In this document: in pieces, positions 1-64,000 of the stretch | How positions within the stretch are numbered: the stretch's first letter is position 1 | Layout of the letters: each line of letters opens with the position of its first letter | From: an uncultured Alphaproteobacteria bacterium | Lineage (GTDB): Bacteria > Pseudomonadota > Alphaproteobacteria > RF32 > CAG-239 | Reading direction: 5' to 3' | Assembly (NCBI GenBank): GCA_964017825.1 | Contig: CAXHMA010000001.1 | Span: forward strand, 83,928-147,927 | Length of the DNA: 64,000 nt | Made by a program: the position numbers and the translations under genes | The notes under the pieces: generated by a model | Told to the model about the DNA's origin: nothing | Databases searched by the model: none | What the model saw: only the letters and a program-made list of their open reading frames with translations

Positions 1-977
1 TCATCGGCTCAAATTTTATTCCTTATTTTATGGCGCATCATCCTGACTATAAAATCGTCAATCTCGACAATCTGACCTACGCCGGTAATCTTGACAACCT
101 AAAAGAGGTGGAAAACAACCCGAATTATACGTTCGTTAAGGGCGACATCTGCGATGATAAGCTCGTCAATGAGCTGTTTGACAAACATAATTTCACCGGC
201 GTCATCCACTTTGCCGCCGAAACGCATGTTGATAATTCCATTACCGGCCCGCGCCCTTTCATCAATACCAACCTCGTCGGCACGTTTAACCTCTTGGAAG
301 CCGCGCGTACCCATTGGTTTGACGCACCGAACACCCCGAAAAAGGGACTGGAACACAACCGTTTCCACCATATCTCTACCGACGAAGTTTTCGGCCAGTT
401 GGGCGCGGAAGGTTACTTCTCGGAAACGACGCCTTACGCTCCGAGCAGCCCTTATTCCGCTTCCAAAGCCGGTTCCGATTTCTTGGTTCGGGCATATCAT
501 CACACTTTCGGACTGAATGTCACAACATCAAACTGTTCAAACAACTACGGACCGAAACAGCACGGCGAAAAACTCATCCCGACCATTATCCGTAACTGCC
601 TGAATCTCTCGCCGATTCCGATTTACGGCAACGGGCAGAATATCCGCGATTGGCTTTATGTTACCGACCACGCCAAAGCGATTGATTTAATATACCATAA
701 CGGCAAATCGGGCGAAACTTACAACGTCGGCGGACACAACGAGCGTACAAATCTGGAAATCACTCATACTATCTGTGCAATTCTCGATGATATCCGCCCG
801 CGTAAAGACGGCAAAAAATACGCTGAACTCATTACCTTTGTCAAAGACCGCGCCGGACACGACCTCCGTTACGCGATTGACCCGGCAAAGATTACAAAAG
901 AGCTGGGCTACACGCCGGATGAAACCTTTGACACCGGCATCATCAAAACCGTTAAATGGTATGCAGATAAAGCATAA
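1..977 (+). CDS. rfbB: dTDP-glucose 4,6-dehydratase, 5' end truncated by window (frame continues from nt 3: IGSNF...).
   Basis: Translation matches the RfbB/short-chain dehydratase family (NLDxLTYAGN, HFAAETHVDNSI, YSASKA motifs); no in-frame stop back to window start. Confidence 0.85.
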   Translation, partial: IGSNFIPYFMAHHPDYKIVNLDNLTYAGNLDNLKEVENNPNYTFVKGDICDDKLVNELFDKHNFTGVIHFAAETHVDNSITGPRPFINTNLVGTFNLLEAARTHWFDAPNTPKKGLEHNRFHHISTDEVFGQLGAEGYFSETTPYAPSSPYSASKAGSDFLVRAYHHTFGLNVTTSNCSNNYGPKQHGEKLIPTIIRNCLNLSPIPIYGNGQNIRDWLYVTDHAKAIDLIYHNGKSGETYNVGGHNERTNLEITHTICAILDDIRPRKDGKKYAELITFVKDRAGHDLRYAIDPAKITKELGYTPDETFDTGIIKTVKWYADKA

Positions 978-2358
978 ATTTTGCAAAAATAAACAAAGCC
1001 GAACCGCCTGCCAAAACATAATTCACAGCTTTCGGCAGGCTTTTTTGCGTCAGATAATTGCCAAACCATAACAATGATACAGGCAGCAATATCGCCGCAT
1101 AACGAAATTCAGTAGAACAAAAATACGGATAATCAAGCCAAAAATTTACCCATGCCGCCAAAACCGAAAACACACACACAACCGCAAACATATTAAACGC
1201 ATAGTCGTACCCGATTTTGTATCTCCATAGCGAAAAGAAAGTCATGACAAGCAGCACAGACAGCACAATACCCGAACCATACAGCACATAAGCCCAAAAC
1301 AAACCCTGCCAGCCCCATTCGCCGAACAATGCCGTTTTGACAAGCGCCAAAAAGACATTCGGTTCCAAAATCCCTGCCCGAACATCGACATATGGAATAA
1401 ACGCCGATTGCAGTGAAAAAAGCCGCTCGTTTAAAGGATAACCGGACATCGCCTGAAAACCGGCATCTTGCAGAGGAGGAACCAGCGGCAAATCATAATA
1501 AAGCAAAAACCATCCCCAGCCGAACCCGAGCACGGCACCAAGCCCGATAACGCTGATTTGTCCCCATAACCGCGATGAAAATTTGCTTTTCGTCTGCACC
1601 AACCGGCAAAGCCCGAACACACCGAGCGCGGGCACAATCATCAATCCGGAAAACTTAATCATTCCCGCCGCCAACAGTAACCCGGCAAGAATAAGCGCAT
1701 CTTTCCAACCGCCCGCCAAATACCATTGATACCCGACAAACATCATCGCCGTCATCAAAAAGTAAACCGCGGCGTCATTATTAACCAGATTCGCCAAAAT
1801 CGCATGCGCCGGAAAAAAGCAAAACAACGCAAACAAGCCCAAACAGACTCCGCGTTTAAACCCGAATGTTTCCATAAGTCGCCACAAAATAATTCCCGTT
1901 CCGCTTACAAAAAATAAATTAAGGTACCGCACGCAGTCAAAACTCTCCTCCTGCGCCGCCCCGCAAAGCATGCCGAATTTCGTTACCGCAGCAGCAATTC
2001 CACCCCACAGCGGCGGCTGAAAATAAACCGTTTGCAGATACCTTTCCGGTGCGGCAAGAAAAAATCCGTTTTGCAAAAAATAATCCGCCTGCATGACAAA
2101 ATTGTAGTAATCATACTGCCTCACATTGCCCCGTGATGCCGAAATATACCACACATTCATCAGAAAAGCCGCTGCAAAAATCCCGTCGGCCGCGGTGAAA
2201 TTCCGCCGTTGATAAATCCCGAATACCGCCGTTCCGAGTGCAGCGCCGAAAAGCGGATACGGCAACAGCAGCTGCCAGCATATCAGCCCGAGACAAAGTA
2301 AAAACATCCCTTTGAGGTTAAAGTGCAAAACCATTGCGTTTCTCCTTTTTTTCATCAT
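952..2358 (-). CDS. Polytopic membrane protein, possibly PMT/ArnT-like glycosyltransferase (GT39/GT83-like); family uncertain.
   Basis: 468-aa ORF with many TM segments and a Pro/Trp-rich periplasmic loop; context next to rfbB; 26-nt convergent overlap with rfbB. Confidence 0.45.
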   Translation of the reverse strand: MMKKRRNAMVLHFNLKGMFLLCLGLICWQLLLPYPLFGAALGTAVFGIYQRRNFTAADGIFAAAFLMNVWYISASRGNVRQYDYYNFVMQADYFLQNGFFLAAPERYLQTVYFQPPLWGGIAAAVTKFGMLCGAAQEESFDCVRYLNLFFVSGTGIILWRLMETFGFKRGVCLGLFALFCFFPAHAILANLVNNDAAVYFLMTAMMFVGYQWYLAGGWKDALILAGLLLAAGMIKFSGLMIVPALGVFGLCRLVQTKSKFSSRLWGQISVIGLGAVLGFGWGWFLLYYDLPLVPPLQDAGFQAMSGYPLNERLFSLQSAFIPYVDVRAGILEPNVFLALVKTALFGEWGWQGLFWAYVLYGSGIVLSVLLVMTFFSLWRYKIGYDYAFNMFAVVCVFSVLAAWVNFWLDYPYFCSTEFRYAAILLPVSLLWFGNYLTQKSLPKAVNYVLAGGSALFIFAKFMLYLHTI

Positions 2359-2478
2359 AAACTTTATCTTCTAAAAATTCGCTTAATAAATAAAATTCTT
2401 GCCTTTTCCGAAAAAAAGCATATACTGCCTGCAAATCATGCAATTATTTTAACATCATTATAAAATCAATTAATCATT

Positions 2479-2742
2479 ATGAACATTTACACCAGCGAAG
2501 ACATGCGGGAATTTGTCAAAGAACATCTCGCATCAGGCATCGACATTGTCAAGTGTCGCAGTAAAAATGCGCCGAATAATCGTCAAACGTTCATCTGCAT
2601 AAAAGAAACCATGGACTGCAGAATGGACTGGCGCGGCGAAACCCGTATCCTTGCTCCGGGAGACTATATCCATGCGGATCCGAATGATTTTTATCCGCTC
2701 GCGGCAGAACAATTTGCCGCCTGCTATGTCATCATAAACTGA
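2479..2742 (+). CDS. Hypothetical small protein (87 aa).
   Basis: ORF fills an otherwise empty gap; weak RBS. Confidence 0.25.
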   Translation: MNIYTSEDMREFVKEHLASGIDIVKCRSKNAPNNRQTFICIKETMDCRMDWRGETRILAPGDYIHADPNDFYPLAAEQFAACYVIIN

Positions 2743-2924
2743 TGCGGAAAATTCCGGAAACATCATGAACAAAACCGTTAAGGTGTTCGTTCATGATGTT
2801 TTTTTTTATATCTTTAAGTTTTATTGCGGAAATGTTAAGATTATTAATATAGACAAAATATTATTGACAAAAACATGGGTAAATGTTATATCTTAATTAT
2901 ACGTTAACTTTTAAGGAGTTTAAG

Positions 2925-3272
2925 ATGAAAAAATTAGCTTTACTGGCGCTTTTTTTATGTATATTGCCGCTCGGTACAGCTAATAGTGCGGATACTGAAA
3001 ACTGGTGCGGAACATATATTGAAGAACAAGGAAGAGGATATATCCGTTTGGCGCGGGCAGATTTTGGAATTGGAAGCAGTAGCTGCATTATCAGCGAATA
3101 TACCGACAGGATTGAAAAAAGCGGCGCCGCCAATGTCGGTTTAGACTTTACGCACAACGACTCAATGGTTAACAAATGGCGCAAATTCCATAATCATATC
3201 ATTGAAATCCGCGGAAAATTCCGCAACGGCTATATTGATAATGTACGTTTCGTCCGCGATATGGGCGTCTGA
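2925..3272 (+). CDS. Secreted hypothetical protein (115 aa), start placed at MKKLALLALFLCILPLGTANSA.
   Basis: AAGGAG RBS 7 nt upstream of ATG 2925; classical signal peptide. Confidence 0.5.
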   Translation: MKKLALLALFLCILPLGTANSADTENWCGTYIEEQGRGYIRLARADFGIGSSSCIISEYTDRIEKSGAANVGLDFTHNDSMVNKWRKFHNHIIEIRGKFRNGYIDNVRFVRDMGV

Positions 3273-3284
3273 TAAAATAAGGCC

Positions 3285-5120
3285 TTACTGCATAATCTCT
3301 GCCCAAATTTCAGTCGGTACGCTGCCGCCGCCGACTTCTTTCATCGGGCTGTTGTCATCATTGCCGATCCAAACAGCCGTCGTATATTTGCCGTTTGACC
3401 CGATAAACCACGCATCGCGATAATTCTGCGACGTTCCGGTTTTCCCGCGCGCCTCGGCAACTTTCGCCGCTTTCCTGCCGGTCCCTTCCAAAACAACCGA
3501 ACGAAGCAGCCGGCGGATATCCGCCAGAGCTTTTTCCGATATAACACGGACTTTTGCCGAAGCTTCATGCTGATAAAGGAGATTTCCGTCCGTATCTTTG
3601 ATATAATCCGTCCCGTACGGAAAAACGGCATATCCTCCGTTTGCCGTCGCCGCATACGCCGCCGCCATGTCAATCACCCGGACTTCCTGCGCACCGAGAA
3701 TAATTGACGGCTCATCGTTAACATCCGAAGTAATCCCCATTTTCAACGCCGTTTTAATAATGTTGTCCAAATCCAGATAGGTTGCCAAATCAACCGTCGC
3801 CACATTAAGCGACTTTGCAAATGCCTGCTTCACCGTCACCGCGCCGTAAAAACGCTTGTCATAGTTCTGCGGCGTCCAGCCGTCAATATTTATCGGCTCG
3901 TCCGACAAAACATCATCGGGAGAGATACCCTGCTCCAACGCCGTCAGATAAACAAACAGCTTAAACGAAGAGCCCGCCTGGCGCAAAGCCTGTGTTGCGC
4001 GGTTAAACTGGCTTTTACTATAATCATAACCGCCGGCCATGACTTTAATCGCACCGCTGCCGTCCAAGACGACAACGGCTCCCTGCGTCACGTTTTTGCC
4101 TTTATTGGCGCGGATATGCTTTCTTAAAATAAACTCTGTCCGTCTTTGCAAATCATAGTCAAGCGTCGAACGCACATAAACATCCTGCTTAAAATCCTCC
4201 GTCATCTGTGCCATATCGCCCATAATATAGTCGCCGAAATAGCGGATATCCGCAATCTTATCGCCGTTGGCACTGCCTACCGGCATTTTCAGCGCTTTTT
4301 TATAGTCTTCGTCTGATATGGAACCTGCACGTTTCATGAGTGACAGCACAACATCCCCGCGCGACAGCGCCTGCTTTTTGTTTTTGAAATAATTATAACG
4401 GCTCGGCGCTTTCAACGCGCCTGCCAATATCGCCGCCTCGCGCAGATTCAAACGCTTCGCGGGCTTATTGAAAAAACGTTTGGCCGCTGCATTGATGCCG
4501 TACGCGCCGCTACCGAAAAAAACGCGGTTCAGATAAATATTTAATATCTGTTTTTTGCTGAAATGTTTTTCCAGCCAGCGCGCCAAAATATACTCCTGCA
4601 CTTTGCGCTTAATGCTCTTCTCACGGGTTAAAAACAGATTTTTGGCCGCTTGTTGCGTAATGGTGGAAGCCCCCTGTGCATACCGCCTTTTAACCGCATT
4701 CACCGCCATTGCCCGCACCAGACCGACATAGTCAATACCTTTGTGTTTATAAAATCTTCTGTCTTCCGTATCAATCACCGCCTGCGCCACATATTTCGGC
4801 AGCAAATCAACATCAACGGGTTCGGCAAACAACGCACCGTAGGAGACAAGTTCCCTCCCGTCATCGGACAGAATTTTAATCCCCGGCTGCCGCTCCACAT
4901 ATGCAGCGGTAGAAAAGGCCGGCAGCGTACTGCTGCAATACCAGACATAAATCCCTGAAATAAGCGCCGCGACAACAAAACACCATAGCGCAAACATCAA
5001 CAGCCCCGCAGCCGTACGCCGCTTGCGCCCTGTTGTTTTCTTCCGCTTACGCAGCGTTTTTTTCTTAGCTTTCTCTTCTTTTAATACCGGTTTGGATTTC
5101 CTTTTTCTACCCTGTACCAT
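3285..5120 (-). CDS. Class A penicillin-binding protein (transglycosylase + transpeptidase), PBP1A family, with Lys/Arg-rich N-terminal tail.
   Basis: GT51 motifs (IDTEDRRFY, RGxSTITQQ) followed by SxxK (GSSFK), SxN (KSLN), KTG (KTGTSQ). Confidence 0.8.
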   Translation of the reverse strand: MVQGRKRKSKPVLKEEKAKKKTLRKRKKTTGRKRRTAAGLLMFALWCFVVAALISGIYVWYCSSTLPAFSTAAYVERQPGIKILSDDGRELVSYGALFAEPVDVDLLPKYVAQAVIDTEDRRFYKHKGIDYVGLVRAMAVNAVKRRYAQGASTITQQAAKNLFLTREKSIKRKVQEYILARWLEKHFSKKQILNIYLNRVFFGSGAYGINAAAKRFFNKPAKRLNLREAAILAGALKAPSRYNYFKNKKQALSRGDVVLSLMKRAGSISDEDYKKALKMPVGSANGDKIADIRYFGDYIMGDMAQMTEDFKQDVYVRSTLDYDLQRRTEFILRKHIRANKGKNVTQGAVVVLDGSGAIKVMAGGYDYSKSQFNRATQALRQAGSSFKLFVYLTALEQGISPDDVLSDEPINIDGWTPQNYDKRFYGAVTVKQAFAKSLNVATVDLATYLDLDNIIKTALKMGITSDVNDEPSIILGAQEVRVIDMAAAYAATANGGYAVFPYGTDYIKDTDGNLLYQHEASAKVRVISEKALADIRRLLRSVVLEGTGRKAAKVAEARGKTGTSQNYRDAWFIGSNGKYTTAVWIGNDDNSPMKEVGGGSVPTEIWAEIMQ

Positions 5121-5306
5121 AGTTCTTTCTGCTGAAAAAAGATATTCTTAATTAAAAAAAGAATAAGAAAAATTAGTTAGCAAAAGATTAAAATAAATCT
5201 TACAGATGTAATTTTATCGCTGAAATCCCCCGCAAAACCCTTAAAAAAACTTTGCCAAAACGAAATTTGCCGCTATATTGGAAAAAACAGCAAAGGATAT
5301 GAAATA

Positions 5307-8024
5307 ATGACAGAAAAAGTATGTTTGATAGACGGCTCGGGTTACATTTTCCGCGCCTTTTTCGCCAGCCCCAAAATGACGAACCCCGAAGGGCTGCCGG
5401 TCAATGCCGTATACGGTTTTTTGAATATGTTTTTAAGCCTGACCGCCAATATCAAATGCGATTACTGTCTGGTGCTGTTTGACGCCAAACGCCAAAACTT
5501 TCGCAATGAGTTTTTTGCCGACTATAAAGCCACCCGCCCCGAACTGCCGGAAGATTTGAAACCCCAGTTTGCACTGATACACGAAGTCGTGGAAGCCCTG
5601 AACCTGCATTGGCTCCAAATGGAAGGCTATGAAGCCGATGACCTGATTGCGACCTATGCCGACATGGCCTTAAAAGACGGCAAGGAAGTAACGATTGTCT
5701 CCGCTGACAAAGACTTAATGCAGCTTATCCGCCCCGGCGTCACCTTTTATGACAGCATGAAAAACAAATTTTTCACCCCCGAAGACGTCAAAGAAAAGTT
5801 CGGCGTTTATCCCGAACGCGTCACCGACGTACAGGCGCTGGCCGGCGACAGTACAGACAATATCCCCGGCGTCCCCGGCATCGGGCTTAAAACCGCCGCC
5901 GAGCTTGTCAACCAATTTGGCTCGCTGGAAGGCGTCTTGGAACACGCCGAAGAAATCAAGCAAAACAAACGCCGTGAACTGATTATGACGCACAAAGAAG
6001 ACGCGCTTGTTTCGCAAAAGCTCGTCACCTTAAAAGCTGACGTTCCCGTTGAGCTTCCCTTAAAAGACCTGCGCTGCATGGCGCCGCATCAGGAAGTCCT
6101 GAACGCGCTTCTTGACCGCCACGCTTTCAAAAGCCTGAAAAATAAAGCCGCCAACTGGCTTAAAAACAAATGTGCTTCTCTGCCCGAAGAACCTGTTACC
6201 GTGCCGCAGGAACTGACGCCGAACTATAAACTTATCCTGAGCGAAAAAGAACTGCCCGCCCTTTCTGCCGCCATTCAAGCCGAAAATATGTTTTCGTTCA
6301 AAGCGCATACCGTCAAAGACGAACTCATCGGACTGTCAATAAGCCTCCCGAACGCCCGCGCTTTTTACCTCCCTGTTGCTCAAACCGCACCGGCAGCAGA
6401 TTTATTTTCGGCGCCGACAGCCGCGGACGGCATAACCGCAAAACAGCTCAAACAAATTTTATCCCCTCTGTTCGCCAATTCTGCCGTTCTTAAAATATCG
6501 CTGGATATGAAAGAAAACGTCTCCCTGCTGCAAAAAGCATTTGAAATATCCGCCTATCCGTTCCCGTATGACGATGTTGCCATTATGTCATATGACCTGA
6601 ACAGTTCGTCCGTTGCTCACACTTTGCCTGCACTCGCTGCCGCATTTTTGCAAAAGAATCTTAAAACGGCCGAACCGGACTATAAAAAAGCCGATTTTAA
6701 AACCATGCCGCCGTCAGAAGCGTTAGCCTTTTTTGCCGAAGAGGCCGATTTCATCATGCGTCTGCACCGGCTCTTCCACCCGCAGCTCCTGCCCGAAAAG
6801 AAACTCTTTGTTTATGACGGTATTGACCGCCCGCTGTCTTCCGTTTTATACGATATGGAAAAGGCGGGCATTATGCTGGATACGAAAAAGCTGACCGAAC
6901 TCAACGCACTGTTTGACAAGGAGATGAACGCGCTTTCTTCCGAAATTTATAACATGGCGGAAACCGAATTTAACCTCAGTTCACCCAAGCAAATCGGCGA
7001 AATTTTATATGAAAAACTTGGCTTGAAAGGCAAAAAGCACCGCTCCGGCGCGCTTAATACCAGTGCCGAAGTGCTGGAAAAAATGGCCGAAACCCACGAG
7101 CTGCCGAAAAAGATTCTGGAATGGCGCAAATATCAGAAGCTCAAATCGACCTACACCACCGCCCTTCTGGAACTTATGGATAAAAACCACCGCGTGCATA
7201 CGACATACAGCCAGACCTCCGTCAACACCGGACGCCTGTCTTCCCTGAATCCGAACCTGCAAAACATCCCTATCCGCACCGAAATCGGGCGCGAACTGCG
7301 CAAATGTTTCATCGCCAAACCGGGGCATAAACTGATTGCCGCCGATTATTCGCAGGTGGAACTCCGCCTTTTGGCAACGATTGCCGATGTACCGTTTTTG
7401 CAGGAGGCGTTCAGAGAAAATGTTGACATTCACCGCAAAACCGCAGCCCAAGTCTTTGCTATTCCGTATGAAGAAGTTGACGCCGGCCACCGCCGCCGCG
7501 CCAAGGCAATCAACTTCGGCATTGTTTACGGCATTTCCGCATTCGGACTTTCCAAAGAAATTGACGCAACGCCCGCAGAAGCCCAGCGCTACATAGACGC
7601 TTATTTTGCCAACATGCCCGAAGTCAAAACCTATATGGAAGAAACTATTAATTTTGCCCGTCAAAACGGTTATGTCTTAACGCCTTTTAACCGCAAAATC
7701 ACTATTTTCGGCATTCAGGATAACAACAAACAGCTCGCCGCTTTTGCCGAACGGGCGGCGATTAACGCCCCGATACAAGGCGGCGCGGCAGACATAATCA
7801 AACTCGCGATGAACAAAATCCCCGCCAAATTAAAAGCAGCCGGACTGAAAGCGCAAATGCTCTTGCAGGTACATGACGAACTCGTGTTTGAAGCGCCCGA
7901 AGAAGAGGCCGAATCCGCCGCCGCACTGATAAAAAAAGAAATGGAAAACATCACCGCTATAGCACTCAAAACCCCGCTCATTGCCGAAACCGGCATCGGC
8001 GACAACTGGGACGAAGCGCACTAA
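5307..8024 (+). CDS. polA: DNA polymerase I.
   Basis: 905 aa; 5'-3' exonuclease N-domain, polymerase motifs DYSQVELR, RRxAKAINFGIVYG, QVHDELVFE. Confidence 0.95.
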   Translation: MTEKVCLIDGSGYIFRAFFASPKMTNPEGLPVNAVYGFLNMFLSLTANIKCDYCLVLFDAKRQNFRNEFFADYKATRPELPEDLKPQFALIHEVVEALNLHWLQMEGYEADDLIATYADMALKDGKEVTIVSADKDLMQLIRPGVTFYDSMKNKFFTPEDVKEKFGVYPERVTDVQALAGDSTDNIPGVPGIGLKTAAELVNQFGSLEGVLEHAEEIKQNKRRELIMTHKEDALVSQKLVTLKADVPVELPLKDLRCMAPHQEVLNALLDRHAFKSLKNKAANWLKNKCASLPEEPVTVPQELTPNYKLILSEKELPALSAAIQAENMFSFKAHTVKDELIGLSISLPNARAFYLPVAQTAPAADLFSAPTAADGITAKQLKQILSPLFANSAVLKISLDMKENVSLLQKAFEISAYPFPYDDVAIMSYDLNSSSVAHTLPALAAAFLQKNLKTAEPDYKKADFKTMPPSEALAFFAEEADFIMRLHRLFHPQLLPEKKLFVYDGIDRPLSSVLYDMEKAGIMLDTKKLTELNALFDKEMNALSSEIYNMAETEFNLSSPKQIGEILYEKLGLKGKKHRSGALNTSAEVLEKMAETHELPKKILEWRKYQKLKSTYTTALLELMDKNHRVHTTYSQTSVNTGRLSSLNPNLQNIPIRTEIGRELRKCFIAKPGHKLIAADYSQVELRLLATIADVPFLQEAFRENVDIHRKTAAQVFAIPYEEVDAGHRRRAKAINFGIVYGISAFGLSKEIDATPAEAQRYIDAYFANMPEVKTYMEETINFARQNGYVLTPFNRKITIFGIQDNNKQLAAFAERAAINAPIQGGAADIIKLAMNKIPAKLKAAGLKAQMLLQVHDELVFEAPEEEAESAAALIKKEMENITAIALKTPLIAETGIGDNWDEAH

Positions 8025-8039
8025 ATCAGCACTCTGAAT

Positions 8040-8883
8040 TTAAGCCTGCTGTTTTTCCCGATAGCGTCTGCCCAATTCAACAATGGTTTCCGTTGTCGGC
8101 AGCCACATCAGCGTAAATGGCGGCAATCCGTTTTCCGCCAGATCCCGTTGCACCCGCGATTCATGATCCTTGCTGCAAAGCACTCCTTTTTCCTGTTCAT
8201 TGCAGAAAAACTCAATATCTGCTGCCGGGAAACCATACATCACGCCATTAATTGCATTGTGCAGACTCAATAAGCTCTGCTCATTTATTTCTAATTTCTC
8301 CAACTGCGGATTAAGCCGTTTCAATTCACTCAAAACGCCTGCCAATTGCTCCCGTGCAGCCTCCGGCGCGTAATTTTTAAAATGCAAATTCTGCCACGCC
8401 CACATATAAGCCGGTTCAACGCTTTTTTCCTGCCGTCTGTCAAAAATCCGCAAATATTCCTCGCACCCGAAATCATAAAACATCTTCAAATGAAATTGCC
8501 TTGGTGACAGTCCGTCAGGAAGCTTATAATCCTCCCCGACTTTAATTCCCCAATATTCCTCGGCACATAATATAGCATGCCGCCCGTCAATCATAAAACA
8601 TCCGCATTTCTCAATCAACAAGTCCTGAATTTGCTTTTCTGAAAGCCTTTCTTCATTTTGATACTCCGGAAACAGCCGCACCATTTCGTCATAATAGCAG
8701 TCGTCCGGCAATGTTCCCGCCTTTTCAAACAGCTTTGGCAATTCCGCCCGCGCTCTTTGCTCTTCAACAAACAGCATCATACAACTGCCGGGCTCGCCGT
8801 TTTCCCCGAAACGAATCAGCATCTGATCGCCGTCGTCAGAAACAAACTTTTTTTCGTTTTCATTTTCAAAAATAACTTTCATG
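8040..8883 (-). CDS. Hypothetical cytoplasmic protein (280 aa).
   Basis: Long ORF; AAGGAG RBS before MKVIFENEN start at 8883; no recognisable family. Confidence 0.5.
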
Positions 8884-8989
8884 GCAGACTCCTTTTTACG
8901 CAAAATACAGTAAATTGCAAAAAAAGCAATATTTTATATACAAAACCGATTTTAAAGATTAAATAAATTCCTGACGAAAGGAAACACTC

Positions 8990-9622
8990 ATGCTGATATT
9001 TGATTTGGACGGAACGCTTTTAAACACGGTCAAAGACCTGCATAACGCCTTAAATTATGCGCTGAAAGCCCACGGTTTCCCCGAAAAGACCGAAGCTGAA
9101 ACGCAAATGCTTTTGGGCAACGGTATCGATATTCTCGTTGCCGGCGCAATCCCTGAGGGGAAGGATAATCCGCAGTTTCCCGAAACCTATGCGACATTCA
9201 AAGAATACTATTCGCAGCACTTAAACGACTTCACACAGCCGTATAACGGCATTCTCCCGCTGTTAAAAAAACTTAAAGGCCGCCATATCAAAACGGGCAT
9301 TGTTTCCAACAAATTCGACGAAGGCGTCAAAGCCCTTGCCAAGCAATATTTCAGCGGCTTAATTGAATATGCGCAGGGCACAAGCGACACGGTGAAAAAG
9401 AAACCTGCGCCCGACGCCGTCTTCGCGCTTATCAAAGAACAGCACGCCGAAAATGAGCGCAATATCTACATCGGCGATTCGGATGTCGATATCAACACCG
9501 CTAAAAACGCAGGCATTCCCTGTGTCAGCGTCAGCTGGGGTTTTCGCTCGCGCGCGTTTCTGGAATCCTGCGGCGCCGATCCGATTATTGACCGCCCCGA
9601 AGAGTTGTTGAACCTGCTTTAA
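8990..9622 (+). CDS. HAD-superfamily phosphatase (phosphoglycolate phosphatase-like).
   Basis: N-terminal FDLDGTL motif, KxGxVSNK, C-terminal GDSxxD. Confidence 0.8.
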   Translation: MLIFDLDGTLLNTVKDLHNALNYALKAHGFPEKTEAETQMLLGNGIDILVAGAIPEGKDNPQFPETYATFKEYYSQHLNDFTQPYNGILPLLKKLKGRHIKTGIVSNKFDEGVKALAKQYFSGLIEYAQGTSDTVKKKPAPDAVFALIKEQHAENERNIYIGDSDVDINTAKNAGIPCVSVSWGFRSRAFLESCGADPIIDRPEELLNLL

Positions 9623-10584
9623 CGTTCATCATCAAACGTTTTTAAGGGTTTGAACGGAATACGGCTGGCGGTGACGACCACGTCTCTTTCCTTATCACGT
9701 TCACTAACCAGACTCTCGGCCGTTTTCCACGCATGGTTCAGCCATTTATTCGGATGCCCGTTTTCCAACACAAACTGCCCGCCGTTTGAAAGTGCTACGG
9801 GAAGCATACTGTCTTCCGGAACATTGTTGTCCTGCATAATTTTTTTGACATCAGGGTCCGGAGATAACAGATAAAATCCTTCTTTAAATCCGACTGCGGT
9901 TATGCCGCCGTTAAATGACCATACCATATCCTGCCCTTTTGCTTTCATTTCCTCCGCCATAAGCACAAAATTGCCCAACGAATGAATCTCCCCGTCTATA
10001 CCGGAAACACAGACATTTGCATCATTGGGACCAAATAACAGATATGTGTCTTTTTCAAAAGTTAACGTAAAAGTGACGTCTTCAATAACTTTGTTTTTGG
10101 TTGTTTTCAAAGCTGAAATTTTTTCTTCAACCGCTTTTCTCTCCTCGTCATGACGTGCTTTTTCGCGGTCTTTCCTGATTTTATCCCCGAACGCCCTGAC
10201 AAAACGCCATTCAATATTCAAATCATTATTCGGACGCCCGTCGGCATAAGCAAATTCATCACCGTTTGAAAGGATAACCCCCAATCCCGTATCACTTGCA
10301 CCAATCTCCTGCATAACTTCCGCTACACGCGGATTGCGTGAAACCATATAAACGCCTTCGCTGAAATAAACAGCGTCCAAACCGTTATTATGTCCCCAGC
10401 GAAGCGGCGCGTCATATTTTTCAAGAAGCGCCTGTTCTGCCTCAAAATCAACCGCCGGATAAACCGTATCATCATACCCAAATTTCAAATAAGCTTCATC
10501 GGCCTGTTCCAAAAGAAAATATGTTCCTTTTTCTATCCCCATTTTGGTCAGTCTGTGTTCAATAAGATCTTTAACTTCTGACAT
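9619..10584 (-). CDS. Hypothetical protein with internal tandem duplication of a ~130-aa domain.
   Basis: AGGAGG RBS before MSEVKDL; two halves align (GxYFLL...GxDAVYFSEGVYMVSRNP vs DTYLLF...GITAVGFKEGFYLLSPDP). Confidence 0.5.
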   Translation of the reverse strand: MSEVKDLIEHRLTKMGIEKGTYFLLEQADEAYLKFGYDDTVYPAVDFEAEQALLEKYDAPLRWGHNNGLDAVYFSEGVYMVSRNPRVAEVMQEIGASDTGLGVILSNGDEFAYADGRPNNDLNIEWRFVRAFGDKIRKDREKARHDEERKAVEEKISALKTTKNKVIEDVTFTLTFEKDTYLLFGPNDANVCVSGIDGEIHSLGNFVLMAEEMKAKGQDMVWSFNGGITAVGFKEGFYLLSPDPDVKKIMQDNNVPEDSMLPVALSNGGQFVLENGHPNKWLNHAWKTAESLVSERDKERDVVVTASRIPFKPLKTFDDER

Positions 10585-10761
10585 GGTTTCCTCCTGAATT
10601 GTCATTTTTTGTATATTAACATAAAAAAAACATAAACACAAGCCGGAAAAGAAAGCTTCTTCTAAAAAGCCGCTTTCAGAATATTTCCGATATAAAACAC
10701 CTTGTATAATACAAAGACGAACATATCTATATCAAAAATATCTCATGAAAGGATAACAGCA

Positions 10762-11337
10762 ATGAAAATTTTCGGCACCATACTCGTTATTTTACTCATT
10801 TTATTCGGTATCTCCGCCGTCGGCGGTATCAACAGTCTCGTCCGTCAGGATGAAGAGGTCAAAGCATCCTGGGCGCAGGTCCAAAACCAATACCAACGTC
10901 GCATGGATTTAATTCCGAATTTGGTCTCCACCGTCAAAGGATATGCCGCGCATGAAAAAGAAACCTTGCAGGCCGTTATAGAAGCACGCGCCAATGCGAC
11001 CAAAGTTTCCTTAAATATTGACGACGCCAAGCAATTTCAGGAATATATGCAGGCTCAGGCCGGATTAAGCTCTGCCTTATCGCGCCTAATGGCCGTTTCC
11101 GAAAACTATCCTGACTTAAAAGCCAACCAAAACTTTATGGCGCTGCAAGACCAGCTTGAAGGCACGGAAAACCGTATTGCCGTAGCCCGCAGGGATTATA
11201 TTGCCATAGTCAAAGATTTCAACCAGCGCGTCCGCACCTTTCCGGGAATAATCTGGGCAATGATTTCCGGCCTGCGTGCCAAACCGACGTTTGATGCTGC
11301 CGCCGGCGCCGACACCGCACCTGTTGTGGCTTTTTAA
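10762..11337 (+). CDS. lemA: LemA family membrane protein.
   Basis: N-terminal TM then conserved LemA region (QxxWAQVQNQYQRRxDLIPNLVxTVKGYAxHE). Confidence 0.8.
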   Translation: MKIFGTILVILLILFGISAVGGINSLVRQDEEVKASWAQVQNQYQRRMDLIPNLVSTVKGYAAHEKETLQAVIEARANATKVSLNIDDAKQFQEYMQAQAGLSSALSRLMAVSENYPDLKANQNFMALQDQLEGTENRIAVARRDYIAIVKDFNQRVRTFPGIIWAMISGLRAKPTFDAAAGADTAPVVAF

Positions 11338-11347
11338 CGGCGCATAA

Positions 11348-12037
11348 ATGAAAAAGTTTATTCTTGCCGTCATCGTCGGACTTTTCTGCCTCATTGCACC
11401 GCTTATCGCCGAAACGTCATATCCGGCGCTAACCGGCCATGTCGTTGACGAAGCCAATATCCTCACCCCGCAAACCAAAGCCGAATTGGAAGCCCTGCTT
11501 TCCGCAGACTCTGACAATCAGGTTGTCGTCGCCGTCTTAAATGACCTGCGCGGCAGAGACGGGCGCGAATACGGCGTTGATTTGGCGCGCCGGTGGCAGC
11601 TCGGACAAAAAGGCAAAGACAACGGCGCGCTGATTTTGCTGGCAATAAAAGACCGTTACGTCGGCATAGAAGTCGGCTACGGACTGGAAAGCATTTTAAC
11701 CGACAGTATAAGCGGTAGAATTTTACAATACGAAATTCTTCCGCCCATACAACAAAATCAGGATTATAACCAAGCCATGCTCAACGGCGCCAAAGCGGTC
11801 ATGACGGTTATTTCCGGCGGAAAAATCGCGACACCTGCCGAAGAAGATGATAAGATTAATGCCCTCATCACCGCGCTCTTTTTGCTCCTGATGCTTTATG
11901 CCATGTCCAAAGGCGGCGGCGGCATATTCCCCGGCGGCGGTTTCGGAGGTGGCTTCGGAGGATTTGGCGGCAGAGGCGGCGGTTTCTTCGGCGGCGGCGG
12001 AAGCTTCGGTGGCGGCGGTGCCGGACGCAGATTTTAA
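11348..12037 (+). CDS. TPM-domain (YgcG-like) membrane protein with Gly-rich C-terminal tail.
   Basis: Signal/TM, TPM domain motifs, TM, then GGGFGGGFGG tail; typical LemA-TPM pairing. Confidence 0.7.
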   Translation: MKKFILAVIVGLFCLIAPLIAETSYPALTGHVVDEANILTPQTKAELEALLSADSDNQVVVAVLNDLRGRDGREYGVDLARRWQLGQKGKDNGALILLAIKDRYVGIEVGYGLESILTDSISGRILQYEILPPIQQNQDYNQAMLNGAKAVMTVISGGKIATPAEEDDKINALITALFLLLMLYAMSKGGGGIFPGGGFGGGFGGFGGRGGGFFGGGGSFGGGGAGRRF

Positions 12038-12040
12038 CCC

Positions 12041-13012
12041 CTAATTTTGCGTTTTCCGATACAACGCCACATTGGCATTATGCTCGCCCAAACTCTTGGC
12101 AAAACGATGTCCGCCGGTAACGCCGTCTGCCACAAAATACAAATATCCCGTCTTCGCCGGATGCGCGGCAGCCGTCATAGCCGCTTTCCCCGGGCTGCAA
12201 ATCGGCGCCGGAGGCAAACCTGCATAAACATAGGTGTTATAAGGAGAATCAAAGGCCAAATCTTTACGGTAAAGCGGGCGCCCGAGGTTCATTTGCCCGT
12301 CCGTTACCGCATAGATAACCGTCGGGTCCGTTTGCAGTTTCATACCGAGTTTAAGCCTGTTGACAAAGACAGAAGCGACCTTTGCCCGCTCATCCCCCAA
12401 ACCGGTTTCTTTTTCAATAATACTTGCAAGTACCAGCAATTCGCGCTCATCGGCAAGCGGAATATCCCCGTCGCGGGTTGCATATATATCGGCAAGCGTT
12501 TTTTTCATCGCCTGCCGCGCTTTTTTCAAAATACTGTTTCTTTCTTCCCCGCGCACAAAATGATACGTCTCCGGCAAAATATCCCCTTCTTTCAGCGCCA
12601 AAGTAATCTCGCCGCTCAAATACGGATTCTCATTAAGGATTTTTTTAATCTCAACCAGAGCTTTCCCTTCGGGGATAGTCACGCTGCGGATAACAACGTC
12701 GCCGCCCGCCAGTTTTTGCGCAATTGTTTCTAATGAGATACTGCCCGTAAAGACGTATTCGCCAGCCTTAATCTTATCCGCCAGCCCGTTTAAACGCCCG
12801 TACAGCACAAACCAGCGCGCATCCGCAACCACGCCGTTCTCCATAAGCAGCGCGGCTGTCCGGTTCAGCCCCGCCCCTTTCGGAATAATCACGTCAACCG
12901 GCGTTTTAAGCAGATAAGATTCTGAAAATTTTTTATTGATAAGCATAACAAAAGCGGCTCCCGCCAGCAATAAAATCAATATCGCTATTAAAAGCCGCTT
13001 TAATATTTTCAT
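12041..13012 (-). CDS. mltG: Endolytic murein transglycosylase MltG (YceG family).
   Basis: N-terminal TM, conserved LASIIEKETG...VNRLKLGMKLQTDPTVIYA block. Confidence 0.85.
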   Translation of the reverse strand: MKILKRLLIAILILLLAGAAFVMLINKKFSESYLLKTPVDVIIPKGAGLNRTAALLMENGVVADARWFVLYGRLNGLADKIKAGEYVFTGSISLETIAQKLAGGDVVIRSVTIPEGKALVEIKKILNENPYLSGEITLALKEGDILPETYHFVRGEERNSILKKARQAMKKTLADIYATRDGDIPLADERELLVLASIIEKETGLGDERAKVASVFVNRLKLGMKLQTDPTVIYAVTDGQMNLGRPLYRKDLAFDSPYNTYVYAGLPPAPICSPGKAAMTAAAHPAKTGYLYFVADGVTGGHRFAKSLGEHNANVALYRKTQN

Positions 13013-13029
13013 CGCAGTGCCTTTATGGC

Positions 13030-14307
13030 TCAGCCGTTATACTTCTTGAAGATAACCGAAGAGTTTGTGCCGCCGAAACCGAAAGAGTTCGACATTGCTG
13101 CTTTAATTTCCCTCTTCTTGGCTTTTAACGGAACCAAATCAAAATCACCGAGTTCGTCAGCCGGATCTTCCAAATTCAACGTCGGCGGACAAGTTTGCTC
13201 CTGAATCGCCATAATCGTGTAAACCGCTTCCACGGCACCTGCTGCCCCGAGCAAATGCCCGATAGCAGATTTTGTCGAAGACATGGAAACATTCTTAATG
13301 CCTTCATCGCCGAACAAGCGCTTAACGGCCATGGCTTCGCCCACATCACCCGCGGGGGTAGACGTGCCGTGTGCATTGATATAGCCGATGTCAGACAACT
13401 CAACGCCGTTCTCTTTGGCGTGTTCCGCCGCCATCTTCATCGCACGGTATGCACCGTCACCCGAAGGCGCCGTAATATGGTAAGCATCGCCGCTCATGCC
13501 GTAGCCGACAACTTCGGCATAAATCTTGGCGCCGCGTTTTTTCGCGTGTTCCAGTTCTTCCAGCACCAACGCGCCGCTGCCTTCGCCCATTACAAAGCCG
13601 CTGCGGCCTTTGTCCCAAGGGCGGGAAGCCTTTTCCGGTGTCTCGTTATAATCAGACGTAATCGCCTTCATGCGGGCAAATCCGGCCAAGCCCAAAACGT
13701 TCACCGCCGATTCGGCACCGCCGGCCACCATCATATCGGCATCACCGCGCGCAATCATGGCCGCCGCATCACCGATGGCGTGCGTCCCTGTTGAACAAGC
13801 CGTCACGCAGGCGTGGTTCGGACCTTTAAGCCCGTACTTAATCGAAACATTGCCTGAAATAAGGTTAATGAGAACCGACGGAATAAAAAACGGCGAAATC
13901 TTCTTCATACCGAATTCATTAAACGAGATTGCATTTTCATAAATTCCCTGCAATCCGCCGATACCTGCGCCCATCATCACGCCGGCGCGGTCTTTTTCTT
14001 CGTCGCTCGCGGTTTCCGCATTCCAGCCCGCATCTTCCAATGCATCACCGGCGGCAGCCATACCGAACATAATGAACTTATCATTCTTCTTCTGGTCTTT
14101 CGGAGCAAACACCGTGTCCGGATTAAAATCCGGCGCACTTTCACCGAACGGAACCTGTCCGGCGATTGTTACCGGAATATCTTTCAGGTCGACCCCTTCA
14201 ATCGGGCGGACACCTGATTTTCCTGCCAGCAGGGAATCCCAGTTATGCTTAACACCTCTGCCGAGCGGAGAAACAACCCCCATACCTGTAACGACAACTC
14301 TTCTCAT
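13030..14307 (-). CDS. fabF: 3-oxoacyl-ACP synthase II.
   Basis: 425 aa; KAS motifs (ACSTG active-site Cys, HGTSTPAGD, GHLLGAAG). Confidence 0.95.
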   Translation of the reverse strand: MRRVVVTGMGVVSPLGRGVKHNWDSLLAGKSGVRPIEGVDLKDIPVTIAGQVPFGESAPDFNPDTVFAPKDQKKNDKFIMFGMAAAGDALEDAGWNAETASDEEKDRAGVMMGAGIGGLQGIYENAISFNEFGMKKISPFFIPSVLINLISGNVSIKYGLKGPNHACVTACSTGTHAIGDAAAMIARGDADMMVAGGAESAVNVLGLAGFARMKAITSDYNETPEKASRPWDKGRSGFVMGEGSGALVLEELEHAKKRGAKIYAEVVGYGMSGDAYHITAPSGDGAYRAMKMAAEHAKENGVELSDIGYINAHGTSTPAGDVGEAMAVKRLFGDEGIKNVSMSSTKSAIGHLLGAAGAVEAVYTIMAIQEQTCPPTLNLEDPADELGDFDLVPLKAKKREIKAAMSNSFGFGGTNSSVIFKKYNG

Positions 14308-14387
14308 TAAATAACCTCATTCACGCTTACCCGCCCCGCACAATCCGAACCGAACCGGCACGCGGATAAATTTAATATGAAAAAACT

Positions 14388-14418
14388 CGCTTAAAACTTT
14401 TGAGCGAGTTCTAACTTA
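14388..14418 (-). terminator. Hairpin between acpP and fabF (attenuator/terminator).
   Basis: Inverted repeat ACTCGCT...GAGCGAGT just 3' of acpP stop. Confidence 0.4.
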
Positions 14419-14434
14419 TGATAATTCCAAAGAC

Positions 14435-14677
14435 TTACGCAGCTTTTGAAAGATAGTCAATAGCATCTTTTACTGTAAGAATTTTTTCTGCTGCTTCATC
14501 AGGAATTTCGCAACCAAATTCTTCTTCAAATGCCATAACCAGCTCAACAGTATCCAAGCTGTCAGCACCCAAATCATCAATAAAGTTTGCATTATCTGTT
14601 ACTTTTGTTTCTTCAACACCTAAATGTTCAGCAACAATTTTCTTAACACGATCAGCGGTATCAGTCATTAAATTCAA
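14435..14677 (-). CDS. acpP: Acyl carrier protein.
   Basis: 80 aa; [20 protein letters not shown] phosphopantetheine site; alphaproteobacterial-type sequence. Confidence 0.95.
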
Positions 14678-14930
14678 CCTCTAAATATTATTAAAACAAT
14701 TTTTAGACTAACGTCTGAGACAAACGCTACACACAAAATAATTATTTGACAAGCTTTTTTTTAAACTTTTCAACGCAGCCTCCCTGTTTACACGGATAAT
14801 TTATTATATTTCAATACGTTAAGAATGACTAAAAAAATCGTATTTTTCCCCAAATTAACACTTTATTTCTAAAAAAACACGCACTATATATACCAATGAA
14901 TTAATCGAATTTATATTTAGAGGAACAAAA

Positions 14931-15872
14931 ATGCAAATAGGTATTATCGGAACGGGAATGGTCGGCAGTGCCATTGCCTATTCACTGGCCAGCGAAGGAA
15001 CTGCCGAAAAATTAATTTTAATTGACGCCAATAAAGAGCGCGCCATAGCCGAAGCCATGGATATTTCCCACGCGGCGCCTTTCACCTTCGGCGTTAAGGT
15101 TGTTGCCGGAGACTATAAAGATTTGAGCGAAGCCGGAATCATTATCATCACCGCCGGGGCCAACCAAAAGCCCGGCGAGACCCGCCTTGACCTTTTGGAA
15201 AAGAATGTCTCCATTTTCAAAAGCATAATCCCCGAAGTCGTCAAGCATGCGCCGAATGCGATTTTAATCATCGCCGCCAACCCGGTAGACATTATGACCG
15301 AAGTTACGCTGAAACTTTCCGGCTTCCCGAAAAACAGAGTCTTCGGCACCGGTACCGTTTTGGATTCGGCGCGCTTCCGCAGTATTTTGGGCCGCCATTT
15401 GGGCGTATCGCCGAAATCCATTCACGCCAACGTTATCGGTGAACACGGCGATTCCGAAGTTTTGCTTTGGTCCAGTGCCGTTGCCGGAACATCGTGCGTG
15501 GAAAAATTTGCCGAAGAATGCGACGTCGTTTTGGATAATGTGATTAAAGCCTCCATTGATAATGAAGTTCGCAACGCTGCTTATACGATTATCAAAGGCA
15601 AAGGCTCCACCTATTTCGGCATAGCTTCCGCCACACAATACATCTGCAATTCAATCATCAGCGACAAACACGCGATATTAACCGTCAGTTCGCACCATGA
15701 CGAAGGCATCGGCGGTTATGACAATATCTGCTATGCCATGCCCTCCATTGTCAGCAAAAACGGCGTAGAAAGAGCATTGTTGCCGTCTATGTGCGGCAGC
15801 GAACTTGACGCTTTGACCAAAAGCGCCGAAACACTTTCCGAATATACAAAAAAAGCGCTTGCGATGTTGTAA
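14931..15872 (+). CDS. ldh: L-lactate dehydrogenase (LDH/MDH family, Gln at substrate-specificity position).
   Basis: GxGxVG NAD fold; GANQKPGETRLDL loop (Q not R suggests lactate); IGEHGDS catalytic His. Confidence 0.75.
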   Translation: MQIGIIGTGMVGSAIAYSLASEGTAEKLILIDANKERAIAEAMDISHAAPFTFGVKVVAGDYKDLSEAGIIIITAGANQKPGETRLDLLEKNVSIFKSIIPEVVKHAPNAILIIAANPVDIMTEVTLKLSGFPKNRVFGTGTVLDSARFRSILGRHLGVSPKSIHANVIGEHGDSEVLLWSSAVAGTSCVEKFAEECDVVLDNVIKASIDNEVRNAAYTIIKGKGSTYFGIASATQYICNSIISDKHAILTVSSHHDEGIGGYDNICYAMPSIVSKNGVERALLPSMCGSELDALTKSAETLSEYTKKALAML

Positions 15873-15888
15873 GATTACAACCCTCATT

Positions 15889-15917
15889 AAAAAGCCCGAC
15901 ATTCTCTGCCGGGCTTT
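15889..15917. terminator. Bidirectional rho-independent terminator between ldh and HTH gene.
   Basis: AAAAGCCCGACATTCTCTGCCGGGCTTTT hairpin flanked by A/T runs. Confidence 0.6.
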
Positions 15918-15921
15918 TATA

Positions 15922-16197
15922 TTACTCCTCTTTCATATCTTCTAAACGCACCACAAGCCGCTTATTATAATATTTCAGTAACTCAGCTACGGCAAACCAG
16001 TTGAATTTGCGGCGCGCCATTTCCACCATTTCAATCTTATATGGCGGCACACCGATTTTTGCGCTCAACTCTTGCGATGACGCCCGCTTTTTCATCCGTT
16101 CGTTCAGCAAAAGCGTACCTATTTGGCGTTTGACATCATTACATAATATATCGCCGTTAAGGATATACTTTTTTTCTTCTTCTAATGTTTGAAACAT
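15922..16197 (-). CDS. Small XRE-type helix-turn-helix protein (91 aa), paralog of 40686..41009.
   Basis: HTH segment LSAKIGVPPYKIEMVE; AGGAG RBS; paralogous gene 25 kb away with the same upstream noncoding module. Confidence 0.55.
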   Translation of the reverse strand: MFQTLEEEKKYILNGDILCNDVKRQIGTLLLNERMKKRASSQELSAKIGVPPYKIEMVEMARRKFNWFAVAELLKYYNKRLVVRLEDMKEE

Positions 16198-16427
16198 GAT
16201 TTTTTACTCCTTGTTAAATTAAAACAAAAGGCGCTTAAAAGCGCCAGGGAGTTCACAAATCACAAAGCTATGACTCTCTTGGCCTTCAATATATAGCCAA
16301 GAGCTCCCTGACTTACATCAAGGAAAATGCTTTGAGAGCCTGTGACAGCCCTGACGGTGTCTCCACCGACAAAAGAAGTATAAAAGAGAATTTATAAAAG
16401 TAAAGTTAATTTTTTTGTTGTGGTATC
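16198..16427 (-). repeat. Rep2 copy A: ~225-bp conserved structured noncoding module upstream of HTH gene (about 90% identical to 41011..41235).
   Basis: Near-identical sequence at both loci; contains GC hairpin + T-run 20 nt before RBS, nested inverted repeats (CTCTTGGC...GCCAAGAG, CAGGGAGCTC...GAACTCCCTG). Confidence 0.7.
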
Positions 16428-16442
16428 GCGCCGTTTTTTTAG

Positions 16443-16560
16443 AGGAGAGAAATTTTGTGAGTGAGCCTGAAATGTCCGCCAAGGGAGGGAAGTGTACATA
16501 AAAGTACATGACCCGACCGAAGTGCGGCTTCCATCCACAAATTAGTTCACAATAATTTGA
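16443..16560 (+). repeat. Rep1 copy A (dispersed ~110-bp stem-loop repeat, core GTGTACATAAAAGTACATG, tail TTCCATCCACAAATTAGTTCACAA).
   Basis: Shares head module GAGAAATTTTG[C/T]GAGTGAGCCTGAAAT, core and tail with five other copies in the window. Confidence 0.75.
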
Positions 16561-16581
16561 GATAGACATCGATGGGTTCAA

Positions 16582-16632
16582 GGGCGCTTAAAATTTTAGT
16601 GTACACAATAGTACATGAATTTTAAGCGTCCC
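16582..16632 (-). terminator. Long perfect hairpin (14-bp stem) 3' of glycosyltransferase gene; loop carries GTACAC/GTACATG like Rep1 core.
   Basis: GGGCGCTTAAAATT ... AATTTTAAGCGTCCC inverted repeat. Confidence 0.4.
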
Positions 16633-16659
16633 GCAGAAACCGCGCTGGATGCTCAAATT

Positions 16660-17685
16660 TTATCCCTCTAAACCGTTATAGTACTTATACCACAACCTTT
16701 GTAGCATATAAAAGAACTCCGTCTTCGGTATGCTGATACCCAAAGGCTTTTTGGCGGATGCAAAATGCAAAATCGTCACGGGCGCAAAAACCTGCTCAAA
16801 GTTCTGCCAATTCCGCCCGTAAAACTCATTCATCGTCTTCAAATCAATATGCTCAAAGAAGAAATTAATCGCATTGGCCTCAAACGGCAGCAGCACCGCA
16901 TCATGGCCGACCACCACATTCAGCGCATCTTGATCCATATAAGTACGGAAATTGTTGTTGGTATAGTCTTCCAGCGCTTTAACCAGATGATCATCGCGGA
17001 TTTTCTTCAAGTTCATGAGCATCACGCCGGAATTGAAGTAATAGCCGCGTTCTTCCAGCCCCAGCTCAACAACGTGCATATTTTCAAAAAACCATGACGG
17101 GTCTTTAACCGCCGCCAGATATTTCCCCTCAATATCGGTTTTAAAGATATTGTTCAAATCATGCAAAACCAACACGTCCGAATCAATATAAAGCACCTTG
17201 TCAAGATTCGGCAAAACATCGGCGATATAATATTTCAACAGCGAGGTTTTGGAAACATGCGTATCGCGGATATAGAACAAATCAACTTCTTTCTGCGGCA
17301 AAACGGTTACGGTAACGTTTTCATCCGCCATTGCTTTCAGAGCTTCCGCATCCGCATCGGAAACACCCAAAGTCATAACATAAAAATTATATTTGGAAAG
17401 CGGGCATTTGGTTTGCTTCGCCGAATTTATCGCCACGCGCGTAAAATCTATATAATTCGTATCGGTAATCAAAACCGCATCAACCGTTCCGTCCACGCCG
17501 GTGCAGTCCTCCGGTGCTAAGGCCAAATCAAAATCATACGTCTGCGCCTGTTCGGCCGTTTCAAACTGCGCGCTGCCGTTTGCCGGCGCCGTTTCATCTA
17601 TATAATTTGCCCACAGCAGCAGCCCGACCACGATAACGGCCATAACATCCGCCACAATCACCCATTTCATGCCTTTGTCTTTCAT
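16660..17685 (-). CDS. Family 8 glycosyltransferase (LPS glucosyl/galactosyltransferase-like) with N-terminal membrane anchor.
   Basis: DxD motif LYIDSDVLV, GT8 blocks (NxGVMLMNL, HFxxxxKP). Confidence 0.75.
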   Translation of the reverse strand: MKDKGMKWVIVADVMAVIVVGLLLWANYIDETAPANGSAQFETAEQAQTYDFDLALAPEDCTGVDGTVDAVLITDTNYIDFTRVAINSAKQTKCPLSKYNFYVMTLGVSDADAEALKAMADENVTVTVLPQKEVDLFYIRDTHVSKTSLLKYYIADVLPNLDKVLYIDSDVLVLHDLNNIFKTDIEGKYLAAVKDPSWFFENMHVVELGLEERGYYFNSGVMLMNLKKIRDDHLVKALEDYTNNNFRTYMDQDALNVVVGHDAVLLPFEANAINFFFEHIDLKTMNEFYGRNWQNFEQVFAPVTILHFASAKKPLGISIPKTEFFYMLQRLWYKYYNGLEG

Positions 17686-17753
17686 TGTCGTCTCCTAAAA
17701 ATCAGCTTTTGCTCAGTATGAGCGCAAAGTGGTAAAAACCGCGTTAATAAAGA

Positions 17754-19367
17754 TTAAAAACGTTCTATGGATCGCTGATATCCCAATTTCAGATAAATTG
17801 ACTTTTTCCCGACAAAAAAATAAGGGCGCGCGGGAAAATTACTAAGTCCGAGAATAAGATCCGGCGGTTCCTCAAAATCGACTTTGGCGGCAAAGAATAT
17901 TGCGCTTTCTTTATCCTCTTGCGTCAACTGCTCGTTGCCCGACAATACATAAATGAAAGTATCCTTGATAAACATCGCGTCACCCCAAATCGGATTTTCC
18001 GCTTCATACAAAAATAAACCGGCAGAGAAAATATGATGCAAAAATTTGGAGTAGCCGTACAACTCTCTCAGTCTCTCCCTGTCTTCGCCATACACATATT
18101 CGTCTCCGGTAAATTTTTCCCTGCCGTAAAACCCGCCGTGCACAAACAGACGGTAATGCTGCCCCGGAACAAGCTCCGACATAAGCTCCGAACGCACCCT
18201 GTCTGCCGTGCGCTCATCCAGTTTGTCGCCCGAAACCCAGACTTTTTGAGCCGTCAAATCAGCTTTCGCATAGCTGAGCGTCAAAACCAAAGCCAAGGCA
18301 AAAGCGGCATTGCCGAGCCATTTTCGTCCGCCCGCAGAAGCCGTGGCAAAAAGTATAGCGCCGACATAGGGAACAGAAAAGAAATGAATACGATAAGTAT
18401 AAAAGAAATCTTTCGGTGACATAAACGCCATCGTAAACGAAACATATAAAAGTCCGACAATACCGAGCAAACCCATGACAAAGCGCCGCCGGCAATATGT
18501 CGCCCAAAGAGCCGCTGCGGCAAGCCCGCAAAGGCACCAGACGACAACGTCCGAACAATAAGGAAACCCGTCGGTCAACACCCGCAAGGGCTCATCCCAC
18601 CGCTCCCGAAACTTCACCCACATATCTTTAACGGGAAGCATCTGGATATTATACATTCCCCTTGATAACCACATTTTATAACGCAGATAGGCAATAGCTC
18701 CGCGATAGAGTAACCCTGCCGCCGCTATCCATCCGCCGGCTTTTACATAAGCAAAAATCGCTGCCCTGTCTGCTTTTCTGCCCTGCATCACGTCTGCCGA
18801 AAATTTCCCGAACACCAAAACCAGCGCCAGTTCAAACGAAGCCGCATATCCCCCCATACTGATAAACAAACAAAGGCACCCGCCGAACGCGTATAAAATT
18901 TTACCCTCTTCCGCACCCTTAAAAATCAACATCATCCCGACAACGCATAAAAGCGGCCAGAACAAAACGGATATAACCGAATGCACATACCAAATCTGCG
19001 TTAACAAATAAGGGTTCAAAACAATCAGAAGCGAATACAAAACAACCGGAATATAATCCTTCCGCACACCGTACCAACAGGCGGAAAGCACCGCCGCGGC
19101 ACTGAAAAACAAAAATCCGACAAGCGCCGAAAATATCGGCAAAAGCTGACCTTCCGTCAAAATAACGGGCAACACGAACTGTGTAAAACGCCCTTCCCAA
19201 AGTCCTTCGGTCATCTTAACGCCGTACCGCATATATTTATAATCGTGATTACCGACATAAAAGCTGCCGAGATAGAAAAGAAACACCGTTGTCAATATGC
19301 CGAAAACCAACCCCAGGCAGTTAAGCCAAAAGCCGTATTTCTCTCTCCAAGTCTTTTTTTGCGTCAT
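17754..19367 (-). CDS. Large polytopic membrane protein (537 aa), family unknown; paralog of split gene at 19460..21180.
   Basis: ~10 predicted TM segments plus C-terminal soluble domain; two paralogous ORFs align to its N- and C-halves. Confidence 0.6.
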   Translation of the reverse strand: MTQKKTWREKYGFWLNCLGLVFGILTTVFLFYLGSFYVGNHDYKYMRYGVKMTEGLWEGRFTQFVLPVILTEGQLLPIFSALVGFLFFSAAAVLSACWYGVRKDYIPVVLYSLLIVLNPYLLTQIWYVHSVISVLFWPLLCVVGMMLIFKGAEEGKILYAFGGCLCLFISMGGYAASFELALVLVFGKFSADVMQGRKADRAAIFAYVKAGGWIAAAGLLYRGAIAYLRYKMWLSRGMYNIQMLPVKDMWVKFRERWDEPLRVLTDGFPYCSDVVVWCLCGLAAAALWATYCRRRFVMGLLGIVGLLYVSFTMAFMSPKDFFYTYRIHFFSVPYVGAILFATASAGGRKWLGNAAFALALVLTLSYAKADLTAQKVWVSGDKLDERTADRVRSELMSELVPGQHYRLFVHGGFYGREKFTGDEYVYGEDRERLRELYGYSKFLHHIFSAGLFLYEAENPIWGDAMFIKDTFIYVLSGNEQLTQEDKESAIFFAAKVDFEEPPDLILGLSNFPARPYFFVGKKSIYLKLGYQRSIERF

Positions 19368-19459
19368 TAAAAACGTGCTCCTTTTTTACGGATATTTTAA
19401 TCTCTGGAACAAATGTAAAAACAAAGGTGTAAAAAGCAGGTTAATATCCGCATAATGTT

Positions 19460-21180
19460 TTAATAAAGATAGCGGTGAAGCTTGCTTTTCTGAACCAAAC
19501 CGTCCGAAAACCGGATAATAATGTCTTTTGTTCCCACAAAATAATACTTTCCCGCCGGAAAAACCGATAAAGTCTCAATTGCATTGTAAACGGCGGAAAC
19601 ATCTGCCGGAATTTCATACAATTTCTCACTTTCGGCATTTCTTTGCGCTGCCGACAAATGCTCGTTGTTGTTAATGTATATCATCCCGCCGGCATAGTAA
19701 TTGGCATCGCCCGCCACCGGATTCATTGCTTCTGTCAAAAAAAAGCCGTGCGAGAAAAATATCGGCAGGTAGAAAGGGTAATATCCGTATTCCCTGACAT
19801 AGTCCGTATATTCGGGAATAAATTTATTTTCGGCAAATTTCGCCTGCCCGTAAAGGTTTCCGACAACCGCCATTCTGTAACGCTGCCCGCGGGTGATTTC
19901 CGGCAGTACGTCTTTTTTAACCCGTTCCATAATTTTCGTGTCCTGCTGATTACCCAAATACCAGACTTTCTGCACCGCCAAGTCCGCCTGCACAAAATAA
20001 AACAGCAGCAGCAAAACCATAACACGGGCTGAATTGCGCACGCACAAACCGCCACGCAGTTCCGCAACGGCAAAAAACAATGCCGCAACATACGGAAAAG
20101 AAAAAGAATTTGTCCGATAATAATGAAAAACTTCTTTAACCGCAAACCATGAAGAAACACTCATGGCAAACCCTGTCCCCAAAATGGCAAAAACAAACCA
20201 CAACCGCTCTTTCCCGCTTCTCATCGCGGCAAAAGCCGACAGCAGCAAACCGCCCGCAAGCAAAGGACTGAAAGACGGACAATACGGCATCGGGGTAAAA
20301 AACGCCCGCCACGGTTCCGCAGCACGGGTCAGAATGCGCTTAAACACATCCTCTGCCGACAGCAGCTGAACATTATACATATCAAACACCAGCCCCTTTT
20401 GTTTCAAAAAAATTATCAGCGCGGCCAAACACAAAGCAGCAACCAAAACGGCAGCCGAAATCTTAAAATATAACATAAACAGCCGTTTCAAAGACATGTC
20501 CCTGTTTAAGACATCGAGCAAAAACCGTCCCGCCAAAACAGTCAGCACCAGCTGCAAAGACGGTGCATCTTAAAAACTATATCTTTTGCCCACCGCAAGC
20601 CGGGCCTTCCAACAATGAAAAAGGCAGTAAATAACATTAAGACTACATAGACCAGCGCAAAATAGGCGAAACAAACTTATGTCACGTTTACACACTCGAC
20701 AATCTCCGACGTATTGACCGGCTTATTTTTCTGAAACCCGTCATATAATAAAACTACCCCGGAAACCGCGAGCAAATGCCAACACCCGATAGACAGTATC
20801 GTATATGTATAATAGATTTGTGAAACAATATGCGGATTTAAAACAATCAGCAACGCAAATAACAGACCGCCTTTTTTATGTTCACCCCATCCGTACCATT
20901 TTGCCGTCAAAACCGCGGCGGCGGCGTAAAATGCAAAAGCCGAAAGCATATTGATAACCGGCAGAATTTGATTGCCGCTTACAAGCCACGGAAACAAAAA
21001 CTGCGTCAGACGCCCTTCCCAGACGCCCGAATTCAAAGACATACCGTAACGCAGATACAAATAATCATGATTGCCTGAAAAGAACGTAACAATGCAAAAA
21101 GAAAAAACCGCAGCTATGGCGCCCCATACCTGAAAAAAGGTTTTTAACCAAAAATAATGCTGCTTCAAAAAGTGTATCAT
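19460..21180 (-). pseudogene. Disrupted paralog of 17754..19367: N-terminal fragment ORF 20677..21180 and C-terminal fragment ORF 19460..20557 in different frames.
   Basis: 167-aa ORF matches residues ~1-150 and 365-aa ORF matches ~200-537 of the full-length paralog; frames differ, ~120-bp gap. Confidence 0.45.
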
Positions 21181-21300
21181 TGCGGTTCATACCATATCAT
21201 TAATGTTTTAATTTAACAGGAATTTTTAATCCGTCAAAACAAGTGCATTTCCTGTCCCCAGCTTTTAAAACCAAAGGATGAAAAGCCATATATTTTTTTA

Positions 21301-21660
21301 TTGCAATTTGGAAAAATTTATTCTATACAGAATATGAATATGAGCTTGCTCATTATTCGCAGACGTTGAACGTCTGACTCGGGGCAGCAACCCCTAACAG
21401 CCGCGGTGTGTGGATATGCACCGTTAACTATATGATATAAAACAAAACAGGCTCAAAGCTTTTTGATGTTTTGTATTAACCCGTGTTAAAAAACTTTGGC
21501 AGAAACTGTTGAAGTTTCTACACACCGTTATCATATCCCCGATATGCCGTAAATTTTTATGGCCGGGGTAGTTCCGAATAAGTTTTATCAAATAAGGAAC
21601 GGCATTACGGTTGTTATGCTTGCTGTGCCCCGGCCGCTTCATTGAAGCGGTCTTTTTGTT
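21301..21660 (+). ncRNA. Candidate structured leader or sRNA: promoter-like TTGCAA-17-TATACA, multiple hairpins, intrinsic terminator at 21633..21660.
   Basis: No convincing ORF; six local hairpins plus long-range GGCCGGGG/CCCCGGCC pairing; GCCGCTTCATTGAAGCGG+TCTTTTT terminator 27 nt before lipoprotein ATG. Confidence 0.35.
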
Positions 21661-21686
21661 GTAATATACAATATGGGACTGTATTT

Positions 21687-22217
21687 ATGTATAAAATTAT
21701 TTTAGCGTTAATCATAACATCGACACTGCTGCTTGCCTGCACCTCTCTGACATTTCATGAACAGCAGGAACTTTCCGAATTACAGTATAAAGGCATCAGC
21801 ATAGACCGCGGCCCCCGCGGCTGGCAAAAACCCGCAAACCCGCCTGTCGCCGGAATGCTGAACATTCTCCCCGGCTTCGGCAATTTTTACCTTGCCAACG
21901 GCAATGCTTCCGAATCTTCGCACTGGATTTACGGCGTGCTTAACCTGCTGACCTGGCCGTTATCCATTATCTGGGGTGTTCCGGAAGCAACCATTGATGC
22001 GGACAATATCAACAAACGCGATATGTTAAATTACCTCAAATACGGCAACGGCTCCGGCACAAGGTTTAATAATCTTGAAAACATCAGTAATACGCCAAGC
22101 TATCGCACGCCGGGTTATAATCAGGATTATTCACGCCCTCAGCCCTACCGCCGGCCGTATCAACAAGCACCGCGCCGTCAGCAATATTATGATACATATC
22201 CGTCATACGGATATTAG
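21687..22217 (+). CDS. Lipoprotein with Tyr/Pro/Gln/Arg-rich low-complexity C-terminus.
   Basis: MYKIILALIITSTLLLAC lipobox; C-terminal YRTPGYNQDYSRPQPYRRPYQQ repeats. Confidence 0.55.
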   Translation: MYKIILALIITSTLLLACTSLTFHEQQELSELQYKGISIDRGPRGWQKPANPPVAGMLNILPGFGNFYLANGNASESSHWIYGVLNLLTWPLSIIWGVPEATIDADNINKRDMLNYLKYGNGSGTRFNNLENISNTPSYRTPGYNQDYSRPQPYRRPYQQAPRRQQYYDTYPSYGY

Positions 22218-22248
22218 ACCATAAAACCGCCGTTTTCGAACATCTATA

Positions 22249-22276
22249 AAGGGAGTTTATACAGCTCCCTTTTTTT
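22249..22276. terminator. Bidirectional intrinsic terminator.
   Basis: AAGGGAGTTTATACAGCTCCCTTTTTTT. Confidence 0.6.
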
Positions 22277-22295
22277 AGCCCCCTTAAAACAGAAA

Positions 22296-22505
22296 ATCGC
22301 CCCGTTACAGGAGCGATTTTGCCCACCCTTAAAGGAGAGAAATTTTGCGAGTGAGACCAATCAGACTCACTCATTAAAAATTAAAGGAGGGAAATTTTGC
22401 GAAATAATCGCAGATGTCCTGCCCTAAAGCGCAGCGTACATAGAGGTACGAGAGCATTTAGGGACAGGCCTCCATCTGCGAATTAGTTCACAACAATTTA
22501 CCCCT
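22296..22505 (+). repeat. Rep1 copy B (with duplicated head modules) abutting adhE stop codon.
   Basis: GGAGAGAAATTTTGCGAGTGAG, GGAGGGAAATTTTGCGAAATAATCGCAGATGTCCTG, core GCGTACATAGAGGTAC, tail CCTCCATCTGCGAATTAGTTCACAA. Confidence 0.75.
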
Positions 22506-25139
22506 TTAAAAGGCGGTGTCGGTATCCCCAACCCATGCCAACTCATACATCTTGCGGATTTCTTCAATCAGCGGATAACGCGGGTTGGAACCGGTGCACT
22601 GGTCGTCAAACGCCAATGTCGGCAGCGTTTCCATAGCTTTCTTGAAGTCTTCCTCGGTGTATTCGTTGCGGATGGCAAACCATTCTTTGATAGACCCCGG
22701 GATGCCGATTTTCGTCTTCAGCTCTTTAATTGCCTCTACTAACGCATTAACTTTGTCGTCATCGGTCTTGCCCTTAAAGCCCATCGCAGCCGCAAATTCG
22801 GCATAAGCCGCTTTGGCGTGCGGGAACTTATATTGCGGGAAAGCACACTGCTTCGTCGGCTTGTCGGTTGCATTATAACGGATAACCTGACAAATTAACA
22901 ATGCATTGGCTACACCGTGCGGAATGTTAAAGTGCGAACCGAGTTTGTGCGCCATCGAATGGCAAACGCCCAAGAAAGCATTCGCAAATGCCATACCGGC
23001 AAGCGTTGCCGCCGCGTGAACTTTTTCGCGGGCGTATGCGTCCGCCGTCGCATAAGACTGCGGCAGATAGTCAAATACCAGCTTGCCCGCTTCCAAAGAC
23101 AATCCGCGCGTATATTCGGTCGCCATGGAAGATACATAAGATTCAAGCGCGTGCGTCAGAATATCAATACCCGAAGCCGAGCAGAGACCTTTCGGCATGG
23201 TCAGCACCAAATCACTGTCTACAATAGCCATGGAAGGTGTCAGCGCATAGTCGGCAATCGCATATTTCACGCCCTCACCGTCGTCGGTGATAATGGAGAA
23301 CGGCGTTACCTCAGAACCCGTACCCGATGTCGTCGGAATAGCAACGAGCATAGCCTTCTCGCCAAGCGGCGGAAATTCAAAAATACGTTTGCGGATGTCC
23401 ATAAAGCGCATGGCCAAATCTTCAAACTTCAATTCCGGATGTTCATACATCAGCCACAGAATTTTGGACGCGTCAATCGGCGACCCACCGCCCAAGGCGA
23501 TAATCACATCGGGCTCAAACGAACGCAGCGTCTCAATTGCTTTGTTGACGGTCGTCAAGTCAGGATCGGGATGAACATCGGAGAAGACTTTATACTGCAC
23601 GCCGATTTGTTCCAGCACATCGGTCACCTTACGCGTCATACCCAGGTCAAACAACGGCTTGTCGGTTACGATAAACGCTTTCTTTTTGCCTTTGAGTTCT
23701 TTCAAAGCCACACCCAAAGAACCGGGTTTGAAATAGATTTTCGGAGGAACTCTGAACCATAACATATTTTCCTCGCGCTTAGCCACACTTTTAATATTCA
23801 TCAGATGTTTTACTCCTACATTTTCACTAACCGAGTTGCCGCCCCACGAACCGCAGCCCAAAGTCAGAGACGGTTCCAGACGGAAGTTGTAAATATCGCC
23901 GATAGCACCCTGCGATGCCGGACAGTTAATCATCACACGCCCCGTAATCATGAGGTGCCCGTAATATTTAATGCGGTCGTCATTCATCGGGTTGGTGTAA
24001 AGGACGGACGTATGTCCTCTGCCGCCATGCGATACCAGAGACTTCGCCAAATCAGCACCGCTCTTGAAATCATCGGCTTTATACAGCGCCAATACCGGAG
24101 ATAATTTTTCCGCCGAAAACGGTTCTTCCGCCCCGACTTTTGTGCATTCGGCAATCAAAACTTTTGTCTCAGCGGGAACGGAAATTTTTGCCATTTCGGC
24201 AATCCTGTGCGCCGGCTGTCCGACGATTGCGGCGTTCAAATGCCCGTCAATCATAATCACTTTGCCGAGTTTTTCTTTTTCTTTGGCATTCAGGATATAG
24301 GCGCCGCGTTTGATAAATTCTGCCTTAACCGCGTCATATACGTCTTTGACGGCCGTTACCGACTGCTCGGAAGCGCAAATCATGCCGTTATCAAAAGTTT
24401 TGGACATCAAAATGGAAGAAACCGCCATTTCAATATCCGCCGTTTCGTCAATCAGCGCCGGCGTATTGCCCGCGCCCACGCCCAAAGCAGGCTTACCTGA
24501 GCTGTATGCCGATTTCACCATCCCCGGACCACCGGTTGCCAAGATAATATCAACATCAGGATGTTGCATCAAATATTGCGTACGCAAAATAGACGGCTCG
24601 TCAATCCAGCCGATAATGTCTTCCGGTGCACCGGCCTTCACCGCTTCTTCCAAAATCAAACGCGCCGTTTCCACAGTGCATTTCTTGGCGCGCGGGTGCG
24701 GCGAAAAGATAATGCCGTTGCGGGTCTTCAACGCAATCAAAGACTTGAAAATCGCCGTGGATGTCGGATTCGTCGTCGGAATAACGCCGGCAATCACCCC
24801 CAGCGGTTCCGCAATCTTAATCAGCCCGTTGGCTTTGTCTTCTTCCAACACGCCGCAAGTCTTCACGCATTTGAATTTGTTATAGATATATTCAGACGCA
24901 AAATGGTTTTTAATCACCTTGTCTTCCACCACGCCCATGCCGGTTTCCTCAACCGCCATTTTCGCCAGCGGAATTCTGAGAGAGCTTAATTTCAAAGCCA
25001 CTCTGCGAAAGATATGGTCAACCTGCTCTTCCGAATATTCCGCAAACTTTTTTTGCGCCGCGGCCACTTTTTTAACCAGCGCGTCAATATATGCCTTTTC
25101 CTGTTCCTCGGTTACCTGAACCTGATTTTCTTTTGCCAT
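22506..25139 (-). CDS. adhE: Bifunctional acetaldehyde-CoA/alcohol dehydrogenase.
   Basis: 877 aa; N-terminal ALDH domain (catalytic Cys region MICASEQS), C-terminal Fe-ADH domain (GGGSPxD, His-rich metal site). Confidence 0.95.
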   Translation of the reverse strand: MAKENQVQVTEEQEKAYIDALVKKVAAAQKKFAEYSEEQVDHIFRRVALKLSSLRIPLAKMAVEETGMGVVEDKVIKNHFASEYIYNKFKCVKTCGVLEEDKANGLIKIAEPLGVIAGVIPTTNPTSTAIFKSLIALKTRNGIIFSPHPRAKKCTVETARLILEEAVKAGAPEDIIGWIDEPSILRTQYLMQHPDVDIILATGGPGMVKSAYSSGKPALGVGAGNTPALIDETADIEMAVSSILMSKTFDNGMICASEQSVTAVKDVYDAVKAEFIKRGAYILNAKEKEKLGKVIMIDGHLNAAIVGQPAHRIAEMAKISVPAETKVLIAECTKVGAEEPFSAEKLSPVLALYKADDFKSGADLAKSLVSHGGRGHTSVLYTNPMNDDRIKYYGHLMITGRVMINCPASQGAIGDIYNFRLEPSLTLGCGSWGGNSVSENVGVKHLMNIKSVAKREENMLWFRVPPKIYFKPGSLGVALKELKGKKKAFIVTDKPLFDLGMTRKVTDVLEQIGVQYKVFSDVHPDPDLTTVNKAIETLRSFEPDVIIALGGGSPIDASKILWLMYEHPELKFEDLAMRFMDIRKRIFEFPPLGEKAMLVAIPTTSGTGSEVTPFSIITDDGEGVKYAIADYALTPSMAIVDSDLVLTMPKGLCSASGIDILTHALESYVSSMATEYTRGLSLEAGKLVFDYLPQSYATADAYAREKVHAAATLAGMAFANAFLGVCHSMAHKLGSHFNIPHGVANALLICQVIRYNATDKPTKQCAFPQYKFPHAKAAYAEFAAAMGFKGKTDDDKVNALVEAIKELKTKIGIPGSIKEWFAIRNEYTEEDFKKAMETLPTLAFDDQCTGSNPRYPLIEEIRKMYELAWVGDTDTAF

Positions 25140-25254
25140 AGCTGATATTACTCCTTAAATTAACCACTATTGCCAGCATAGTAGCATTTAAAAAATTAAC
25201 AAGACGTTTAAACCCGCCGTCCCGACACAAAATATTTCCGATTGTGACGAATGT

Positions 25255-25329
25255 TTATATTTTAAAATCAAGGGCATGGAAAATTGCATCCCGGCCAATC
25301 AACAAAACGATAAGGCATAATTTTTTCAT
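25255..25329 (-). pseudogene. Remnant 5' cassette (24 aa: MKKLCLIVLLIGRD...) of the secreted-paralog family, ATGA-overlapping the stop of 25326..26087.
   Basis: Nucleotide string AAGGCATAATTTTTTCAT identical to the starts of three upstream paralogs. Confidence 0.4.
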
Positions 25330-26087
25330 GGTTCCCTGTTTTCTCCGTATTTGGCCGCCGCTTCGTTTAAAAGGGTGTCTGCGGCATGTTCCAGCAACAC
25401 ATTGGTTTTGAATTTGACTGTATATTCTCTAAGCTGATATTCCGGATTCAGATATGAATAATACTTTTTTGTTTCATCTGCCATTCTGACGAAAGCTTCT
25501 GTTACCTCTGCTGCTTTATCAGGGTAAAATTGCGTTGCGGCCGTATCAATAATTTCATAAACACACCGCTCGTAACCATCGGCATATGCTCTTTCCGCCA
25601 CATGAATTGCCTTGATGTTGCCGTCATCATCTTTCAGTTCCGAACGATAGGGGACAAAATCGCCGCACTGTTCCAATTTTTGCCGCAGTGCATTAACTGC
25701 TTCTATTCCATATGGATGTTCGGCATCTAAATATTCTTTGACTTCGGTTCGCGAAAAATCAGCACATTGAACAATGTAACCAAGATTTCGGTATATTTCA
25801 GCCTTGTCAGTCGGTATGTAAATATAAGCGATATCCGTCTCCAAGCCGTTAATATATATGAGCCTTTCCTGTATTTTATCATCGGCAATCGCCTTGACCG
25901 AAGCCGGCGCTATTTTACGCGCTTTGTTATCGCCCTGACACGTCGGACAATAATGTATCACCTCTTTGGCATTCTGTAACAGTTTGACGGCGTTTTCAGC
26001 AATGTCTGCCGTATTGTAAACGCAGATATCGGCATGCGCCGTTATCGCAGCCAAACACAGCAAAACAATAAGGCATAATTTTTTCAT
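25326..26087 (-). CDS. Secreted Cys-containing hypothetical protein (253 aa) sharing only its signal peptide with neighbours.
   Basis: Signal peptide MKKLCLIVLLCLAAITAHA; ATG start. Confidence 0.6.
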   Translation of the reverse strand: MKKLCLIVLLCLAAITAHADICVYNTADIAENAVKLLQNAKEVIHYCPTCQGDNKARKIAPASVKAIADDKIQERLIYINGLETDIAYIYIPTDKAEIYRNLGYIVQCADFSRTEVKEYLDAEHPYGIEAVNALRQKLEQCGDFVPYRSELKDDDGNIKAIHVAERAYADGYERCVYEIIDTAATQFYPDKAAEVTEAFVRMADETKKYYSYLNPEYQLREYTVKFKTNVLLEHAADTLLNEAAAKYGENREP

Positions 26088-26090
26088 GAT

Positions 26091-27014
26091 TTACTCCTCA
26101 TTTAAATCACATTTGAGGCGGTTTTGTTTTTCAAAACAATCTTTATGTACGAGATATAAATCTTTTTTATTGAAATAGTCTATATAAAGAGCATAAAAAT
26201 CATTCGGGTTAAAAGTTATTTGATGAATCAATTTGTTACGGCGGTCTAAATTAAATTCAGTATAAGGCTTTCCGTCTTTGCCGATAATCACAGAACCGTC
26301 AGCTTTAAATTCAAACGAAGCCCTGCCGCATGTAAGCTTAGGATTATCTTTCAGCCGATAATAATTCTCCGGCAATGTGCTTCCTTCCTCATATGAATGC
26401 AGTTCAATAAATCCTTTCCCTAAATCCTCATAGCAGTTTAGTTCAACGACGTTAAACTCGGGAAAGACAACCTTATCTTCATCAGCCAATATCAGTTCGT
26501 AACTGGTTTCCTCCGGTATATCCGGCATTTTATAATCATAACGGCAGTAGCTTCGGTCAGCCCCTTCATAAGCGCATCCGCGCACAAAAATTTTGCCGTC
26601 TTTTATGCCGACGGAATCATATATGCCGTCAGCTTCTCGACCGAACGGGAATAAATTGCCTAAGTATTTTTTCCCTGCATACAGCTGTACGGCCAATTTA
26701 TAGCTATATGGATATGACTGCATAAACACTGGTGTAAATTTCATTTTATATTCAACACCGTCAATAACGCAGCTTTCTTCGCGCGGTATTGGTTTTGTTT
26801 GAGTTGTTGTGACGTTATATTCGTATAATCCGTGTTTTTGTGCTCTCTGTGCCCAATCCTTATCTTCCGGTTCGGCAAAAAAATCTTTCATATCCGTACG
26901 GAATTCTTTTACATTTGGCAGACAGCTTGTTTTGTATGTATATTCATAATAACTTGTCGCATGTGCCGTTATCGCAACCAGACACAGCAATATTAAAAGG
27001 CATAATTTTTTCAT
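26091..27014 (-). CDS. Secreted Cys-rich hypothetical protein, tandem paralog A (307 aa).
   Basis: ~70% aa identity to 27014..27949; signal peptide MKKLCLLILLCLVAITAHA; start ATG overlaps upstream stop (TGATG). Confidence 0.65.
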   Translation of the reverse strand: MKKLCLLILLCLVAITAHATSYYEYTYKTSCLPNVKEFRTDMKDFFAEPEDKDWAQRAQKHGLYEYNVTTTQTKPIPREESCVIDGVEYKMKFTPVFMQSYPYSYKLAVQLYAGKKYLGNLFPFGREADGIYDSVGIKDGKIFVRGCAYEGADRSYCRYDYKMPDIPEETSYELILADEDKVVFPEFNVVELNCYEDLGKGFIELHSYEEGSTLPENYYRLKDNPKLTCGRASFEFKADGSVIIGKDGKPYTEFNLDRRNKLIHQITFNPNDFYALYIDYFNKKDLYLVHKDCFEKQNRLKCDLNEE

Positions 27015-27949
27015 CAATTTATCTCCTTAAACATATTGCAGCCGGAGCATTCTTCCTTTTCAGAGCAAAATCTGCTGTTCGAATACAGTTCCTTTTTATC
27101 AAAATATTTTATATAAAAACCCGCAAGCAAACTCGCATCAAAAGCTATTTGATAAATCTGTTTGTTACAGAGTGCCGGATTAAAGTCAGCATACGTTTTT
27201 TCATCTTTGCTGACGATGACCGAACCGTCAGCTTTAAATTTTATGGAAGCCCTGCCGCATGTAAGCTTAGGATTATCTTTCAATCGATAATAATTTTCCG
27301 GCAACTCGCTTTCTTCCTTATAAGAACGCAGCTCAACAAATCCTTTTTCCAAGTCTTCATAGCAGTTCAATTCAACGATGTTAAATTCCGGAAAGACAAC
27401 CTTGTTTTTATCAGCCAATATCAATTCATAACTGGTTTCTTCAGGCATATCCAACTCTTTATAATCATAAAGGCAATAACTTATATTGGTTGCCTCGTAA
27501 ATACAACCTCGCACAAAAATTTTGCCGTCTTTTATGCCGACGGAATCGTAGCCGTCATCATAATCCGCACCAAACGGAAAAAGGATGCCCCTATATTTTT
27601 TTCCGGCGTAAAGCTGCACAGCCGTCTCATGACGGCCATAATATTCCCGAACAAGTATAGGAATAAATTTCATTCTATATTCAACACCGTCTATGGTGCA
27701 GCTTTCTTCCCTCGGCAGCGGCTTTTCTTCATATGTATCCACATTGAGCCTGTATAATCCGTGTTTTTCAGCTTTTTGTAACCAATCTGCATCATCCCGA
27801 ACATCAAAAAAAACTTTTCTGTCTGCACGGAATTCTTTTACATTCGGCAAACAGCTTGTTTTATATGTATATTCATAATAACTTGTCGCATGTGCCTTTT
27901 TGGCAAACGCAGCCAAACACAGCAATATTAAAAGGCATAATTTTTTCAT
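27014..27949 (-). CDS. Secreted Cys-rich hypothetical protein, tandem paralog B (311 aa).
   Basis: Paralog of 26091..27014; same signal-peptide cassette. Confidence 0.65.
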   Translation of the reverse strand: MKKLCLLILLCLAAFAKKAHATSYYEYTYKTSCLPNVKEFRADRKVFFDVRDDADWLQKAEKHGLYRLNVDTYEEKPLPREESCTIDGVEYRMKFIPILVREYYGRHETAVQLYAGKKYRGILFPFGADYDDGYDSVGIKDGKIFVRGCIYEATNISYCLYDYKELDMPEETSYELILADKNKVVFPEFNIVELNCYEDLEKGFVELRSYKEESELPENYYRLKDNPKLTCGRASIKFKADGSVIVSKDEKTYADFNPALCNKQIYQIAFDASLLAGFYIKYFDKKELYSNSRFCSEKEECSGCNMFKEIN

Positions 27950-27952
27950 GAT

Positions 27953-28687
27953 TTACTCTTGTTCTAAATTAAAAACTTTTGCCGTTTCGTTCATGTACCA
28001 TGCAACCACTTTTTTAATTTCAGTATAACGGAATGCGGCAATATAATCCTCAACGACGGTGCCGTTGTCATAATTTTCCGTCGGGGTATATATATCCCGC
28101 AGCAGAGTTTCATATGCAGTCAAATAATTATCAAAATTTTTTTTATATTTATCTGCGTTATCGAGATGGCAGTTTTTAAACAATGAAGACAGTGTTTGCA
28201 AATAACATTCTTCCGCTTCTGTAAGATTACTGTTTTGTACATTGCCGTATAGTTCTTCGCATTGCTGATATCGTTTCTGCGTCTGCATAAATTTATCACG
28301 CATGGAAATATATATTTTATCAGAACCTATTTCTTTCAAAAGACGATTATCATCCGTTTTGCAACCGATTATCAGTCCTAAATTTTGATATGTTCCGGAT
28401 ATTTCAGAATAAACAAAGAAATCCGTTGCCGCATAACTGTTGTCTTTTATGCTGAAACGTCCGAACTCCAAACTGTTTTCATCTGTTGTGAAATCAATAT
28501 CGGCAAAAGAAATCTCCTGCGGTTTAGTGTTTTCAAACAGCAGAATTTCTTTTGCGGATGATAAAACATTTTCTGCTTTTTCCATTTCCTCAACGCTGAG
28601 GGCATCGCATCCGCAATAATCAGCCCGAGCCATGTATATAGGAAACAGCATTAAAACAGAGATAAAGATTAAAATTTTATTTTTCAT
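27953..28687 (-). CDS. Secreted Cys-containing hypothetical protein (244 aa).
   Basis: Signal peptide MKNKILIFISVLMLFPIYMARA; operonic with neighbours. Confidence 0.55.
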   Translation of the reverse strand: MKNKILIFISVLMLFPIYMARADYCGCDALSVEEMEKAENVLSSAKEILLFENTKPQEISFADIDFTTDENSLEFGRFSIKDNSYAATDFFVYSEISGTYQNLGLIIGCKTDDNRLLKEIGSDKIYISMRDKFMQTQKRYQQCEELYGNVQNSNLTEAEECYLQTLSSLFKNCHLDNADKYKKNFDNYLTAYETLLRDIYTPTENYDNGTVVEDYIAAFRYTEIKKVVAWYMNETAKVFNLEQE

Positions 28688-28776
28688 TTTCGCGCCCCGG
28701 ATAAATATTCCTCTTTAAGTTTTCCGAACATTTGTTCAAATTTCTCAGCACCATAATATTGCTGTTTTACCCTGCT

Positions 28777-29406
28777 TTATAAAGCAAAATCTGTGCAGTT
28801 TTTAAAATCTTCCATTGTTCCCAATGCGGCGTTTTCATAACCGTTATATGTGTAACAGTGGATTTTGTCTTTTGTTTCACGGGTACAATTTAAAGGCAAA
28901 ACTCCTTGCCGTTTAGCGCCATTCTTGTCAAAATATTCCGCAATGCAGCGGCAATCATGACACTTTTGCAAGTCTATCCGGCTGTATATTTCTGAACCTT
29001 TACATGATTTGGATATATAAACATTGTTACTTGCCGAGAAAATAAGTTCGTCATTACCGCCAATGTAACATGACGCTTTATCAAAATTATCTTTATTATT
29101 TTCCTCGCAAAAGAAAGAAACGGTTTCCTGCGCGTGGTTGGCAGTATCCTTAACAGTGCCGGAACAGCCGTGTGAGCCGCAATCCGCAAAACGAAAAGGC
29201 TCTGCCTTGTCAATCCACAGAGGGACTTCAATTTGATATGTGTCTTTTGACCCCCGATATATATATTCAACACTATCCTCATCTTCGGCAAGTAACTCAC
29301 CTTTGCTGACGGCAAATTCACCGCACGGCCAATCTTGCGGAAGAGCATTTACTGTATAACAAAACAATATACTACATACAAAAATCATATAACCTTTTTT
29401 CAACAT
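28777..29406 (-). CDS. Secreted Cys-rich small protein (209 aa), candidate cognate immunity-like partner of upstream SLT protein.
   Basis: Signal peptide; 14 Cys; 5' end overlaps 3' end of SLT-domain gene by 35 nt. Confidence 0.55.
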   Translation of the reverse strand: MLKKGYMIFVCSILFCYTVNALPQDWPCGEFAVSKGELLAEDEDSVEYIYRGSKDTYQIEVPLWIDKAEPFRFADCGSHGCSGTVKDTANHAQETVSFFCEENNKDNFDKASCYIGGNDELIFSASNNVYISKSCKGSEIYSRIDLQKCHDCRCIAEYFDKNGAKRQGVLPLNCTRETKDKIHCYTYNGYENAALGTMEDFKNCTDFAL

Positions 29407-30523
29407 TGTATAAATGTCCTCTTAAATTTTTCTCTATTTTATCATAGGGTAAACGGTATACTCCATTTTTATCTTTTTCAAGTGATTTAAAATAGGTACG
29501 GACAAAACCAAGCCCTTCGCGATGTCCGGCAGCCAGTAATCCTGACAGAGTAATATCAAAATCAACCTCTTGTTTGTTCAGAACAGCCTTTACATGCATT
29601 GTCGTTTGTGGCAAAAGGTTCATTCGTTTCAAGCGAATATAATTTAAATTCATCATATCTTTTATCGCTTTTTCTTGGACTTCGTGTGCATTATAAAAAT
29701 CTTGTGCGCTGTTTATACCGTCTTTTCCTAACCAATTTCCCTGCTTGTCAACATATCCCAAATCAATAAGAATCCCCTTACGCATTTGATATTTTCCCAG
29801 TGCCCCTATTCCTCCTCCTTCCGAATTAAAGGCATTATAATTGTTACTTGATTCTTTTTGAGCTAATAAGTTATAAAAATCATTACTCAAATAGTTGTCA
29901 ACGAATCTTAAAGATTCTTTTTGCTCTCCTTTTATCTCCATTGAAGCCAGCTTTTGTTTGGTTTCCGCGATGTGTTTTTGTATGGCTTTGTCCGTTTCAA
30001 AAAGACGGCGTTGTTCTTTTTCCTGCGCTGCGCGTTCTTTCCATTCCTTTTCCAAAGATATGCGGCCTTCTTCACTCATTCGGTGCCACACTTCGGGGGT
30101 GAAGAGCGGCGGGAAGGGAGAGGATGTCAAGCCTTTTTCTTCTTCCGATATTTTTATAAGTTCCGCGTCATCATTCTGATTTGAAAACGGATCAGGCTGT
30201 CCGGAAACAGCACGCAGGTCATTTGTTTGCAGCTGTTGTTTTCGTTCTGCCATATCAGCTCGAAACGCCTCAGTTGTGTTGCGTTGCATGAGAGATTCCT
30301 GCCTTTCAAGCTCACGGGCTGTCGCACGTTCTTTCAATACCTCACCGGCGTAACAGCGTACTGAGCAGTAATCCTGATATTCCTCGTCGGGAATTTGGTA
30401 TTCAATGTCCCAAGGGTTTTCGCCGAAACGGTCGTAATATTCATTGAGTTTTTTCTTGGCGATGGTTTTCGGATTTGGGGTCCCGAATAACGTTTTTTCC
30501 AATTCATCAGCAAAGCTGTGCAT
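29372..30523 (-). CDS. Signal-peptide-less protein with charged coiled-coil-like N-region and C-terminal lytic transglycosylase (SLT family 1-like) domain.
   Basis: GAGGAG RBS before ATG 30523 (the track ORF starts at an upstream TTG); C-terminal QKESSNNYNAFNSEGGGIGALGKYQM ... IKDMMNLNYIRL ... LLAAGHREG follows ES / GLMQ / AYL / AYNAG motif order. Confidence 0.55.
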   Translation of the reverse strand: MHSFADELEKTLFGTPNPKTIAKKKLNEYYDRFGENPWDIEYQIPDEEYQDYCSVRCYAGEVLKERATARELERQESLMQRNTTEAFRADMAERKQQLQTNDLRAVSGQPDPFSNQNDDAELIKISEEEKGLTSSPFPPLFTPEVWHRMSEEGRISLEKEWKERAAQEKEQRRLFETDKAIQKHIAETKQKLASMEIKGEQKESLRFVDNYLSNDFYNLLAQKESSNNYNAFNSEGGGIGALGKYQMRKGILIDLGYVDKQGNWLGKDGINSAQDFYNAHEVQEKAIKDMMNLNYIRLKRMNLLPQTTMHVKAVLNKQEVDFDITLSGLLAAGHREGLGFVRTYFKSLEKDKNGVYRLPYDKIEKNLRGHLYNVEKRLYDFCM

Positions 30524-30669
30524 ATCGTTCTCCTCTATAAAAAAAGACTTCAAACCGCACCGTCCGAAGTCCTGAATTAAAAATCGTATATTATAATAAA
30601 TATACTTTTGGGAGAATGTCAATACTTTCAGAGACAGAGATGTAAATATTTTTTATGGAAAAAATATGG

Positions 30670-30893
30670 CAGAAATTTTGCGAAGCAGCCGCGGGAGCCT
30701 TACCCGCGTTACGCCCCGTTACAGATGGGAAATTTTGCGAAATAACCGCGGGAACCCTGCCCCATTACAGGCGGAAAATTTTGGTAGTGAGCCTGAAATA
30801 TCCGCCAAAGGGCAGGAGTGTACATAAAGGTACATGACTGCCCTGCAGAGCGGCTTCCATTTCAGAACTCAATACCAAAATTTACCCCTGTAA
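30670..30893 (+). repeat. Rep1 copy C (three head modules + core) abutting pyk stop codon.
   Basis: GAAATTTTGCGAAGCAGCCGCGGG, GGGAAATTTTGCGAAATAACCGCGGG, GTGAGCCTGAAATATCCGCC, core GTGTACATAAAGGTACATG, tail GGCTTCCATTTC...AATTTACCCCTGTAA. Confidence 0.75.
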
Positions 30894-32315
30894 TTAAGCT
30901 TTGACGATGTGAAGAACGTTGGTAATCCCCGCCCTTCCGAACGGATAGCCTGCCGTAACGACAATATGCTCACCCGGTTGCGCAAGGCCGGAGACACGCG
31001 CAAACCCGCGCGACACCGTTTCAATGTTATCAAAACTTTCAAAAACTTTCTTGTCAATAAAGGTCTTCACACCCCAAACAAGGTTCAGACGCCGCGCGAT
31101 TTCCTCGCTCGGGTTGATAGACATAACCGGCAAAACGGGACGTTCCTGCGCCATGAGCAATGTTGTTGCGCCGGAAACCGAAAACGTCGCAATGCAGGCA
31201 ACTTTGTTCATCGTGCGCACAACCGTACTTGCCGCATGTGTGATGGCGTGCGATTCATCGCTGTAACATGCCGGCTCGCAGAAACGGTTAACATTTTCAA
31301 AATAACGCGGATCAGCTTCCACATTTTCAATCACGCCGCGCATGGTCCTGACCGTTTCAACAGGATAATTGCCTGCAGCCGTTTCCGCCGAAAGCATAAC
31401 GACATCGCAGCCGTCATAAACCGCCGTCGCCACGTCCGAAACCTCGGCTCTTGTCGGTATCGGCGCCGAAATCATCGATTCGAGCATCTGCGTCGCCACA
31501 ATCACCGGCTTGCCGTACAGACGGCATTTCGCTTCAATGCGTTTTTGCAAAACCGGCACCGTCACAATCGGACATTCCACGCCCAAATCGCCGCGCGCCA
31601 CCATAACCATATCCGAAGCTTTAACAATCGCGTCCAGCTCGTCCAAAACCTGCGGCTTTTCAAGCTTGGAAATAATCCACGCTTTTTTACCGATAATCTT
31701 ACGCGCTTCCCTGATGTCCGAAGCCCGCTGCACAAACGACAGGCAGACGCAGTCCACACCGAGCTTTAAGGCAAAATCCAAATCGCTCAAATCTTTCGGC
31801 GTCAGCGGTGAAATATTCAGCGAAGAGTTCGGCAGATTCACGCCCTTATGTCCGGAAATAATACCGCCGACCTCGACTTCGGTCTCCGCAGAATCTTTAT
31901 TGCATTTTAAAACCTTTAAGATAATGTTGCCGTCATTGACCAACAGCGTGTCGCCGGCTTTTAAAGCTTCAAAAATCTCTTTATGAGGCAGGGTAACACG
32001 AGTCTCATCACCGAGCTCATCCTTCATATCCAACGTAAACTTCTGCCCTTTTTGCAGCAGGACTTTTCCCTCTTTAAACGTACCGATTCTCAGTTTCGGC
32101 CCCTGCAAATCCGCCACAATTGTCGTATGCGCGTTTTTCTTTTTTGCGATTCTGCGCACCGTATCATATGTTTCTTTGTGTTCTTCCTGCGTACCGTGGC
32201 TGAAATTCAGACGAAACCCGTCCACGCCTGCTTCAATAAGGGCTTCAATTTTTTCTTCGCTGTTTGAAGCGGGTCCCAATGTTGCTAAAATCTTTGTACG
32301 CGTACTGATCGGCAT
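30894..32315 (-). CDS. pyk: Pyruvate kinase.
   Basis: 473 aa; PK barrel and C-domain motifs (MVARGDLGVE, TQMLESM). Confidence 0.95.
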   Translation of the reverse strand: MPISTRTKILATLGPASNSEEKIEALIEAGVDGFRLNFSHGTQEEHKETYDTVRRIAKKKNAHTTIVADLQGPKLRIGTFKEGKVLLQKGQKFTLDMKDELGDETRVTLPHKEIFEALKAGDTLLVNDGNIILKVLKCNKDSAETEVEVGGIISGHKGVNLPNSSLNISPLTPKDLSDLDFALKLGVDCVCLSFVQRASDIREARKIIGKKAWIISKLEKPQVLDELDAIVKASDMVMVARGDLGVECPIVTVPVLQKRIEAKCRLYGKPVIVATQMLESMISAPIPTRAEVSDVATAVYDGCDVVMLSAETAAGNYPVETVRTMRGVIENVEADPRYFENVNRFCEPACYSDESHAITHAASTVVRTMNKVACIATFSVSGATTLLMAQERPVLPVMSINPSEEIARRLNLVWGVKTFIDKKVFESFDNIETVSRGFARVSGLAQPGEHIVVTAGYPFGRAGITNVLHIVKA

Positions 32316-32487
32316 AATATTTCTCCATTAGTTACATTCCGTATTTCGCTTTCTTACATATATAACATAAATGTTTAATAACTTATTATTCTTTATGTTC
32401 TCCACAATTATTTCTTGTCAAAAAAAAATATCTTTGCTATGGTGTCAGCCGATATGATTTTGTAATACTAAAAATGGGAGAGACGAC

Positions 32488-32736
32488 ATGTCAGAAAATG
32501 AAGTTGGCGGCATTGACAGCACCAGATTAAATTCGCTTATTGAACGTATTGAACGCCTGGAAGAAGAAAAAAAGGGAATTTCTTCCGATATCCGCGATAT
32601 CTATGCCGAAGCCAAAGGCGTCGGTTTTGACGTTAAAATCATGAAAACAATCATCAAATTAAGAAAGATGAATCAGGCTGACCGCGATGAGCAGGAATTT
32701 TTGCTTGAAACATACCGCAAAGCGCTGAATGTTTAA
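32488..32736 (+). CDS. gapR: GapR-like nucleoid-associated protein (DUF2312/UPF0335), alphaproteobacteria-specific family.
   Basis: LNSLIERIERLEEEKKGISSDIRDIYAEAKGVGFDVKIMKTIIKLRK matches the family consensus. Confidence 0.75.
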   Translation: MSENEVGGIDSTRLNSLIERIERLEEEKKGISSDIRDIYAEAKGVGFDVKIMKTIIKLRKMNQADRDEQEFLLETYRKALNV

Positions 32737-32749
32737 AGTAGACTTTAAG

Positions 32750-32790
32750 TCAAAGAAGCTCTGTCGAGCAAAACAGAGCTTCTTTTTTAT
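32750..32790 (+). terminator. Intrinsic terminator after gapR.
   Basis: GAAGCTCTGTCGAGCAAAACAGAGCTTC + TTTTTT. Confidence 0.65.
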
Positions 32791-32834
32791 CTCTGTTACA
32801 TCAGCCTTTCTGCGTTCATAATTTTATATAAAAT

Positions 32835-32940
32835 GCGGAATTTTGCTTTAATATCGCGGGAGCCCTGCCGGGGAGGAGAGTACATTGAAGTACATGGCCC
32901 GACCGACGACAGGCCCCTCCCGCGAATTAATTTACAAAAT
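32835..32940 (+). repeat. Rep1 copy D, ends 8 nt before stop of permease gene.
   Basis: GGAATTTTGCTTTAATATCGCGGGAGCC, core GAGTACATTGAAGTACATG, tail CCCTCCCGCGAATTAATTTACAAAAT. Confidence 0.7.
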
Positions 32941-32948
32941 GACACATT

Positions 32949-34421
32949 TTATACCGCAACCAACCCTCTGGCCATGGCATAAATCGCAAACAGCGCGGCA
33001 ACCACCAATACACCGGCCGCAAAGCGTTCGCCTGCGGTAAATGCCGGTTCATGCGGCGCGTTTTGATGCCGCGCGTGAATAAAGACCGGAATACCGATGG
33101 CCATAAATATCAACGCCATCAACAAATAGTTAAGACCTGCGGCATATATCAGCCATAAGGCATACAACGAACCTAATACGGCCGAAAGCAACGCAGCGCT
33201 GCGGCGGATGTAGAAATCAGCCGGATATTCATGGTCTTCGCATAATTTCCACAAATACATCGCACTCGCGAAATACGCCGGCAGCACCATAACGCTCGTG
33301 ATGCTGAGCATCGTGTTCCACGCATTGCCCGAAAAATAAACCATAAGCATAAACAGCTGCATCAAAAAGCTTGTCACATAAAGCGAAACTGACGGTGCCT
33401 GTGCGGCATTTTCTTTGGTAAATTCTTTCGGAAACGTGCCGTTTTCAGCCGCTGCCTGCGGAATCTGCGCCGTAACCATGGTCCACGCCAGCCAGCTCGT
33501 CAAAACCGAAACCAGCAAACCGATATTCATGATATATGACCCCCATTTGCCGATAACCGCTTCCAGCACGGCCGCCGTGGAAGGATTAGGAAGTTTGGCC
33601 AATTGTTCCTGACTCATCAGACCATATGGCAAAACAGAAAGCAATACATACACCAGCAAACAACCCGAAAAACCGAGAAGCGTAGCCGTACCGACAGCCC
33701 GCGGATTTTTGGCATGTTTTGACATCACCACAGCGCCTTCAATACCGATAAATGCCCACAACGTCACAAGCATTGTGCCTTCAATCTGCTTTGTCAGGCT
33801 GCCGAGATTGGTTTCCCGCTCACCCCAAAAGTCAAATGAAAATTTATCCGAATTGAAGAACACCATTGTCACCACAATAAAGAACAACAGCGGCACAATT
33901 TTTGCTACCGTACCGATAAGGTTTACAATCGTTGCCTGTTTAATCCCTTTCAATACCAGCGCGTTAAATCCCCAGATAAGGATAGAACCGCCGATAATGG
34001 AATAAAGATTATTCCCTCCGACAAAATAAGGCGGAAAGAAATAGTTCAGCGCATCCATGGTAATAACCGCATAGCCGACATTGCCGCAGATTTGGCACAG
34101 CCAATATGACCAGCCGATTGTAAAGCCGACATATCGTCCGAACCCTGCCCGGCTGTACATATAAATACCGGCAGTCAAATCCGGCTTAACCACAGACAAA
34201 ATGCGGAAAGTATTTGCCAAAAAATAAACGCCGATACCGGTAATCAGCCACGCCAATAAGACTGCTCCGACCGAAGCGCCGGCAGCCATATTTTGCGGCA
34301 GACTGTATATGCCGCCGCCGATCATGGAACTGACCACAACGCCGGCCAAAGCCAAAACGCCGAGCTTTCCTTTATCCGGCTGTGTTGCCGGCGTTGTTTT
34401 AATGTTTTCTTGTTTTGCCAT
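32949..34421 (-). CDS. APC-superfamily amino acid/polyamine antiporter (candidate arginine:agmatine exchanger by context).
   Basis: 490 aa, 12-13 TM, APC-type glycine-rich TM1; adjacent to arginine decarboxylase. Confidence 0.7.
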   Translation of the reverse strand: MAKQENIKTTPATQPDKGKLGVLALAGVVVSSMIGGGIYSLPQNMAAGASVGAVLLAWLITGIGVYFLANTFRILSVVKPDLTAGIYMYSRAGFGRYVGFTIGWSYWLCQICGNVGYAVITMDALNYFFPPYFVGGNNLYSIIGGSILIWGFNALVLKGIKQATIVNLIGTVAKIVPLLFFIVVTMVFFNSDKFSFDFWGERETNLGSLTKQIEGTMLVTLWAFIGIEGAVVMSKHAKNPRAVGTATLLGFSGCLLVYVLLSVLPYGLMSQEQLAKLPNPSTAAVLEAVIGKWGSYIMNIGLLVSVLTSWLAWTMVTAQIPQAAAENGTFPKEFTKENAAQAPSVSLYVTSFLMQLFMLMVYFSGNAWNTMLSITSVMVLPAYFASAMYLWKLCEDHEYPADFYIRRSAALLSAVLGSLYALWLIYAAGLNYLLMALIFMAIGIPVFIHARHQNAPHEPAFTAGERFAAGVLVVAALFAIYAMARGLVAV

Positions 34422-34473
34422 ATTTTTATATCCTCTAACTAAAATTAAACCACTGACTTAGTTAAAAGACGGC

Positions 34474-35055
34474 CTAAACTTTTGCAGCCGGAGCATGTTC
34501 AAAGTTCAAAAAGCCGAGGCAGGTCAAACTGTAACCGAATTGCTGTTCAATATTCAGATAGTTATGGAACAGCTGAAATTCACTGTGTTTTTCCACACCG
34601 CGGATTTCCAATTCGTGGTTAAGAGATTTGTTAAGCCACATTTCGGCATGCCCTTTGGCAATTTCATCATCAATCTGAGTATCAAAAAACTCAACATACT
34701 CGGCAGCCCATCCGCCGATAAGTTCGCCGTTTTTATCTTTACCCCAGCAGATTCCGAGACCTGTCGCAATCGCTTTATGTTCGTCGCGGCTGGCACCGTG
34801 TCCGGCCATAATAACTTCCAATACCGCACCGTGTTTGAACTGGTTGACAACTTTGTCAACAGGAACGATGTTGCCGAATATCTCTTTCGGCAGAACGGAT
34901 GTGTAAGGAACAACGTTAAAGTTTTCAATTTTAGCTTGCAATAATGCAGAGTCATAACAAAAAGTCTCAAAAGGCTGCGGCGGAATACCTTCGTTGGCCT
35001 GGCCGACACCGCCGGTAATAAATGCTAATGTAGGAAATCTTACACCTTCTGTCAT
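34474..35055 (-). CDS. pdaD: Pyruvoyl-dependent arginine decarboxylase (PdaD/AaxB family).
   Basis: 193 aa; conserved block [25 protein letters not shown] resembling the self-cleavage region of archaeal/chlamydial PdaD. Confidence 0.55.
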
Positions 35056-35131
35056 ATTCTTCTCCTTATAAAAAATTAATTAAGCAGGAGAATACATAAC
35101 CTTTAATTTAATTTTTTAAACGCCCCAAAAA

Positions 35132-35968
35132 TCAAACTAGCCTTTTCGCTATATCAAGATACTGCACCGGCGATAAATTTTCCGCCCGCAATGTCGGCTC
35201 AATCCGTAAAGCTTCCAGATGCTCCGCAATCTGCGGAATGCCTTTCAGACTCTGCCTGATCATCTTGCGCCGCTGCCCGAAAGCCAGCCCGGTCAACATC
35301 TGCACTTTCTCCAAAATATCTTTATGCAAAGCCTCTTTTTTCGGCACAAACAATAAAACCGAAGACCAGATTTTCGGCGCCGGAACAAAACACGTCGGCG
35401 GCAGATCAAACAGACGGACAACTTCGCATTGCAGCTGCGAAATAACCGAAAGGCGCCCGTAATCCTTACAACCCGTATCCGCCAAAATCCGGTCGGCGAC
35501 TTCTTTCTGAAACATCAGCGTCAGACTTTTAAAACGCGAAATTTGTTCCAGCCAGCCGGTCAGCAAAACGACGGAAATATTATACGGCAGATTGCTGACA
35601 ATATGAAAAGCGCCGTCCACAGCGGCTTTGCCCGCCCAGTCAAATTTCAGTGCATCGCCGTTCACGATTTCCAACTGCGGATAACCTTCTTTAATTTCTT
35701 TCAAAATCTCAATGCAGCGCTCATCCATTTCTATGACGGTCATCTTCTCGGGCGATTGCCTGAGTACCGCCTGCGTCAGCCCGCCGGGCCCCGGGCCGAC
35801 TTCCGCGACACATTCACCGGCATAAGACGGAAGTTTCTGCTCGGTAAGAGACAAACGGATAATCTTGTCGGTGATGTTTCCGTCCAGCAAAAAATTCTGC
35901 CCTAATGACTTTTTCGCCAACAGCCCGTATTTATCAACAAACTCTTTTGTGCTTAAAATGTCCGCCAT
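35132..35968 (-). CDS. rsmA: 16S rRNA (adenine1518/1519-N6)-dimethyltransferase.
   Basis: KSLGQNFLLD, VGPGPGGLT SAM motif, NLPYNIS. Confidence 0.9.
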   Translation of the reverse strand: MADILSTKEFVDKYGLLAKKSLGQNFLLDGNITDKIIRLSLTEQKLPSYAGECVAEVGPGPGGLTQAVLRQSPEKMTVIEMDERCIEILKEIKEGYPQLEIVNGDALKFDWAGKAAVDGAFHIVSNLPYNISVVLLTGWLEQISRFKSLTLMFQKEVADRILADTGCKDYGRLSVISQLQCEVVRLFDLPPTCFVPAPKIWSSVLLFVPKKEALHKDILEKVQMLTGLAFGQRRKMIRQSLKGIPQIAEHLEALRIEPTLRAENLSPVQYLDIAKRLV

Positions 35969-35976
35969 ACCCGACC

Positions 35977-37083
35977 TTAAAACTTCTTTTCCACCACCGC
36001 GCGGTTGCGCAAATCGCGGATATATTTATTCGCGAGCTCGCCTGTTTTGCGCTCTTCAATAAACTTACGCACTTCGTCTTCCGTCGGGAGATTTTGCTTA
36101 TCTTTCGCCGGATTGTAAATTTTATCCATACGAAAGATATAATAGTCGGCTCTGTATGGTACGGCTTTGGAAATTTCGCCCTCTTTTAATGCCCGTACGG
36201 CCTTATCCAACGGTGCTGCCAGCTGCCCCGGAGCCACCCAGCCGAGCTTGCCGCCCGAAGGTGCGCTTGCCGACTGCGAAAACTGCGCGGCATAAAGCTC
36301 AAAGCGCGGGTCTTTTTGCAAAATGTCCACGAGCTCGCCGATGTGCTCGCCGTCTTTGCGTTTAATCACGATTTCAGAGACCATATATTTCGGTGTATTC
36401 ATGTCTTTTTTAATACGCTCCAACTCTTCCGCGATTTCCCTTTCCGAAATATAAATCCCTTGTCCCTGTTTGCGGTTGACCAGCTTGTTCCATAATAAAT
36501 TTGCTTTAATCTGGTTCATAAAAACATCTTTGCTGACATGATATTCTTTCAACACTGCGGCAAACTTTCCGGCCGGAACGCTGTTGGACTTTTCAAAATT
36601 GCGGTACGCCTGTTTGATTTCCTTATCCGTCACGCCCACGCCCTGTTTTTCGGCTTCCTGAAACTTAATCTTCTCGTCAACGGTATTTTGCAAAACTTTT
36701 TCGGCAACCATTTTTTTATTCTTATCATTAATATGAATTCCGGTTGTCAGGGCAAACAAATTGGCTCTCTCCTGCAAATCTTTGTTTGAGAGCATTTCGC
36801 CGTTGACCGTCGCCACGATTTTCAAACCGTTTCCGAACAAATTATAAGGTCGGAAAACAACCGCCTCCCGCTTTAATTTTGCCTCTCTTTCCATCCGCTC
36901 TCTGGCTTCCTCTTCTGCCCTTTCGCGCATCATTTGTTCATCATCCGCGTTGTTGCGCCGAAACATGATTGATTTGGAAGAAGAGCTCCTGAGTTCCCTG
37001 TCCAAGGTCGACATATCCAAATCTGCCGCCGCCGCATCAAACGCAAACAACATGCTAAGCAAAAACAAGGCTGATTTCATCAT
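35977..37083 (-). CDS. surA: Periplasmic chaperone/parvulin PPIase SurA-like.
   Basis: Signal peptide, charged linker, chaperone domain, parvulin domain (GGKLGWVAPGQL); conserved lptD-surA-rsmA order. Confidence 0.7.
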   Translation of the reverse strand: MMKSALFLLSMLFAFDAAAADLDMSTLDRELRSSSSKSIMFRRNNADDEQMMRERAEEEARERMEREAKLKREAVVFRPYNLFGNGLKIVATVNGEMLSNKDLQERANLFALTTGIHINDKNKKMVAEKVLQNTVDEKIKFQEAEKQGVGVTDKEIKQAYRNFEKSNSVPAGKFAAVLKEYHVSKDVFMNQIKANLLWNKLVNRKQGQGIYISEREIAEELERIKKDMNTPKYMVSEIVIKRKDGEHIGELVDILQKDPRFELYAAQFSQSASAPSGGKLGWVAPGQLAAPLDKAVRALKEGEISKAVPYRADYYIFRMDKIYNPAKDKQNLPTEDEVRKFIEERKTGELANKYIRDLRNRAVVEKKF

Positions 37084-37097
37084 TGTAATACTCCTGT

Positions 37098-39401
37098 TTA
37101 ATTTGAGCCCAAACCGCCCAAAGTTTTAAAGAAAAACGTCACGCCGATTTCATAGTCATTGTCAAGCGTCGGATCGTCATAATTATATTTCTTTACCGCA
37201 AACGAAAGCCGCAGACACTCGTCTTCATAGGTCAAATGACCGCCGTGCTCCAAAGAACCGCCGTGGTCAGTCAGGTCAATGCGGTCATAAATCCCGGCAG
37301 ACCAGTCCCGTGTCAATTTTGAGTTCAGCGACAAATAAAGCTCTTTGCGCGCATCGTTGACATAATACGAGTTCTGATTCGGCTGTAAATATATATACGA
37401 AGTATAAACATTAAATATATCGGTACCTAATCGTGCACCTAATTCATTATATTTCAGTTCAAAATTATCTTTATCCAGCCTGAATCGATAGTTCAAATCC
37501 AGATATTTATGCGGGCTGGCATACACACGCCCGACATAATCGGACAAACGGTCTTTTTCATTTACCGCGCGCATGAAAGAACTGTCATCCGAAAACTGGT
37601 ATGTCTGCGCCACAAATGCCGACGTGCGCCCCAGAATATCGCCGTACGAACTCCAATTCAAACCATAGCTGATACGGCTGCCGTCATCATTGCGGTCATA
37701 CCCGGCATAGCGGTCAAGGCTTAAAATATTGGTGTCGTCAAATTGCGCATCCACGCTGTCCGCATCGGGGATTTTTTCCGCATCATTATCATTTTTCGGC
37801 GCGAATGCCGCCACAATCACCGGCTCCAAAATCTGCCTGCTGTCGTCGCTTGCCCGTACAAACGGAAGCCGCCACTCCACGCCCGCCTGCGGAAAAATGC
37901 GTGCCAGGGTACCGTCATATTCCCTGTTCGGCCGATACATATAATCACTGACATAATACAAATCGGATTTAAGTGATGCGACAAATTTATATTGCTCGCC
38001 GTAACGGCTGGTATACGGCAGTTCCCACGAATTTATCATCGATGCCCGCTGCGATTCTTCGTCATTTTCCCGATAAACGGAAGCCGAGCTGAGATTGGTC
38101 TTGATATACGCGCCGTACTTATTCGGCGTACTGATATTTTCATATTCCATAAACGGGGCAACCAGCGGCTTACTTTTCATACGCGAACGGTATTCATCGG
38201 CATCAGCCATTTTTAAATTATAGCTCGTTAATTGGTAATGATACCCCTCTATTGCCGCATAATCGCGCCCTTCAAACCGTTCAAACGCCAGTTTGGAGGT
38301 CAGCCACGCATTGTCGCGCCCTGCCAGATTCAAATCTTTCAGATAAAACACGTCAGACGAATAATTAAAATCAAGATTGGCGACCCAATAGTCATTCAGC
38401 TCATACCGCGCATCCAGAAACAAATTGCCGCGGTGTTCCGGCCGGCTGAAACGCCGATACGGCACTTTTTCATAATTCTTGCCGTTATCTTCCAGATAGG
38501 TGCCTTCCATTTTGATATGACCGTTATAAAAATACTGCCGATACTGCCCGCCCAAAACAACATCACGGTCGGTTGTCAGATACGGCGAAAAGATAATATC
38601 CGTCTGATCCGAAATATCCCAGAAATACATCGGCTGCAAATACTGTCCGAGATAAGACGAACTTCCCATAGACGTCATCAGCAAACCGGAGCGGCGCTTA
38701 ACCTCAGGCGACGGATGACTTAAAAACGGCAGATAAAACACCGGAACATCTTTAATCCGTACCACCGCGTCATTATAGTTGATATTCTGCCCTTCCGCGT
38801 CATAGTTGACCTTGCGCGCGTCAATCTGCCACAAAGGCGAACGTCCCTCGCACATATCGCACGCCGTATAAGACGCATTGCGCATCTGTTTGTTGTCATT
38901 AGCTTTCTTAACAAATGAATCCGCCCAAATCCGCGTTTCATCGCGCATGATAACTTTGACTTTATTAATTGCCGCCCGGCTCATCTTGTCCGAAAGCTTG
39001 ATTTCATCGGTGTATAAAACGCTGCCGTCTTCTTCCACCAAAACAACATTGCCTTCCGCTGTAATCACATCACTGCGTTGATTATAATACATACGATCTG
39101 CGGTCAGCTGCAAATTTCCCCTTGTAACCACAACATTGCCTTTTGCCATAATCACGCCGTTATCTTCATTGGCTTCCAGCTCGTCTGCGGAAAAATAGAT
39201 TTCCATATCTTCTTCCGCCGTTTTCTTCTTCGTATTTAAAGCGGGAACAATATCCGTCATATTCCCCGGCGAAAACTCGGCTTTCGGAGACCTGACCGTA
39301 TCTTTGCGCACAATCGCGCCGGCATGCGGTTCGTTGACCGCCTGCGCGTTCACGGAAAGCAGTAAAAACGCTGCCATCACGGCACAAGAGCTACGCCTCA
39401 T
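37098..39401 (-). CDS. lptD: LPS-assembly outer membrane protein LptD.
   Basis: 767 aa; signal peptide, OstA N-domain, large beta-barrel with aromatic-rich strands. Confidence 0.85.
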   Translation of the reverse strand: MRRSSCAVMAAFLLLSVNAQAVNEPHAGAIVRKDTVRSPKAEFSPGNMTDIVPALNTKKKTAEEDMEIYFSADELEANEDNGVIMAKGNVVVTRGNLQLTADRMYYNQRSDVITAEGNVVLVEEDGSVLYTDEIKLSDKMSRAAINKVKVIMRDETRIWADSFVKKANDNKQMRNASYTACDMCEGRSPLWQIDARKVNYDAEGQNINYNDAVVRIKDVPVFYLPFLSHPSPEVKRRSGLLMTSMGSSSYLGQYLQPMYFWDISDQTDIIFSPYLTTDRDVVLGGQYRQYFYNGHIKMEGTYLEDNGKNYEKVPYRRFSRPEHRGNLFLDARYELNDYWVANLDFNYSSDVFYLKDLNLAGRDNAWLTSKLAFERFEGRDYAAIEGYHYQLTSYNLKMADADEYRSRMKSKPLVAPFMEYENISTPNKYGAYIKTNLSSASVYRENDEESQRASMINSWELPYTSRYGEQYKFVASLKSDLYYVSDYMYRPNREYDGTLARIFPQAGVEWRLPFVRASDDSRQILEPVIVAAFAPKNDNDAEKIPDADSVDAQFDDTNILSLDRYAGYDRNDDGSRISYGLNWSSYGDILGRTSAFVAQTYQFSDDSSFMRAVNEKDRLSDYVGRVYASPHKYLDLNYRFRLDKDNFELKYNELGARLGTDIFNVYTSYIYLQPNQNSYYVNDARKELYLSLNSKLTRDWSAGIYDRIDLTDHGGSLEHGGHLTYEDECLRLSFAVKKYNYDDPTLDNDYEIGVTFFFKTLGGLGSN

Positions 39402-40509
39402 CCGCCGCCTCCTTTCTTTTGCGTCTGAAAACCGGTGTTCTGTACAAAAGATACCCCGTAATTAAAAGCGGCAGCAAACAGTTAATATACATCAACACAA
39501 CCACCCATTCGTGTTTGCGCGCGACATTGGCAAACGTCATATCCATCGCCTGCACGAAAATCATCGCCAAAATAGAGATAAGGATAACCCTCCCCTGCCC
39601 GCGGCGGTTGAAATTCGCAATCAGCAGTCCCGTACAGGCCAGCAGTGCAAACACCAGATTATACAGCGGCGCCAAAATCCGCCTGTGTGCCTCTGCTTTA
39701 AACGCCCGCGCTTCTTTTTCCGGCGTTTCGGGCTTCGCAGCTTCGGCAAAAAGCTCGCTGATACTGCGCTCGCGCACACCTTTATTTTTGCGTTTCGCCA
39801 CCGATATATCGCCGAAATCCACAACGTAATCATCAAATGTCATGGACGAAAACTGCCCGCTTTTGCGGTTCATGACCTGACGCGTCCCGTTTTTAAGCAA
39901 AATCTTCGGCCCCGAGTCCGTATATTCCAGCTTGCCGCTTTCCGCCACCGTAATCACTTTTTCCTGCGGCTTTTTGCCGTCGCTGACCAATATCCCTTTT
40001 ACCGTACCGTCATCTTTAAACTCGTCAACAAATATGGTCATATTGTTTTTAAATGAAGTAAACGCCCCTTCACGCAGCATCATTTTCGTAAAGCTGTTTT
40101 TAACCTCAAATTCCAAATCATGAAACTTCTTTTCCGCCGCCGGAATGCCGACATTCAAAACAAACACATTGAACAGCGCCAGCGCAATCCCGACGATTAT
40201 TGCCGCCCGCGCAATCAAAACCGAACTGATGCCGACCGCTTTCATAACAATCAATTCGCTGTCCGTAATCAGGCGGTTATAAACAAACATCACTGCCACA
40301 AACAGCGCAATCGGCGACAGAATGGCAAAAACGCGCGGCATCAACAGACTCGTCATCTCCACAAACAGATACACGGGCAGCCCTTTGTCAGTGACCATTT
40401 CCACAAACCGAAGCGACTGCGTCAGCCACAGCATGGACATCAGCGACAGCGCCACCAACAGAAACCCTGTCATAATCTGTTTGGTTATATAAACATCAAG
40501 TTTTTTCAT
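39391..40509 (-). CDS. LptF/LptG family LPS export permease.
   Basis: YjgP/YjgQ architecture: 3 TM, periplasmic beta-jellyroll, 3 TM; 11-nt overlap with lptD. Confidence 0.8.
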   Translation of the reverse strand: MKKLDVYITKQIMTGFLLVALSLMSMLWLTQSLRFVEMVTDKGLPVYLFVEMTSLLMPRVFAILSPIALFVAVMFVYNRLITDSELIVMKAVGISSVLIARAAIIVGIALALFNVFVLNVGIPAAEKKFHDLEFEVKNSFTKMMLREGAFTSFKNNMTIFVDEFKDDGTVKGILVSDGKKPQEKVITVAESGKLEYTDSGPKILLKNGTRQVMNRKSGQFSSMTFDDYVVDFGDISVAKRKNKGVRERSISELFAEAAKPETPEKEARAFKAEAHRRILAPLYNLVFALLACTGLLIANFNRRGQGRVILISILAMIFVQAMDMTFANVARKHEWVVVLMYINCLLPLLITGYLLYRTPVFRRKRKEAADEA

Positions 40510-40685
40510 AAATCCAAAGTTAGCTTATTAAAACTTAAATTTCAAACTTTATTTTTATAAACTCTCCGTTTAAAATTCATTAAGAAAATCATTTAAATTA
40601 AAATATTTAGAATGTAAAAACCGCATATAACATCCTCGCGCAAAAAACCGCCCGCCGCCCTGCAATCAAACCGGCGGGCTTTTTG

Positions 40686-41009
40686 TTACTCAACAGCTTC
40701 GGTACTTGTCTCCGCTGGCGGCTCACTGCCGTATTTCAAACCCAGCGTCGGCGCATTCTCTAAACGAAGAGCCAGCGTCTTACCGTAAAAATCCAGCAAT
40801 ATCTCCACGGCTCCCCAGTGTGGCTTTTCTTTGGCGAGTTCCACCTCCTCAATCGTCCGTTCCGCCAGCCCTGTCTTGTCGCTGACCAACGTCAACCGCA
40901 GCCGACGCCGTTGCCGCTCTGCAAACAACGCCTGCCCGACCAGCTGACGCATATGCCGACAGCAAATCTCGCCGTTGCGCATAAAGTTACTAAATTCCTC
41001 ACTATTCAT
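40686..41009 (-). CDS. Small XRE-type helix-turn-helix protein (107 aa), paralog of 15922..16197.
   Basis: HTH LVSDKTGLAERTIEEVE; same upstream Rep2 module. Confidence 0.55.
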   Translation of the reverse strand: MNSEEFSNFMRNGEICCRHMRQLVGQALFAERQRRRLRLTLVSDKTGLAERTIEEVELAKEKPHWGAVEILLDFYGKTLALRLENAPTLGLKYGSEPPAETSTEAVE

Positions 41010-41010
41010 G

Positions 41011-41235
41011 ATTTTTTACTCCTTGTTTAAGTTAAAACAAAAGGCGCTTAAAAGCGCCAGGGAGTTCAGAAATCACCAAAATATGACTCTCTTAGCCTTC
41101 AATATATAGCCAAGAGCTCCCTGACTTATTATCAAGGAAAAATTATTTTGGAGAGCCTCTGACAGCCCTGACGGTGTCTCCACCGACAAAAGGAAGTATA
41201 AGGGAAGAATTATAAAAGTAAAGTTAATTTTTACT
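41011..41235 (-). repeat. Rep2 copy B (conserved structured upstream module of HTH gene).
   Basis: About 90% identical to 16198..16427 including GGCGCTTTTAAGCGCC hairpin + T-run and nested inverted repeats. Confidence 0.7.
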
Positions 41236-41517
41236 CTACGCCAAAAGACCAAAAGTAGAACAAATTTCTTGACAATAAAACCAAAGTTTTATATAACAAA
41301 AAAGCCTTGACGCGGCAACGTCTCGGCTTTTACTAACTACGGAAAGGAGTTGAACTCCCAACTTCCTACCTGATGTTAGGAAGTATAGCATAAAAATAAT
41401 AAAAGTCAACAGCTTTTTATTTTTATGTGGTAGTCAGCGTCTTTCCCAACCGCCCAAACGGGCTGAAAGACGGCCGCAACAAAAAGTGCTATAATGCACT
41501 TTTTATAAGGAGACGCA

Positions 41518-41652
41518 ATGAGGCTCAGCTTTGTGAACAAGGCGACAGCCGAAGTGAAACAAAGCGCTTGCCGGAATTGGATGTTTGATACAGTCAAAGT
41601 TTTAAGCATTCTGATTTTGATGCTTAAAATCATCATTGTCATTATAAGATAA
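41518..41652 (+). CDS. Candidate small hydrophobic peptide (44 aa: MRLSFVNKATAEVKQSACRNWMFDTVKVLSILILMLKIIIVIIR), type-I-toxin-like.
   Basis: TATAAT at 41490, AAGGAG RBS 7 nt before ATG, intrinsic terminator 41660..41694 (GGCGGAGCTTGTCAACTCCGCC+T-run). Confidence 0.35.
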   Translation: MRLSFVNKATAEVKQSACRNWMFDTVKVLSILILMLKIIIVIIR

Positions 41653-41754
41653 CTGATGAGGCGGAGCTTGTCAACTCCGCCCTTTGATTTTTACTCTGCC
41701 ACATCTCTCACTCTGACGGATTGTTAGGCGAGAAAGTGCTGTGCTGAAAGCAAA

Positions 41755-41940
41755 AGTCCCCTCCCAAACCGCAGCGTACATTTTAAAGGCAACAAGTTGC
41801 CCGTGAGCCGGCCGAAGTCAGGCCTCGTATTGTGCTGCAAATTGCGAAATAGCCGCGGATGTCCCCCGAGGAGCACGAATGTACATAGAAGTACATGACG
41901 CGACGAAGAGGGGCTTCCATCCGCAAGCTAGTTCACAATT
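41755..41940 (+). repeat. Rep1 copy E (1.5 units) abutting grpE stop codon.
   Basis: CCGCAGCGTACAT partial unit then AAATTGCGAAATAGCCGCGGATGTCC, core GAATGTACATAGAAGTACATG, tail GGCTTCCATCCGCAAGCTAGTTCACAA. Confidence 0.75.
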
Positions 41941-42480
41941 TTATCGTGCAACAACGACCATTGCTTCGCGAAGAATGCGGTCATGTATGGTATACCCCGC
42001 CTGTAATTCGGCTAAAATGGTACCGGGTTCGGCTTTTTTGTCTTCCACTTCTTGGACGACGCGTTCAAAGTTGGGGTCAAATATCTCTCCGATATGATTG
42101 AAACGTTTGATGCCGAATTTTTCAAACACTTTGGTTAATTCGTTTTGTGTCAGCTCCACGCCTTTGAGCAGGTCGGCGCACGCCTGTTCGTTGCCGGACA
42201 TGGCGGTAACCGCGCGCTCCAGATTGTCGGCGACACCTAGTAGCTCTTTGGCAAAAGATGAAATGGCAAATTTAATTGTTTTTTCGGTTTCCTGCTGCAC
42301 GCGTTTTTTCATGTTATCCATTTCGGCATACAGGCGGAGATAGTCGTCTCTAAGCTTATTATATTCTTCTATGCTTTTGGTTTCTTCCGCAGCGTCCTCT
42401 TCGGCTTCAGCGCAAACTTCTTCCTCTGCCGGCAGTTCGTCCTCGGGATTATTTTTCAACTCTTCGTTTTCAGTGCTCAT
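41941..42480 (-). CDS. grpE: Nucleotide exchange factor GrpE.
   Basis: Acidic N-tail, LRLYAEMDNMKKR, C-terminal beta domain. Confidence 0.9.
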   Translation of the reverse strand: MSTENEELKNNPEDELPAEEEVCAEAEEDAAEETKSIEEYNKLRDDYLRLYAEMDNMKKRVQQETEKTIKFAISSFAKELLGVADNLERAVTAMSGNEQACADLLKGVELTQNELTKVFEKFGIKRFNHIGEIFDPNFERVVQEVEDKKAEPGTILAELQAGYTIHDRILREAMVVVAR

Positions 42481-42573
42481 TTGACCCTCTGTAATTAAAA
42501 AAATATATCTGTCATAGATTTAGGGATTAAAAACAGTTAAGTCAAGCCTTGAAAACATTTTACGCCAAACAAA

Positions 42574-42945
42574 CTACCTGCCGAGCAAATGATGTTTATG
42601 ATGCGGCCCCCATATGTCATAAGCCAAACGTGCGGCAGCCGCTCCGCTCAAAAAATATATAAAGTTCTGCATAACGTCGCGTAAATATGAATGGCAGCAA
42701 TTCTCTCTTTGCGCCTGCTTCCATACCGCATATTTATATGCCGGCGAAACAACAACAGGCGCCCGGACAGGCTGTGGCGCCTCATGCCAAGCAGGCAAAG
42801 CAGAAATAACTCTCACCTCTTCGACTTCATCCTTTGCTGCCTCATACCCCGCCGGTGCTGTCGTAATCATCTCCATATAACTGTTGGCAAACGCCTGCGC
42901 GGGCAACAGCAAAACTGTCAACATAAACAAAGTCCGCATACGCAT
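42574..42945 (-). CDS. Secreted hypothetical protein with His-rich C-terminus (…GPHHKHHLLGR).
   Basis: Signal peptide MRMRTLFMLTVLLLPAQAFA; overlaps upstream gene start/stop. Confidence 0.45.
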   Translation of the reverse strand: MRMRTLFMLTVLLLPAQAFANSYMEMITTAPAGYEAAKDEVEEVRVISALPAWHEAPQPVRAPVVVSPAYKYAVWKQAQRENCCHSYLRDVMQNFIYFLSGAAAARLAYDIWGPHHKHHLLGR

Positions 42946-43349
42946 TACCACCGGTGATGCCACGGACGCCCCCAACGATGCGGACGCCAACCCCGTCTGT
43001 GATGATGGTGATGATAGCCGCCGTAAATCAGTCCGCCGACAACCGCCGTCGTTACCCCCGCTGCCAACGCGGCATTGGTCACATCCCTGTCGTAATAATA
43101 ACTGTTTTGAATAACAGGCGATTCTCTGACCACAGTCATCGGCGGCACCACAACCGTCGTCGGTGCTGTTGTAGTGGTAGTTGTCGATGTGGTTTTAACC
43201 GCTGTCGGTGCCGGCGTATCAAACGTGGAAGGAACGGTAAACATCTGACGTACCACGCGCCCCTCGCCGTCTATCACCACAATAGATTCAGCCTGAACAT
43301 TACCGGCCGCCAGCAGGCAAAGCCCGAACAAATAAATCACTTTTCTCAT
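42945..43349 (-). CDS. Secreted protein with Thr-rich linker, glycine-zipper segment and His/Arg/Trp-rich tail (GGYHHHHHRRGWRPHRWGRPWHHRW).
   Basis: Signal peptide MRKVIYLFGLCLLAAGNVQA; AALAAGVTTAVVGGLIYGG glycine zipper. Confidence 0.5.
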   Translation of the reverse strand: MRKVIYLFGLCLLAAGNVQAESIVVIDGEGRVVRQMFTVPSTFDTPAPTAVKTTSTTTTTTAPTTVVVPPMTVVRESPVIQNSYYYDRDVTNAALAAGVTTAVVGGLIYGGYHHHHHRRGWRPHRWGRPWHHRW

Positions 43350-43615
43350 TTTAACCTCGCTTTTAATTAACATACATACTAATATGTATATATTAATTTA
43401 TTTTGCAAGCACTTTTTTCAAAAATATACACAAATTTTGAAAATCCGTTTTCCTGTAAAAAAAAATATTATTTTTATTATATAATATATATATTTCTTTT
43501 GGTTCTTTTCTTTTAGATACAGCGTCGGTTAAGCGTCGGTGTAAAAAGTATAGCGACGCTGAAACAGCGATAAAAAAACGGAGCCCGAAGCCCCGTTTTT
43601 CCGATACCGCCTTAA

Positions 43616-44473
43616 TTAAGCAGCTTTATAATTTGCCATTAAAAGCTTTAACACGCGGTCAAGCGTTTCTTTCAAATCTTTGCGTTCAACCACAATGTCC
43701 ACCATACCGTGCTCTTTGAGATATTCCGCCGTCTGGAATCCGTCCGGCAGCTTTTCACGAATGGTTTGCTCAATCACACGCTTGCCTGCAAAACCGATTG
43801 TCGCGCCGCGCTCGGCAATATGGATGTCGCCGATCATCGCAAAAGACGCCGAAACACCGCCGGTCGTCGGATCCGAAAAAATAGAGATATACGGCAGACC
43901 TTTTTCTTTTAAGCGATTAATTGCCGCCGTCGTCCGCGCCATCTGCATGAGTGAAAGCATGCCTTCCTGCATTCTGGCACCGCCCGAAGCGCTGACAATC
44001 ACGAGCGGACAGTTATGGTCGCAGGCATATTCCGCCGCCGAAACGATTCCTTCGCCGACAGCCGTTCCCATGGATCCGCCCATAAACGAGAAATCCATCG
44101 CAGCCACGACCGTATCAATCCCGCCGGCTTTGCCCACGCCGACTTTAATCGCGTCATTATTGCCGGTTTTCTTTCGGTAAACTTTCAATCTGTCCGTATA
44201 ACGCTGCGTATCCTTAAACTTTAACGGGTCTTCCTTAACGCTGGGCAGAGACAGCGTCATATAAATACCGTCGTCAAACAGCTGCTTCAAGCGCTTGTCA
44301 ACATAAAGCCTCAGATGGTGTCCGCACTTGGTGCAGACATACAAAGACTGTTTCAATTCTTTTGAAAACAGCATCTGCCCGCATTCGGGGCATTTAACCC
44401 ACAAATCGTCAGAAATTTCTTTCGGTGTCGTTTTCTTGATTTTCGGTCTGACAATATCTGTTAACCAGTTCAT
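43616..44473 (-). CDS. accD: Acetyl-CoA carboxylase carboxyltransferase beta subunit.
   Basis: Zn-ribbon CPECGQ...CTKCGHH; CoA carboxyltransferase domain. Confidence 0.95.
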   Translation of the reverse strand: MNWLTDIVRPKIKKTTPKEISDDLWVKCPECGQMLFSKELKQSLYVCTKCGHHLRLYVDKRLKQLFDDGIYMTLSLPSVKEDPLKFKDTQRYTDRLKVYRKKTGNNDAIKVGVGKAGGIDTVVAAMDFSFMGGSMGTAVGEGIVSAAEYACDHNCPLVIVSASGGARMQEGMLSLMQMARTTAAINRLKEKGLPYISIFSDPTTGGVSASFAMIGDIHIAERGATIGFAGKRVIEQTIREKLPDGFQTAEYLKEHGMVDIVVERKDLKETLDRVLKLLMANYKAA

Positions 44474-44493
44474 TTTTTAGCCTCTTTTTATTA

Positions 44494-44886
44494 TTAATCT
44501 TCATTTGCGGATTTGGAAAACCACCCTTTGATTTTCCTGTTCAAAGAAAAGCCGGTTCCTTTGTCTGCTTTATCTGCTTCTTCCTGCAAAGTCGTAATCT
44601 GTTGGTTGAGCTTTTCATGCTCATGGTTAAGTTTTTCGTGTTCTTTGGAAAGGGCTTTATTTTGTTTCTTCTGCTGACGCAGTGTCGCGCGCAGCGGCGC
44701 GTAGGCAGACCATGCCGAAAGCCGTCCGAAAAAATACCCCAGACAGAACAATACGAAATAAACGACGCTGACGGCAATCTTCAAATCAGGAACAGGCCAT
44801 AGCGCCACCAATTCGTTATTTTGCACCAAAAACATAACGAACGCCGTCAACAACGGAAGCATAATCAATATTTTCAAAAGCCACAT
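44494..44886 (-). CDS. LapA-like (DUF1049) inner-membrane protein with coiled-coil tail.
   Basis: Two N-terminal TM helices then KEHEKLNHEHEKLNQQITTLQEE coiled coil; downstream of ihfB. Confidence 0.4.
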   Translation of the reverse strand: MWLLKILIMLPLLTAFVMFLVQNNELVALWPVPDLKIAVSVVYFVLFCLGYFFGRLSAWSAYAPLRATLRQQKKQNKALSKEHEKLNHEHEKLNQQITTLQEEADKADKGTGFSLNRKIKGWFSKSANED

Positions 44887-44913
44887 ATCCGTCTCCTCTA
44901 AAAATAATGCGGA

Positions 44914-45195
44914 TTAGTTTTCATTCAGTTTTTCATGAAATTCTTTACCGACCCTGAAATGGACAATATTGCGGTCACCGATGCTGACTTTGGCGCCTGT
45001 TCTCGGATTCTGCGCAATACGCGGCGCACGCTTATGGATTGAGAAAACGCCGAACCCGCGGAATTCCACTCTGTCGCCTTTGGCCAATGCCGAAACAATG
45101 CTTGAAAAAATAACGCTGACAATCCGTTCAATTTCGCTGATCATCAGATTCGGATTTTTCTTGGCAATATTTTCTATTAATTCAGATCTAGTCAC
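44914..45195 (-). CDS. ihfB: Integration host factor beta subunit (HU/IHF family).
   Basis: RGFGVFSIHKRAPRIAQNPRTGAKV arm motif. Confidence 0.8.
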   Translation of the reverse strand: MTRSELIENIAKKNPNLMISEIERIVSVIFSSIVSALAKGDRVEFRGFGVFSIHKRAPRIAQNPRTGAKVSIGDRNIVHFRVGKEFHEKLNEN

Positions 45196-45271
45196 GATAT
45201 ACCTCTTTCAATAAAAATAATTATTATTCAACGGTTAGCACCGATTTTGCAACATAGCTATAAAATTTTAA

Positions 45272-45928
45272 TCATTTTACACAAGCGTCTGTACCTCTTA
45301 TATACAATGGCTTGGGAAAATCAAGGGTTTTCTCAAAATATTTTTCCCTCGCAACGGCAAACAGCGCCTCCGTATTTATCATATCCGCAAGTTCCACCTG
45401 CTTTATTTGCAGCCCCGAAGAGACCGACAAAAACCGTTCAACGCCGTCGCCGATAAAACTTGTTTGATGGCTTTTCAGCTTTTTGATAATATCTTCGCGC
45501 ATCAGTGCCGCAGCCTCGCTAACTCTTTTTAAATTCTCGTCAAACAGCTGAAAATAAAAATCCTCGCGCTTTGTCTCAATAATCACCGCGTTATAACACG
45601 CCCTGTCTTCTTTCTTTAACATATGGGCATACGCTTCAAAAGCAGACACGCCGGTCAATTTCGTCTCGGGCGCCCCGATTCCCAAACCGCGCGCGAACGC
45701 CAGCCCGGCGCGCACGCCCGTAAACGACCCCGGTCCCGTACAAACACCCAAAAGCCCGATATCCTTAAAACGAAGGCCTTGTCTGTCAAGCATTTGTTTT
45801 ACACCCGAAGCCAATTCTTCCGCCTGCCCGAATTCCATTGATTTCTCACATTTATCCAAAAGCGTATCGTCTTTATAAATGCCGAGGCAGACGCCGAAAC
45901 CCGTCGTATCAAAAACCATTGTATACAT
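45272..45928 (-). CDS. tsaB: tRNA t6A biosynthesis protein TsaB.
   Basis: Inactive Kae1/YeaZ fold; GPGSFTGVR motif. Confidence 0.8.
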   Translation of the reverse strand: MYTMVFDTTGFGVCLGIYKDDTLLDKCEKSMEFGQAEELASGVKQMLDRQGLRFKDIGLLGVCTGPGSFTGVRAGLAFARGLGIGAPETKLTGVSAFEAYAHMLKKEDRACYNAVIIETKREDFYFQLFDENLKRVSEAAALMREDIIKKLKSHQTSFIGDGVERFLSVSSGLQIKQVELADMINTEALFAVAREKYFEKTLDFPKPLYIRGTDACVK

Positions 45929-46045
45929 CTTTGTTTACTCTTTCAATTTTTAATTTGCTATCGCAGGACTTATGTCTTAAAAAAGGCTATATACCAAAAT
46001 AAATAAACAGACAACCTTTATTTTCGGCTCTTGAAAGAAAACGCG

Positions 46046-47668
46046 ATGACCATTGAAACCATAACGGTATTTTTATATGTCTGGCTTTCTCTAAGCCTTG
46101 TTTTCCCGCTGTTTGCGGCGATTTTGATTAACCGTTCCCGCCGTCTCAAAAAAGAACTGGCCAAACAAAACGGCGCCAACCGTTATTATGAAGAAATGCT
46201 CTATGCGTCCAAAGACGGCTATCTGACCTTCTCGCTTTATAAAAACAAAGAATTTCAATATTGCTCGCGCCGCCTGGCAACGCTGCTTAATCTCAAAAAC
46301 GGGGAAGACAGCTCTTTCTCCGAAGTTATTTCCGTTTTTGAACGTGCCGATGCCGACAAGATAAATTCATCCCTTACCGCCTTAAAAAAAAGCGGCTCGG
46401 GCTTTGAAATCATTGCCCGCACCAAAAGCCGCAAAATCTTTGCCGTCACCGGTGTCCGCATTGATTCCGCCGATTCGGAGGTAAGCAGCAGCTGTTTATG
46501 GTTCCGCGACATCACCCGAACGACAGACTTCATTGATCGCGTTACCGAAGAGGCCTTTACCTGCCGGCAGAAACTGGAAGATTATCGGATTCTGATTGAC
46601 AATATCCCCTGCCCTGTCTGGCTGAGAAACGAAAATCTGGACATCACGCTTTTAAACCGGCACTATCTGCACCTTGTCGGACTAAAAGATTTCAAAGACG
46701 CCACCCCGGAAAACACTGTCCTGCGCGACTTAGGCAATACGACAAATCTGGCGGAGCTTGCCAAAAATGCCAAAGAGTCCAACACGTCACAAAAAAAACA
46801 AATCAATATTTTATATGACGGCGACCTGAAAAAATATGAAATCATTGAAACGCCCTATTACGACACCTCGTTGAAAACCACCCGCACCGTCGGGTCGCTG
46901 ATGGATATAACCGGTTTTGACGAAGCAAAGCGCAGCTATCAGGTACATCTTGAATCGCATCTCGATATTTTAAGCTCGCTTGATACCGCTTTTTGCATCA
47001 TAAACAACAAACACCTCTTTACATTCGGCAATGCCGCTTTCCTGAAATTATGGAACCTGCCTGATAATTTTCTTGACAACGAACCGCATTACAATCTGTT
47101 TCTGGAAAAAATACGCGAGCAAAAAACGCTGCCCGAAGTTTCGGACTTCAAAGCCTACAAAGAAGAAGAAAATAAAGCCTTTGATGCCCTGACCGAACAG
47201 CGCGAAGACCTCATGTATATTCCCGACGGCAGGACATTTCGCCGCATTCGCGCGCCGCACCCCAGCGGAACGTTAATTGCTTTTGAAGATATAACCGGAC
47301 AGCTCACCGCAGCCAGAAGACTGAGTGATTTGATTGCCGTGCAGCAGGGCATTCTGGACAATATCAGCGATTCCGTTGTTTTATTCTCACCGTCATTAAA
47401 ACTGAAATCATATAACATCGCTTTTCAAAAACTTTGGGGATTGAGCCCTTTTCAATTAGACGAAATGCCTTTCCTGCGCGAGCTTGTGGATATGCAAAAG
47501 CCGGCACTGCCCGAAATAGAAGATTGGAAATCCTTCCGCGAAGACATGTTAAAACACATCACCGCCTGCACCCCGTTTACTCTGAAACTCAAAAACAAAC
47601 AAAAAATCAATGTCACACCTGTTATTCTGCCGGACACGTCTCTGATGATTTCTTATCACAAACAATAA
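46046..47668 (+). CDS. Membrane-anchored protein with repeated PAS-like domains, no histidine-kinase catalytic domain.
   Basis: One N-terminal TM; repeated PAS-like blocks (NAAFLKLWNLP..., NIAFQKLWGLSP...); no H-box/N/G-box motifs. Confidence 0.5.
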   Translation: MTIETITVFLYVWLSLSLVFPLFAAILINRSRRLKKELAKQNGANRYYEEMLYASKDGYLTFSLYKNKEFQYCSRRLATLLNLKNGEDSSFSEVISVFERADADKINSSLTALKKSGSGFEIIARTKSRKIFAVTGVRIDSADSEVSSSCLWFRDITRTTDFIDRVTEEAFTCRQKLEDYRILIDNIPCPVWLRNENLDITLLNRHYLHLVGLKDFKDATPENTVLRDLGNTTNLAELAKNAKESNTSQKKQINILYDGDLKKYEIIETPYYDTSLKTTRTVGSLMDITGFDEAKRSYQVHLESHLDILSSLDTAFCIINNKHLFTFGNAAFLKLWNLPDNFLDNEPHYNLFLEKIREQKTLPEVSDFKAYKEEENKAFDALTEQREDLMYIPDGRTFRRIRAPHPSGTLIAFEDITGQLTAARRLSDLIAVQQGILDNISDSVVLFSPSLKLKSYNIAFQKLWGLSPFQLDEMPFLRELVDMQKPALPEIEDWKSFREDMLKHITACTPFTLKLKNKQKINVTPVILPDTSLMISYHKQ

Positions 47669-47725
47669 AAAACTTGCAGCTTAAAAAATATTTTGGCATA
47701 CTTATTTAAAACGCAGGAGAAAAAA

Positions 47726-48484
47726 ATGTCTCAAAACAGCCAAACCGATAAACACAAAGTAGTTGACTGGGAAAAAAAGTCAGGCAGCGATTCCGAACGC
47801 ATTAATAAACGAATGAAAAAGCGCAAACCCGCAGCCTGTGCCGTTCCCGATTCCTTTCCGGTAAGACCGCCGCGCGCCGTCGGACAGCCGTTGCTGCGCC
47901 TGCGCAAAAAAATAAAAGAGATTTACGAAGAAGAAGACGAAGATGAAAATGCACCTTTGTTTAATATTGAACTGTTTGAAGAAATGGATGAAAACAAACA
48001 ACAAAAAGAAGCATCCGAAACATTGCGCATCACCAAACAAATGGAATTGGCCGGAAAACTCAACCTTATCATGAATACGGCACTTGTTGCCGAACAGGCG
48101 GGACTGAACCCGAAAATGACGGCAGAAGACGCAAAACTCGCCAACACGGCAGAATATGACCTTAAAAAAATCCGCAGTAAAACGCTGAACTCAAAAGTGG
48201 AAAAACCGCTGGGTTTGAAAGGTAAACTTCCCGAACAAGACATCAGCACCGCCGTCAAAGGTATAAAAAAAGCCAAAGAAAACCTGCCGCCGGATTCTCT
48301 TGCTGATTTTCCTGCCGGTGATGCCGCAGAACTTGCCGCTTTGGACGAAGAAGACATGGCTGAATTAATCTTACGCAAATCCGGCAGAAAAGCTCCTAAA
48401 AAAAGCCTGTCGGAAATTGCCAAAGGCCTTAACAATTTAAACAGCATTGAAAACAATGAACCGGACAACAGAGAAAACGTCTGA
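47726..48484 (+). CDS. Acidic low-complexity hypothetical protein.
   Basis: AGGAG RBS before MSQNSQTD; Glu/Asp/Lys-rich. Confidence 0.45.
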   Translation: MSQNSQTDKHKVVDWEKKSGSDSERINKRMKKRKPAACAVPDSFPVRPPRAVGQPLLRLRKKIKEIYEEEDEDENAPLFNIELFEEMDENKQQKEASETLRITKQMELAGKLNLIMNTALVAEQAGLNPKMTAEDAKLANTAEYDLKKIRSKTLNSKVEKPLGLKGKLPEQDISTAVKGIKKAKENLPPDSLADFPAGDAAELAALDEEDMAELILRKSGRKAPKKSLSEIAKGLNNLNSIENNEPDNRENV

Positions 48485-48563
48485 ACCGTATAAAGCTCAT
48501 TGACACTTATAAATAATTGTGATATGCTGAATGCGTTGTAATTTGCAAAACAAAGGCCAGGCT

Positions 48564-48980
48564 ATGGAAAACCAGTATTATACTTTGATTGAAAAACAGG
48601 ATTTTTTTGAAATCATCGAAAACAAATTCGGCGAACTCGCAATTTTTATTGACGCCCGCAAAGGTGAACCTTTAAATCCCCAGCTGGAATTTGACGGTAA
48701 AGACACCGCTTTGTTAAAAAGGGATAACCGCATCGCCGTCAAAATGCAGGGAATTAATTCCGAAACCGGCGCCGTTTTGGCCGAAGCCGAGTTTGTCATG
48801 ATTGTGGAACTCAAAGGCGAAACCGTGGAAAGAACATACGGCGTTCCTGTTGATACCGTGGAGGAGTTTTCGTTCAAAGGACGCCAGACAAGGGCTGACG
48901 AACTGGAGCGGATTAAAAGCAAAGATGAAATCATCAAAGCCTTTGGCGCTGTTAAAATCTGGAAAAGCGGAGAAAAATAA
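48564..48980 (+). CDS. Hypothetical protein, first gene of EIIA-HPr-MTase operon (stop overlaps EIIA start).
   Basis: TAATG overlap with next gene; no P-loop, so not HprK. Confidence 0.45.
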   Translation: MENQYYTLIEKQDFFEIIENKFGELAIFIDARKGEPLNPQLEFDGKDTALLKRDNRIAVKMQGINSETGAVLAEAEFVMIVELKGETVERTYGVPVDTVEEFSFKGRQTRADELERIKSKDEIIKAFGAVKIWKSGEK

Positions 48981-49378
48981 TGATTGGAATAGTATTGGTC
49001 ACGCACGGTAATTTGGCTGACGAATTTCTTTCTGCCATGCAGCATGTTGTCGGACATCAGGAACAGATAGCCACAGCCTGCATCGGCCCTAATGACGATA
49101 TGAATGAACGCCGGAATGATATTTTGGCAAAAGTAGAAAAAGTTGACAGCGGCGACGGCGTTATTGTATTAACTGATATGTTCGGCGGCACCCCGTCCAA
49201 TCTGGCTATTTCCATTATGGACCGCGCCAATATTGAGGTTATTGCCGGCGTCAACCTGCCGATGCTGGTAAAATTAAATGCATTGCGCAAAGAAAAGAGC
49301 TTAAAAGAAGCGGTAACCGGTGCCAAAGAAGCCGGCATCAAATATATCACCATAGCTTCCGAATTGTTGGGAAAATAA
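48980..49378 (+). CDS. PTS EIIA component, mannose/fructose family (regulatory EIIA-Man type).
   Basis: MIGIVLVTHG with phosphorylatable His; 132 aa. Confidence 0.85.
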   Translation: MIGIVLVTHGNLADEFLSAMQHVVGHQEQIATACIGPNDDMNERRNDILAKVEKVDSGDGVIVLTDMFGGTPSNLAISIMDRANIEVIAGVNLPMLVKLNALRKEKSLKEAVTGAKEAGIKYITIASELLGK

Positions 49379-49379
49379 A

Positions 49380-49658
49380 ATGAGCGATAAAATCAGCGTA
49401 GAACTCAAAATCATAAATGAACGCGGACTGCACGCCAGAGCTGCCGCCAACTTTGTCAAAAGTATAGACGGGTTGAATGCCGATGTTGAAGTGGAACGCC
49501 TCGGTCAATGTGTCGGCGGCTGTTCCATTATGGGGTTGATGATGCTTGCCGCCGGCAAAGGAACAACGATTAAAGTTTCGGCAAGCGGCGCGGATGCCCA
49601 AAAAGCCATCAACAATATTTCTGATTTGGTAAACAATAAATTCGGCGAGGAAAAATGA
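49380..49658 (+). CDS. ptsH: Phosphocarrier protein HPr/NPr.
   Basis: GLHARAAA around His15; 92 aa. Confidence 0.85.
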   Translation: MSDKISVELKIINERGLHARAAANFVKSIDGLNADVEVERLGQCVGGCSIMGLMMLAAGKGTTIKVSASGADAQKAINNISDLVNNKFGEEK

Positions 49659-50587
49659 GCGGCACCCCTGCCCCCCGTAATAAAACCATAGTTCTGACAC
49701 CCGAAGAAACGGAACAATACGCAGCGCGTGCCGTAACGCTTACCAAAAAATCTTCATTAAAAGATATCATAGACCGCACCATTTGGCAGGATACATTCGA
49801 AGCCTTAAAATTTCTTCCCGCCAATTTCGCCGATTTGGTCGTTGTCGACCCGCCTTATAATCTGACCAAAAAATTCGGCAGCAAAGAATTCAAGTCCATG
49901 GATTGGAATGATTACAAACGCTGGATGGATAAATGGCTGGCGGAAGTGTTTATCTCTTTAAAGCCCAACGGCAGTCTGTATATCTGCTCCGATTGGAACA
50001 CATCCATCGCCGTTCCCGAAATTGCCGGCAAATATTTCCTCTTAAAAAACCGCATAACCTGGGAGCGCGAAAAAGGCAGAAGCTCCGGCAACAACTGGAA
50101 AAACTGCATTGAAGACATCTGGTTTTTTACCAAATCTCCCGAATACACGTTTAATCTGGATGCTGTCAAATTAAAGCGTCCGGTGCTCGCACCGTATAAA
50201 GACGATAACGGTACCCCGAAAGACTGGCAGGAAGATGATGAAAATGACGGTAAAAAATTCCGCCTGACAGCACCGTCAAACCTTTGGACGGATATCTCCA
50301 TTCCGTTTTGGTCAATGGCTGAAAACACATCTCATCCGACGCAAAAGCCGGAAAAACTCATTGCCAAGCTGATATTGGCTTCAAGCAATGAGGGCGACGT
50401 CGTTTTTGACCCGTTTCTCGGCTCGGGAACCACTTCCGTCACCGCGGCCAAGCTCGGACGGCACTATGTCGGCATTGAACGCGAAAAAGAATATGTAGCC
50501 TTGGCCGAAAAGAGGCTGGAAAGGGCTGCCGAAGACAAAACCATCCAAGGCTACGAAGACGGCGTTTTCAAACTCCGCCATGCTTAA
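49655..50587 (+). CDS. Beta-class N6-adenine DNA methyltransferase, CcrM-like orphan (no adjacent endonuclease).
   Basis: Motif IV DPPYN near N-terminus, motif I FDPFLGSGTT near C-terminus; ATGA overlap with HPr stop. Confidence 0.8.
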   Translation: MSGTPAPRNKTIVLTPEETEQYAARAVTLTKKSSLKDIIDRTIWQDTFEALKFLPANFADLVVVDPPYNLTKKFGSKEFKSMDWNDYKRWMDKWLAEVFISLKPNGSLYICSDWNTSIAVPEIAGKYFLLKNRITWEREKGRSSGNNWKNCIEDIWFFTKSPEYTFNLDAVKLKRPVLAPYKDDNGTPKDWQEDDENDGKKFRLTAPSNLWTDISIPFWSMAENTSHPTQKPEKLIAKLILASSNEGDVVFDPFLGSGTTSVTAAKLGRHYVGIEREKEYVALAEKRLERAAEDKTIQGYEDGVFKLRHA

Positions 50588-50645
50588 CGGCTCACCGCAC
50601 ACTATTAATAACATAGCATTTTTGCCATAAAATACAAAAAAACAG

Positions 50646-50866
50646 TTGCAAAAATAGATAATTCGTTATATAAACCATCTAAGAAGCTGCTAATAAACAG
50701 GTCCGGGGCGTCAGAAACCCTGTAAGCAATCGTTTCCATAACGAAGGACATCGCGTTTTGAGGAGTTAAAGGACGGACGTCGGCGAATAAGAGCTTGCTC
50801 AAATAAGCCGAGCCGTTGATTGCTTACGGTTTCTGAACGTCCGCCCGCCTTTTCGTGCGGGCTTTT
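50646..50866 (+). ncRNA. Candidate ~185-nt sRNA with own promoter (TTGCAA-17-TATAAA), ~25-bp imperfect closing helix and intrinsic terminator; no ATG inside.
   Basis: 5' arm GGGGCGTCAGAAACCCTGTAAGCAATC pairs with 3' arm GATTGCTTACGGTTTCTGAACGTCCGCCC; terminator GCCCGCCTTTTCGTGCGGGC+TTTTT. Confidence 0.45.
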
Positions 50867-50902
50867 TCATTTTCTGCTTGAAACATCTCAAAAATCTAAA
50901 AT

Positions 50903-50936
50903 AGCTATTGAGTTTTATGAGTTTTCCCCCTATATA
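50903..50936 (+). promoter_or_regulatory. Putative sigma70 promoter of ftsH (TTGAGT-17-TATATAAT).
   Basis: Consensus-like hexamers ~70 nt upstream of ftsH start. Confidence 0.3.
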
Positions 50937-51005
50937 ATACAGGAATGGATTGTTTGTAAAAAAAACAGTTCCCGCAATCATGCAACATATTTCTGATAGG
51001 AAACA

Positions 51006-52877
51006 TTGAGAATGAAACAGGGAAAAAATATTATCATCTGGTTGGCAGCTTTTGTTTTTCTGAGCCTTGCCTTAAACGGCCTCGCTCCCGAAAGCAGAAC
51101 CGGAACTGCCGAAAAAATCGCCTTTTCCGACTTTATGGACAGTGCGGAAGAAAACCGCGTCAATTCTGTCACCATTGTCGGCAACGATATACAGGGCACT
51201 TATAATGACGGTACCAAATTCCATACCTATGCGCCCTTTGACCCGAATATGATTGAAAGTTTAAGAAAGCTGAATATCAAAATCGAAGCCCGCCCGATAG
51301 ATACATCCGAAAGCACTTTCTGGGGCGTGCTGATTTCCTGGTTCCCGATGCTGCTTCTTATCGGCGTTTGGATATTCTTTATGCGTCAGGCCAATAGCGG
51401 CAACAATAAAGCCATGAGTTTCGGCAAATCGCGCGCCAAACTGATAGAAAACACCAAACGCGTGACTTTCGCGGACGTAGCCGGCGCGGATGAAAGCAAG
51501 CAGGAACTGGAAGAAATTATCGACTTTTTAAAAGACCCGCAGAAATTCCAGCGTCTGGGCGGCAAAATTCCGCGGGGCGTTTTGCTTGTCGGCCCTCCGG
51601 GAACAGGTAAAACCTTGTTGGCCAAAGCTGTGGCAGGCGAGGCTAACGTACCGTTTTTCTCCATTTCCGGCTCGGATTTTGTCGAAATGTTTGTCGGCGT
51701 CGGAGCTTCGCGTGTGCGTGATATGTTTGCCCAAGCCAAAAAAAACGCACCCTGCCTGCTCTTTATTGATGAGATTGATGCCGTCGGACGCCATCGCGGC
51801 GCCGGTCTCGGCGGCGGCAATGACGAACGCGAGCAAACCTTAAACCAATTGCTGGTGGAAATGGACGGTTTTGACGCCAACGAAAACGTCATCCTGATTG
51901 CCGCAACCAACCGCCCCGACGTGCTTGACCCTGCGCTTTTGCGCCCCGGGCGTTTTGACCGACAGGTAACGGTTGTGAACCCCGATGTCAAAGGGCGTGA
52001 GGAAATCTTAAAAGTACACACGCGCAAAGTGCCTTTGGCCAAAGATGTGGATTTAAGCATTGTTGCCCGCGGCACACCGGGATTTTCCGGCGCGGATTTG
52101 GCAAACCTTGTCAATGAAGCCGCACTTTTGGCTGCCCGTAAAAATAAGCTCAAAGTCAGCTCAGCCGACTTTGACGCGGCCAAAGATAAAGTCTTAATGG
52201 GCAACGAACGCAAATCCATGGCTATGGACGAGAAAGAAAAAATGCTCACGGCATATCATGAAGCCGGGCATGCTATCTGCTCGTTAAACGTCAAAGATAC
52301 CGACCCGATACATAAAGCGACAATTATCCCCCGCGGCCGCGCGCTCGGCATGGTGCAGCAGTTGCCGGAAAAAGACCGGTATTCATACACGCGCGCGCAG
52401 ATGCTTTCCCGCCTTGCCATCATGATGGGCGGACGTGTTGCCGAAGAAATGAAATTCGGTTATGACGCCGTAACATCCGGCGCTTCGTCAGACATCAACG
52501 CCGCCACCAATCTGGCGCGTGCCATGGTGACCGAATGGGGCATGAGCGATATATTGGGACCGATTCGCTATTCCGAAAACTCCAATGAAGTTTTCCTCGG
52601 GCGTTCCGTTACCCAAAACCAAAACATGAGCGAAGAAACCGCGCGCCTTGTGGATACGGAAATCAAACGCCTTGTCACTGACGGTTACGAAGAAGCGAAA
52701 AAGATTCTGCAAAAGAATAAAAAAGATTGGGAAACGCTTGCACAGGCATTAATGGAATATGAAACCTTAACCGGAGACGAAATTAAAGACGTCCTTGCCG
52801 GAAAAGAGATTGACAAGACCAAAGATGCCCCGGTTCCGGAAGAAAAGCGCACCAAATCTTCCGTACCCGAGCTGTAA
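51006..52877 (+). CDS. ftsH: ATP-dependent zinc metalloprotease FtsH.
   Basis: Two TM, AAA Walker [12 protein letters not shown], zinc site HEAGHA. Confidence 0.95.
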
Positions 52878-52883
52878 CATCAA

Positions 52884-52912
52884 CCCCCGAATCATTTCGG
52901 GGGTTTGCTTTT
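52884..52912 (+). terminator. Intrinsic terminator after ftsH.
   Basis: CCCCCGAAATCATTTCGGGGG + TTTGCTTTT. Confidence 0.7.
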
Positions 52913-53035
52913 CCCACGCCCGTTTGTTCTCATTATCCTTTCAACACTTCCATAAAAAACGCATTTAAAAGAAAAAATTAACTGATTGACATTATACTGA
53001 ACACCGCAAAACAAACTACGAAAAGAAAAAGGCAA

Positions 53036-53353
53036 ATGAAATACGTGAAATCGATTCTATTAACACTGTTGTATTTTTTATATACCGTAAAATCTTCATA
53101 CGGCTATCAGGTAATGCATACTAGTTGCGCCCGCTGCGGAAGCTCAGTGCCTCGTGTGGTCATATTTGCATTATTACTTTGGATAACAATTTTCACCAGC
53201 ATCGGTATTGTATACCAAGTAACGTTTGGCAAAAAGAAACACAAGTGGTATTTCGGCCCTTCTATTGGATTGATAATTGGCGTAATTTCCCTGGTTTCCC
53301 TGGTTATGATAATACAATTAAAAACAAGTAGAGAGATGGACCTAGGCATGTAA
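53036..53353 (+). CDS. Small membrane protein (105 aa).
   Basis: Three hydrophobic segments; AAAAGG RBS. Confidence 0.4.
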   Translation: MKYVKSILLTLLYFLYTVKSSYGYQVMHTSCARCGSSVPRVVIFALLLWITIFTSIGIVYQVTFGKKKHKWYFGPSIGLIIGVISLVSLVMIIQLKTSREMDLGM

Positions 53354-53448
53354 TACCTAACCGCATCTTATATCAGAACTACTCCTTAAAAGGCATAAAA
53401 AAGAGCAGGTTTTAACACCCGCTCTTTTTTCGTCTCCGCTCAGTCGTA

Positions 53449-53865
53449 TCAATACGACAGCATCGGATATTGGGGGCACTGCTGCCCTAATCTGAGTTTG
53501 CCGCGTTCGTCGAACATGAATGCCGACGTACCCAGCGTGAGGTTCTTCTTGCGCAAAGCGCTTTTCTGTTTCAGGGTGCCGTTTGCATCGCAGCACCACC
53601 AGCTTTTGTCTGCCAGTCTGACGAGATGGCATACCTCACTGAGAAAGATAAACCCGCGAATACCTTCGTGAACAACTGTCCCGTCAGCAGCGACAACACT
53701 CAAAGCATTGCCCTGAACGAGGTTGTAAGCTTCATCAACTTCCGGAACGCTGTCCGAAACGACCTGAAAGCCGCCGATAGTGAAGCAACCGGGAGCAGCT
53801 GCAACTTGCGGAGGCGTCATTTGTATACTACCCATAATAAAATAATGAATATATTTATAAAACAT
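53449..53865 (-). CDS. Hypothetical protein (138 aa; true start may be internal Met).
   Basis: ORF between two terminators; no family recognised. Confidence 0.35.
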   Translation of the reverse strand: MFYKYIHYFIMGSIQMTPPQVAAAPGCFTIGGFQVVSDSVPEVDEAYNLVQGNALSVVAADGTVVHEGIRGFIFLSEVCHLVRLADKSWWCCDANGTLKQKSALRKKNLTLGTSAFMFDERGKLRLGQQCPQYPMLSY

Positions 53866-53932
53866 AGATTTAATTAATCGTTATAAAGCTATCATCTAAA
53901 AAGCTATTATTCAAGCCTTTTTTCAATAAAAA

Positions 53933-53958
53933 TAAAAAAAAGGCGGTCAACCCGCCTT
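53933..53958 (-). terminator. Intrinsic terminator of membrane-protein gene 53965..54633.
   Basis: AAGGCGGGTTGACCGCC + TTTTTTTT on minus strand. Confidence 0.6.
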
Positions 53959-53964
53959 AATTAC

Positions 53965-54633
53965 TCAATTTTTTTTCAAAAGATGATACTGCCAGAGAAT
54001 TAATGCTGCCATATAAGGCAGGAACATCTCGCTCGATTCTTCCAGCAGTTGAAAGATTTCATATACCCCCTCCGGTAAAGGCACCCCGTCATGAGCCTTT
54101 TTCCAGTTAGAAGGAAAACGGTCGACAATTTTAGCGCAGACTCCGACGGTGCAAAGCACGGCAACTGACCACGTAACCGTATTGAATTTGAAAAAGGAAA
54201 AAACCAAATGTTTGGAATATTTAACAGCCAGATAAAGCACCGCGCCGAACACCAAAAGCAAAACCGCCCCGAACATGATTTTTTCACCCAGAGGATTATT
54301 CGGGTTTAAGAAAAAACGCGATTTAAACGGAGTCGTATCCGTCGTAGACAAATGATGTTGAATGCCGGCTTCCCGAAGCAGACAGCAGATGGCCAAAAAC
54401 AAATAAACGCCCCAGCTCTTAATCTTATCCTGATAATCATCCGTGACCGAAAGCAAAACGGCAATCAATACGATATATCCCATGTGGGTAATAACTTCAA
54501 TCAAAGCGCCTTCTTCCGTCAGCGCCAACACGTCATTCGGAAAACCGAAATAAACAACGCCCATAAAAGACAACCACAAAACCAAAAATGCCGCCGGCAT
54601 AAAAAACGGAGATAAAAAGATTTTCTTTAACAT
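53965..54633 (-). CDS. Polytopic membrane protein (about 220 aa), hypothetical.
   Basis: 6-7 TM segments; start placed at MLKKIFLSPFFMPAAF. Confidence 0.5.
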   Translation of the reverse strand: MLKKIFLSPFFMPAAFLVLWLSFMGVVYFGFPNDVLALTEEGALIEVITHMGYIVLIAVLLSVTDDYQDKIKSWGVYLFLAICCLLREAGIQHHLSTTDTTPFKSRFFLNPNNPLGEKIMFGAVLLLVFGAVLYLAVKYSKHLVFSFFKFNTVTWSVAVLCTVGVCAKIVDRFPSNWKKAHDGVPLPEGVYEIFQLLEESSEMFLPYMAALILWQYHLLKKN

Positions 54634-54738
54634 AGTTCTTCTTTCATTAAATATTCTGACAGTATAAATATACACATTTATATACAAACATAACCAAAAA
54701 TGAATTTTTATTAACAGTAATTCAAACCCAAAGCGTAT

Positions 54739-55326
54739 TTATAACTGCCATTTGAGCTCCGCTTCGTTTTCTAATATACCGATAATCCTCTTTAATACGC
54801 TCTGCTCAACAAATTCCCCTTTGCGCACCCAAAGCGAAGAAGTAACACCATCCAGACAGTAATATGGCGAAATCCGCCGATACTTCTTTTCCATCACGCC
54901 GACACAATCCGAGATATCTATACGCGCGCCGTCAATCCCATCTGCGGCACCATGATAAACGCAGTCAACCACAATATGCGGTTTCAACGCTTCTTTACCC
55001 GTCATGAAAAGATTATATATCTCTTCGCCGCCTGCCACATAGATATCTTCTTCCAAATCAGCCAACGCCTTTTGGGAACTGACGGCAAAATGATTCTCTT
55101 TATCCGCAGTGTCATACGCCGCGTCATGTGTCATCACAAAAACCCTGCACCCCGTAATCTGCTGCACCGGCAGGCTTTCATATGTCTTGCGCCCGCACAC
55201 CAGTGTCTGCCCGTCAACAATCTCCCAAAAGCGCCTCTTATCGCTTTTGATTTGCCAAGGCACCTTATCGCCGATACCGATAAGATTATCGCCTTCATGC
55301 CTGCACCAAATCGCCGCCACCGTCAT
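54739..55326 (-). CDS. folA: Dihydrofolate reductase-like protein.
   Basis: IAAIWC...LIGIGDKVPW...RF...VCGRKTYESLP pattern of DHFR; 4-nt overlap with rnhB. Confidence 0.55.
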   Translation of the reverse strand: MTVAAIWCRHEGDNLIGIGDKVPWQIKSDKRRFWEIVDGQTLVCGRKTYESLPVQQITGCRVFVMTHDAAYDTADKENHFAVSSQKALADLEEDIYVAGGEEIYNLFMTGKEALKPHIVVDCVYHGAADGIDGARIDISDCVGVMEKKYRRISPYYCLDGVTSSLWVRKGEFVEQSVLKRIIGILENEAELKWQL

Positions 55327-55946
55327 TTTAAGAACTCCTTAATCGGCGCATAAGATTTACGATGCTGCGGCGTCACGCCGTATTTCTTCAATCCCTCAAT
55401 ATGCGCCTTGGTACCATATCCGGCATTTTTCTCAAACCCATATCCGGGATATTGTTTTGCCATATCTTCCATCAGCCTGTCGCGGTAAACCTTTGCCAAC
55501 ACGGATGCCGCGGAAATGGAATAGCATTTGGCATCGCCTTTAATGACAGCCTTTGTCTTAAAACCGAAGTTTTTCGGTTCACGATTGCCGTCCACCAACA
55601 CCATATCCGGCTTTGCTCCGGCAGCTTCAATCGCCCGTTTCATTGCCAGGAATGACGCGTTCAGAATGTTGATATTGTCAATCTCTTCCGCACTCGCTTC
55701 ACCAATTCCGACGAGCATATTGCCTTTTGCTTTTTCGTTCAAAAGCAAATCATACAGCATTTCTCTTTTCTTTTTGGATAATTTTTTAGAATCATTCAAA
55801 TGTTGCAGCAAGCGTTCATCCACATTTCGGTTTAAGAAAACGGCACATCCGGCAACCACCGGCCCCACCCAGGGCCCGCGCCCTGCCTCGTCCACACCGG
55901 CTGCCATACCGTCAACATAGTCTTCCAATAAAAAATCAGGCATCAT
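55323..55946 (-). CDS. rnhB: Ribonuclease HII.
   Basis: DEAGRGPWVGPVVAGCAV catalytic N-terminus. Confidence 0.9.
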   Translation of the reverse strand: MMPDFLLEDYVDGMAAGVDEAGRGPWVGPVVAGCAVFLNRNVDERLLQHLNDSKKLSKKKREMLYDLLLNEKAKGNMLVGIGEASAEEIDNINILNASFLAMKRAIEAAGAKPDMVLVDGNREPKNFGFKTKAVIKGDAKCYSISAASVLAKVYRDRLMEDMAKQYPGYGFEKNAGYGTKAHIEGLKKYGVTPQHRKSYAPIKEFLK

Positions 55947-56004
55947 AACTCTCCCGTAATTGAGTTCATAATGCCTGATACAAATATAAAAAACAAGTCC
56001 TTTA

Positions 56005-56340
56005 TCAGTTTTTCAGCACTTGCAGCCCTTCATATTCCGCTTCAATAATCCCGCCGACAACAACCGCAACATTCGGATAGCCGGCCTCTTCGAATTTTTC
56101 GGCAACCTCAGACGCCACGCCGCCGGACGTACATAAAATATTCACGAGTTTTTTCCCGTTAGGGTTATATTCTGCCATAAATCTCTCGGGATCAACTTCG
56201 TCGGCTTTAATCACCACATGCGGAAGGGCCAGACGTTCCTGTGCATATTCGCTTTCGCTGCGCACATCCAAAATGATTGAGTCTTTATCCAGACTTTCAG
56301 GCTTAACAAAACGCATGTTTCCCTCCTTCTTACCTTTCAA
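56005..56340 (-). CDS. Single-domain rhodanese-like protein.
   Basis: Cys in CTSGGVAS active-site loop; 111 aa. Confidence 0.6.
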   Translation of the reverse strand: MKGKKEGNMRFVKPESLDKDSIILDVRSESEYAQERLALPHVVIKADEVDPERFMAEYNPNGKKLVNILCTSGGVASEVAEKFEEAGYPNVAVVVGGIIEAEYEGLQVLKN

Positions 56341-56442
56341 ACATAAGCCTGATACGCTTTTGTTAAACCTCTATTTTAGTTTTAACGCTATACCCCCGGG
56401 GCATAAAAGAAGCGCCTGTTTTCACAAGCGCTCGAAGAAAAG

Positions 56443-57219
56443 CTAAATGCTGTTGATTTTGTATTCTATGCCGCTGTCGCTGACATCTAAGATTTCCAAT
56501 TCTATACCGTCAATAGACACATTCTTGTCATACATCGGAAATCTGTATGTTTTTTGCTCTTCCATATCCAAATCACCGTTCGGGCGCACTGATGAATACT
56601 TAAAGACCATTTGGTAATTTTCAATTCCGGCATAACGAACTTCAAACCCGGATATAACATCTTCGTTTCCGACACGGTTTTCAACTTCGTTCTTAAAGAT
56701 GACATCCGCCGGTTCCAAAATGAAAGAAGTCTTCAACAGAGCCAGCCTGTCATTAAAAATCCGCCCCACGCGTTTGTAAATCTTCCCCTGTTTGTCAATC
56801 AAAATGACATCACCGATACTGCTCGGCTCAACAAGGCGGTAAACTTTTCCGTTAATTTCGGATTCGCCGATTGTCCTGTATACTTTCTCATCAGAAAACT
56901 CTACAGGCACGGTATAAGAAACCAAAGCGCCTTTCACACTCGGACGGACAAACTCTTCCGAATAAACATCTTTTTGCAAAATTTTCGATGAAACGACAAT
57001 TCCTCCCGGAACGGCATAACGCACAACGCCGAGCTTGTAATCGCTGACGGTTTCCGTTTCTTTGCTGACATGATCAAACGCATCCGTATCATAATATTTT
57101 ATATTATATGTATAAAAGAAGTCATTAAACGTATTGCGCCGCCCTAATGTATAATCTCCTTTAAGATACGAACAGGCCGCCACCGCCAAAACACTCAAAC
57201 CGATAAATATTTTTTTCAT
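56443..57219 (-). CDS. Lipoprotein, hypothetical.
   Basis: MKKIFIGLSVLAVAAC lipobox. Confidence 0.5.
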   Translation of the reverse strand: MKKIFIGLSVLAVAACSYLKGDYTLGRRNTFNDFFYTYNIKYYDTDAFDHVSKETETVSDYKLGVVRYAVPGGIVVSSKILQKDVYSEEFVRPSVKGALVSYTVPVEFSDEKVYRTIGESEINGKVYRLVEPSSIGDVILIDKQGKIYKRVGRIFNDRLALLKTSFILEPADVIFKNEVENRVGNEDVISGFEVRYAGIENYQMVFKYSSVRPNGDLDMEEQKTYRFPMYDKNVSIDGIELEILDVSDSGIEYKINSI

Positions 57220-57256
57220 AATATAATCTCTTTTTAACGTTTTCCTCATTATATTT

Positions 57257-58171
57257 ATGCAACGTTATTTGAAACTTGTAAATAAAAAAGGCGAACCTAT
57301 GCATAACAATTCTCAAAGCTGCACCTTAATTAAATTTTTACCGCAGGAAACAATGCCGGAAATCGAAGCGGAATTTTTAGATGAAACTTTCGACGTCGTC
57401 GCCATCAACTACACGGATAACGGGCTGGAAGAATACGTCTGTTATGCGCCGCTGAATTTTGACGCCGAAACATTCCGCAAATCCGTTGCCGCGCAAAACT
57501 TAAATTTGCCGCCGTTTACGGTTGAAATTTTGGAAAGCAGGAACTGGCTTACCGAAAATGTTATCAAATTTGCCCCGTATGAAATCAAAGATTTCCTGAT
57601 TTACGGCATACATGAGGCAGCCTGCCCGCAAACCGATAAAATCCCCGTGCAGGTCTACGCTGCCACCGCGTTCGGCTCCGAACACCAGACAACCAAAATG
57701 TGCTTGACCGCCATCAGTGAGCTTTATCATCAGGCACCCGCCCCGAAAAACATTCTGGATATGGGAACAGGCTCAGGCATCCTTTCCATTGCCGCCGCCA
57801 AAATCTGGGAGAATAAGCCGCAGATAATCGCAGCTGATATTGACCCGGAATCGGTGGATGTCACCGCCAACAATGCCGTTACCGATAACGTCGAAACAAA
57901 CATAACCGCCGTATTGAGCGACGGTTATCAAAATCCGCTTATCCAAACCCGGGCGCCCTATGATATGATATTTGCCAATATCCTTGCCAATCCGTTAAAA
58001 GAAATGACACCCCATGCTTACCAAAGCTTAAAAGAAGGCGGTTATTATCTTATATCAGGCTTTATAGAACCGCAGGAAGCAGATATATTGGAACATCATC
58101 GCAAAGCCGGTTTTAACATCGTCAAAACTTATCAGGACGAAAATTGGCGTGCCGCCCTGCTGCAAAAATAA
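57257..58171 (+). CDS. prmA: Ribosomal protein L11 methyltransferase (start may be internal Met at 57299).
   Basis: LDMGTGSGILSIAAAK SAM motif; DIDP; C-terminal GGYYLISG. Confidence 0.75.
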   Translation: MQRYLKLVNKKGEPMHNNSQSCTLIKFLPQETMPEIEAEFLDETFDVVAINYTDNGLEEYVCYAPLNFDAETFRKSVAAQNLNLPPFTVEILESRNWLTENVIKFAPYEIKDFLIYGIHEAACPQTDKIPVQVYAATAFGSEHQTTKMCLTAISELYHQAPAPKNILDMGTGSGILSIAAAKIWENKPQIIAADIDPESVDVTANNAVTDNVETNITAVLSDGYQNPLIQTRAPYDMIFANILANPLKEMTPHAYQSLKEGGYYLISGFIEPQEADILEHHRKAGFNIVKTYQDENWRAALLQK

Positions 58172-58184
58172 AGGAGTATCTAAA

Positions 58185-59861
58185 ATGAATATAAAGAGCA
58201 TCCGGAAAAAGCTGAAAGAGGAAAGATTAAACGGCTGTCTCATTACGCTCGGCAATATGTTTATTGATGAAGACATCCTCCCCGAAGAAAACCGTATCAT
58301 GGCTCTGACCGGCTTTTCGGGCTCTTATGCCCTGCTTTTCATCACACCGGCAAAAGCTTACCTCTTTGTCGACGGGCGTTACGAAATTCAGGCTAAAAAA
58401 GAAATTAATTTCCGACAAACCGAAATCGTCAAACTCTCCGAAATCTGTTTTGCCGATTGGCTCAAAAAGAACATGCCCAAAACCAGCGCACGCATCAGTT
58501 ATAACCCGTGGACATTAAGTCTGCAAAACCTGGCCGAACTGCAAACCCGATTCCCTCAAACGGAGTTTGTTCCCGAAACCGGTGCCGATATGCTGTTAAG
58601 TCCCAAAAAGGTAAAAGTATTTGTGCACCAGAAAAAAAACGCCGGCTTATCCGTCAAAGAAAAACTCGCCCTTGTCTGCGCTTATCTCAAAAAACAAAAG
58701 CTTGACGCCTTTTTGGTCACTTCTGCTGCGGCTTCCTCCTGGTTGATAAACCTACGCTCCGACGCCCTGCCCTACACGCCGCTCCTGCGCGCTTATGTGC
58801 TGGTGGAAAAAAGCGGCGCACATAAAGTTTTCGCCGAAAATACGGATTTAAAAGAAGCTCTGCCTTTCGGCGGATTGCAAAAAGAGCTTTCCAAATATGG
58901 CAGGCTCGGCGCTGATTTTACAACGGCGCCCGCCATGCTGAAAACTATTGCCCACGAAATCATCAACACGCCGGATGAAATCATAACCCTTAAAGCCGTC
59001 AAAAACCCGACTGAACTGAAAGGCTTCCGCAATGCCCACCTGCGTGACGGCGTTGCCTTAACCAAATTTATGTATTGGCTCTCTAAAAACTATAAAGGCA
59101 AAAGCGAAACCGATATCGCCGACAAATTGCTAAACTTCCGCCAAAAAGAACTGAATTTCTTTTCCGAAAGTTTTGCAACCATTGCCGGCTTCGGCTCCAA
59201 CGCCGCCATTGTACATTATCATGCCTGCAAAGAAACCGCCGCCGAATTGAAGAAAGGCTCCGTCCTGCTTCTGGACAGCGGCGGACAATACTTTGACGGC
59301 ACCACGGACGTTACCCGCACCATTGCCCTCGGCGACCCGACACCGGATATGATAGAAAAAAACACACTGGTTCTAAAAGCTCATATAGCGCTTGCCTCCG
59401 CCGTTTTTCCTGAAAACACTGCCGGCAACGAGCTTGACCTTTTGGCACGCCAACCGCTTTTAAAACAGGGCTTGGATTATGAACACGGCACGGGGCACGG
59501 AGTCGGCTTCTTCTCCGACGTTCACGAAGGTCCTGCGCGCATCTCAATCCATGCCAAGAAAAGCGCACCGCTTGCCGCCGGCATGGTCACCTCCATCGAG
59601 CCGGGATACTATAAGGAAAACGCGTTCGGTATCCGCATTGAAAATCTTTATTATGTGAAACCAGCCAAAAATCCCAAATTCCTTAATTTTGCCGTTTTAA
59701 CGCTTGCCCTGCTTGATAAAAAGCTTATCAATAAATATCTTTTATCGGCAGACGAATTGGACTGGCTCAACCGTTATCACCGGCAGGTCTTTTTAAGCTT
59801 GAAGAAATACCTGACCAAACAGGAACTGGAATGGTTTAAAGACGCCTGCGCTCCGCTTTAA
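58185..59861 (+). CDS. pepP: M24B Xaa-Pro aminopeptidase family protein.
   Basis: AAGGAG RBS; creatinase N-domains; HGTGHGVG metal site; EPGYY. Confidence 0.8.
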   Translation: MNIKSIRKKLKEERLNGCLITLGNMFIDEDILPEENRIMALTGFSGSYALLFITPAKAYLFVDGRYEIQAKKEINFRQTEIVKLSEICFADWLKKNMPKTSARISYNPWTLSLQNLAELQTRFPQTEFVPETGADMLLSPKKVKVFVHQKKNAGLSVKEKLALVCAYLKKQKLDAFLVTSAAASSWLINLRSDALPYTPLLRAYVLVEKSGAHKVFAENTDLKEALPFGGLQKELSKYGRLGADFTTAPAMLKTIAHEIINTPDEIITLKAVKNPTELKGFRNAHLRDGVALTKFMYWLSKNYKGKSETDIADKLLNFRQKELNFFSESFATIAGFGSNAAIVHYHACKETAAELKKGSVLLLDSGGQYFDGTTDVTRTIALGDPTPDMIEKNTLVLKAHIALASAVFPENTAGNELDLLARQPLLKQGLDYEHGTGHGVGFFSDVHEGPARISIHAKKSAPLAAGMVTSIEPGYYKENAFGIRIENLYYVKPAKNPKFLNFAVLTLALLDKKLINKYLLSADELDWLNRYHRQVFLSLKKYLTKQELEWFKDACAPL

Positions 59862-59885
59862 CCCTGAGATAAAAGGTTCTCAACC

Positions 59886-60308
59886 ATGCGTTTTTGGATA
59901 GCACTCTGGACGGCTGTCGCTCTGCTTTGCCCTGTTTCTTTCGCAGAGCAGGGCACTTTGCAAAACCTCTATGTCAATCCGAAAGGCAGAACCCTGCCCG
60001 AAGCCGTCATTTTTTATAACTCGGCAAACACCTGCGAACACTGCCCCGAAGCTATAAATATGCTCATCAGCGTCTTAAAGCAAAACTACCGCGGCAGGCT
60101 CCACGCTTATCTGATAGACGTGCAGAAAAAGCCTGAGTTCATAGACGCCTTCCGTTTAAGCGGTCCGTTAAACCTTGTCGTTATCCGCATTTCCGACGGC
60201 GCCGCATTCGGCTACGATAAAATGTCGGGCTTGCAGAGCCGCATCGGCAGTCCCGAAGATTTTTCAAGAGCCGTTACTGAATTTATCAATAATTTTTTAG
60301 GCTTCTAA
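59886..60308 (+). CDS. Periplasmic thioredoxin-fold protein (CEHC).
   Basis: Signal peptide; CxxC motif. Confidence 0.5.
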   Translation: MRFWIALWTAVALLCPVSFAEQGTLQNLYVNPKGRTLPEAVIFYNSANTCEHCPEAINMLISVLKQNYRGRLHAYLIDVQKKPEFIDAFRLSGPLNLVVIRISDGAAFGYDKMSGLQSRIGSPEDFSRAVTEFINNFLGF

Positions 60309-60398
60309 ACTAAAAATTAGGATTTCAACAGCTAATGTCAAATATATTGCACCATACCGTTTTTTATGATATAATCATAAAAGGCAAAGGAGAATAGA

Positions 60399-61037
60399 AT
60401 GAACAAATTGTTTAACTGGCTCAAATCATTGGCAAACAGCGAACCGGCATACATTAAGCCGCAAAAATTCGTTGACATTAAACGCGATGCTTCGGTTGTT
60501 AATTTTATCCACCCCGGACATCCGCTGTATGACAATATCGTTGCCAAAGAGGAAAACCAGCTCCGCATTAAAGCCCCGAACGAAACGGCTTATAACGAAA
60601 CCAGTCTGACCCATAATTTTGTTGCCATTGTTACATATGACCGCCAAAATTATCTGGTAATAAATTCATTCAAGCATTTCAAAGAACAAAGCATCGGCGG
60701 CCTTTTGCAGTTTGATGAAAACATCAGCAATGTCATTCCTTTCTTTGAAAACGAAGAAGAATACCAAACCGCAAGCGATTATGTCTTTCGGGAAACCTAT
60801 GAATATGACCACCCGGTGGAACACTACGCTTTCATTGCCGAAGAAAATAACAAAAGTATTAAAATCACGCTTGACCGCGGCAAAAAGCCCGTTACCGTTA
60901 AGATGATAGACACCATGCGCGAGCTGTTTACCGCCAAACTCACACAAGAGCAGATTGAAATGTTGGACTACATTGTCATCCCGGCGCTCAATGCATATAA
61001 CGAGATTCAGGAACGCCGCAGAAAAAAAGTTTCATAA
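60399..61037 (+). CDS. Hypothetical protein (212 aa).
   Basis: AAGGAG RBS; followed by terminator. Confidence 0.5.
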   Translation: MNKLFNWLKSLANSEPAYIKPQKFVDIKRDASVVNFIHPGHPLYDNIVAKEENQLRIKAPNETAYNETSLTHNFVAIVTYDRQNYLVINSFKHFKEQSIGGLLQFDENISNVIPFFENEEEYQTASDYVFRETYEYDHPVEHYAFIAEENNKSIKITLDRGKKPVTVKMIDTMRELFTAKLTQEQIEMLDYIVIPALNAYNEIQERRRKKVS

Positions 61038-61038
61038 C

Positions 61039-61067
61039 AAAAAGGAGAGCCCGAAGCTCTCCTTTTT
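61039..61067. terminator. Bidirectional intrinsic terminator.
   Basis: AAAAAGGAGAGCCCGAAGCTCTCCTTTTT. Confidence 0.7.
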
Positions 61068-61070
61068 AAG

Positions 61071-62045
61071 TCAGATAAAGACGATACCTTTTCCCATACC
61101 GGCGCAAATAACCTTTTTGCCTTTCAAAATGTGGAAAATCTCACCGGCATAGTCCAGCATGACGTCCTCCGGCGAACAGGCTTGCAGCACGACCGGCCTT
61201 CCGTCGGCAGTCCGCCCGACGGTATCTCTGCCGCAGCTCATAAATGTACCGTATGACACAACGTTAAAAATGCCGTCTTTCACCAAACGCCCGCCGGCAA
61301 ACAGCGACCACTCCTCACCGCAGCGCTGCAAATATACACCCGACGAAGTCATCACGATACCGTCCGACCGAAAGCGAAATTTCAAACCGGTATAAACCGT
61401 CATAACGCTGCCCTCAGAGGGAGTAACGTGCAGAAATTCCGGCCCTTCAATACAAGACAGCGGCTTTTCGGCAACGGCAATGCTTCCGTCCGGCAGAAAT
61501 GCATAATAAGGAACATCAGAAAGCTCTCCCTCGAGTTTCAGCGTAAACATCGTGCGATACTGCAAAACGTTTTTTTCTCCCGAAGTCAGGATAAAGTACA
61601 ATTTGTTTCTCTGTTGCCGGACGTCAATTTCATCAGCTGAGATACAATTCGCCTTTGGAGCAACACTGTGTTTACTGACATCAAAATAACGCCATTCAGG
61701 CACGCCGCTCTGTTTCAGAAAGACCAAGGCTGTACCGTTCGCTGCAAAAACTACCGCACGGTCACCCTCGGCCCGACATTTTCCGGGGGAAAGGAAAAGT
61801 TTCCATTTTGCGCTGCCTTTTTCTCTTATCAGATGATAACCGTTAGGCGTCACCCATGCATCTTCCAAATCGCCGTAAATCTGTTGCTTACGATAATCAT
61901 ACAGTTTTACGATACCGTCTTTAAGAAGGGCATAGTACCCGGTCCCGAAAGCACGCGCCCCGTCAAAAACACCGAGGCTTTCACCGGTTTGCTGCCTCAC
62001 CACCATCTGCGGTGCAGCAAAAGGTTTAACAAATCTTGTTTCCAT
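61071..62045 (-). CDS. Hypothetical protein (324 aa).
   Basis: Long ORF, no family recognised. Confidence 0.5.
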   Translation of the reverse strand: METRFVKPFAAPQMVVRQQTGESLGVFDGARAFGTGYYALLKDGIVKLYDYRKQQIYGDLEDAWVTPNGYHLIREKGSAKWKLFLSPGKCRAEGDRAVVFAANGTALVFLKQSGVPEWRYFDVSKHSVAPKANCISADEIDVRQQRNKLYFILTSGEKNVLQYRTMFTLKLEGELSDVPYYAFLPDGSIAVAEKPLSCIEGPEFLHVTPSEGSVMTVYTGLKFRFRSDGIVMTSSGVYLQRCGEEWSLFAGGRLVKDGIFNVVSYGTFMSCGRDTVGRTADGRPVVLQACSPEDVMLDYAGEIFHILKGKKVICAGMGKGIVFI

Positions 62046-62201
62046 AAATTACATATATTTAAGATTAATAATTCACATACTGCTGTTTAATTGCTTCGTT
62101 TATAAATAAAAAATCATTCCGAGTCAAATATTTTCTACTTTAAAAACCGCGCGCAGAGATTATCTGAATCATACCGTTAATTCAATCAAAAGGAAGATAT
62201 C

Positions 62202-62279
62202 ATGAATAAAGTCATTACCTATCTCGTTTATATCTTAATCGCCGTCATCTTAATCTGGCTTATTCGCTCATTTATTTAA
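62202..62279 (+). CDS. Small hydrophobic peptide (25 aa: MNKVITYLVYILIAVILIWLIRSFI).
   Basis: AAGGAAG RBS; N-terminus paralogous to next ORF. Confidence 0.35.
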   Translation: MNKVITYLVYILIAVILIWLIRSFI

Positions 62280-62303
62280 ACACACGCCGCAAAGGAGGAA
62301 ATT

Positions 62304-62534
62304 ATGGGAAAACTCATCACCTACATTGTTTATTTTCTGGTTGCCGTCGCCATATATGTCTTAATCCGCGCGGCATATACCGGTACGATTAATTCCGACA
62401 CCACTATCGGCCAAGCCGCAACGGAAGTCAAAAACGGCAGCGTGGAAACCATCCGCGACATGAAAAACGAAGCAGCCTCAGCCATAGACAATATGGCCGC
62501 AGACAGCACCAACGCCGCCCCGCGGAATCAATAA
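62304..62534 (+). CDS. Small membrane-anchored protein (76 aa) with N-terminus paralogous to upstream peptide.
   Basis: GGAGG RBS; MGKLITYIVYFLVAVAIYVLIR TM helix. Confidence 0.45.
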   Translation: MGKLITYIVYFLVAVAIYVLIRAAYTGTINSDTTIGQAATEVKNGSVETIRDMKNEAASAIDNMAADSTNAAPRNQ

Positions 62535-62551
62535 TAACCCGACTCATAATC

Positions 62552-62585
62552 AAAAATCCCCGTGGTAATACCTCGGGGATTTTTC
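62552..62585. terminator. Bidirectional intrinsic terminator.
   Basis: AAAAATCCCCGTGGTAATACCTCGGGGATTTTT. Confidence 0.65.
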
Positions 62586-62597
62586 AAATTTTGCAAT

Positions 62598-62745
62598 CAG
62601 TTCACAAAATTACATATCCACTAAAAAACTGCGGAATTTTGCGAAATAATCGCGGATGTCCTGCGAGGGAGGGGAGTGTACAAAAGGTACATGACCCGAC
62701 CGATGACAGGCTTCCACCCGCGAATTAGTTCACAAAATTACACTG
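62598..62745 (+). repeat. Rep1 copy F flanked by 16-bp direct repeats AGTTCACAAAATTACA; 3 nt from rplQ stop.
   Basis: GGAATTTTGCGAAATAATCGCGGATGTCCTG, core GTGTACAAAAGGTACATG, tail CAGGCTTCCACCCGCGAATTAGTTCACAA. Confidence 0.75.
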
Positions 62746-62748
62746 TTT

Positions 62749-63201
62749 TTACGCGGCAGCTTCTTCGTTGCTGTTCGCAGCAGCTTCCGCAGCAGCCTTC
62801 TCTGCTTTAACGCGTTCAATGTCTTTCAAACCTTTGGCGTTAACATCTCTGTCAACCAATTCAATGATAGCCATCGGAGCGCAGTCACCGTATCTGAAAC
62901 CGGACTTCAACACGCGGGTATAACCGCCGTTGCGCTCTTTGTAACGCTCAGCCAAAACAGAAAAAAGCTTGGAAACGACTTCTTTGTCGCGCAGGAAAGA
63001 CAATGCCAAACGGCGTGAGTTCAAATCGCCTTTTTTGGCATATGTAATCATGCTTTCGGCAAAAGTTCTCAACTCTTTCGCTCTCGGCAGAGTGATTGTG
63101 ATTTGTTCGTGTGTCAACAAAGCGTTTGTCAGGTTGGCAAACAATGCTCTTCTCTGGCTTTTCGGCATATTAAAACGTCTGTGTGCGTCACCGTGTCTCA
63201 T
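62749..63201 (-). CDS. rplQ: 50S ribosomal protein L17.
   Basis: Start placed at MRHGDAHRR (the track ORF has a 47-aa spurious extension); conserved TLPRAKELRTFAESMITYAK, RVLKSGFRYGD. Confidence 0.85.
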   Translation of the reverse strand: MRHGDAHRRFNMPKSQRRALFANLTNALLTHEQITITLPRAKELRTFAESMITYAKKGDLNSRRLALSFLRDKEVVSKLFSVLAERYKERNGGYTRVLKSGFRYGDCAPMAIIELVDRDVNAKGLKDIERVKAEKAAAEAAANSNEEAAA

Positions 63202-63400
63202 ATTAGATTCCTTTCGTCTTTTTTCTGTGCTTCGGAACCCGAAGCGGATAATTACTAACGCCCGCACCACCTTCATGTATGCGGACAAACAGGAGAACCG
63301 TTGCCCCACCTCACCGACAAAACGCGGCAACATTAAGAACACCGATTCTCACAATCTGACACGGCTTATACACGATATCTTTTTATTTGTAAAGTGTTTT

Positions 63401-64000
63401 TTAACGGCTGCGACTGCTTATTGCCGCCAAAAGCGTAGGATCCATTTTACCGGTTGTGGTCGTTGTTACGCCGTCTTCACTCGTTTTTACCGTTCCATTC
63501 CCATTTTTATCAATATTTACATGCAATGTTGAAACGCTCTGATCTTCCGTTCCCGGATCGTCCTTGGTCACAGCGTTTACAGTAATGCCGCTCTCGCCGG
63601 TTTTAACCGTCCCCGCGGCAGAATACACAATATCACCGTCCCCGTCGCGTATGGTTACATTCCCGTTTATACGTGCCCCTGAACCTGTCGTCCTTCCGCT
63701 CATCTCCATCGTCATACCGTCGTGATCATCAACACGGGCAGAAAATCGACCTTGCGCATTCATATAAAAATCCATTTCTTCTTCGCCGCTCCGCGTACCG
63801 ACTCCCCTGGCCTCTCCGGTTTGCGGATTATATTGAACGGATGTTCTTTCTCCGGTATTTCCGTTTTCAAACAAATAACTATTGTCGGAATGTTGCCATC
63901 TGGAAGAACCGTTTACTATATTAACCCCTCTGTCATTATAAGAATATGCAACCGGTTCTCCGGTTTGCTCTCTTAAAACAGTTTTCAAATCATCATATTG
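63401..64000 (-). CDS. Gly/Thr/Asp-rich hypothetical protein, 5' end possibly beyond window.
   Basis: ORF open to window end; the track's start is a TTG; low-complexity GxG/T-rich repeats. Confidence 0.35.
   Translation of the reverse strand, partial: QYDDLKTVLREQTGEPVAYSYNDRGVNIVNGSSRWQHSDNSYLFENGNTGERTSVQYNPQTGEARGVGTRSGEEEMDFYMNAQGRFSARVDDHDGMTMEMSGRTTGSGARINGNVTIRDGDGDIVYSAAGTVKTGESGITVNAVTKDDPGTEDQSVSTLHVNIDKNGNGTVKTSEDGVTTTTTGKMDPTLLAAISSRSR

Follow-up and report, generated by a model that had tools for sequence, protein, structure and literature searches.

Locus Organization

The window analysed here is a single 64-kb stretch of DNA, and the interval of interest extends from position 40,642 to position 41,945. 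This interval probably comprises three juxtaposed units: an HTH gene with its Rep2 leader, a cassette resembling type I toxin-antitoxin (TA) loci, and Rep1, which stands apart as an unrelated repeat. Re-reading of the sequence recovered, in position, every element listed by the first-pass annotation of this DNA. Sequence comparison likewise bore out a first locus (15922..16560) with an HTH gene, Rep2, and Rep1 but without the insert that separates Rep2 from Rep1 here. No tRNA or tmRNA was found in the 64-kb window. The features outside the insert are as follows.

40642..40684, no strand assigned: terminator-like hairpin separating the HTH stop codon from the promoter region of lptF, read directly from the sequence
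40686..41009, minus strand: HTH2 gene (ORF list), 107 aa, small XRE-type, HipB-like DNA-binding protein
41033..41200, minus strand (read 41200 to 41033): Rep2 RNA, ~165 nt, from fold z-score, covariation, nhmmer, and terminator scan
41195..41222, minus strand (read 41222 to 41195): Rep2 promoter, TTTACT-N16-TATACT, sigma-70-type, from the promoter scan
41733..41945, no strand assigned: Rep1, ~105-nt dispersed imperfect palindrome, as a partial unit (41733-41790) and a full unit (41828-41945), repeat families D2, D3, and D11

The hairpin at 40642..40684 has an 8-bp GC stem (40650-40657 with 40672-40679) and is usable on both strands because an A run and a T run flank the stem. Its 14-nucleotide loop is larger than the limit of the promoter/terminator scan.

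HipB-like Regulator Gene

The HTH protein has weak sequence matches to HTH_31 and couple_hipB, with all profile scores below the curated cut-offs. HTH2 scores 24.2 bits against Pfam HTH_31, where the gathering threshold is 27 bits, and HTH1 (15922..16197), with which it shares 38% identity, scores 13.7 bits. The AlphaFold model of HTH2 has a pLDDT of 80.7. Its best PDB matches in a fold search are HipB antitoxins and XRE regulators, with a target-normalised TM of ~0.8 and, for the HipB antitoxins, an rmsd of 1.4–1.8 Å across ~63 residues. Despite the sub-threshold Pfam score, the fold search on the predicted structure places HTH2 among the XRE/HipB domains.

The neighbors of HTH2 are lptF, Rep2 with the cassette, and grpE; no gene for a HipA-like kinase or for any other protein toxin adjoins it. 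A HipBA-type (type II) TA system would pair the HipB-like fold with a kinase gene, and none is present. To look for an autoregulatory operator, divergence of the Rep2 promoter region was compared with that of the HTH protein; the two do not correlate (Spearman 0.01) except among near-identical pairs, a result that weighs neither for nor against an operator.

Rep2 Structured RNA

The two Rep2 DNA copies of the window (41010-41236 and 16198-16425) are 93% identical across 227/228 nucleotides. A 31-nucleotide core pattern matches twice in the window against 0.00 expected, and an nhmmer profile of Rep2 finds exactly the same two copies (E = 4e-48). In the direction of transcription, Rep2 is composed of a P1 hairpin, a closing stem (AGGG/CCCU), a long helix P2, a junction with P3 and P4, an intrinsic terminator, and the SD of the HTH gene. 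The P4 loop is UAUAUAUUGAAG. The terminator scan places the terminator stem-loop at 41058-41043 and its U tract at 41042-41034. The SD, AAGGAG, follows ~10 nucleotides past the terminator at 41024-41019, and the ATG of the HTH gene comes next. At the position of the Rep2 promoter, relatives carry TTGAC(T/A)-N16/17-TATACT, TAAACT, or TATAGT.

Rep2 folds with a z-score of −6.4. Of the 45 pairs in its consensus structure, 21 show compensatory substitutions, and the paired fraction of cells is 98.6%. The covariation score is 0.415, compared with 0.05–0.10 for slid controls, and none of 500 shuffles reaches the observed value. Approximately 65 copies were found in Alphaproteobacteria-labelled MAGs and metagenome contigs, mostly from animal gut. 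Essentially all of them sit 5’ of a small HipB-like HTH gene, with five to nine Rep2/HTH units per genome, and the terminator is kept in nearly all copies. The median identity is 80% for the Rep2 leader nucleotides and 29% for the amino acids of the downstream HTH protein, with no correlation between the two. Three Rep2 copies contain a MITE-like element.

At the gathering threshold, Rfam 15 has no matches in the window and none on Rep2 across 16 related loci. At a permissive E-value, the best match is sRNA-Xcc1 (26.9 bits, threshold 53), with fstAT, Histone3, and others likewise sub-threshold and at chance level. The core pattern gave 0 matches in the viral contigs scanned, and the Rep2 strings had no match in the 200 of 408 files of the Fremin & Bhatt 2021 supplementary data that were covered. 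A tiny ORF within Rep2, from the UUG in the P4 loop to the UGA of GUGAUU, was rejected; its frame is broken by 1-nucleotide indels in four related loci (L013, L020, L030, and L042). Rep2 is a well-supported structured RNA that is absent from Rfam, rather than a passive dispersed repeat.

Rep1 Repeat

The full Rep1 unit at 41828-41945 is 75% identical to the copy at 16439-16560. Rep1 forms one long hairpin on either strand, with z-scores of −3.8 and −5.6 for the two best-preserved copies. At least six copies exist in the 64-kb window and further copies in other genomes of the clade. No transposase was seen in association with Rep1. It is a REP/MITE-like palindromic repeat unrelated to the cassette.

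Components of the Insert

The insert contains the following features. Loci elsewhere are labeled L002, L015, L027, and L047, and the three cassette copies of L015 are labeled m1 to m3.

41269..41297, plus strand: P_tox, conserved promoter of the peptide mRNA, TTGACA-N17-TATAAC, kept in all six cassette copies
41298..41375, minus strand (read 41375 to 41298): candidate antitoxin sRNA of ~78 nt, complementary to nucleotides 1–72 of the peptide mRNA
41382..41409, minus strand (read 41409 to 41382): sRNA promoter, TTGACT-N16-TATACT with TG before the −10, 10 of 12 matches in the scan, conserved in all cassette copies
41435..41469, plus strand: anti-SD CAGCGUCUUUCC (41435-41446), nested hairpin, and vestigial SD GAAAG (41465-41469), from motif search, alignment, and folding
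41470..41575, plus strand: ~106-nt insertion between the ancestral SD and ATG, absent from L002, L015_m2, L015_m3, and L027
41518..41652, plus strand: 44-aa ORF, 21 insertion-derived codons fused to the 23-aa core ORF
41581..41652, plus strand: conserved core ORF MFDTVKVLSILILMLKIIIVIIR, 23 aa and stop, candidate membrane toxin, same peptide in L002
41660..41692, plus strand: intrinsic terminator of the peptide mRNA, from the scan, conserved in all cassette copies

P_tox has a predicted start at ~41304 and points away from the Rep2 promoter; 47 bp separate the −35 hexamers of the two. It sits 210 nucleotides further upstream than the TATAAT named in the first-pass annotation. Its hexamers and 17-nucleotide spacing are present in 6/6 cassette copies. 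Against it, the −10 (TATAAC, TATAAA, or TATAAG) is without the consensus final T, and the site was not reported by the promoter/terminator scan. The same scan independently finds the promoter and terminator of the sRNA as well as the terminator of the mRNA, the last confirming the terminator previously described after the 44-aa ORF (41660-41681 and a T run).

A search of the opposite strand for an antisense promoter or sRNA had been suggested, and a candidate sRNA is present there and conserved in the homologous cassettes of other genomes. It holds CAACUCCUUUCC at 41352-41341, and its terminator has an inner stem at 41322-41309 and a U run at 41303-41298. L002, the three L015 copies, L027, and L047 all conserve the sRNA, and its terminator stem shows compensatory changes among them.

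The 23-aa core peptide and its 20-aa counterpart, described below, have GRAVY values of 2.1 and 2.4 and a net charge of +1 to +2; the values lie within the range computed for four type I toxin sequences. The “TM-like tail” of the original description has a Lys inside it (K37 of the 44-aa ORF) and is thus better regarded as a highly hydrophobic segment that carries a few charged residues.

Two further candidates were rejected. A 78-aa ORF on the minus strand (41406..41642) has no family match, runs across the insertion found only in the window, and lies antisense to the core ORF that is conserved. A promoter-like site on the minus strand (41674 to 41646) is not conserved in L015 or L027 and is probably fortuitous.

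Relatives of the Cassette

The insert is homologous to cassettes at four other loci: L002, L015 (three tandem copies), L027, and part of one in L047, with nhmmer E-values of 1e-73 to 1e-100. Six copies from three genomes (window, L002, L015 ×3, and L027) were aligned as alignment A4, with an overall identity of 58%. Conserved throughout the alignment are the two promoters, whose spacing is exact, together with the sRNA terminator, GGAAAGAAGTT, anti-SD, SD, ATG, and the short hydrophobic ORF followed by a terminator. The shared parts include the long leader, the anti-SD/SD hairpin, and a hydrophobic ORF of 20–23 aa. In canonical cassettes, GGAAAGG lies 5–6 nucleotides before the ATG.

L002 is a paralogous locus in the same genome as the window copy, and its canonical arrangement is intact. 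Its core is a stand-alone 23-aa ORF with the identical peptide and two nucleotide differences, both synonymous. These two changes carry little weight because the window and L002 DNA are 97% identical here. L015 and L027 have a 20-aa counterpart, MVKIITIIKIILELIIALLA, at the same position, separated from the 23-aa type by a 9-nucleotide in-frame gap. Only two peptide sequence types exist, which counts against the type I reading. In L015_m1, the SD and ATG are separated by the MITE-like element that also occurs in three Rep2 copies and that is unrelated to the window insertion.

The cassette occurs with only 5 of the ~65 Rep2 loci, and where found it is always docked at the Rep2/HTH promoter. 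That it is physically linked, in several genomes, with Rep2 and with the HTH gene lends some basis to the “composite module” proposed before. The cassette is most likely a new type I TA-like family that has repeatedly docked at the Rep2 promoter, and the encoded peptide is a candidate toxin.

Proposed Leader Switch

P_tox would produce an mRNA of ~390 nucleotides with a long leader, the first 72 nucleotides of which would be fully antisense to the 78-nucleotide sRNA. Three elements of the mRNA may form a switch. Element (a), GGAAAGAAGUUG, lies in the part of the leader antisense to the sRNA in the canonical L002, L015, and L027 cassettes. Element (b) is the anti-SD, CAACUUCUUUCC, which may pair with (a) or with (c). 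Element (c) is the SD, GGAAAGG(AGG), located 5–6 nucleotides before the ATG of the very hydrophobic 20–23-aa peptide, a putative membrane-damaging toxin. The sRNA would cover (a) and free (b), the SD hairpin would close, and translation would be turned off. RNase III may also act on the long mRNA/sRNA duplex.

In the predicted fold of the free mRNA of L027, L015_m3, and L002, the anti-SD pairs with the upstream antisense segment. With the upstream segment blocked, the situation expected once the sRNA is bound, the anti-SD instead forms a 10-bp hairpin with the SD in L027 and L015_m3; in L002 it pairs over the SD/AUG region. Against the switch, the predicted shift in SD accessibility is modest (P(unpaired) of 0.31 to 0.20 in L027), the SD hairpin of L015_m2 is already closed without the sRNA in the folding, and the predictions leave the AUG paired in all states of the L015 and L027 copies. 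The folding is compatible with an SD-closing switch of small effect.

Window-Specific Insertion and the 44-aa ORF

The window copy departs from the canonical arrangement. The ~106-nucleotide insertion carries TGcTATAAT (41487-41495), AAGGAG (41507-41512), an ATG (41518), and a new run of 21 codons in frame. A 9-bp palindrome (AAAAAGTGC-TATAAT-GCACTTTTT) holds the TATAAT in its loop; the TATAAT has no −35 and is not conserved in any relative. No further copies of the insertion were found in all of the sequence searched, and it is not homologous to the MITE-like element of L015. The “tight expression signals” attributed to the 44-aa ORF (TATAAT and AAGGAG) lie, with its first 21 codons, inside the insertion and belong to this locus only. 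The insert does have the anatomy of a type I toxin cassette, as claimed, but the 44-aa ORF with its signals is not the conserved unit. The ORF is annotated as a gene in GCA_965648045.1, a homologue search of 5.8 billion proteins returned only itself, and only its C-terminal 23 codons are conserved.

The insertion has parted the ancestral SD from its ATG and brings a new SD, a new ATG, 21 codons, and possibly an extended −10 promoter. The canonical SD of the window no longer serves its ATG; therefore, the switch model cannot apply unchanged to this copy. The window copy may be a toxin that the insertion has disabled or, alternatively, a long form that has been rewired.

That the window cassette is a decaying remnant, with its sRNA and promoters surviving as relics or as an orphan antitoxin cross-protecting against the intact L002, is possible though somewhat unlikely. 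The ancestral SD is now 111 nucleotides from ATG 41581, which has a poor SD just before it, and an intact paralogue exists in the same genome. L015_m1 was independently interrupted at the same functional spot, and the chromosomal homologues of hok are often inactivated by insertions (PMC8309996). A remnant is harder to reconcile with an insertion that restores a strong SD and an in-frame ATG without a stop, which would be unlikely for a random 106 nucleotides, and with the intact state of both promoters, the sRNA, the anti-SD hairpin with its compensated stem, and the terminator.

It is improbable that the 44-aa peptide is itself a functional toxin, made from a short-leader mRNA between the TGcTATAAT promoter and the terminator, with the sRNA acting in trans on the AAGGAG SD. 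The ORF is intact, the AAGGAG lies 5 nucleotides before its ATG, and an extended −10 and a terminator bracket it. The SD of the short transcript is predicted to be mostly open (P(unpaired) of 0.61), and the ACUCCUU of the sRNA is complementary to AAGGAGU. A long and short pair also has precedent in sprG1, which encodes toxic peptides of 44 and 31 aa from one frame (PMC8309996). However, the promoter, SD, and first 21 codons lie in an insertion that no relative has, the protein is unique among the 5.8 billion, and the TATAAT is a palindrome loop lacking a −35. A transcript from this TATAAT would be without the whole region complementary to the sRNA, so that only generic SD pairing of 6–7 nucleotides would remain.

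Identity of the Cassette

The reading of the cassette as a type I TA-like family is consistent with the published criteria for such toxins, which are hydrophobic proteins of less than 60 aa with a predicted membrane helix (PMC8309996). The core ORFs are 23 and 20 aa long with GRAVY values of 2.1 and 2.4, and a 78-nucleotide RNA antisense to 72 nucleotides at the 5’ end of the mRNA is predicted in silico. The two unrelated insertions that split the SD from the ATG (window and L015_m1) form the pattern that would be expected from counter-selection against a toxic product.

Searches of Pfam and NCBIfam with the 23-, 20-, and 44-aa peptides matched no toxin family (including Hok, Ldr, TisB, Ibs, ShoB, and Fst where modelled) at E ≤ 10; the sole match, to SNARE (E = 0.47), is spurious. 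This result, together with a constant docking at the Rep2/HTH promoter that could mean co-regulation rather than addiction, would suit an antisense-controlled product of another kind: a small membrane protein that does no harm, or a leader peptide with a regulatory role, perhaps within the regulon of the neighboring HTH protein. Such a product is unlikely given a short, extremely hydrophobic peptide, heavy SD/AUG sequestration, a cis-antisense sRNA, tandem amplification, and repeated insertional disruption, all of which fit type I loci (PMC8309996, PMC5066626). An insert without any peptide, made up of a pair of overlapping non-coding RNAs or of a structured element derived from a repeat, with the ORF incidental, is very improbable. 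The ORF region does fold into strong hairpins in both sequence types, and there is too little sequence diversity for a meaningful dN/dS test. Between two cassette types that otherwise share only ~58% identity, however, the well-spaced SD and ATG, the 20–23 codons ending just before the terminator, the uniformly hydrophobic composition, and an in-frame length difference of 9 nucleotides are all retained.

Possible Role of Rep2 and the HTH Gene

The Rep2 promoter would produce the Rep2 RNA, with most transcripts stopping at the terminator and leaving a free structured RNA, while the HTH protein would come only from read-through transcripts. Rep2 may accordingly be both an abundant RNA and an attenuating leader of the HTH gene. 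By inspection, no anti-terminator was found in Rep2, and no conserved segment is complementary to either strand of the terminator; regulated read-through is therefore an assumption only. An alternative pairing, CAGGGAG/CUCCCUG, does exist in Rep2, and it leaves the terminator intact. As in riboswitches, Rep2 has a conserved aptamer-like fold with covariation support, for which controls are far lower. The genes downstream are not those of one metabolic or transport pathway, as every Rep2 copy precedes the same small HTH family.

We tentatively suggest, while considering it rather doubtful, that Rep2 and the HTH gene form a new RNA-protein module consisting of a constrained RNA, a terminator, and a fast-diversifying HipB-like repressor. 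It would be either an orphan riboswitch or protein-sensing attenuator of a radiating regulator family, or an RNA-based addiction or defence unit with the cassette docked at its promoter. As an addiction or defence unit, one divergent control region could tie the structured RNA and the repressor to a membrane toxin and an antisense RNA. The conservation of Rep2, which far exceeds that of its regulator, points to a shared partner or ligand.

Significance

If the cassette is a working type I TA system, its peptides would be a new family of toxins, from a gut lineage of uncultured Alphaproteobacteria; a non-exhaustive literature search surfaced no type I system from Alphaproteobacteria. As proposed, it is also a compact three-element SD switch open to direct study in vitro. 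Its recurrent docking at the Rep2 promoter offers a testable link between RNA-based and protein-based control.

Comparison with Known Systems

Rep1 is likened, by form alone, to REP/BIME, Correia, and RPE-type repeats, as a ~105-nucleotide intergenic imperfect palindrome with several copies per 64 kb. The modelled fold of HTH2 matches those of the HipB/XRE repressors, and the protein differs from them in an extra long N-terminal helix.

Rep2 shares with the leaders of ribosomal protein genes and with riboswitches a conserved fold of several helices, in which junction and loop nucleotides are invariant, and the order of terminator, SD, and gene that comes after it. It also resembles the ribosomal protein leaders in always lying 5’ of one gene family. 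In contrast to leader RNAs and riboswitches, no anti-terminator pairing was found by inspection in Rep2, which has five to nine copies per genome and is far more conserved than its protein. Type III TA loci (toxIN-like) consist of a promoter, a structured non-coding RNA, an intrinsic terminator, and a protein gene, an order that would yield more RNA than protein. Compared by architecture only, Rep2 and the HTH gene have the same order of elements. They differ in that Rep2 is one complex fold rather than tandem short repeats, and in that the protein has a HipB-like domain rather than an endoribonuclease, with no sign of toxicity.

The cassette shares a tiny hydrophobic peptide and a long SD-hiding leader with dinQ/agrB, zorO/orzO, tisB/istR-1, and hok/sok, none of which has sequence similarity to it. 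AgrB, IstR-1, and OrzO are encoded by separate divergent genes and have partial complementarity to their targets. The sRNA gene of the cassette differs from these in lying wholly within the toxin leader on the opposite strand, where it covers the extreme 5’ end of the mRNA. In dinQ/agrB, mutually exclusive leader pairings and an antisense sRNA that favors the closed form were shown experimentally (PMC5066626), and the same combination is predicted here by folding. Tandem duplication, present in L015, is the feature that was used to discover ZorO (PMC8309996). Disruption of chromosomal copies by insertions is shared with hok, and the hok/sok pair also has a cis-encoded arrangement.

The core peptides are comparable in length to the 19-aa IbsC of ibs/sib, with GRAVY values of 2.1–2.4 against 2.4 for IbsC. 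The overlap in the cassette is with the 5’ leader, unlike that of Sib, which covers the ibs ORF itself, or that of SprF1, which lies at the 3’ end of sprG1. The long and short forms of sprG1 are a precedent for the 44-aa/23-aa pair, with the difference that the long form in the window arises from an insertion at one locus and has no conserved dual start. The cassette is further set apart from known type I systems by its host, an uncultured gut alphaproteobacterial lineage, and by its docking at the promoter of a structured RNA and an HTH gene.

Organization of the locus

The first-pass annotation had described an arrangement of HTH gene, Rep2 repeat, insert and Rep1 repeat, and every element that it listed was found at the coordinates given.

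Features of the HTH-Rep2-insert-Rep1 locus
40686..41009, minus strand: HTH ORF of 107 aa (ORF call)
41010-41236: Rep2, 93% identical to 16198-16425; the insert comes next
41487-41495: TGcTATAAT
41507-41512: AAGGAG upstream of the 44-aa ORF
41518..41652: 44-aa ORF
41660-41681 and T run: terminator of the peptide mRNA (terminator scan)
41828-41945: Rep1 unit, 75% identical to 16439-16560

The 31-nt core pattern of Rep2 occurs twice in the window, with 0.00 occurrences expected by chance. A profile search of the window returned exactly two Rep2 copies and one copy of the insert, referred to here as the cassette.

Rep1 is a REP/MITE-like intergenic repeat. It is an imperfect palindrome of approximately 105 nt; the window contains six or more copies, and other genomes of the clade contain others. 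No link between Rep1 and the cassette was evident. Further intergenic Rep1 copies or fragments lie at 16580-16650, 22320-22500, 30670-30880, 32830-32940, and 62626-62742, sometimes as two or three consecutive units.

Other features of the window include four paralogous genes in tandem at 25326-28687 (minus strand; 253, 308, 311, and 244 aa) with hydrophobic, signal-peptide-like N-termini and a conserved upstream region (repeat families D1, D4, D6, D8, and D12). Two small ORFs of 138 and 142 aa without a Pfam match lie side by side next to grpE at 42574-43373 (minus strand), and one of them carries a His/Arg/Trp-rich tail (GGYHHHHHRRGWRPHRWGRPWHHRW). There is a GGC/GGA/TTC-rich 42-nt tandem repeat at 11933-12016 whose product, in that frame, would be a low-complexity stretch rich in Gly and Phe.

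Rep2 is a structured RNA

The more surprising part of the locus is Rep2, a multi-copy structured RNA that is supported by covariation and uncatalogued in Rfam. Read on the minus strand, the RNA is about 165 nt in length.

Elements of Rep2 and of the start of the HTH gene
41222->41195, minus strand: promoter TTTACT-N16-TATACT (promoter scan)
P1: hairpin with loop AGAGA
Closing stem: AGGG/CCCU, invariant
P2: long helix, covarying
Three-way junction: bears P3 (CCUUGAU/GUCAGGG) and P4
P4 loop: UAUAUAUUGAAG, nearly invariant
41058->41034, minus strand: intrinsic terminator, GGCGCUUUUAAGCGCC then UUUUGUUUU, the last element of the fold (terminator scan)
41024-41019, minus strand: SD AAGGAG of the HTH gene, whose ATG is at 41009

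Rep2 folds far better than shuffled sequence (z-score −6.4). In an alignment of 31 distinct copies, 21 of the 45 base pairs of the consensus structure show compensatory double changes, and standard pairs fill 98.6% of cells. Covariation scores 0.415 for this structure and falls to 0.05-0.10 when the partners are slid by 1-3 columns. Observed values were matched by 0 of 500 shuffles for four of five measures and by 1 of 500 for the fifth.

No Rfam 15 family matched Rep2 in the window or 16 related loci; the best sub-threshold match, sRNA-Xcc1, scored 26.9 bits where 53 are required. The sole Rfam family detected across 144 kb of related loci was 6S RNA (RF00013, 54.5 bits), with a gene at 6421-6578 (plus strand) of locus L013, some 2.5 kb away from a Rep2 copy. 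Because a search of Rep2 for an anti-terminator found none, regulated read-through into the HTH gene stays an inference.

The gene downstream of Rep2

The gene after Rep2 is hypervariable and encodes a HipB-like protein. Its profile matches fall below curated cut-offs (HTH_31, 24.2 bits against 27; couple_hipB, E = 0.007). The best matches to its AlphaFold model (pLDDT 80.7) are HipB antitoxins and other XRE regulators, with a target-normalised TM of ~0.8. The HTH gene has no neighbouring gene for a kinase or other protein toxin. Testing the HTH protein against the Rep2 promoter region for co-evolution gave a negative or uninformative result.

The window sequence is also present in MAG GCA_965648045.1, where a third HTH paralogue lies on another contig (locus L002) and is 93% identical to that at 40686..41009. 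Protein searches returned only a handful of relatives, all from uncultured Alphaproteobacteria MAGs or assemblies. Many of their contigs end within Rep2 or just upstream, as expected of a multi-copy repeat.

A Rep2 core pattern identified 38 loci in eight MAGs of one genome collection, some with 5-9 copies. These MAGs are mostly labelled Alphaproteobacteria, with two labelled Acetobacter sp., and come from mouse (MGBC isolate names), deer, and buffalo. A second Rep2 pattern that does not overlap the first, run against metagenomes, added 27 copies and one chance match.

Downstream of every Rep2 copy lies a small HTH ORF, intact or evidently a pseudogene, except in L034, where the available sequence stops short of the ORF position, and L044, an orphan Rep2 (4115-4329) with no HTH gene downstream. 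HTH genes with early stops or frameshifts follow intact Rep2 in L018, L022, L039, and L053/L060. Together with the orphan, these suggest that the Rep2 RNA outlives its protein gene. In four copies (L022, L023, L029, and L037), the terminator loop is longer by ~85 nt; the addition may represent either an extra domain or a tolerated small insertion. The stem and U tract are intact despite it, and an HTH gene still follows.

Over 630 locus pairs, median identity is 29% for HTH (amino acids) versus 80% for Rep2 (nucleotides), and the two are uncorrelated. The leader is thus constrained by something besides the variable protein. The site upstream of lptF holds the 40686..41009 type of HTH gene in the window and L003, and in L011 a gene 71% identical to the window's other HTH gene (15922..16197). 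Between L015 and L027, the HTH gene and the terminator are identical but the Rep2 P2 helices differ. This pattern and the lptF site both point to gene conversion or recombination between Rep2/HTH units.

A conserved cassette resembling a type I system

The cassette resembles a type I toxin-antitoxin system, outside every known family. L002 has the same insert between Rep1-like DNA and Rep2, and the deer-gut MAG loci L015 and L027 have a diverged cassette in the same place and orientation. L015 contains three in tandem and L027 one and a half; L047 has a partial cassette at the locus edge. Overall identity across six aligned copies is only 58%.

Elements kept in the six-copy cassette alignment
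41269-41297, plus strand: peptide-mRNA promoter, TTGAC(A/T)-N17-TATAA(C/A/G)
Plus strand: 5' hairpin of the peptide mRNA
Plus strand: leader element GGAAAGAAGTT
41435-41446, plus strand: anti-SD, C(T/G)TCTTTCC
Plus strand: SD GGAAAGG, then ATG
Plus strand: ORF of 20-23 codons, then terminator
41409->41382, minus strand: sRNA promoter, TTGAC(T/A)-N16/17-TATA(C/G)T (TAATAC in L002)
About 41375 to 41298, minus strand: predicted sRNA, ~72-80 nt across copies, with a terminator at its end

The first-pass annotation had likened the insert to a type I toxin cassette and proposed a search of the opposite strand, where a predicted sRNA with its promoter was found. The likeness is supported in kind but not in detail. 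The ORF that is conserved has 23 aa instead of 44, the promoter that is conserved lies at 41269-41297, and the TATAAT and AAGGAG taken for the expression signals both lie within a private insertion.

Over its initial 67-74 nt, the predicted mRNA is antisense to the sRNA, whose terminator stem shows compensatory substitutions between copies. The core ORF is MFDTVKVLSILILMLKIIIVIIR in the window and L002 (exactly 23 aa in L002), and MVKIITIIKIILELIIALLA in L015/L027 along with two variants with one or two residues changed. A 9-nt in-frame gap separates the two types. The peptides have a GRAVY of 2.1-2.4 and a net charge of +1 to +2, and match no known toxin family.

All cassette matches (9 of 9, about 450 kb searched) adjoin a Rep2 promoter or its remnant in divergent orientation, in a sample drawn from loci centred on Rep2 and so biased. 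Their constant position and orientation are not expected from random placement within 8-kb loci. The −35 hexamers of the peptide-mRNA and Rep2 promoters are 47 bp apart in the window, and cassettes neighbour three different HTH types. The HTH protein may plausibly control both of these divergent promoters. The cassette is present at only 5 of ~65 Rep2 loci and is therefore accessory, not essential, to the Rep2/HTH unit.

In canonical copies, the anti-SD could pair alternatively with the SD, as a 10-bp hairpin, or with upstream GGAAAGAAGUUG, to which CAACUUCUUUCC within the sRNA is complementary. Binding of the sRNA would cover the upstream partner and free the anti-SD to close the SD hairpin. 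Minimum free energy folds of free mRNA place the anti-SD with the upstream partner in L027, the third L015 copy, and L002. With the upstream segment blocked, mimicking bound sRNA, the SD hairpin closes in L027 and the third L015 copy, and in L002 the anti-SD pairs across the SD/AUG region. The predicted accessibility shift is modest (0.31 to 0.20), the second L015 copy is closed already without sRNA, and the AUG is predicted paired in all states in L015 and L027 copies. On these folds, the primary transcript may be largely inert.

Insertions between SD and ATG

Relative to L002 and the outgroup copies, the window cassette has gained ~106 nt (~41470-41575) between the ancestral SD (GAAAG, 41465-41469, plus strand) and ATG 41581. 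The insertion contains TATAAT as the loop of a palindrome (AAAAAGTGC/GCACTTTTT), AAGGAG, ATG 41518, and 21 in-frame codons. Given this origin, no relative conserves TATAAT, AAGGAG, or the N-terminal half of the 44-aa ORF. No relative of the 44-aa protein was found among 5.8 billion proteins, and no second copy of the insertion among all sequences collected.

The first L015 copy carries an independent insertion at the equivalent spot, the SD-ATG gap, a MITE-like element of ~165 nt. In MAG RGIG8928, three Rep2 copies also contain this element, in their variable loop. It spans L015 5858-6040, also occurs in L035 and L045, has a related copy at L015 4655-4835, and ends in A5-hairpin-T5.

The window copy may be either a disabled or a rewired candidate toxin. 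The insertion uncouples the ancestral SD from ATG 41581, as a disabled toxin would have it; it also supplies a replacement SD and in-frame ATG 41518, so a rewired toxin in the long peptide form could be made.

Comparison with known systems

Two unrelated insertions parting SD from ATG would be the expected outcome of counter-selection against a toxic product, and chromosomal hok homologues likewise decay by insertions (PMC8309996). The possible long form in the window is comparable to sprG1, which encodes 44-aa and 31-aa peptides (PMC8309996). In dinQ, leader structures that exclude one another act together with the antisense RNA AgrB to control opening of the ribosome-binding site (PMC5066626), and a largely inert primary transcript would be a feature that the cassette shares with it.

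Follow-up and report, generated by a model that had tools for sequence, protein, structure and literature searches.

How a DNA methylase came to be encoded directly behind the phosphocarrier gene of a regulatory PTS, and what that arrangement does, are the questions raised by one locus in the window analysed here, which is the whole 64,000-nucleotide stretch of DNA from an uncultured alphaproteobacterium. Gene-regulating solitary DNA methylases are few (Dam, CcrM, CamA and M.BceJIV), and each is informative. A first-pass annotation had read the locus as a tightly chained unit comprising a protein without P-loop in the HprK slot, a regulatory PTS pair, and a ‘CcrM-like’ methylase that has no restriction partner. 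The results below uphold the tight unit, the missing restriction partner and the non-HprK slot protein, but replace the ‘CcrM-like’ assignment. A search of the literature on the gut clade RF32 yielded nothing useful.

Structure of the operon

Direct reading of open reading frames and junctions identifies a four-gene operon on the + strand (48564–50587), in the order X139, EIIA(Man), HPr, methylase. The first gene (48564–48980, + strand, read directly as an open reading frame) encodes X139 (138 aa; function unknown); the second (48980–49378, + strand) encodes a 132-aa EIIA-Man of the ManX/PtsM type (PF03610, E = 3.7e-32); the third (49380–49658, + strand) encodes a 92-aa HPr/NPr phosphocarrier (PF00381, E = 3.7e-25; TIGR01003); and the fourth (49655–50587, + strand) encodes a 310-aa solitary beta-class DPPY DNA methylase (PF01555, E = 2.9e-47). 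X139 and EIIA are joined by TAATG, in which one base, at 48980, is common to stop and start; a 1-nt spacer (A at 49379) separates the EIIA stop from the HPr ATG; and HPr and methylase overlap by ATGA at 49655–49658, with a GAGGA Shine-Dalgarno sequence for the methylase lying within the 3' end of the HPr gene. The chain of TAATG, 1-nt and ATGA junctions described in the first-pass annotation is borne out by this direct reading, and the recurrence of the gene order in 83/83 informative related loci is more than chance. The spacing suggests that the four genes are co-transcribed and translationally coupled.

The sole strong + strand promoter-like site upstream, found by consensus scan (10/12 matches), is a putative sigma-70-type promoter at 48500–48528 (+ strand), with the form TTGACA-17 nt-TATGCT and an upstream TG. 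In 14 relatives the block ATTGACACTT.TAAA...TG.TAT changes little or not at all, while the DNA around it varies. This promoter is likely to be the start of the four-gene operon. A check for a separate promoter or terminator between HPr and methylase found that the sole conserved promoter precedes the first gene and that the + strand has no credible terminator before 50843, hence none between HPr and methylase; an internal promoter may lie inside the HPr or EIIA coding sequence. Downstream of the operon, the first strong intrinsic terminator is at 50843–50862, followed by a T run, and is probably the end of the operon transcript.

The terminator scan, together with folding and conservation, also revealed a conserved structured RNA candidate at 50771–50867 (+ strand), with a match to sRNA-Xcc1 of Rfam that is below threshold (34.6 bits, E = 2.6e-4), a folding z-score of -3.7 and compensatory changes in 5/22 predicted pairs. 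The candidate is kept in relatives at the same place and also at other positions, and could be a small RNA in its own right. At gathering thresholds Rfam gave no match anywhere in the 64-kb window, nor did a tRNA scan.

Conservation of the cassette

Related loci were gathered via the methylase, such that PTS cassettes of the same type without methylase would be missed; 83 of these loci, having enough upstream DNA and complete genes, are informative. The cassette is complete, and in the same order, in 83/83 informative loci, and the gap between HPr and methylase is 12 nt or less in 82/83 (-4 in 32, -1 in 12), the exception being one locus (L027) with a gap of 164 nt. The genes flanking the cassette vary by subclade (PAS/FtsH in one, ABC transporter/LolA in another), the next gene 3' of the cassette being ftsH or lolA, and the cassette remains intact. 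In species-representative genomes the clade-specific methylase patterns have at least 577 matching stretches. By estimate, the species of uncultured gut Alphaproteobacteria in which the methylase is fixed number several hundred. Pairwise identities of the methylase correlate with those of EIIA (r = 0.74) and HPr (r = 0.77) nearly as EIIA and HPr correlate with each other (0.80), and mean pairwise identities across the clade are 72% for X139, 70% for the methylase and 65% for HPr. Strict linkage over an estimated several hundred species exceeds usual operon hitch-hiking, which makes a direct functional tie conceivable.

Family and ancestry of the methylase

The methylase scores 161.9 bits with PF01555 (N6_N4_Mtase; gathering threshold 26.7) and has the beta-class motif order, with DPPY (residues 65–68) N-terminal to the SAM-binding DPFLGSGTT (residues 252–260). 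DPPY and DPFxGSGTT are invariant across the family, and the predicted product is N6-methyladenine in DNA. The best PADLOC model is MTase_II (PDLC03371; 224 bits, model positions 6–258 of 260), and the orphan-methylase model gives 116 bits. The protein belongs with the methylases of Type II restriction-modification (R-M) systems on two grounds: the full-length match, and relatives that have a Type II restriction enzyme as partner. The locus itself does not qualify as a functional R-M system: no restriction gene adjoins the methylase, either in the window or in the related loci (0/88), as the first-pass annotation had stated for this locus. Neither the window nor the ±8-kb flanks of the 88 loci contain a second beta-class methylase.

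In a neighbour-joining tree the PTS-linked methylases are monophyletic, with an R-M-containing clade as sister. Methylases of the sister clade come from many gut bacteria (Bacteroidales, Clostridia and others), are ~54% identical to the window methylase (range 50–60%), and have the same length and the same N-terminal PRNKT motif. Of the 63 sister loci with sufficient sequence downstream, 13 encode a Type II restriction enzyme directly after the methylase (PADLOC REase_II, PDLC03461, E = 3.9e-96); this enzyme family is found in Bacteroidales, Clostridia and Synergistales. The two clades thus differ in context: sister loci have a restriction gene in some cases and never a PTS neighbour (0/81 within 5 kb), whereas loci of the window clade have no restriction gene and carry the methylase as a member of a PTS operon. 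The source names of the sister-clade restriction enzyme are all ‘hypothetical protein’, so there is no specificity to borrow. A phage origin was rejected because the top ‘phage’ match, MT836501.1, is bacterial chromosomal DNA with sdaA, sir2, kdsB, queA and lgt.

The reading that we favour, with a probability of roughly 0.7, is that an R-M-derived solitary methylase has been fixed behind HPr, is inherited vertically and is coupled to the PTS operon by expression. The ancestral methylase would have come from a Type II R-M family widespread in gut bacteria; the restriction partner would have been lost, or never present, in the ancestor of a large uncultured clade of gut and rumen Alphaproteobacteria; and the methylase would have become fixed immediately 3' of HPr and been inherited vertically with the PTS genes ever since. 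Methylase and HPr would be made from one mRNA, partly by translational coupling, so that the methylase level would follow the level of the PTS operon, and the methylase would act as a solitary genome-wide enzyme with a housekeeping or epigenetic role. Co-expression is the only link between PTS and methylation that we can infer from sequence; the methylase might also have a regulatory role and depend on the phosphorylation state of the PTS.

The PTS pair and the protein in the HprK slot

The alphaproteobacterial regulatory PTS runs from EI-Ntr through NPr to EIIA-Man/EIIA-Ntr without a permease; its hallmarks in a genome are ptsP and ptsN together with a lack of EIIBC permeases. The EIIA of the window belongs to the mannose family (PF03610, 111.3 bits), and its His9 (in VTHG) and DMFGGTP motif are invariant in 79/79 relatives; the phosphocarrier belongs to the HPr/NPr family (PF00381, 88.2 bits), and its His18 and Ser49, whose numbering matches that of Caulobacter HPr (PMC4551980), are likewise invariant in 79/79 relatives. 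The phosphorylation sites of EIIA and HPr are thus intact, and the two are probably the regulatory PTS pair ancestral to Alphaproteobacteria.

The classical alphaproteobacterial operon has the order hprK-ptsM(EIIA-Man)-ptsO(NPr) (PMC2937029), and in Brucella, Sinorhizobium and Caulobacter it lies downstream of bvrRS/chvIG and is followed by sahH. The operon in the window shares with the classical operon the order of EIIA-Man before HPr, His18 and Ser49 as in Caulobacter HPr, and one small gene directly upstream. The neighbours differ: X139 stands in place of the P-loop kinase HprK; the upstream sensor, in part of the clade only, is a PAS protein that lacks a kinase domain, instead of bvrRS/chvIG; and the downstream gene encodes a DNA methylase that depends on SAM, where the classical operon has SAH hydrolase.

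X139 comprises a beta-rich N-terminal domain of ~95 aa (residues ~8–102) and a helical tail of ~35 aa. It lacks a Walker A motif and matches nothing in Pfam or NCBIfam, which agrees with the earlier description of a hypothetical protein without P-loop in the HprK slot, apart from the length, since the 139 residues given there included the stop codon. HprK/P is characterized by the Hpr_kinase_C fold together with a P-loop of Walker A type (GxSGxGKS), and X139 has neither; a degenerate HprK was rejected on the basis of sequence and fold. The ~95-aa domain has no family model and no solved homologue, and elsewhere it is fused to TIR domains. The AF2 model of X139 had a pLDDT of 43 with a shallow alignment, which is unusable, and of 86 with a deeper alignment. 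Stand-alone X139-like proteins have a 91-aa partner that we considered as HPr-like and rejected; it is small, with a Gly/Ala-rich hydrophobic tail. An hprK gene was sought elsewhere by its P-loop motif: there is no HprK-type G.SG.GKS motif in the 64-kb window, and no HprK P-loop in the ±8-kb flanks of 88 loci.

The intactness of the PTS pair and the constancy of X139 bear on a closer coupling than the shared mRNA of the favoured reading, namely a post-translational one, in which HPr or EIIA, in a phosphorylation-dependent manner and possibly with X139 as adaptor instead of HprK, would bind or phosphorylate the methylase so that its activity reports carbon/nitrogen state. Such a coupling would fit the clade-wide linkage of the four genes despite rearranged flanks, the conservation of X139 to the same degree as the enzymes (72% vs 70% for the methylase), the invariant phosphorylation sites of HPr, and the regulation of partner proteins by HPr through binding or phosphorylation (discussed in PMC4551980). 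However, the cassette proteins include no fusion and share no domain, the family-specific PRNKT motif at the N terminus of the methylase occurs also in the PTS-free sister clade, and no PTS-specific feature of the methylase was found. We consider this closer coupling unlikely.

Comparison of the methylase with CcrM and other solitary methylases

The window methylase and CcrM (Caulobacter crescentus; 6PBD, NF050803) are both beta-class, DPPY-containing, alphaproteobacterial and solitary, and the first-pass annotation had called the methylase CcrM-like. Sequence comparison contradicts that assignment. With the CcrM model of NCBIfam, NF050803, the methylase scores 116.5 bits, in two stretches, against an equivalog cutoff of 830. 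With the CcrM structure, 6PBD, it scores 90 bits in two fragments (residues 17–168 and 195–261 of 366), a weaker match than either M.BceJIV (122 bits) or M.MboIIA (103 bits). Identity with CcrM in the N-terminal half is 26%. The methylase ends ~20 residues past the last stretch shared with CcrM; it lacks the region of ~80–100 residues that follows the methylase core in CcrM, whose C-terminal ~100 residues have no counterpart, and at its N terminus it carries a 45-aa extension of its own, in which APRNKT is conserved.

The window methylase is most closely related to R-M methylases, YhdJ and M.BceJIV. E. coli YhdJ is, like the window methylase, a solitary beta-class adenine methylase, and its model, PRK11524, is the best NCBIfam match (141.8 bits over residues 40–293); the score is below the equivalog cutoff of 292, and the window methylase is therefore not an orthologue. 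M.BceJIV of Burkholderia cenocepacia (8URK) is the closest solved structure by sequence (residues 52–291) and shares with the window methylase a beta-class DPPY architecture of ~280–310 aa, an N-terminal extension, solitary occurrence, conservation in its clade and location in a metabolic operon. The dam gene also sits in a housekeeping operon, parallel to M.BceJIV. The resemblance has limits: identity is ~34%, the operon is trp rather than PTS, and engagement of two DNA duplexes is a property of M.BceJIV. M.BceJIV is a solitary GTWWAC N6-adenine methylase within the trp operon (PMC11380664).

These comparisons bear on the proposal that the methylase is the CcrM equivalent of the clade, a GANTC-specific cell-cycle enzyme moved into the npr operon such that HPr~P, and hence nutrition, and methylation are controlled together. 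The class, the solitary occurrence and the clade-wide conservation are as that proposal would have it. So is the genetics of Caulobacter, where loss of ccrM is suppressed by mutations in hprK and ptsP, via HPr phosphorylation acting on ftsZ transcription (PMC4551980), from which it follows that a genetic link between methylation and PTS exists in Alphaproteobacteria. GANTC is mildly under-represented in coding sequence of the clade (O/E 0.79) and not in intergenic sequence (1.04), whereas the values for sister-clade loci, 0.77 and 0.78, do not differ. However, this signal is weak, AT-rich motifs and CTAG have coding/intergenic ratios similar to that of GANTC, and a separate ccrM elsewhere could cause it. 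Together with the low CcrM score, the split alignment, the unmatched C-terminal region and relatives that lie elsewhere, this leaves the CcrM-equivalent proposal quite unlikely. In k-mer statistics GATC falls to an O/E of 0.30 in the clade, a strong depletion, and TTTAAA is depleted in the 13 restriction-enzyme-linked sister loci (O/E 0.34, from small counts); k-mer depletion gave no clear target-sequence candidate for the methylase.

The misfit to CcrM, the R-M-type best matches and the sister clade bearing restriction enzymes together point to a beta-class DPPY methylase that has been domesticated, now stands alone and is fixed as the last gene of the regulatory PTS operon. The clustering with R-M-derived enzymes, in a tree whose sister clade includes pairs of methylase and Type II restriction enzyme, removes the earlier CcrM interpretation. 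We conclude from sequence comparison that the methylase descends from R-M enzymes, not from CcrM.

Significance of the linkage

It is most unlikely that the linkage is without functional meaning, a leftover R-M methylase having been inserted once beside HPr and hitch-hiking in compact genomes: the R-M ancestry, the commonness of operons of unrelated genes in small genomes and the occurrence of other solitary methylases in unrelated operons would suit that account, but the junction has stayed at 12 nt or less in all but one of the informative loci although both flanks are rearranged, and invariant catalytic motifs with a mean identity of 70%, where HPr averages 65%, indicate that an active enzyme is being maintained by strong purifying selection.

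The favoured reading, of an R-M-derived methylase coupled to the PTS operon by expression, could be extended to a rebuilt PTS module, a speculation that we regard as improbable. HprK would have been replaced by the new-fold X139, whose domain otherwise occurs in TIR-fused or mobile-element modules, and an R-M methylase would have been recruited behind HPr; phosphorylation of HPr and EIIA, read via X139, would set genome methylation, and the module might assume the role in which CcrM and HprK are genetically joined in Caulobacter.

The analysis corrects a tempting mis-annotation of the methylase as CcrM, flags X139 as an uncharacterised domain occupying the place of HprK, and illustrates how a restriction-modification methylase may turn into a housekeeping gene. 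In abundant uncultured gut Alphaproteobacteria, a DNA methylase sits within an operon for proteins that report carbon and nitrogen status, and the cassette offers a specific candidate, open to experimental test, for epigenetic control tied to nutrients in a gut lineage.

A probable four-gene operon joins a regulatory PTS pair to a DNA methyltransferase

The cassette comprises four plus-strand genes at 48564-50587: X139, a 138-aa ORF read from the sequence (48564-48980; the name counts the stop codon); EIIA-Man (48980-49378; PF03610); HPr (49380-49658; PF00381); and a 310-aa DPPY methyltransferase (49655-50587; PF01555), the three Pfam assignments being unambiguous. The junctions are, in order, a TAATG overlap, a 1-nt gap separating HPr from EIIA, and, ahead of the methylase, an ATGA overlap; Shine-Dalgarno-like sequences precede the starts (e.g., GAGGA within the HPr 3' end, before the methylase ATG). 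A promoter scan identified a promoter-like site, TTGACA-17-TATGCT with TG upstream, at 48500-48528, and a terminator scan placed the first convincing terminator downstream of the operon at 50843-50862 (+). The chain of ORFs is as the first-pass annotation had described it, and, with no terminator inside the operon and a single conserved promoter upstream, its reading of the genes as one unit stands.

Two plus-strand genes precede the cassette: one for a membrane protein of 545 aa (46031-47668), which has two distinct PAS-type matches in Pfam but no histidine-kinase domain by Pfam or NCBIfam, and, 3' of it and adjoining the cassette, one for a K/E-rich protein of 263 aa (47693-48484) that neither database assigns to a family. 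This pair is kept beside the cassette in about half of the clade of PTS-linked methylases, where classical Alphaproteobacteria have chvG/bvrS. Downstream of the cassette lies a conserved structured RNA candidate of ~90 nt (50771-50867, +) that ends in a strong intrinsic terminator, with copies at relatives' loci L034:13282-13387, L036:16783-16865 (-), and L080:10511-10592. Close relatives carry the candidate 3' of the methylase at 83-88% conservation, and more distant relatives have it elsewhere in the genome; its folding z-score is -3.7, compensatory changes occur in 5/22 predicted pairs, and its Rfam match, to sRNA-Xcc1, is sub-threshold (34.6 bits, E=2.6e-4).

The four genes are conserved as a unit

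Methylase homologues of 305-312 aa number in the thousands, and a scan of species-representative genomes with two clade-specific peptide patterns matches at least 577 stretches. The best 80 of these matches, with identities of 63-90%, mostly carry Alphaproteobacteria-type labels and belong to MAGs of uncultured gut or rumen organisms; the labels of a few bins are instead Bacteroidaceae, Lachnospiraceae, or Eubacteriales. At all 83 loci having complete genes and enough upstream DNA, the order X139-EIIA-HPr-methylase is intact. The HPr-methylase gap at these loci is -4 in 32, -1 in 12, 1-12 nt in 38, and 164 nt in one (L027:7851-8001); the methylase match at that one locus begins at residue 8, and the long spacer may reflect an insertion, the use of another start, or faulty assembly.

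What flanks the cassette varies by subclade: one has the PAS and K/E-rich proteins upstream and ftsH downstream, and another has an ABC transporter 5' of the cassette and lolA 3' of it. The four genes thus move together as a block. Across 14 relatives the promoter block is unchanged or almost so, amid variable intergenic DNA. Between pairs of loci, methylase identity correlates with EIIA identity (r=0.74) and with HPr identity (r=0.77), much as the EIIA and HPr values do with each other (0.80), which argues for vertical co-inheritance. Invariant residues include HPr His18 and Ser49, EIIA His9, and the methylase motifs DPPY and DPFxGSGTT.

X139 occupies the HprK position

In Brucella the gene order is bvrR-bvrS-hprK-ptsM-ptsO-sahH (PMC2937029), and Caulobacter HPr carries His18 and Ser49 (PMC4551980), at the same positions as the HPr encoded in the window. 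We therefore conclude that EIIA-HPr is the ancestral regulatory PTS pair. The position of HprK in the Brucella order is held by X139, which is unrelated to HprK, has no match in Pfam, NCBIfam, or PADLOC, and, as was noted at first reading, lacks a P-loop (no Walker A motif); no HprK-type P-loop was detected within the 64-kb window.

In a full HMMER search against 1.8 billion representatives, X139 residues ~8-102 emerge as a ~95-aa domain, which is also found in free-standing proteins of ~100 aa, on the C-terminal side of TIR_2 domains, and within a STAND-NTPase/TPR protein. For the family (X139 itself; homologous proteins P0257, P0260, P0267, P0270, and P0272; and L170:4001-4584) there is neither a Pfam model nor a solved structural neighbour. 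Beside an integrase, one of the stand-alone homologues forms a pair with a protein of 91 aa whose tail is hydrophobic and Gly/Ala-rich, and one TIR fusion is located among HTH-XRE genes. Relatives of both outer cassette genes are thus found in mobile or conflict-system settings.

The methylase is a domesticated R-M enzyme

The first-pass annotation had called the methylase a CcrM-like orphan. The absence of a restriction partner is borne out, no restriction enzyme homologue being found at any window-clade locus searched. The CcrM label is not: the methylase scores 116.5 bits against the curated CcrM model (cutoff 830), aligns with CcrM 6PBD in two pieces at 90 bits (vs. 122 for M.BceJIV 8URK and 103 for M.MboIIA), is 26% identical to CcrM over its N-terminal half, and has a sister group that contains R-M enzymes. 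It ends ~20 residues past the last CcrM-shared stretch, so that, in the 6PBD alignment, the last ~100 of the 366 CcrM residues have no counterpart; what the methylase has instead is an extension of 45 aa at its N-terminus, in which the motif APRNKT is invariant. We therefore reject CcrM orthology. The top NCBIfam model is YhdJ (PRK11524), under its cutoff, and in PADLOC a Type II R-M methylase model, matched over its full length, scores highest (224 bits, vs. 116 for the orphan-methylase model). In beta-class enzymes DPPY goes with N6-adenine rather than N4-cytosine chemistry, and the motif points to the same predicted chemistry here.

A 55%-identical homologue lies in a 10-kb record labelled 'UNVERIFIED: Bacteriophage sp.' (L089; GenBank MT836501.1). 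The genes of this record (sdaA, the methylase homologue, sir2, kdsB, queA, a GGDEF protein, and lgt) are exclusively bacterial chromosomal ones, and the record appears to be misclassified as phage. A metagenome scan seeded with this homologue yielded the 81 loci of the sister clade, which span 33% to 63% GC and heterogeneous genomic contexts, with PTS genes within 5 kb at none (0/81). Enough downstream DNA is available at 63 sister loci, and at 13 of these the methylase is followed directly by a gene for a Type II restriction enzyme (PADLOC REase_II, E=3.9e-96); Bacteroidales, Clostridia, Oscillospiraceae, and Synergistales carry homologues of this enzyme. When a neighbour-joining tree is rooted on M.MboIIA, the 83 PTS-linked methylases are monophyletic, and restriction-enzyme-linked and solitary methylases are interspersed in their sister group. 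The PADLOC match, the R-M-containing sister group, and the lack of a restriction gene in the window clade thus place the enzyme in a mobile family of Type II R-M methylases, of which it is a domesticated member. At one sister-clade locus, a 155-aa gene directly 5' of the methylase-restriction enzyme pair (L162:3370-3837, +) has a hit to PDC-M11B, a candidate defence family of PADLOC (E=3e-14); genes of this type also occur at two further sister-clade loci and may be a third component of the sister-clade R-M module.

GATC is strongly depleted in the window (O/E 0.19) and over 1.2 Mb from ~80 species of the clade (loci L009-L088; O/E 0.30), equally in coding and intergenic DNA, and is not depleted in sister-clade loci (O/E 0.98). 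The pattern suggests that the lineage has long been under restriction directed at GATC or is constrained in a way related to methylation. GANTC in the clade is mildly depleted in coding DNA (O/E 0.79 vs. 1.04 intergenic), and among palindromes TTTAAA is depleted most at the 13 loci with a linked restriction enzyme, where counts are small. None of these statistics is diagnostic of the methylase target.

Relation of the methylase to the PTS

On the strength of one conserved promoter, the lack of an internal terminator, overlapping or near-overlapping start and stop codons, and retention through flank rearrangement, we propose that the methylase is co-transcribed with HPr; it would in part also be translationally coupled to it, and would then methylate DNA adenine as a solitary enzyme. 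The sequence supports such coupling of methylase expression to the PTS genes. In E. coli, dam lies in an aroK-aroB-damX-dam operon, a parallel to a methylase in a PTS operon. M.BceJIV, a solitary methylase encoded in the trp operon (PMC11380664), provides another.

A direct biochemical link, from PTS phosphorylation to methylation, is possible but unsupported: the family-specific N-terminal motif of the methylase is common to sister enzymes without PTS neighbours. What keeps this reading alive is a documented genetic link between adenine methylation and the same PTS branch in Caulobacter, where loss of ccrM is suppressed by hprK and ptsP mutations, via HPr phosphorylation and ftsZ transcription (PMC4551980).

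A solitary R-M-derived methylase embedded in a housekeeping operon is of a known kind, and full-text literature searches returned no description of a DNA methylase in a PTS operon. New here are the specific clade-wide joining of the methylase to a regulatory PTS operon, a domain without family model or solved homologue in place of HprK, and the breadth of conservation of the cassette.

Follow-up and report, generated by a model that had tools for sequence, protein, structure and literature searches.

The element analysed here lies in a stretch of 64,000 nucleotides from an uncultured alphaproteobacterium; this whole stretch is referred to below as the window. Upstream of the element is a gene for an N6/N4 DNA methylase (49655-50587; Pfam PF01555), itself preceded by PTS EIIA-like and HPr-like open reading frames, and downstream is ftsH, encoded on the same strand as the small RNA. 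The original prediction had placed between these genes a near-consensus promoter followed by about 185 nt lacking any ATG, an imperfect closing helix of about 25 bp and a canonical terminator. The promoter TTGCAA-17-TATAAA is present (Table 1) and is kept in the orthologues; it was not listed by a promoter scan because the rule of that scan demands that the second hexamer end in T. The transcript predicted from this promoter is 187 nt long and contains no ATG, which on its own is weak evidence because the chance probability is about 0.05. It ends in the terminator GCCCGC..GCGGGC plus TTTTT as had been described, and five of the terminator pairs covary across the family of related elements presented below. 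A separate promoter of ftsH (TTGAGT at 50908-50913, a 17-nt spacer and TATATAAT) is located downstream of the sRNA terminator.

Table 1. Positions of the sRNA gene, its structural parts and the related cassettes found in the window
Feature	Position	Strand	Basis or remark
-35 hexamer TTGCAA	50646..50651	+	Read directly
-10 hexamer TATAAA	50669..50674	+	17-nt spacer after the -35 TTGCAA
Predicted primary transcript, 187 nt, ATG-free	50681..50867	+	Start inferred from the promoter, end at the T-run
Outer 5' strand GGGCGUCAGAAACC, putative 'b1'-like decoy	50706..50719	+	MFE fold; pairs with 50828-50842
Inner 5' strand V1 GUAAGCAAUC, 'a1'-like, complement of the barcode loop	50722..50731	+	Pairs with 50818-50827
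Variable spacer	50732..50770	+	Not conserved among orthologues (alignments)
sRNA-Xcc1/c4-type module	50771..50846	+	RF02221 model positions 1-87, R1 model, covariation, fold
Closing stem of the module	50771-50779 with 50838-50846	+	
Hairpin 1 with GAAUAAG/AAAUAAG internal loops and mini-hairpin (50791-50800)	50780-50811	+	
Hairpin 2 with barcode loop (50817-50825)	50812-50830	+	
Single-stranded linker of the module	50831-50837	+	
Intrinsic terminator: GCCCGC (50843-50848), 8-nt loop, GCGGGC (50857-50862), TTTTT (50863-50867)	50843..50867	+	Sequence, covarying pairs
Second cassette, leader type	21475..21660	+	R1 43.9 bits, E 2e-10
Third cassette, divergent subtype, leader of an HTH gene	41030..41205	-	R1 20.2 bits, E 0.002
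Fourth cassette, leader of a 91-aa gene	16217..16392	-	R1 18 bits, E 0.009

A comparison of orthologous intergenic regions had been proposed as a check, and the methylase was used as bait for it, with one genome per species, yielding 80 loci. The closest methylase loci (86-91% identity) belong to metagenome-assembled genomes (MAGs) of uncultured gut and rumen Alphaproteobacteria. The sRNA was found between the methylase gene and ftsH in 10 genomes of related species (L002-L007, L017, L022, L025 and L026). At all 10 loci the promoter, the 5' strand, the 3' half and the terminator are kept, and the central ~40 nt and both flanks are unalignable. An eleventh copy, L029, is located downstream of ftsH. 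Among the 11 aligned homologues (the 10 same-locus orthologues and L029), 10 carry the -35 sequence TTGCAA, the exceptions recorded in the alignment being L022 with TTGAAA and L029 with none; the aligned -10 position is occupied by TATAGT, TATGTT or a similar hexamer. Some close relatives do not have the element at this locus, for example L001, where a short unrelated spacer is found, and L009, which has an inserted gene. Both retain the ftsH promoter, TTGAGT-17-TATATAAT, and the sRNA is therefore an independent unit and not a part of the ftsH promoter region. The distance from the terminator to ftsH varies between ~140 and ~430 nt among the loci and includes unrelated inserts. A promoter, a Rho-independent terminator, a non-coding transcript and retention in orthologous intergenic regions are the features expected of a stand-alone sRNA and, judged by sequence, the flagged region is a real, conserved and discrete non-coding small-RNA gene.

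Folding of the window RNA gave a minimum free energy (MFE) structure of -69.5 kcal/mol (z = -3.3), which was equalled by 1 of 200 shuffled sequences. In this closed fold 50706-50719 pair with 50828-50842 and 50722-50731 with 50818-50827, within a few bases of the helix originally proposed. The strands contain exact inverted repeats, 9 of 9 positions between 50711-50719 and 50828-50836 and 10 of 10 between 50722-50731 and 50818-50827. To assess covariation, 58 distinct elements were aligned with MAFFT (alignment A1); on this alignment the closed fold has 89.7% of its cells paired and a covariation score of 0.257, compared with 0.130 for shuffled alignments; none of 500 shuffles reached 0.257, and the score is far above every slid control. 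In the helix between the inner strand V1 and the barcode loop V2, all nine pairs vary on both sides, and a position may show as many as five or six pair types. Among the 58 sequences the outer helix occurs as CGAAA/TTTTCG (30), as CAGAA/TTTCTG (24), in mixed form (3) and in one divergent version, and two of its pairs switch jointly, being GC/AU in 29 sequences versus AU/GC in 24-25. An alignment-free check agreed with this: in almost all copies, 7 nt or more of the V2 loop are matched by an exact complement about 100 nt upstream in the same copy, and this holds across more than 24 different V2 sequences. Conservation of the helix across relatives, as measured by these sequence comparisons, is far beyond chance. 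The interior of ~85 nt that the helix had been said to enclose is real in size, but it is no open bubble; it consists of conserved, covarying hairpins and a three-way module.

A scan of the window returned no Rfam family at its gathering score. Below that level the one match of any meaning was to RF02221 (sRNA-Xcc1), on 50771-50854 over model positions 1-87 with 34.6 bits against a cut-off of 53 (E = 2e-4 in a 461-nt search of 50560-51020, and 0.03 in the whole window). A typical leader copy of the family, L099, aligns to the whole RF02221 model with 34.5 bits, again below 53; the cut-off was reached by none of 11 loci with family copies, and true sRNA-Xcc1 members score 86 and 80 bits on this model. 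In the opposite direction, 49 distinct modules were used to build a covariance model (R1), which recovered the Rfam-annotated sRNA-Xcc1 of phage Aaphi23 (40.3 bits, E 2e-9) and of the Stx phage P13374 (25.6 bits, E 5e-5). The similarity is reciprocal, because R1 finds true sRNA-Xcc1 and RF02221 aligns to the family. Searches in both directions thus support a distant relationship of the 3' half to sRNA-Xcc1, and the long helix is an upstream decoy segment paired with the loop and linker of an Xcc1-type module. An Rfam match had been named in advance as the result that would count against an undescribed sRNA, and the one obtained stays below threshold. The RNA indeed belongs to no Rfam family at threshold, but it is no isolated case, being one copy of an Xcc1-like family of ~109 copies.

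Several other candidates were set aside. The C4 (RF01695) and isrK (RF01394) models gave no match at E <= 10 in 50560-51020, and C4 gave none on L099 either; a blastn search of plasmids with the Xcc1 consensus returned only 4 weak matches, and blastn with the C4 consensus did not retrieve P1. Matches to PhrS and a Trp leader (13.5 bits) reflect the terminator only. For tmRNA, tRNA, RNase P and SRP, ARAGORN was empty and so was Rfam at gathering and permissive thresholds, in line with the original view that the RNA does not match the tmRNA, RNase P or SRP consensus. A retron ncRNA or an integron attC site, suggested by the inverted repeat, was rejected, since neither a reverse transcriptase nor an integrase is encoded nearby and the R/L box pattern is lacking. 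A CsrA site at GGAUGU was likewise rejected: in the window and in L022, GGAUG has changed to GGACG together with its partner strand, which indicates pairing and not a protein motif.

On alignment A1 the module fold has 93.3% of its cells paired. Hairpin 1 shows compensated variation (GC:48/AU:10 in 58 elements), as does the mini-hairpin (GC:47/AU:11), next to which a pair shows five pair types; the stem of hairpin 2 is uninformative on covariation because it is invariant. A single pair of the closing stem covaries (UA:56/CG:2), and the change to CG, found in the window and in L022, keeps the closing stem intact and makes a mismatch in the long helix. In 51 of the 58 copies the third closing-stem pair is a mismatched A-C. 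When cut out, the segment 50771-50850 is predicted to adopt the Xcc1-type fold as its MFE structure. For the complete window RNA, the closed fold is calculated to be 17.7 kcal/mol better than any fold forced to include the closing stem, and the full-length RNA is accordingly predicted to stay closed. The closed and module folds exclude each other. The long helix takes up the linker, the 3' side of hairpin 2 and some of the closing strand. The closing stem also takes 3-4 bases of the 5' arm of the terminator, so that in the window, where 50843-50846 are shared, closing stem and terminator are mutually exclusive; this overlap, CCGCCC[G/A]CC, is found in 58 of the 58 aligned copies. The closing stem is acceptor-like and is followed by a conserved G/A-C-C, an arrangement compatible with RNase P cleavage. 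The c4 and CI RNAs are processed by RNase P.

A pattern scan of metagenome contigs with CGAGCCGT-N6-30-ACGGTTTNNGAAC yielded 120 loci, 92 of which matched a profile made from the first 12 sequences; the other 28 were GC-rich chance matches. The family amounts to ~109 copies, 83 of them distinct, on gut and rumen metagenome contigs and in MAGs. Some contigs carry two copies, either in tandem ~270 nt apart (L083, L152, L186) or kilobases apart (L089, L118). A pattern scan of viral contigs gave 2 matches, both by chance and in coding DNA. Assignment of the metagenome copies to the lineage of the window rests on four points and is not proven for each contig: family copies occur at three MAG loci labelled Alphaproteobacteria (L029, L031 and L034), the median GC content of the family loci is 41% and similar to that of the window, the contigs are of gut and rumen origin, and one protein is shared at 57% identity. 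L034, a contig-end fragment, was also the sole convincing orphan decoy site in a regular-expression search that was too permissive.

Most family copies are 5' leaders directly before genes and not stand-alone sRNAs. Their common plan begins with a promoter and a variable hairpin, followed by AGGGCGUC(GAAAA/AGAAA)CCC, the hypervariable V1, a GUCG..CGAC hairpin and the segment AUGCCGAYUUCUG. The module then follows, with the 5' part GGACGGAUGUCGGY-GAAUAAGG-(mini-hairpin)-AAAUAAGCCGA and the 3' part GCCGU-[V2]-ACGGUUU(UC/CU)GAAC-AUCCGCCC, and the plan ends with a terminator whose 5' arm starts inside CCGCCC, and a U-run. In alignments and folds, the GUCG..CGAC hairpin and AUGCCGAYUUCUG of the leader-type relatives occupy the position of the variable spacer in the window, and AUGCCGAYUUCUG is complementary to the 5' strand of the module; the window copy is without this anti-closing segment. 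In most copies AAGGAUGU and a start codon follow ~20 nt past the U-run. In leader-type copies, which precede a diverse set of genes, the ribosome-binding site comes 20-30 nt after the terminator, and there is no space for another promoter ahead of the gene. These genes encode large repetitive secreted proteins, lipoproteins, a PEGA-domain protein, an outer-membrane beta-barrel protein, pilin-like proteins, EcoRI-type adenine methylases and HTH proteins. The conserved ribosome-binding region AAGGAUGU of the gene that follows can pair with ACAUCC in the 3' closing strand, to which it is complementary, and in the divergent subtype found in the window CUCCC in the closing strand corresponds to AAGGAG at the ribosome-binding site. 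This three-way match is suggestive at the sequence level; it is not seen in every subtype, and leaders of the pilin type do not conform to it. The window copy lacks the post-terminator tail and the ribosome-binding site that are conserved in the leaders.

When the window was scanned with R1 with filters off, the model scored 93.8 bits on its own window copy and found three further cassettes, making four copies in 64 kb (Table 1). All three additional cassettes are leaders, and each is predicted to fold into the same closed form. The second has its module at 21559-21639 and its terminator at about 21633-21655, ahead of a lipoprotein gene with its ATG at 21687. The third has its module at 41052-41127 on the minus strand, with the same layout and closed fold, and precedes an HTH gene (41009..40686) whose Pfam match to HTH_31 is weak (24.2 bits, below the 27-bit cut-off). 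In the fourth, the module at 16239-16314 on the minus strand precedes the 91-aa gene at 16197..15922. The cassettes at 41 kb and 16 kb are paralogues, and the differences between their decoys are compensated by differences in loop/linker, GUCAGAGG/UUUCUGAAC against GUCACAGG/UUUGUGAAC and CCAAAAUA/UAUUUUGG against CAAAGC/GCUUUG. The four cassettes of the window thus have four different barcodes.

The variation of the barcode was examined in 18 near-identical leaders of one subfamily. Their V1/V2 columns are 62% identical compared with 88% for the remaining element, and the unconstrained terminator loop is 57% identical; within the barcode the ends are constant and the core of 5-6 nt is essentially unrelated. 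Copies on one contig also differ in their barcodes. A helix with a purely structural role would not be expected to behave in this way. Because the paired segment diverges like an unpaired loop yet stays complementary, and because different barcodes occur within one genome, the divergence points to selection for specificity in an intermolecular RNA-RNA interaction. The rapid change could also partly reflect weak constraint rather than diversifying selection. In the window clade the barcode is almost constant (CAAUUGCUU, UGAUUGCUU, CGAUUGCUU and CUGUUGCUU), which fits a conserved partner. The address of the window copy is AAGCAAUC plus CAGAAACC. A search for a trans target within the 64-kb window with 10-mer and 22-mer patterns matched only the sRNA itself, and an RNAduplex scan of the window gave as its best other site 36796-36840, which at -33.5 kcal/mol is marginal. 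A 7-mer match to the barcode complement in the ftsH leader (50975-50981) was discarded, as it is expected by chance and is not conserved in orthologues.

The window RNA is probably a terminated sRNA of ~187 nt in which an antisense module is masked by a decoy carried on the same molecule, with relatives that serve as attenuators and a window copy that acts in trans. The 3' part (50771-50846) would be the antisense module, with the hairpin-2 loop as its specificity barcode, and the 5' part (50706-50731) would be a cis-encoded copy of the target of the module, that is, the decoy. In the primary transcript the decoy would pair with the barcode loop and the linker and thereby mask the antisense surface. 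With the closed fold the terminator hairpin remains available and transcription would stop; the Xcc1-type fold takes bases of the terminator 5' arm and would therefore act as an antiterminator. In the leaders, the closed fold would lead to termination and an inactive gene, and the module fold to read-through, a free ribosome-binding site and an active gene. The leader cassettes are thus most likely a combined attenuator and translational switch, the state of which would be set by RNA-RNA pairing of the barcode, either in cis while the RNA is being made or by way of a trans RNA that bears the same address, as in IsrK and P4 CI. The window copy may have lost its attached gene or never had one, and most likely acts in trans on RNAs with its barcode; its only product would be the small RNA, because the terminator is reached with no gene behind it. 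Since the full-length RNA is predicted to be closed, trans action would need removal or displacement of the decoy. We infer processing, trans action and the direction of regulation, and feedback of either sign would be compatible with the sequence.

Most family members are leaders, and it is conceivable, if rather unlikely, that the window copy is an orphaned one, a relic that has lost its gene and is still transcribed and terminated with no function of its own. Its lack of the anti-closing AUGCCGAYUUCUG of the leader copies would suit a relic, as would the absence of the element from the locus in many close relatives, e.g. L001 and L009. A relic would not be expected to keep promoter, decoy, module and terminator in 11 species-level genomes in which flanks and spacer are unalignable, nor to show compensated changes within the clade (closing stem C-G versus U-A, hairpin 1 G-C to A-U) and a nearly constant barcode. 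The position of the sRNA upstream of ftsH on the same strand, in 10 of 10 orthologous loci, together with the use of the family as leaders elsewhere, raises the alternative of a cis attenuator of ftsH, in which the RNA would sense a signal and read-through of the terminator would add to ftsH transcription. This is improbable given that ftsH has its own promoter past the terminator, conserved even in L001 where there is no sRNA, that the spacing to ftsH varies as described above, and that the tail and ribosome-binding site of the leader copies are missing.

Another proposal with little probability is that the closed form is itself the functional molecule, a long double-stranded hairpin serving as a protein-binding RNA, a sponge or an RNase III substrate, to which the Xcc1-like fold would be irrelevant. 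In its favour, the closed fold is clearly lowest in energy and covaries most strongly, and hairpin 1 exposes its A-rich loops in either fold; left unexplained are the compensated closing-stem change that breaks the long helix, the reciprocal Xcc1 similarity over the whole module and the conserved overlap of closing stem and terminator. The resemblance to 6S RNA noted in the original prediction lies in the length of ~185 nt and the long closing helix, and would imply an RNA that binds RNA polymerase. RF00013 was unmatched at its gathering threshold, at E <= 10 in 50560-51020 and at E <= 5 in the whole window. The interior consists of conserved hairpins and not of a bubble resembling an open promoter, the helix sequences differ among the four related copies in 64 kb, and most copies of the family are gene leaders. 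A 6S-type function is thus hardly credible and, as far as sequence and structure can test it, is refuted.

For the self-masked antisense module with its decoy, the main interest lies at the level of the family, in abundant, barcoded and terminator-coupled cassettes before envelope genes. Here a known phage-type design occurs, in abundance, on the chromosomes of uncultured gut Alphaproteobacteria. In this form the module is rebuilt to compete with an intrinsic terminator, and each copy has its own complementary barcode; the cassettes precede many unrelated genes, mostly for envelope proteins. As a speculative extension, which we regard as a long shot, the cassettes may be barcoded RNA switches, spread over the whole genome and insulated from one another, whose products feed back in trans. 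If this were true, each gene for a surface protein, lipoprotein, pilin-like protein or regulator would carry its own RNA 'address' of 5-10 nt, and a terminated or processed product would feed back only on nascent transcripts sharing its address. Expression could then be locus-specific and possibly bistable, similar to phase variation, without DNA rearrangement, and stand-alone copies such as that in the window would serve a matching address at another place in the genome, as free-standing regulators or as immunity-like RNAs. The family itself would extend a phage immunity mechanism to general control of host genes. The cassettes would offer a natural set of orthogonal RNA switches and a testable handle on surface regulation in poorly known gut bacteria, and for annotation they define a family currently missed by Rfam.

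RNAs of the c4, CI, IsrK and Xcc1 types are devices of phages and mobile elements that control antirepressors or toxins. The structured antisense RNAs c4 of P1/P7 and CI of P4 resemble the family in lying inside the transcript that they control, and in having their recognition bases in a hairpin loop and the adjacent single strand, with the complement upstream; in c4 and CI the loop sequences define specificity. In the immI operon of P1, the C4 antisense RNA is needed to block expression of its own operon (PMC8198154), and in P4 the processed CI antisense RNA pairs with seqA upstream and seqC downstream, leading to premature termination (summarised in PMC4825925). The family differs from c4 and CI in that there is no downstream target copy, phage context or antirepressor, and in that a terminator immediately follows the module and competes with its closing stem; a downstream target copy (a2b2/seqC) is not consistently present in the family and is not found in the window. 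For IsrK, a short terminated RNA and a read-through mRNA arise from a single promoter, and two alternative structures decide expression; it was tested experimentally that the short isoform, in competition with its own sequence in the long one, works in trans and shifts the read-through isoform between the two structures (PMC4825925). In the Salmonella Gifsy-1 isrK-orf45-anrP system the terminator follows the decoy, so that the short RNA is the decoy, whereas in the present family the terminator follows the module and the short RNA comprises decoy and module. The isrK-C4 pair of P13374 combines a decoy, an antisense module and a target at the Shine-Dalgarno sequence, the isrK decoy lying 25 nt before the C4 module. 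6S RNA (RF00013) shares with the window RNA a similar length and a long terminal helix; the window RNA is unlike it in having no central bubble, multiple divergent copies per genome and a use as gene leaders.

The closest likeness is to sRNA-Xcc1, which has in common with the family a 9-bp closing stem, a hairpin 1 with AAUA.../...AAUAA loops and a terminal mini-hairpin, a GCCGU-loop-ACGGU hairpin 2, a UUUYYGAAC linker and an RCC tail. In the phage examples (Aaphi23 and P13374), as in the window RNA, a complement of loop and linker lies upstream in the same order and orientation. Like the leader copies, sRNA-Xcc1 is found directly upstream of the gene that it accompanies, which is ant in phages; it has been reported upstream of an ORF6N gene in APSE phages, and upstream of symE in Xanthomonas integron cassettes (bioRxiv 10.1101/2025.06.18.660453). 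The phage sRNA-Xcc1 differs in a second target copy downstream, which overlaps the ribosome-binding site of ant. The family in turn differs in the intrinsic terminator that overlaps the closing stem and in its chromosomal setting by housekeeping and surface-protein genes and not in phages or integrons, and the window copy differs further in having no attached gene. By its sequence and layout the window RNA is clearly of the c4/CI/IsrK/Xcc1 kind, and it is not merely an unannotated sRNA-Xcc1, because it lies below the Rfam cut-off and differs from sRNA-Xcc1 in both design and context.

The barcodes of the three further cassettes of the window (at 21, 41 and 16 kb) are all different, and none of these cassettes is detected by Rfam, even at permissive thresholds. 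Elsewhere in the window, the second of two adjoining small ORFs (42945-43373, minus strand) encodes a run rich in Thr, and its tail is rich in His, Arg and Trp (…GGYHHHHHRRGWRPHRWGRPWHHRW).

Coordinates of the additional features in the window and in loci with related copies
Feature	Locus	Position	Strand	Context
Superfamily cassette	Window	21475-21660	+	5' leader, lipoprotein gene
Superfamily cassette	Window	41030-41205	-	5' leader, HTH gene
Superfamily cassette	Window	16217-16392	-	5' leader, 91-aa gene
Two adjoining small ORFs	Window	42574-43373	-	Signal-peptide-like starts
Tandem pair, first cassette	L083	745-1025		
Tandem pair, first cassette	L152	64-344		
Tandem pair, first cassette	L186	3082-3363		
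Cassette with mixed barcode types	L165	9480-9656	-	
isrK-C4 region	L204	463-700		Phage P13374

The core of the long helix is formed by pairing of the upstream barcode strand (V1) with the barcode loop of module hairpin 2 (V2). In the first copies of the tandem pairs (L083, L152 and L186), V1 (UUUAAAAAC) and the V2 of the same copy do not match each other; this V2 matches the 3' arm of the copy's own 5' hairpin instead. The V2 of the first copy in L152 is that of the second copy in L083 and L186. This odd arrangement may reflect a cascade or a recombinant. The L165 copy combines V1 of one barcode type (AUAAAGCUA) with V2 of another (UAAGUCUAU), and appears to be a recombinant in which the long helix is unable to form.

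For the module's loop plus linker of the window sRNA, the top non-self duplex was with 36796-36840 (minus strand) at -33.5 kcal/mol, about 4.5 standard deviations below the window mean and marginal given the 25,600 windows tested. An inverted repeat (12 nt, 83% complementary) joins the variable spacer of the sRNA (50756-50767) to sequence just past its terminator (50882-50893), and is probably due to chance. Further downstream, the ftsH promoter TTGAGT-17-TATATAAT (50908-50938; counterpart in the related-species locus L001 at about 7100-7140) is kept also in relatives without the sRNA. In a second related species (L017, about 7250-7650), the interval from the sRNA terminator to the ftsH promoter contains an insert of ~430 nt that is C/T-rich and of low complexity; a third (L025) carries such an insert at the same place.

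In phage P13374, the Rfam isrK match (463-538) corresponds to the decoy-plus-terminator part of the cassette, and the C4 module (563-650) lies 25 nt downstream of it. The target copy in this phage overlaps the Shine-Dalgarno sequence of the next gene (CAAUCAAGGAGG). The Rfam entries for sRNA-Xcc1 and isrK have no clan assigned; IsrK, C4 and sRNA-Xcc1 nevertheless look like parts or variants of a single cassette design.
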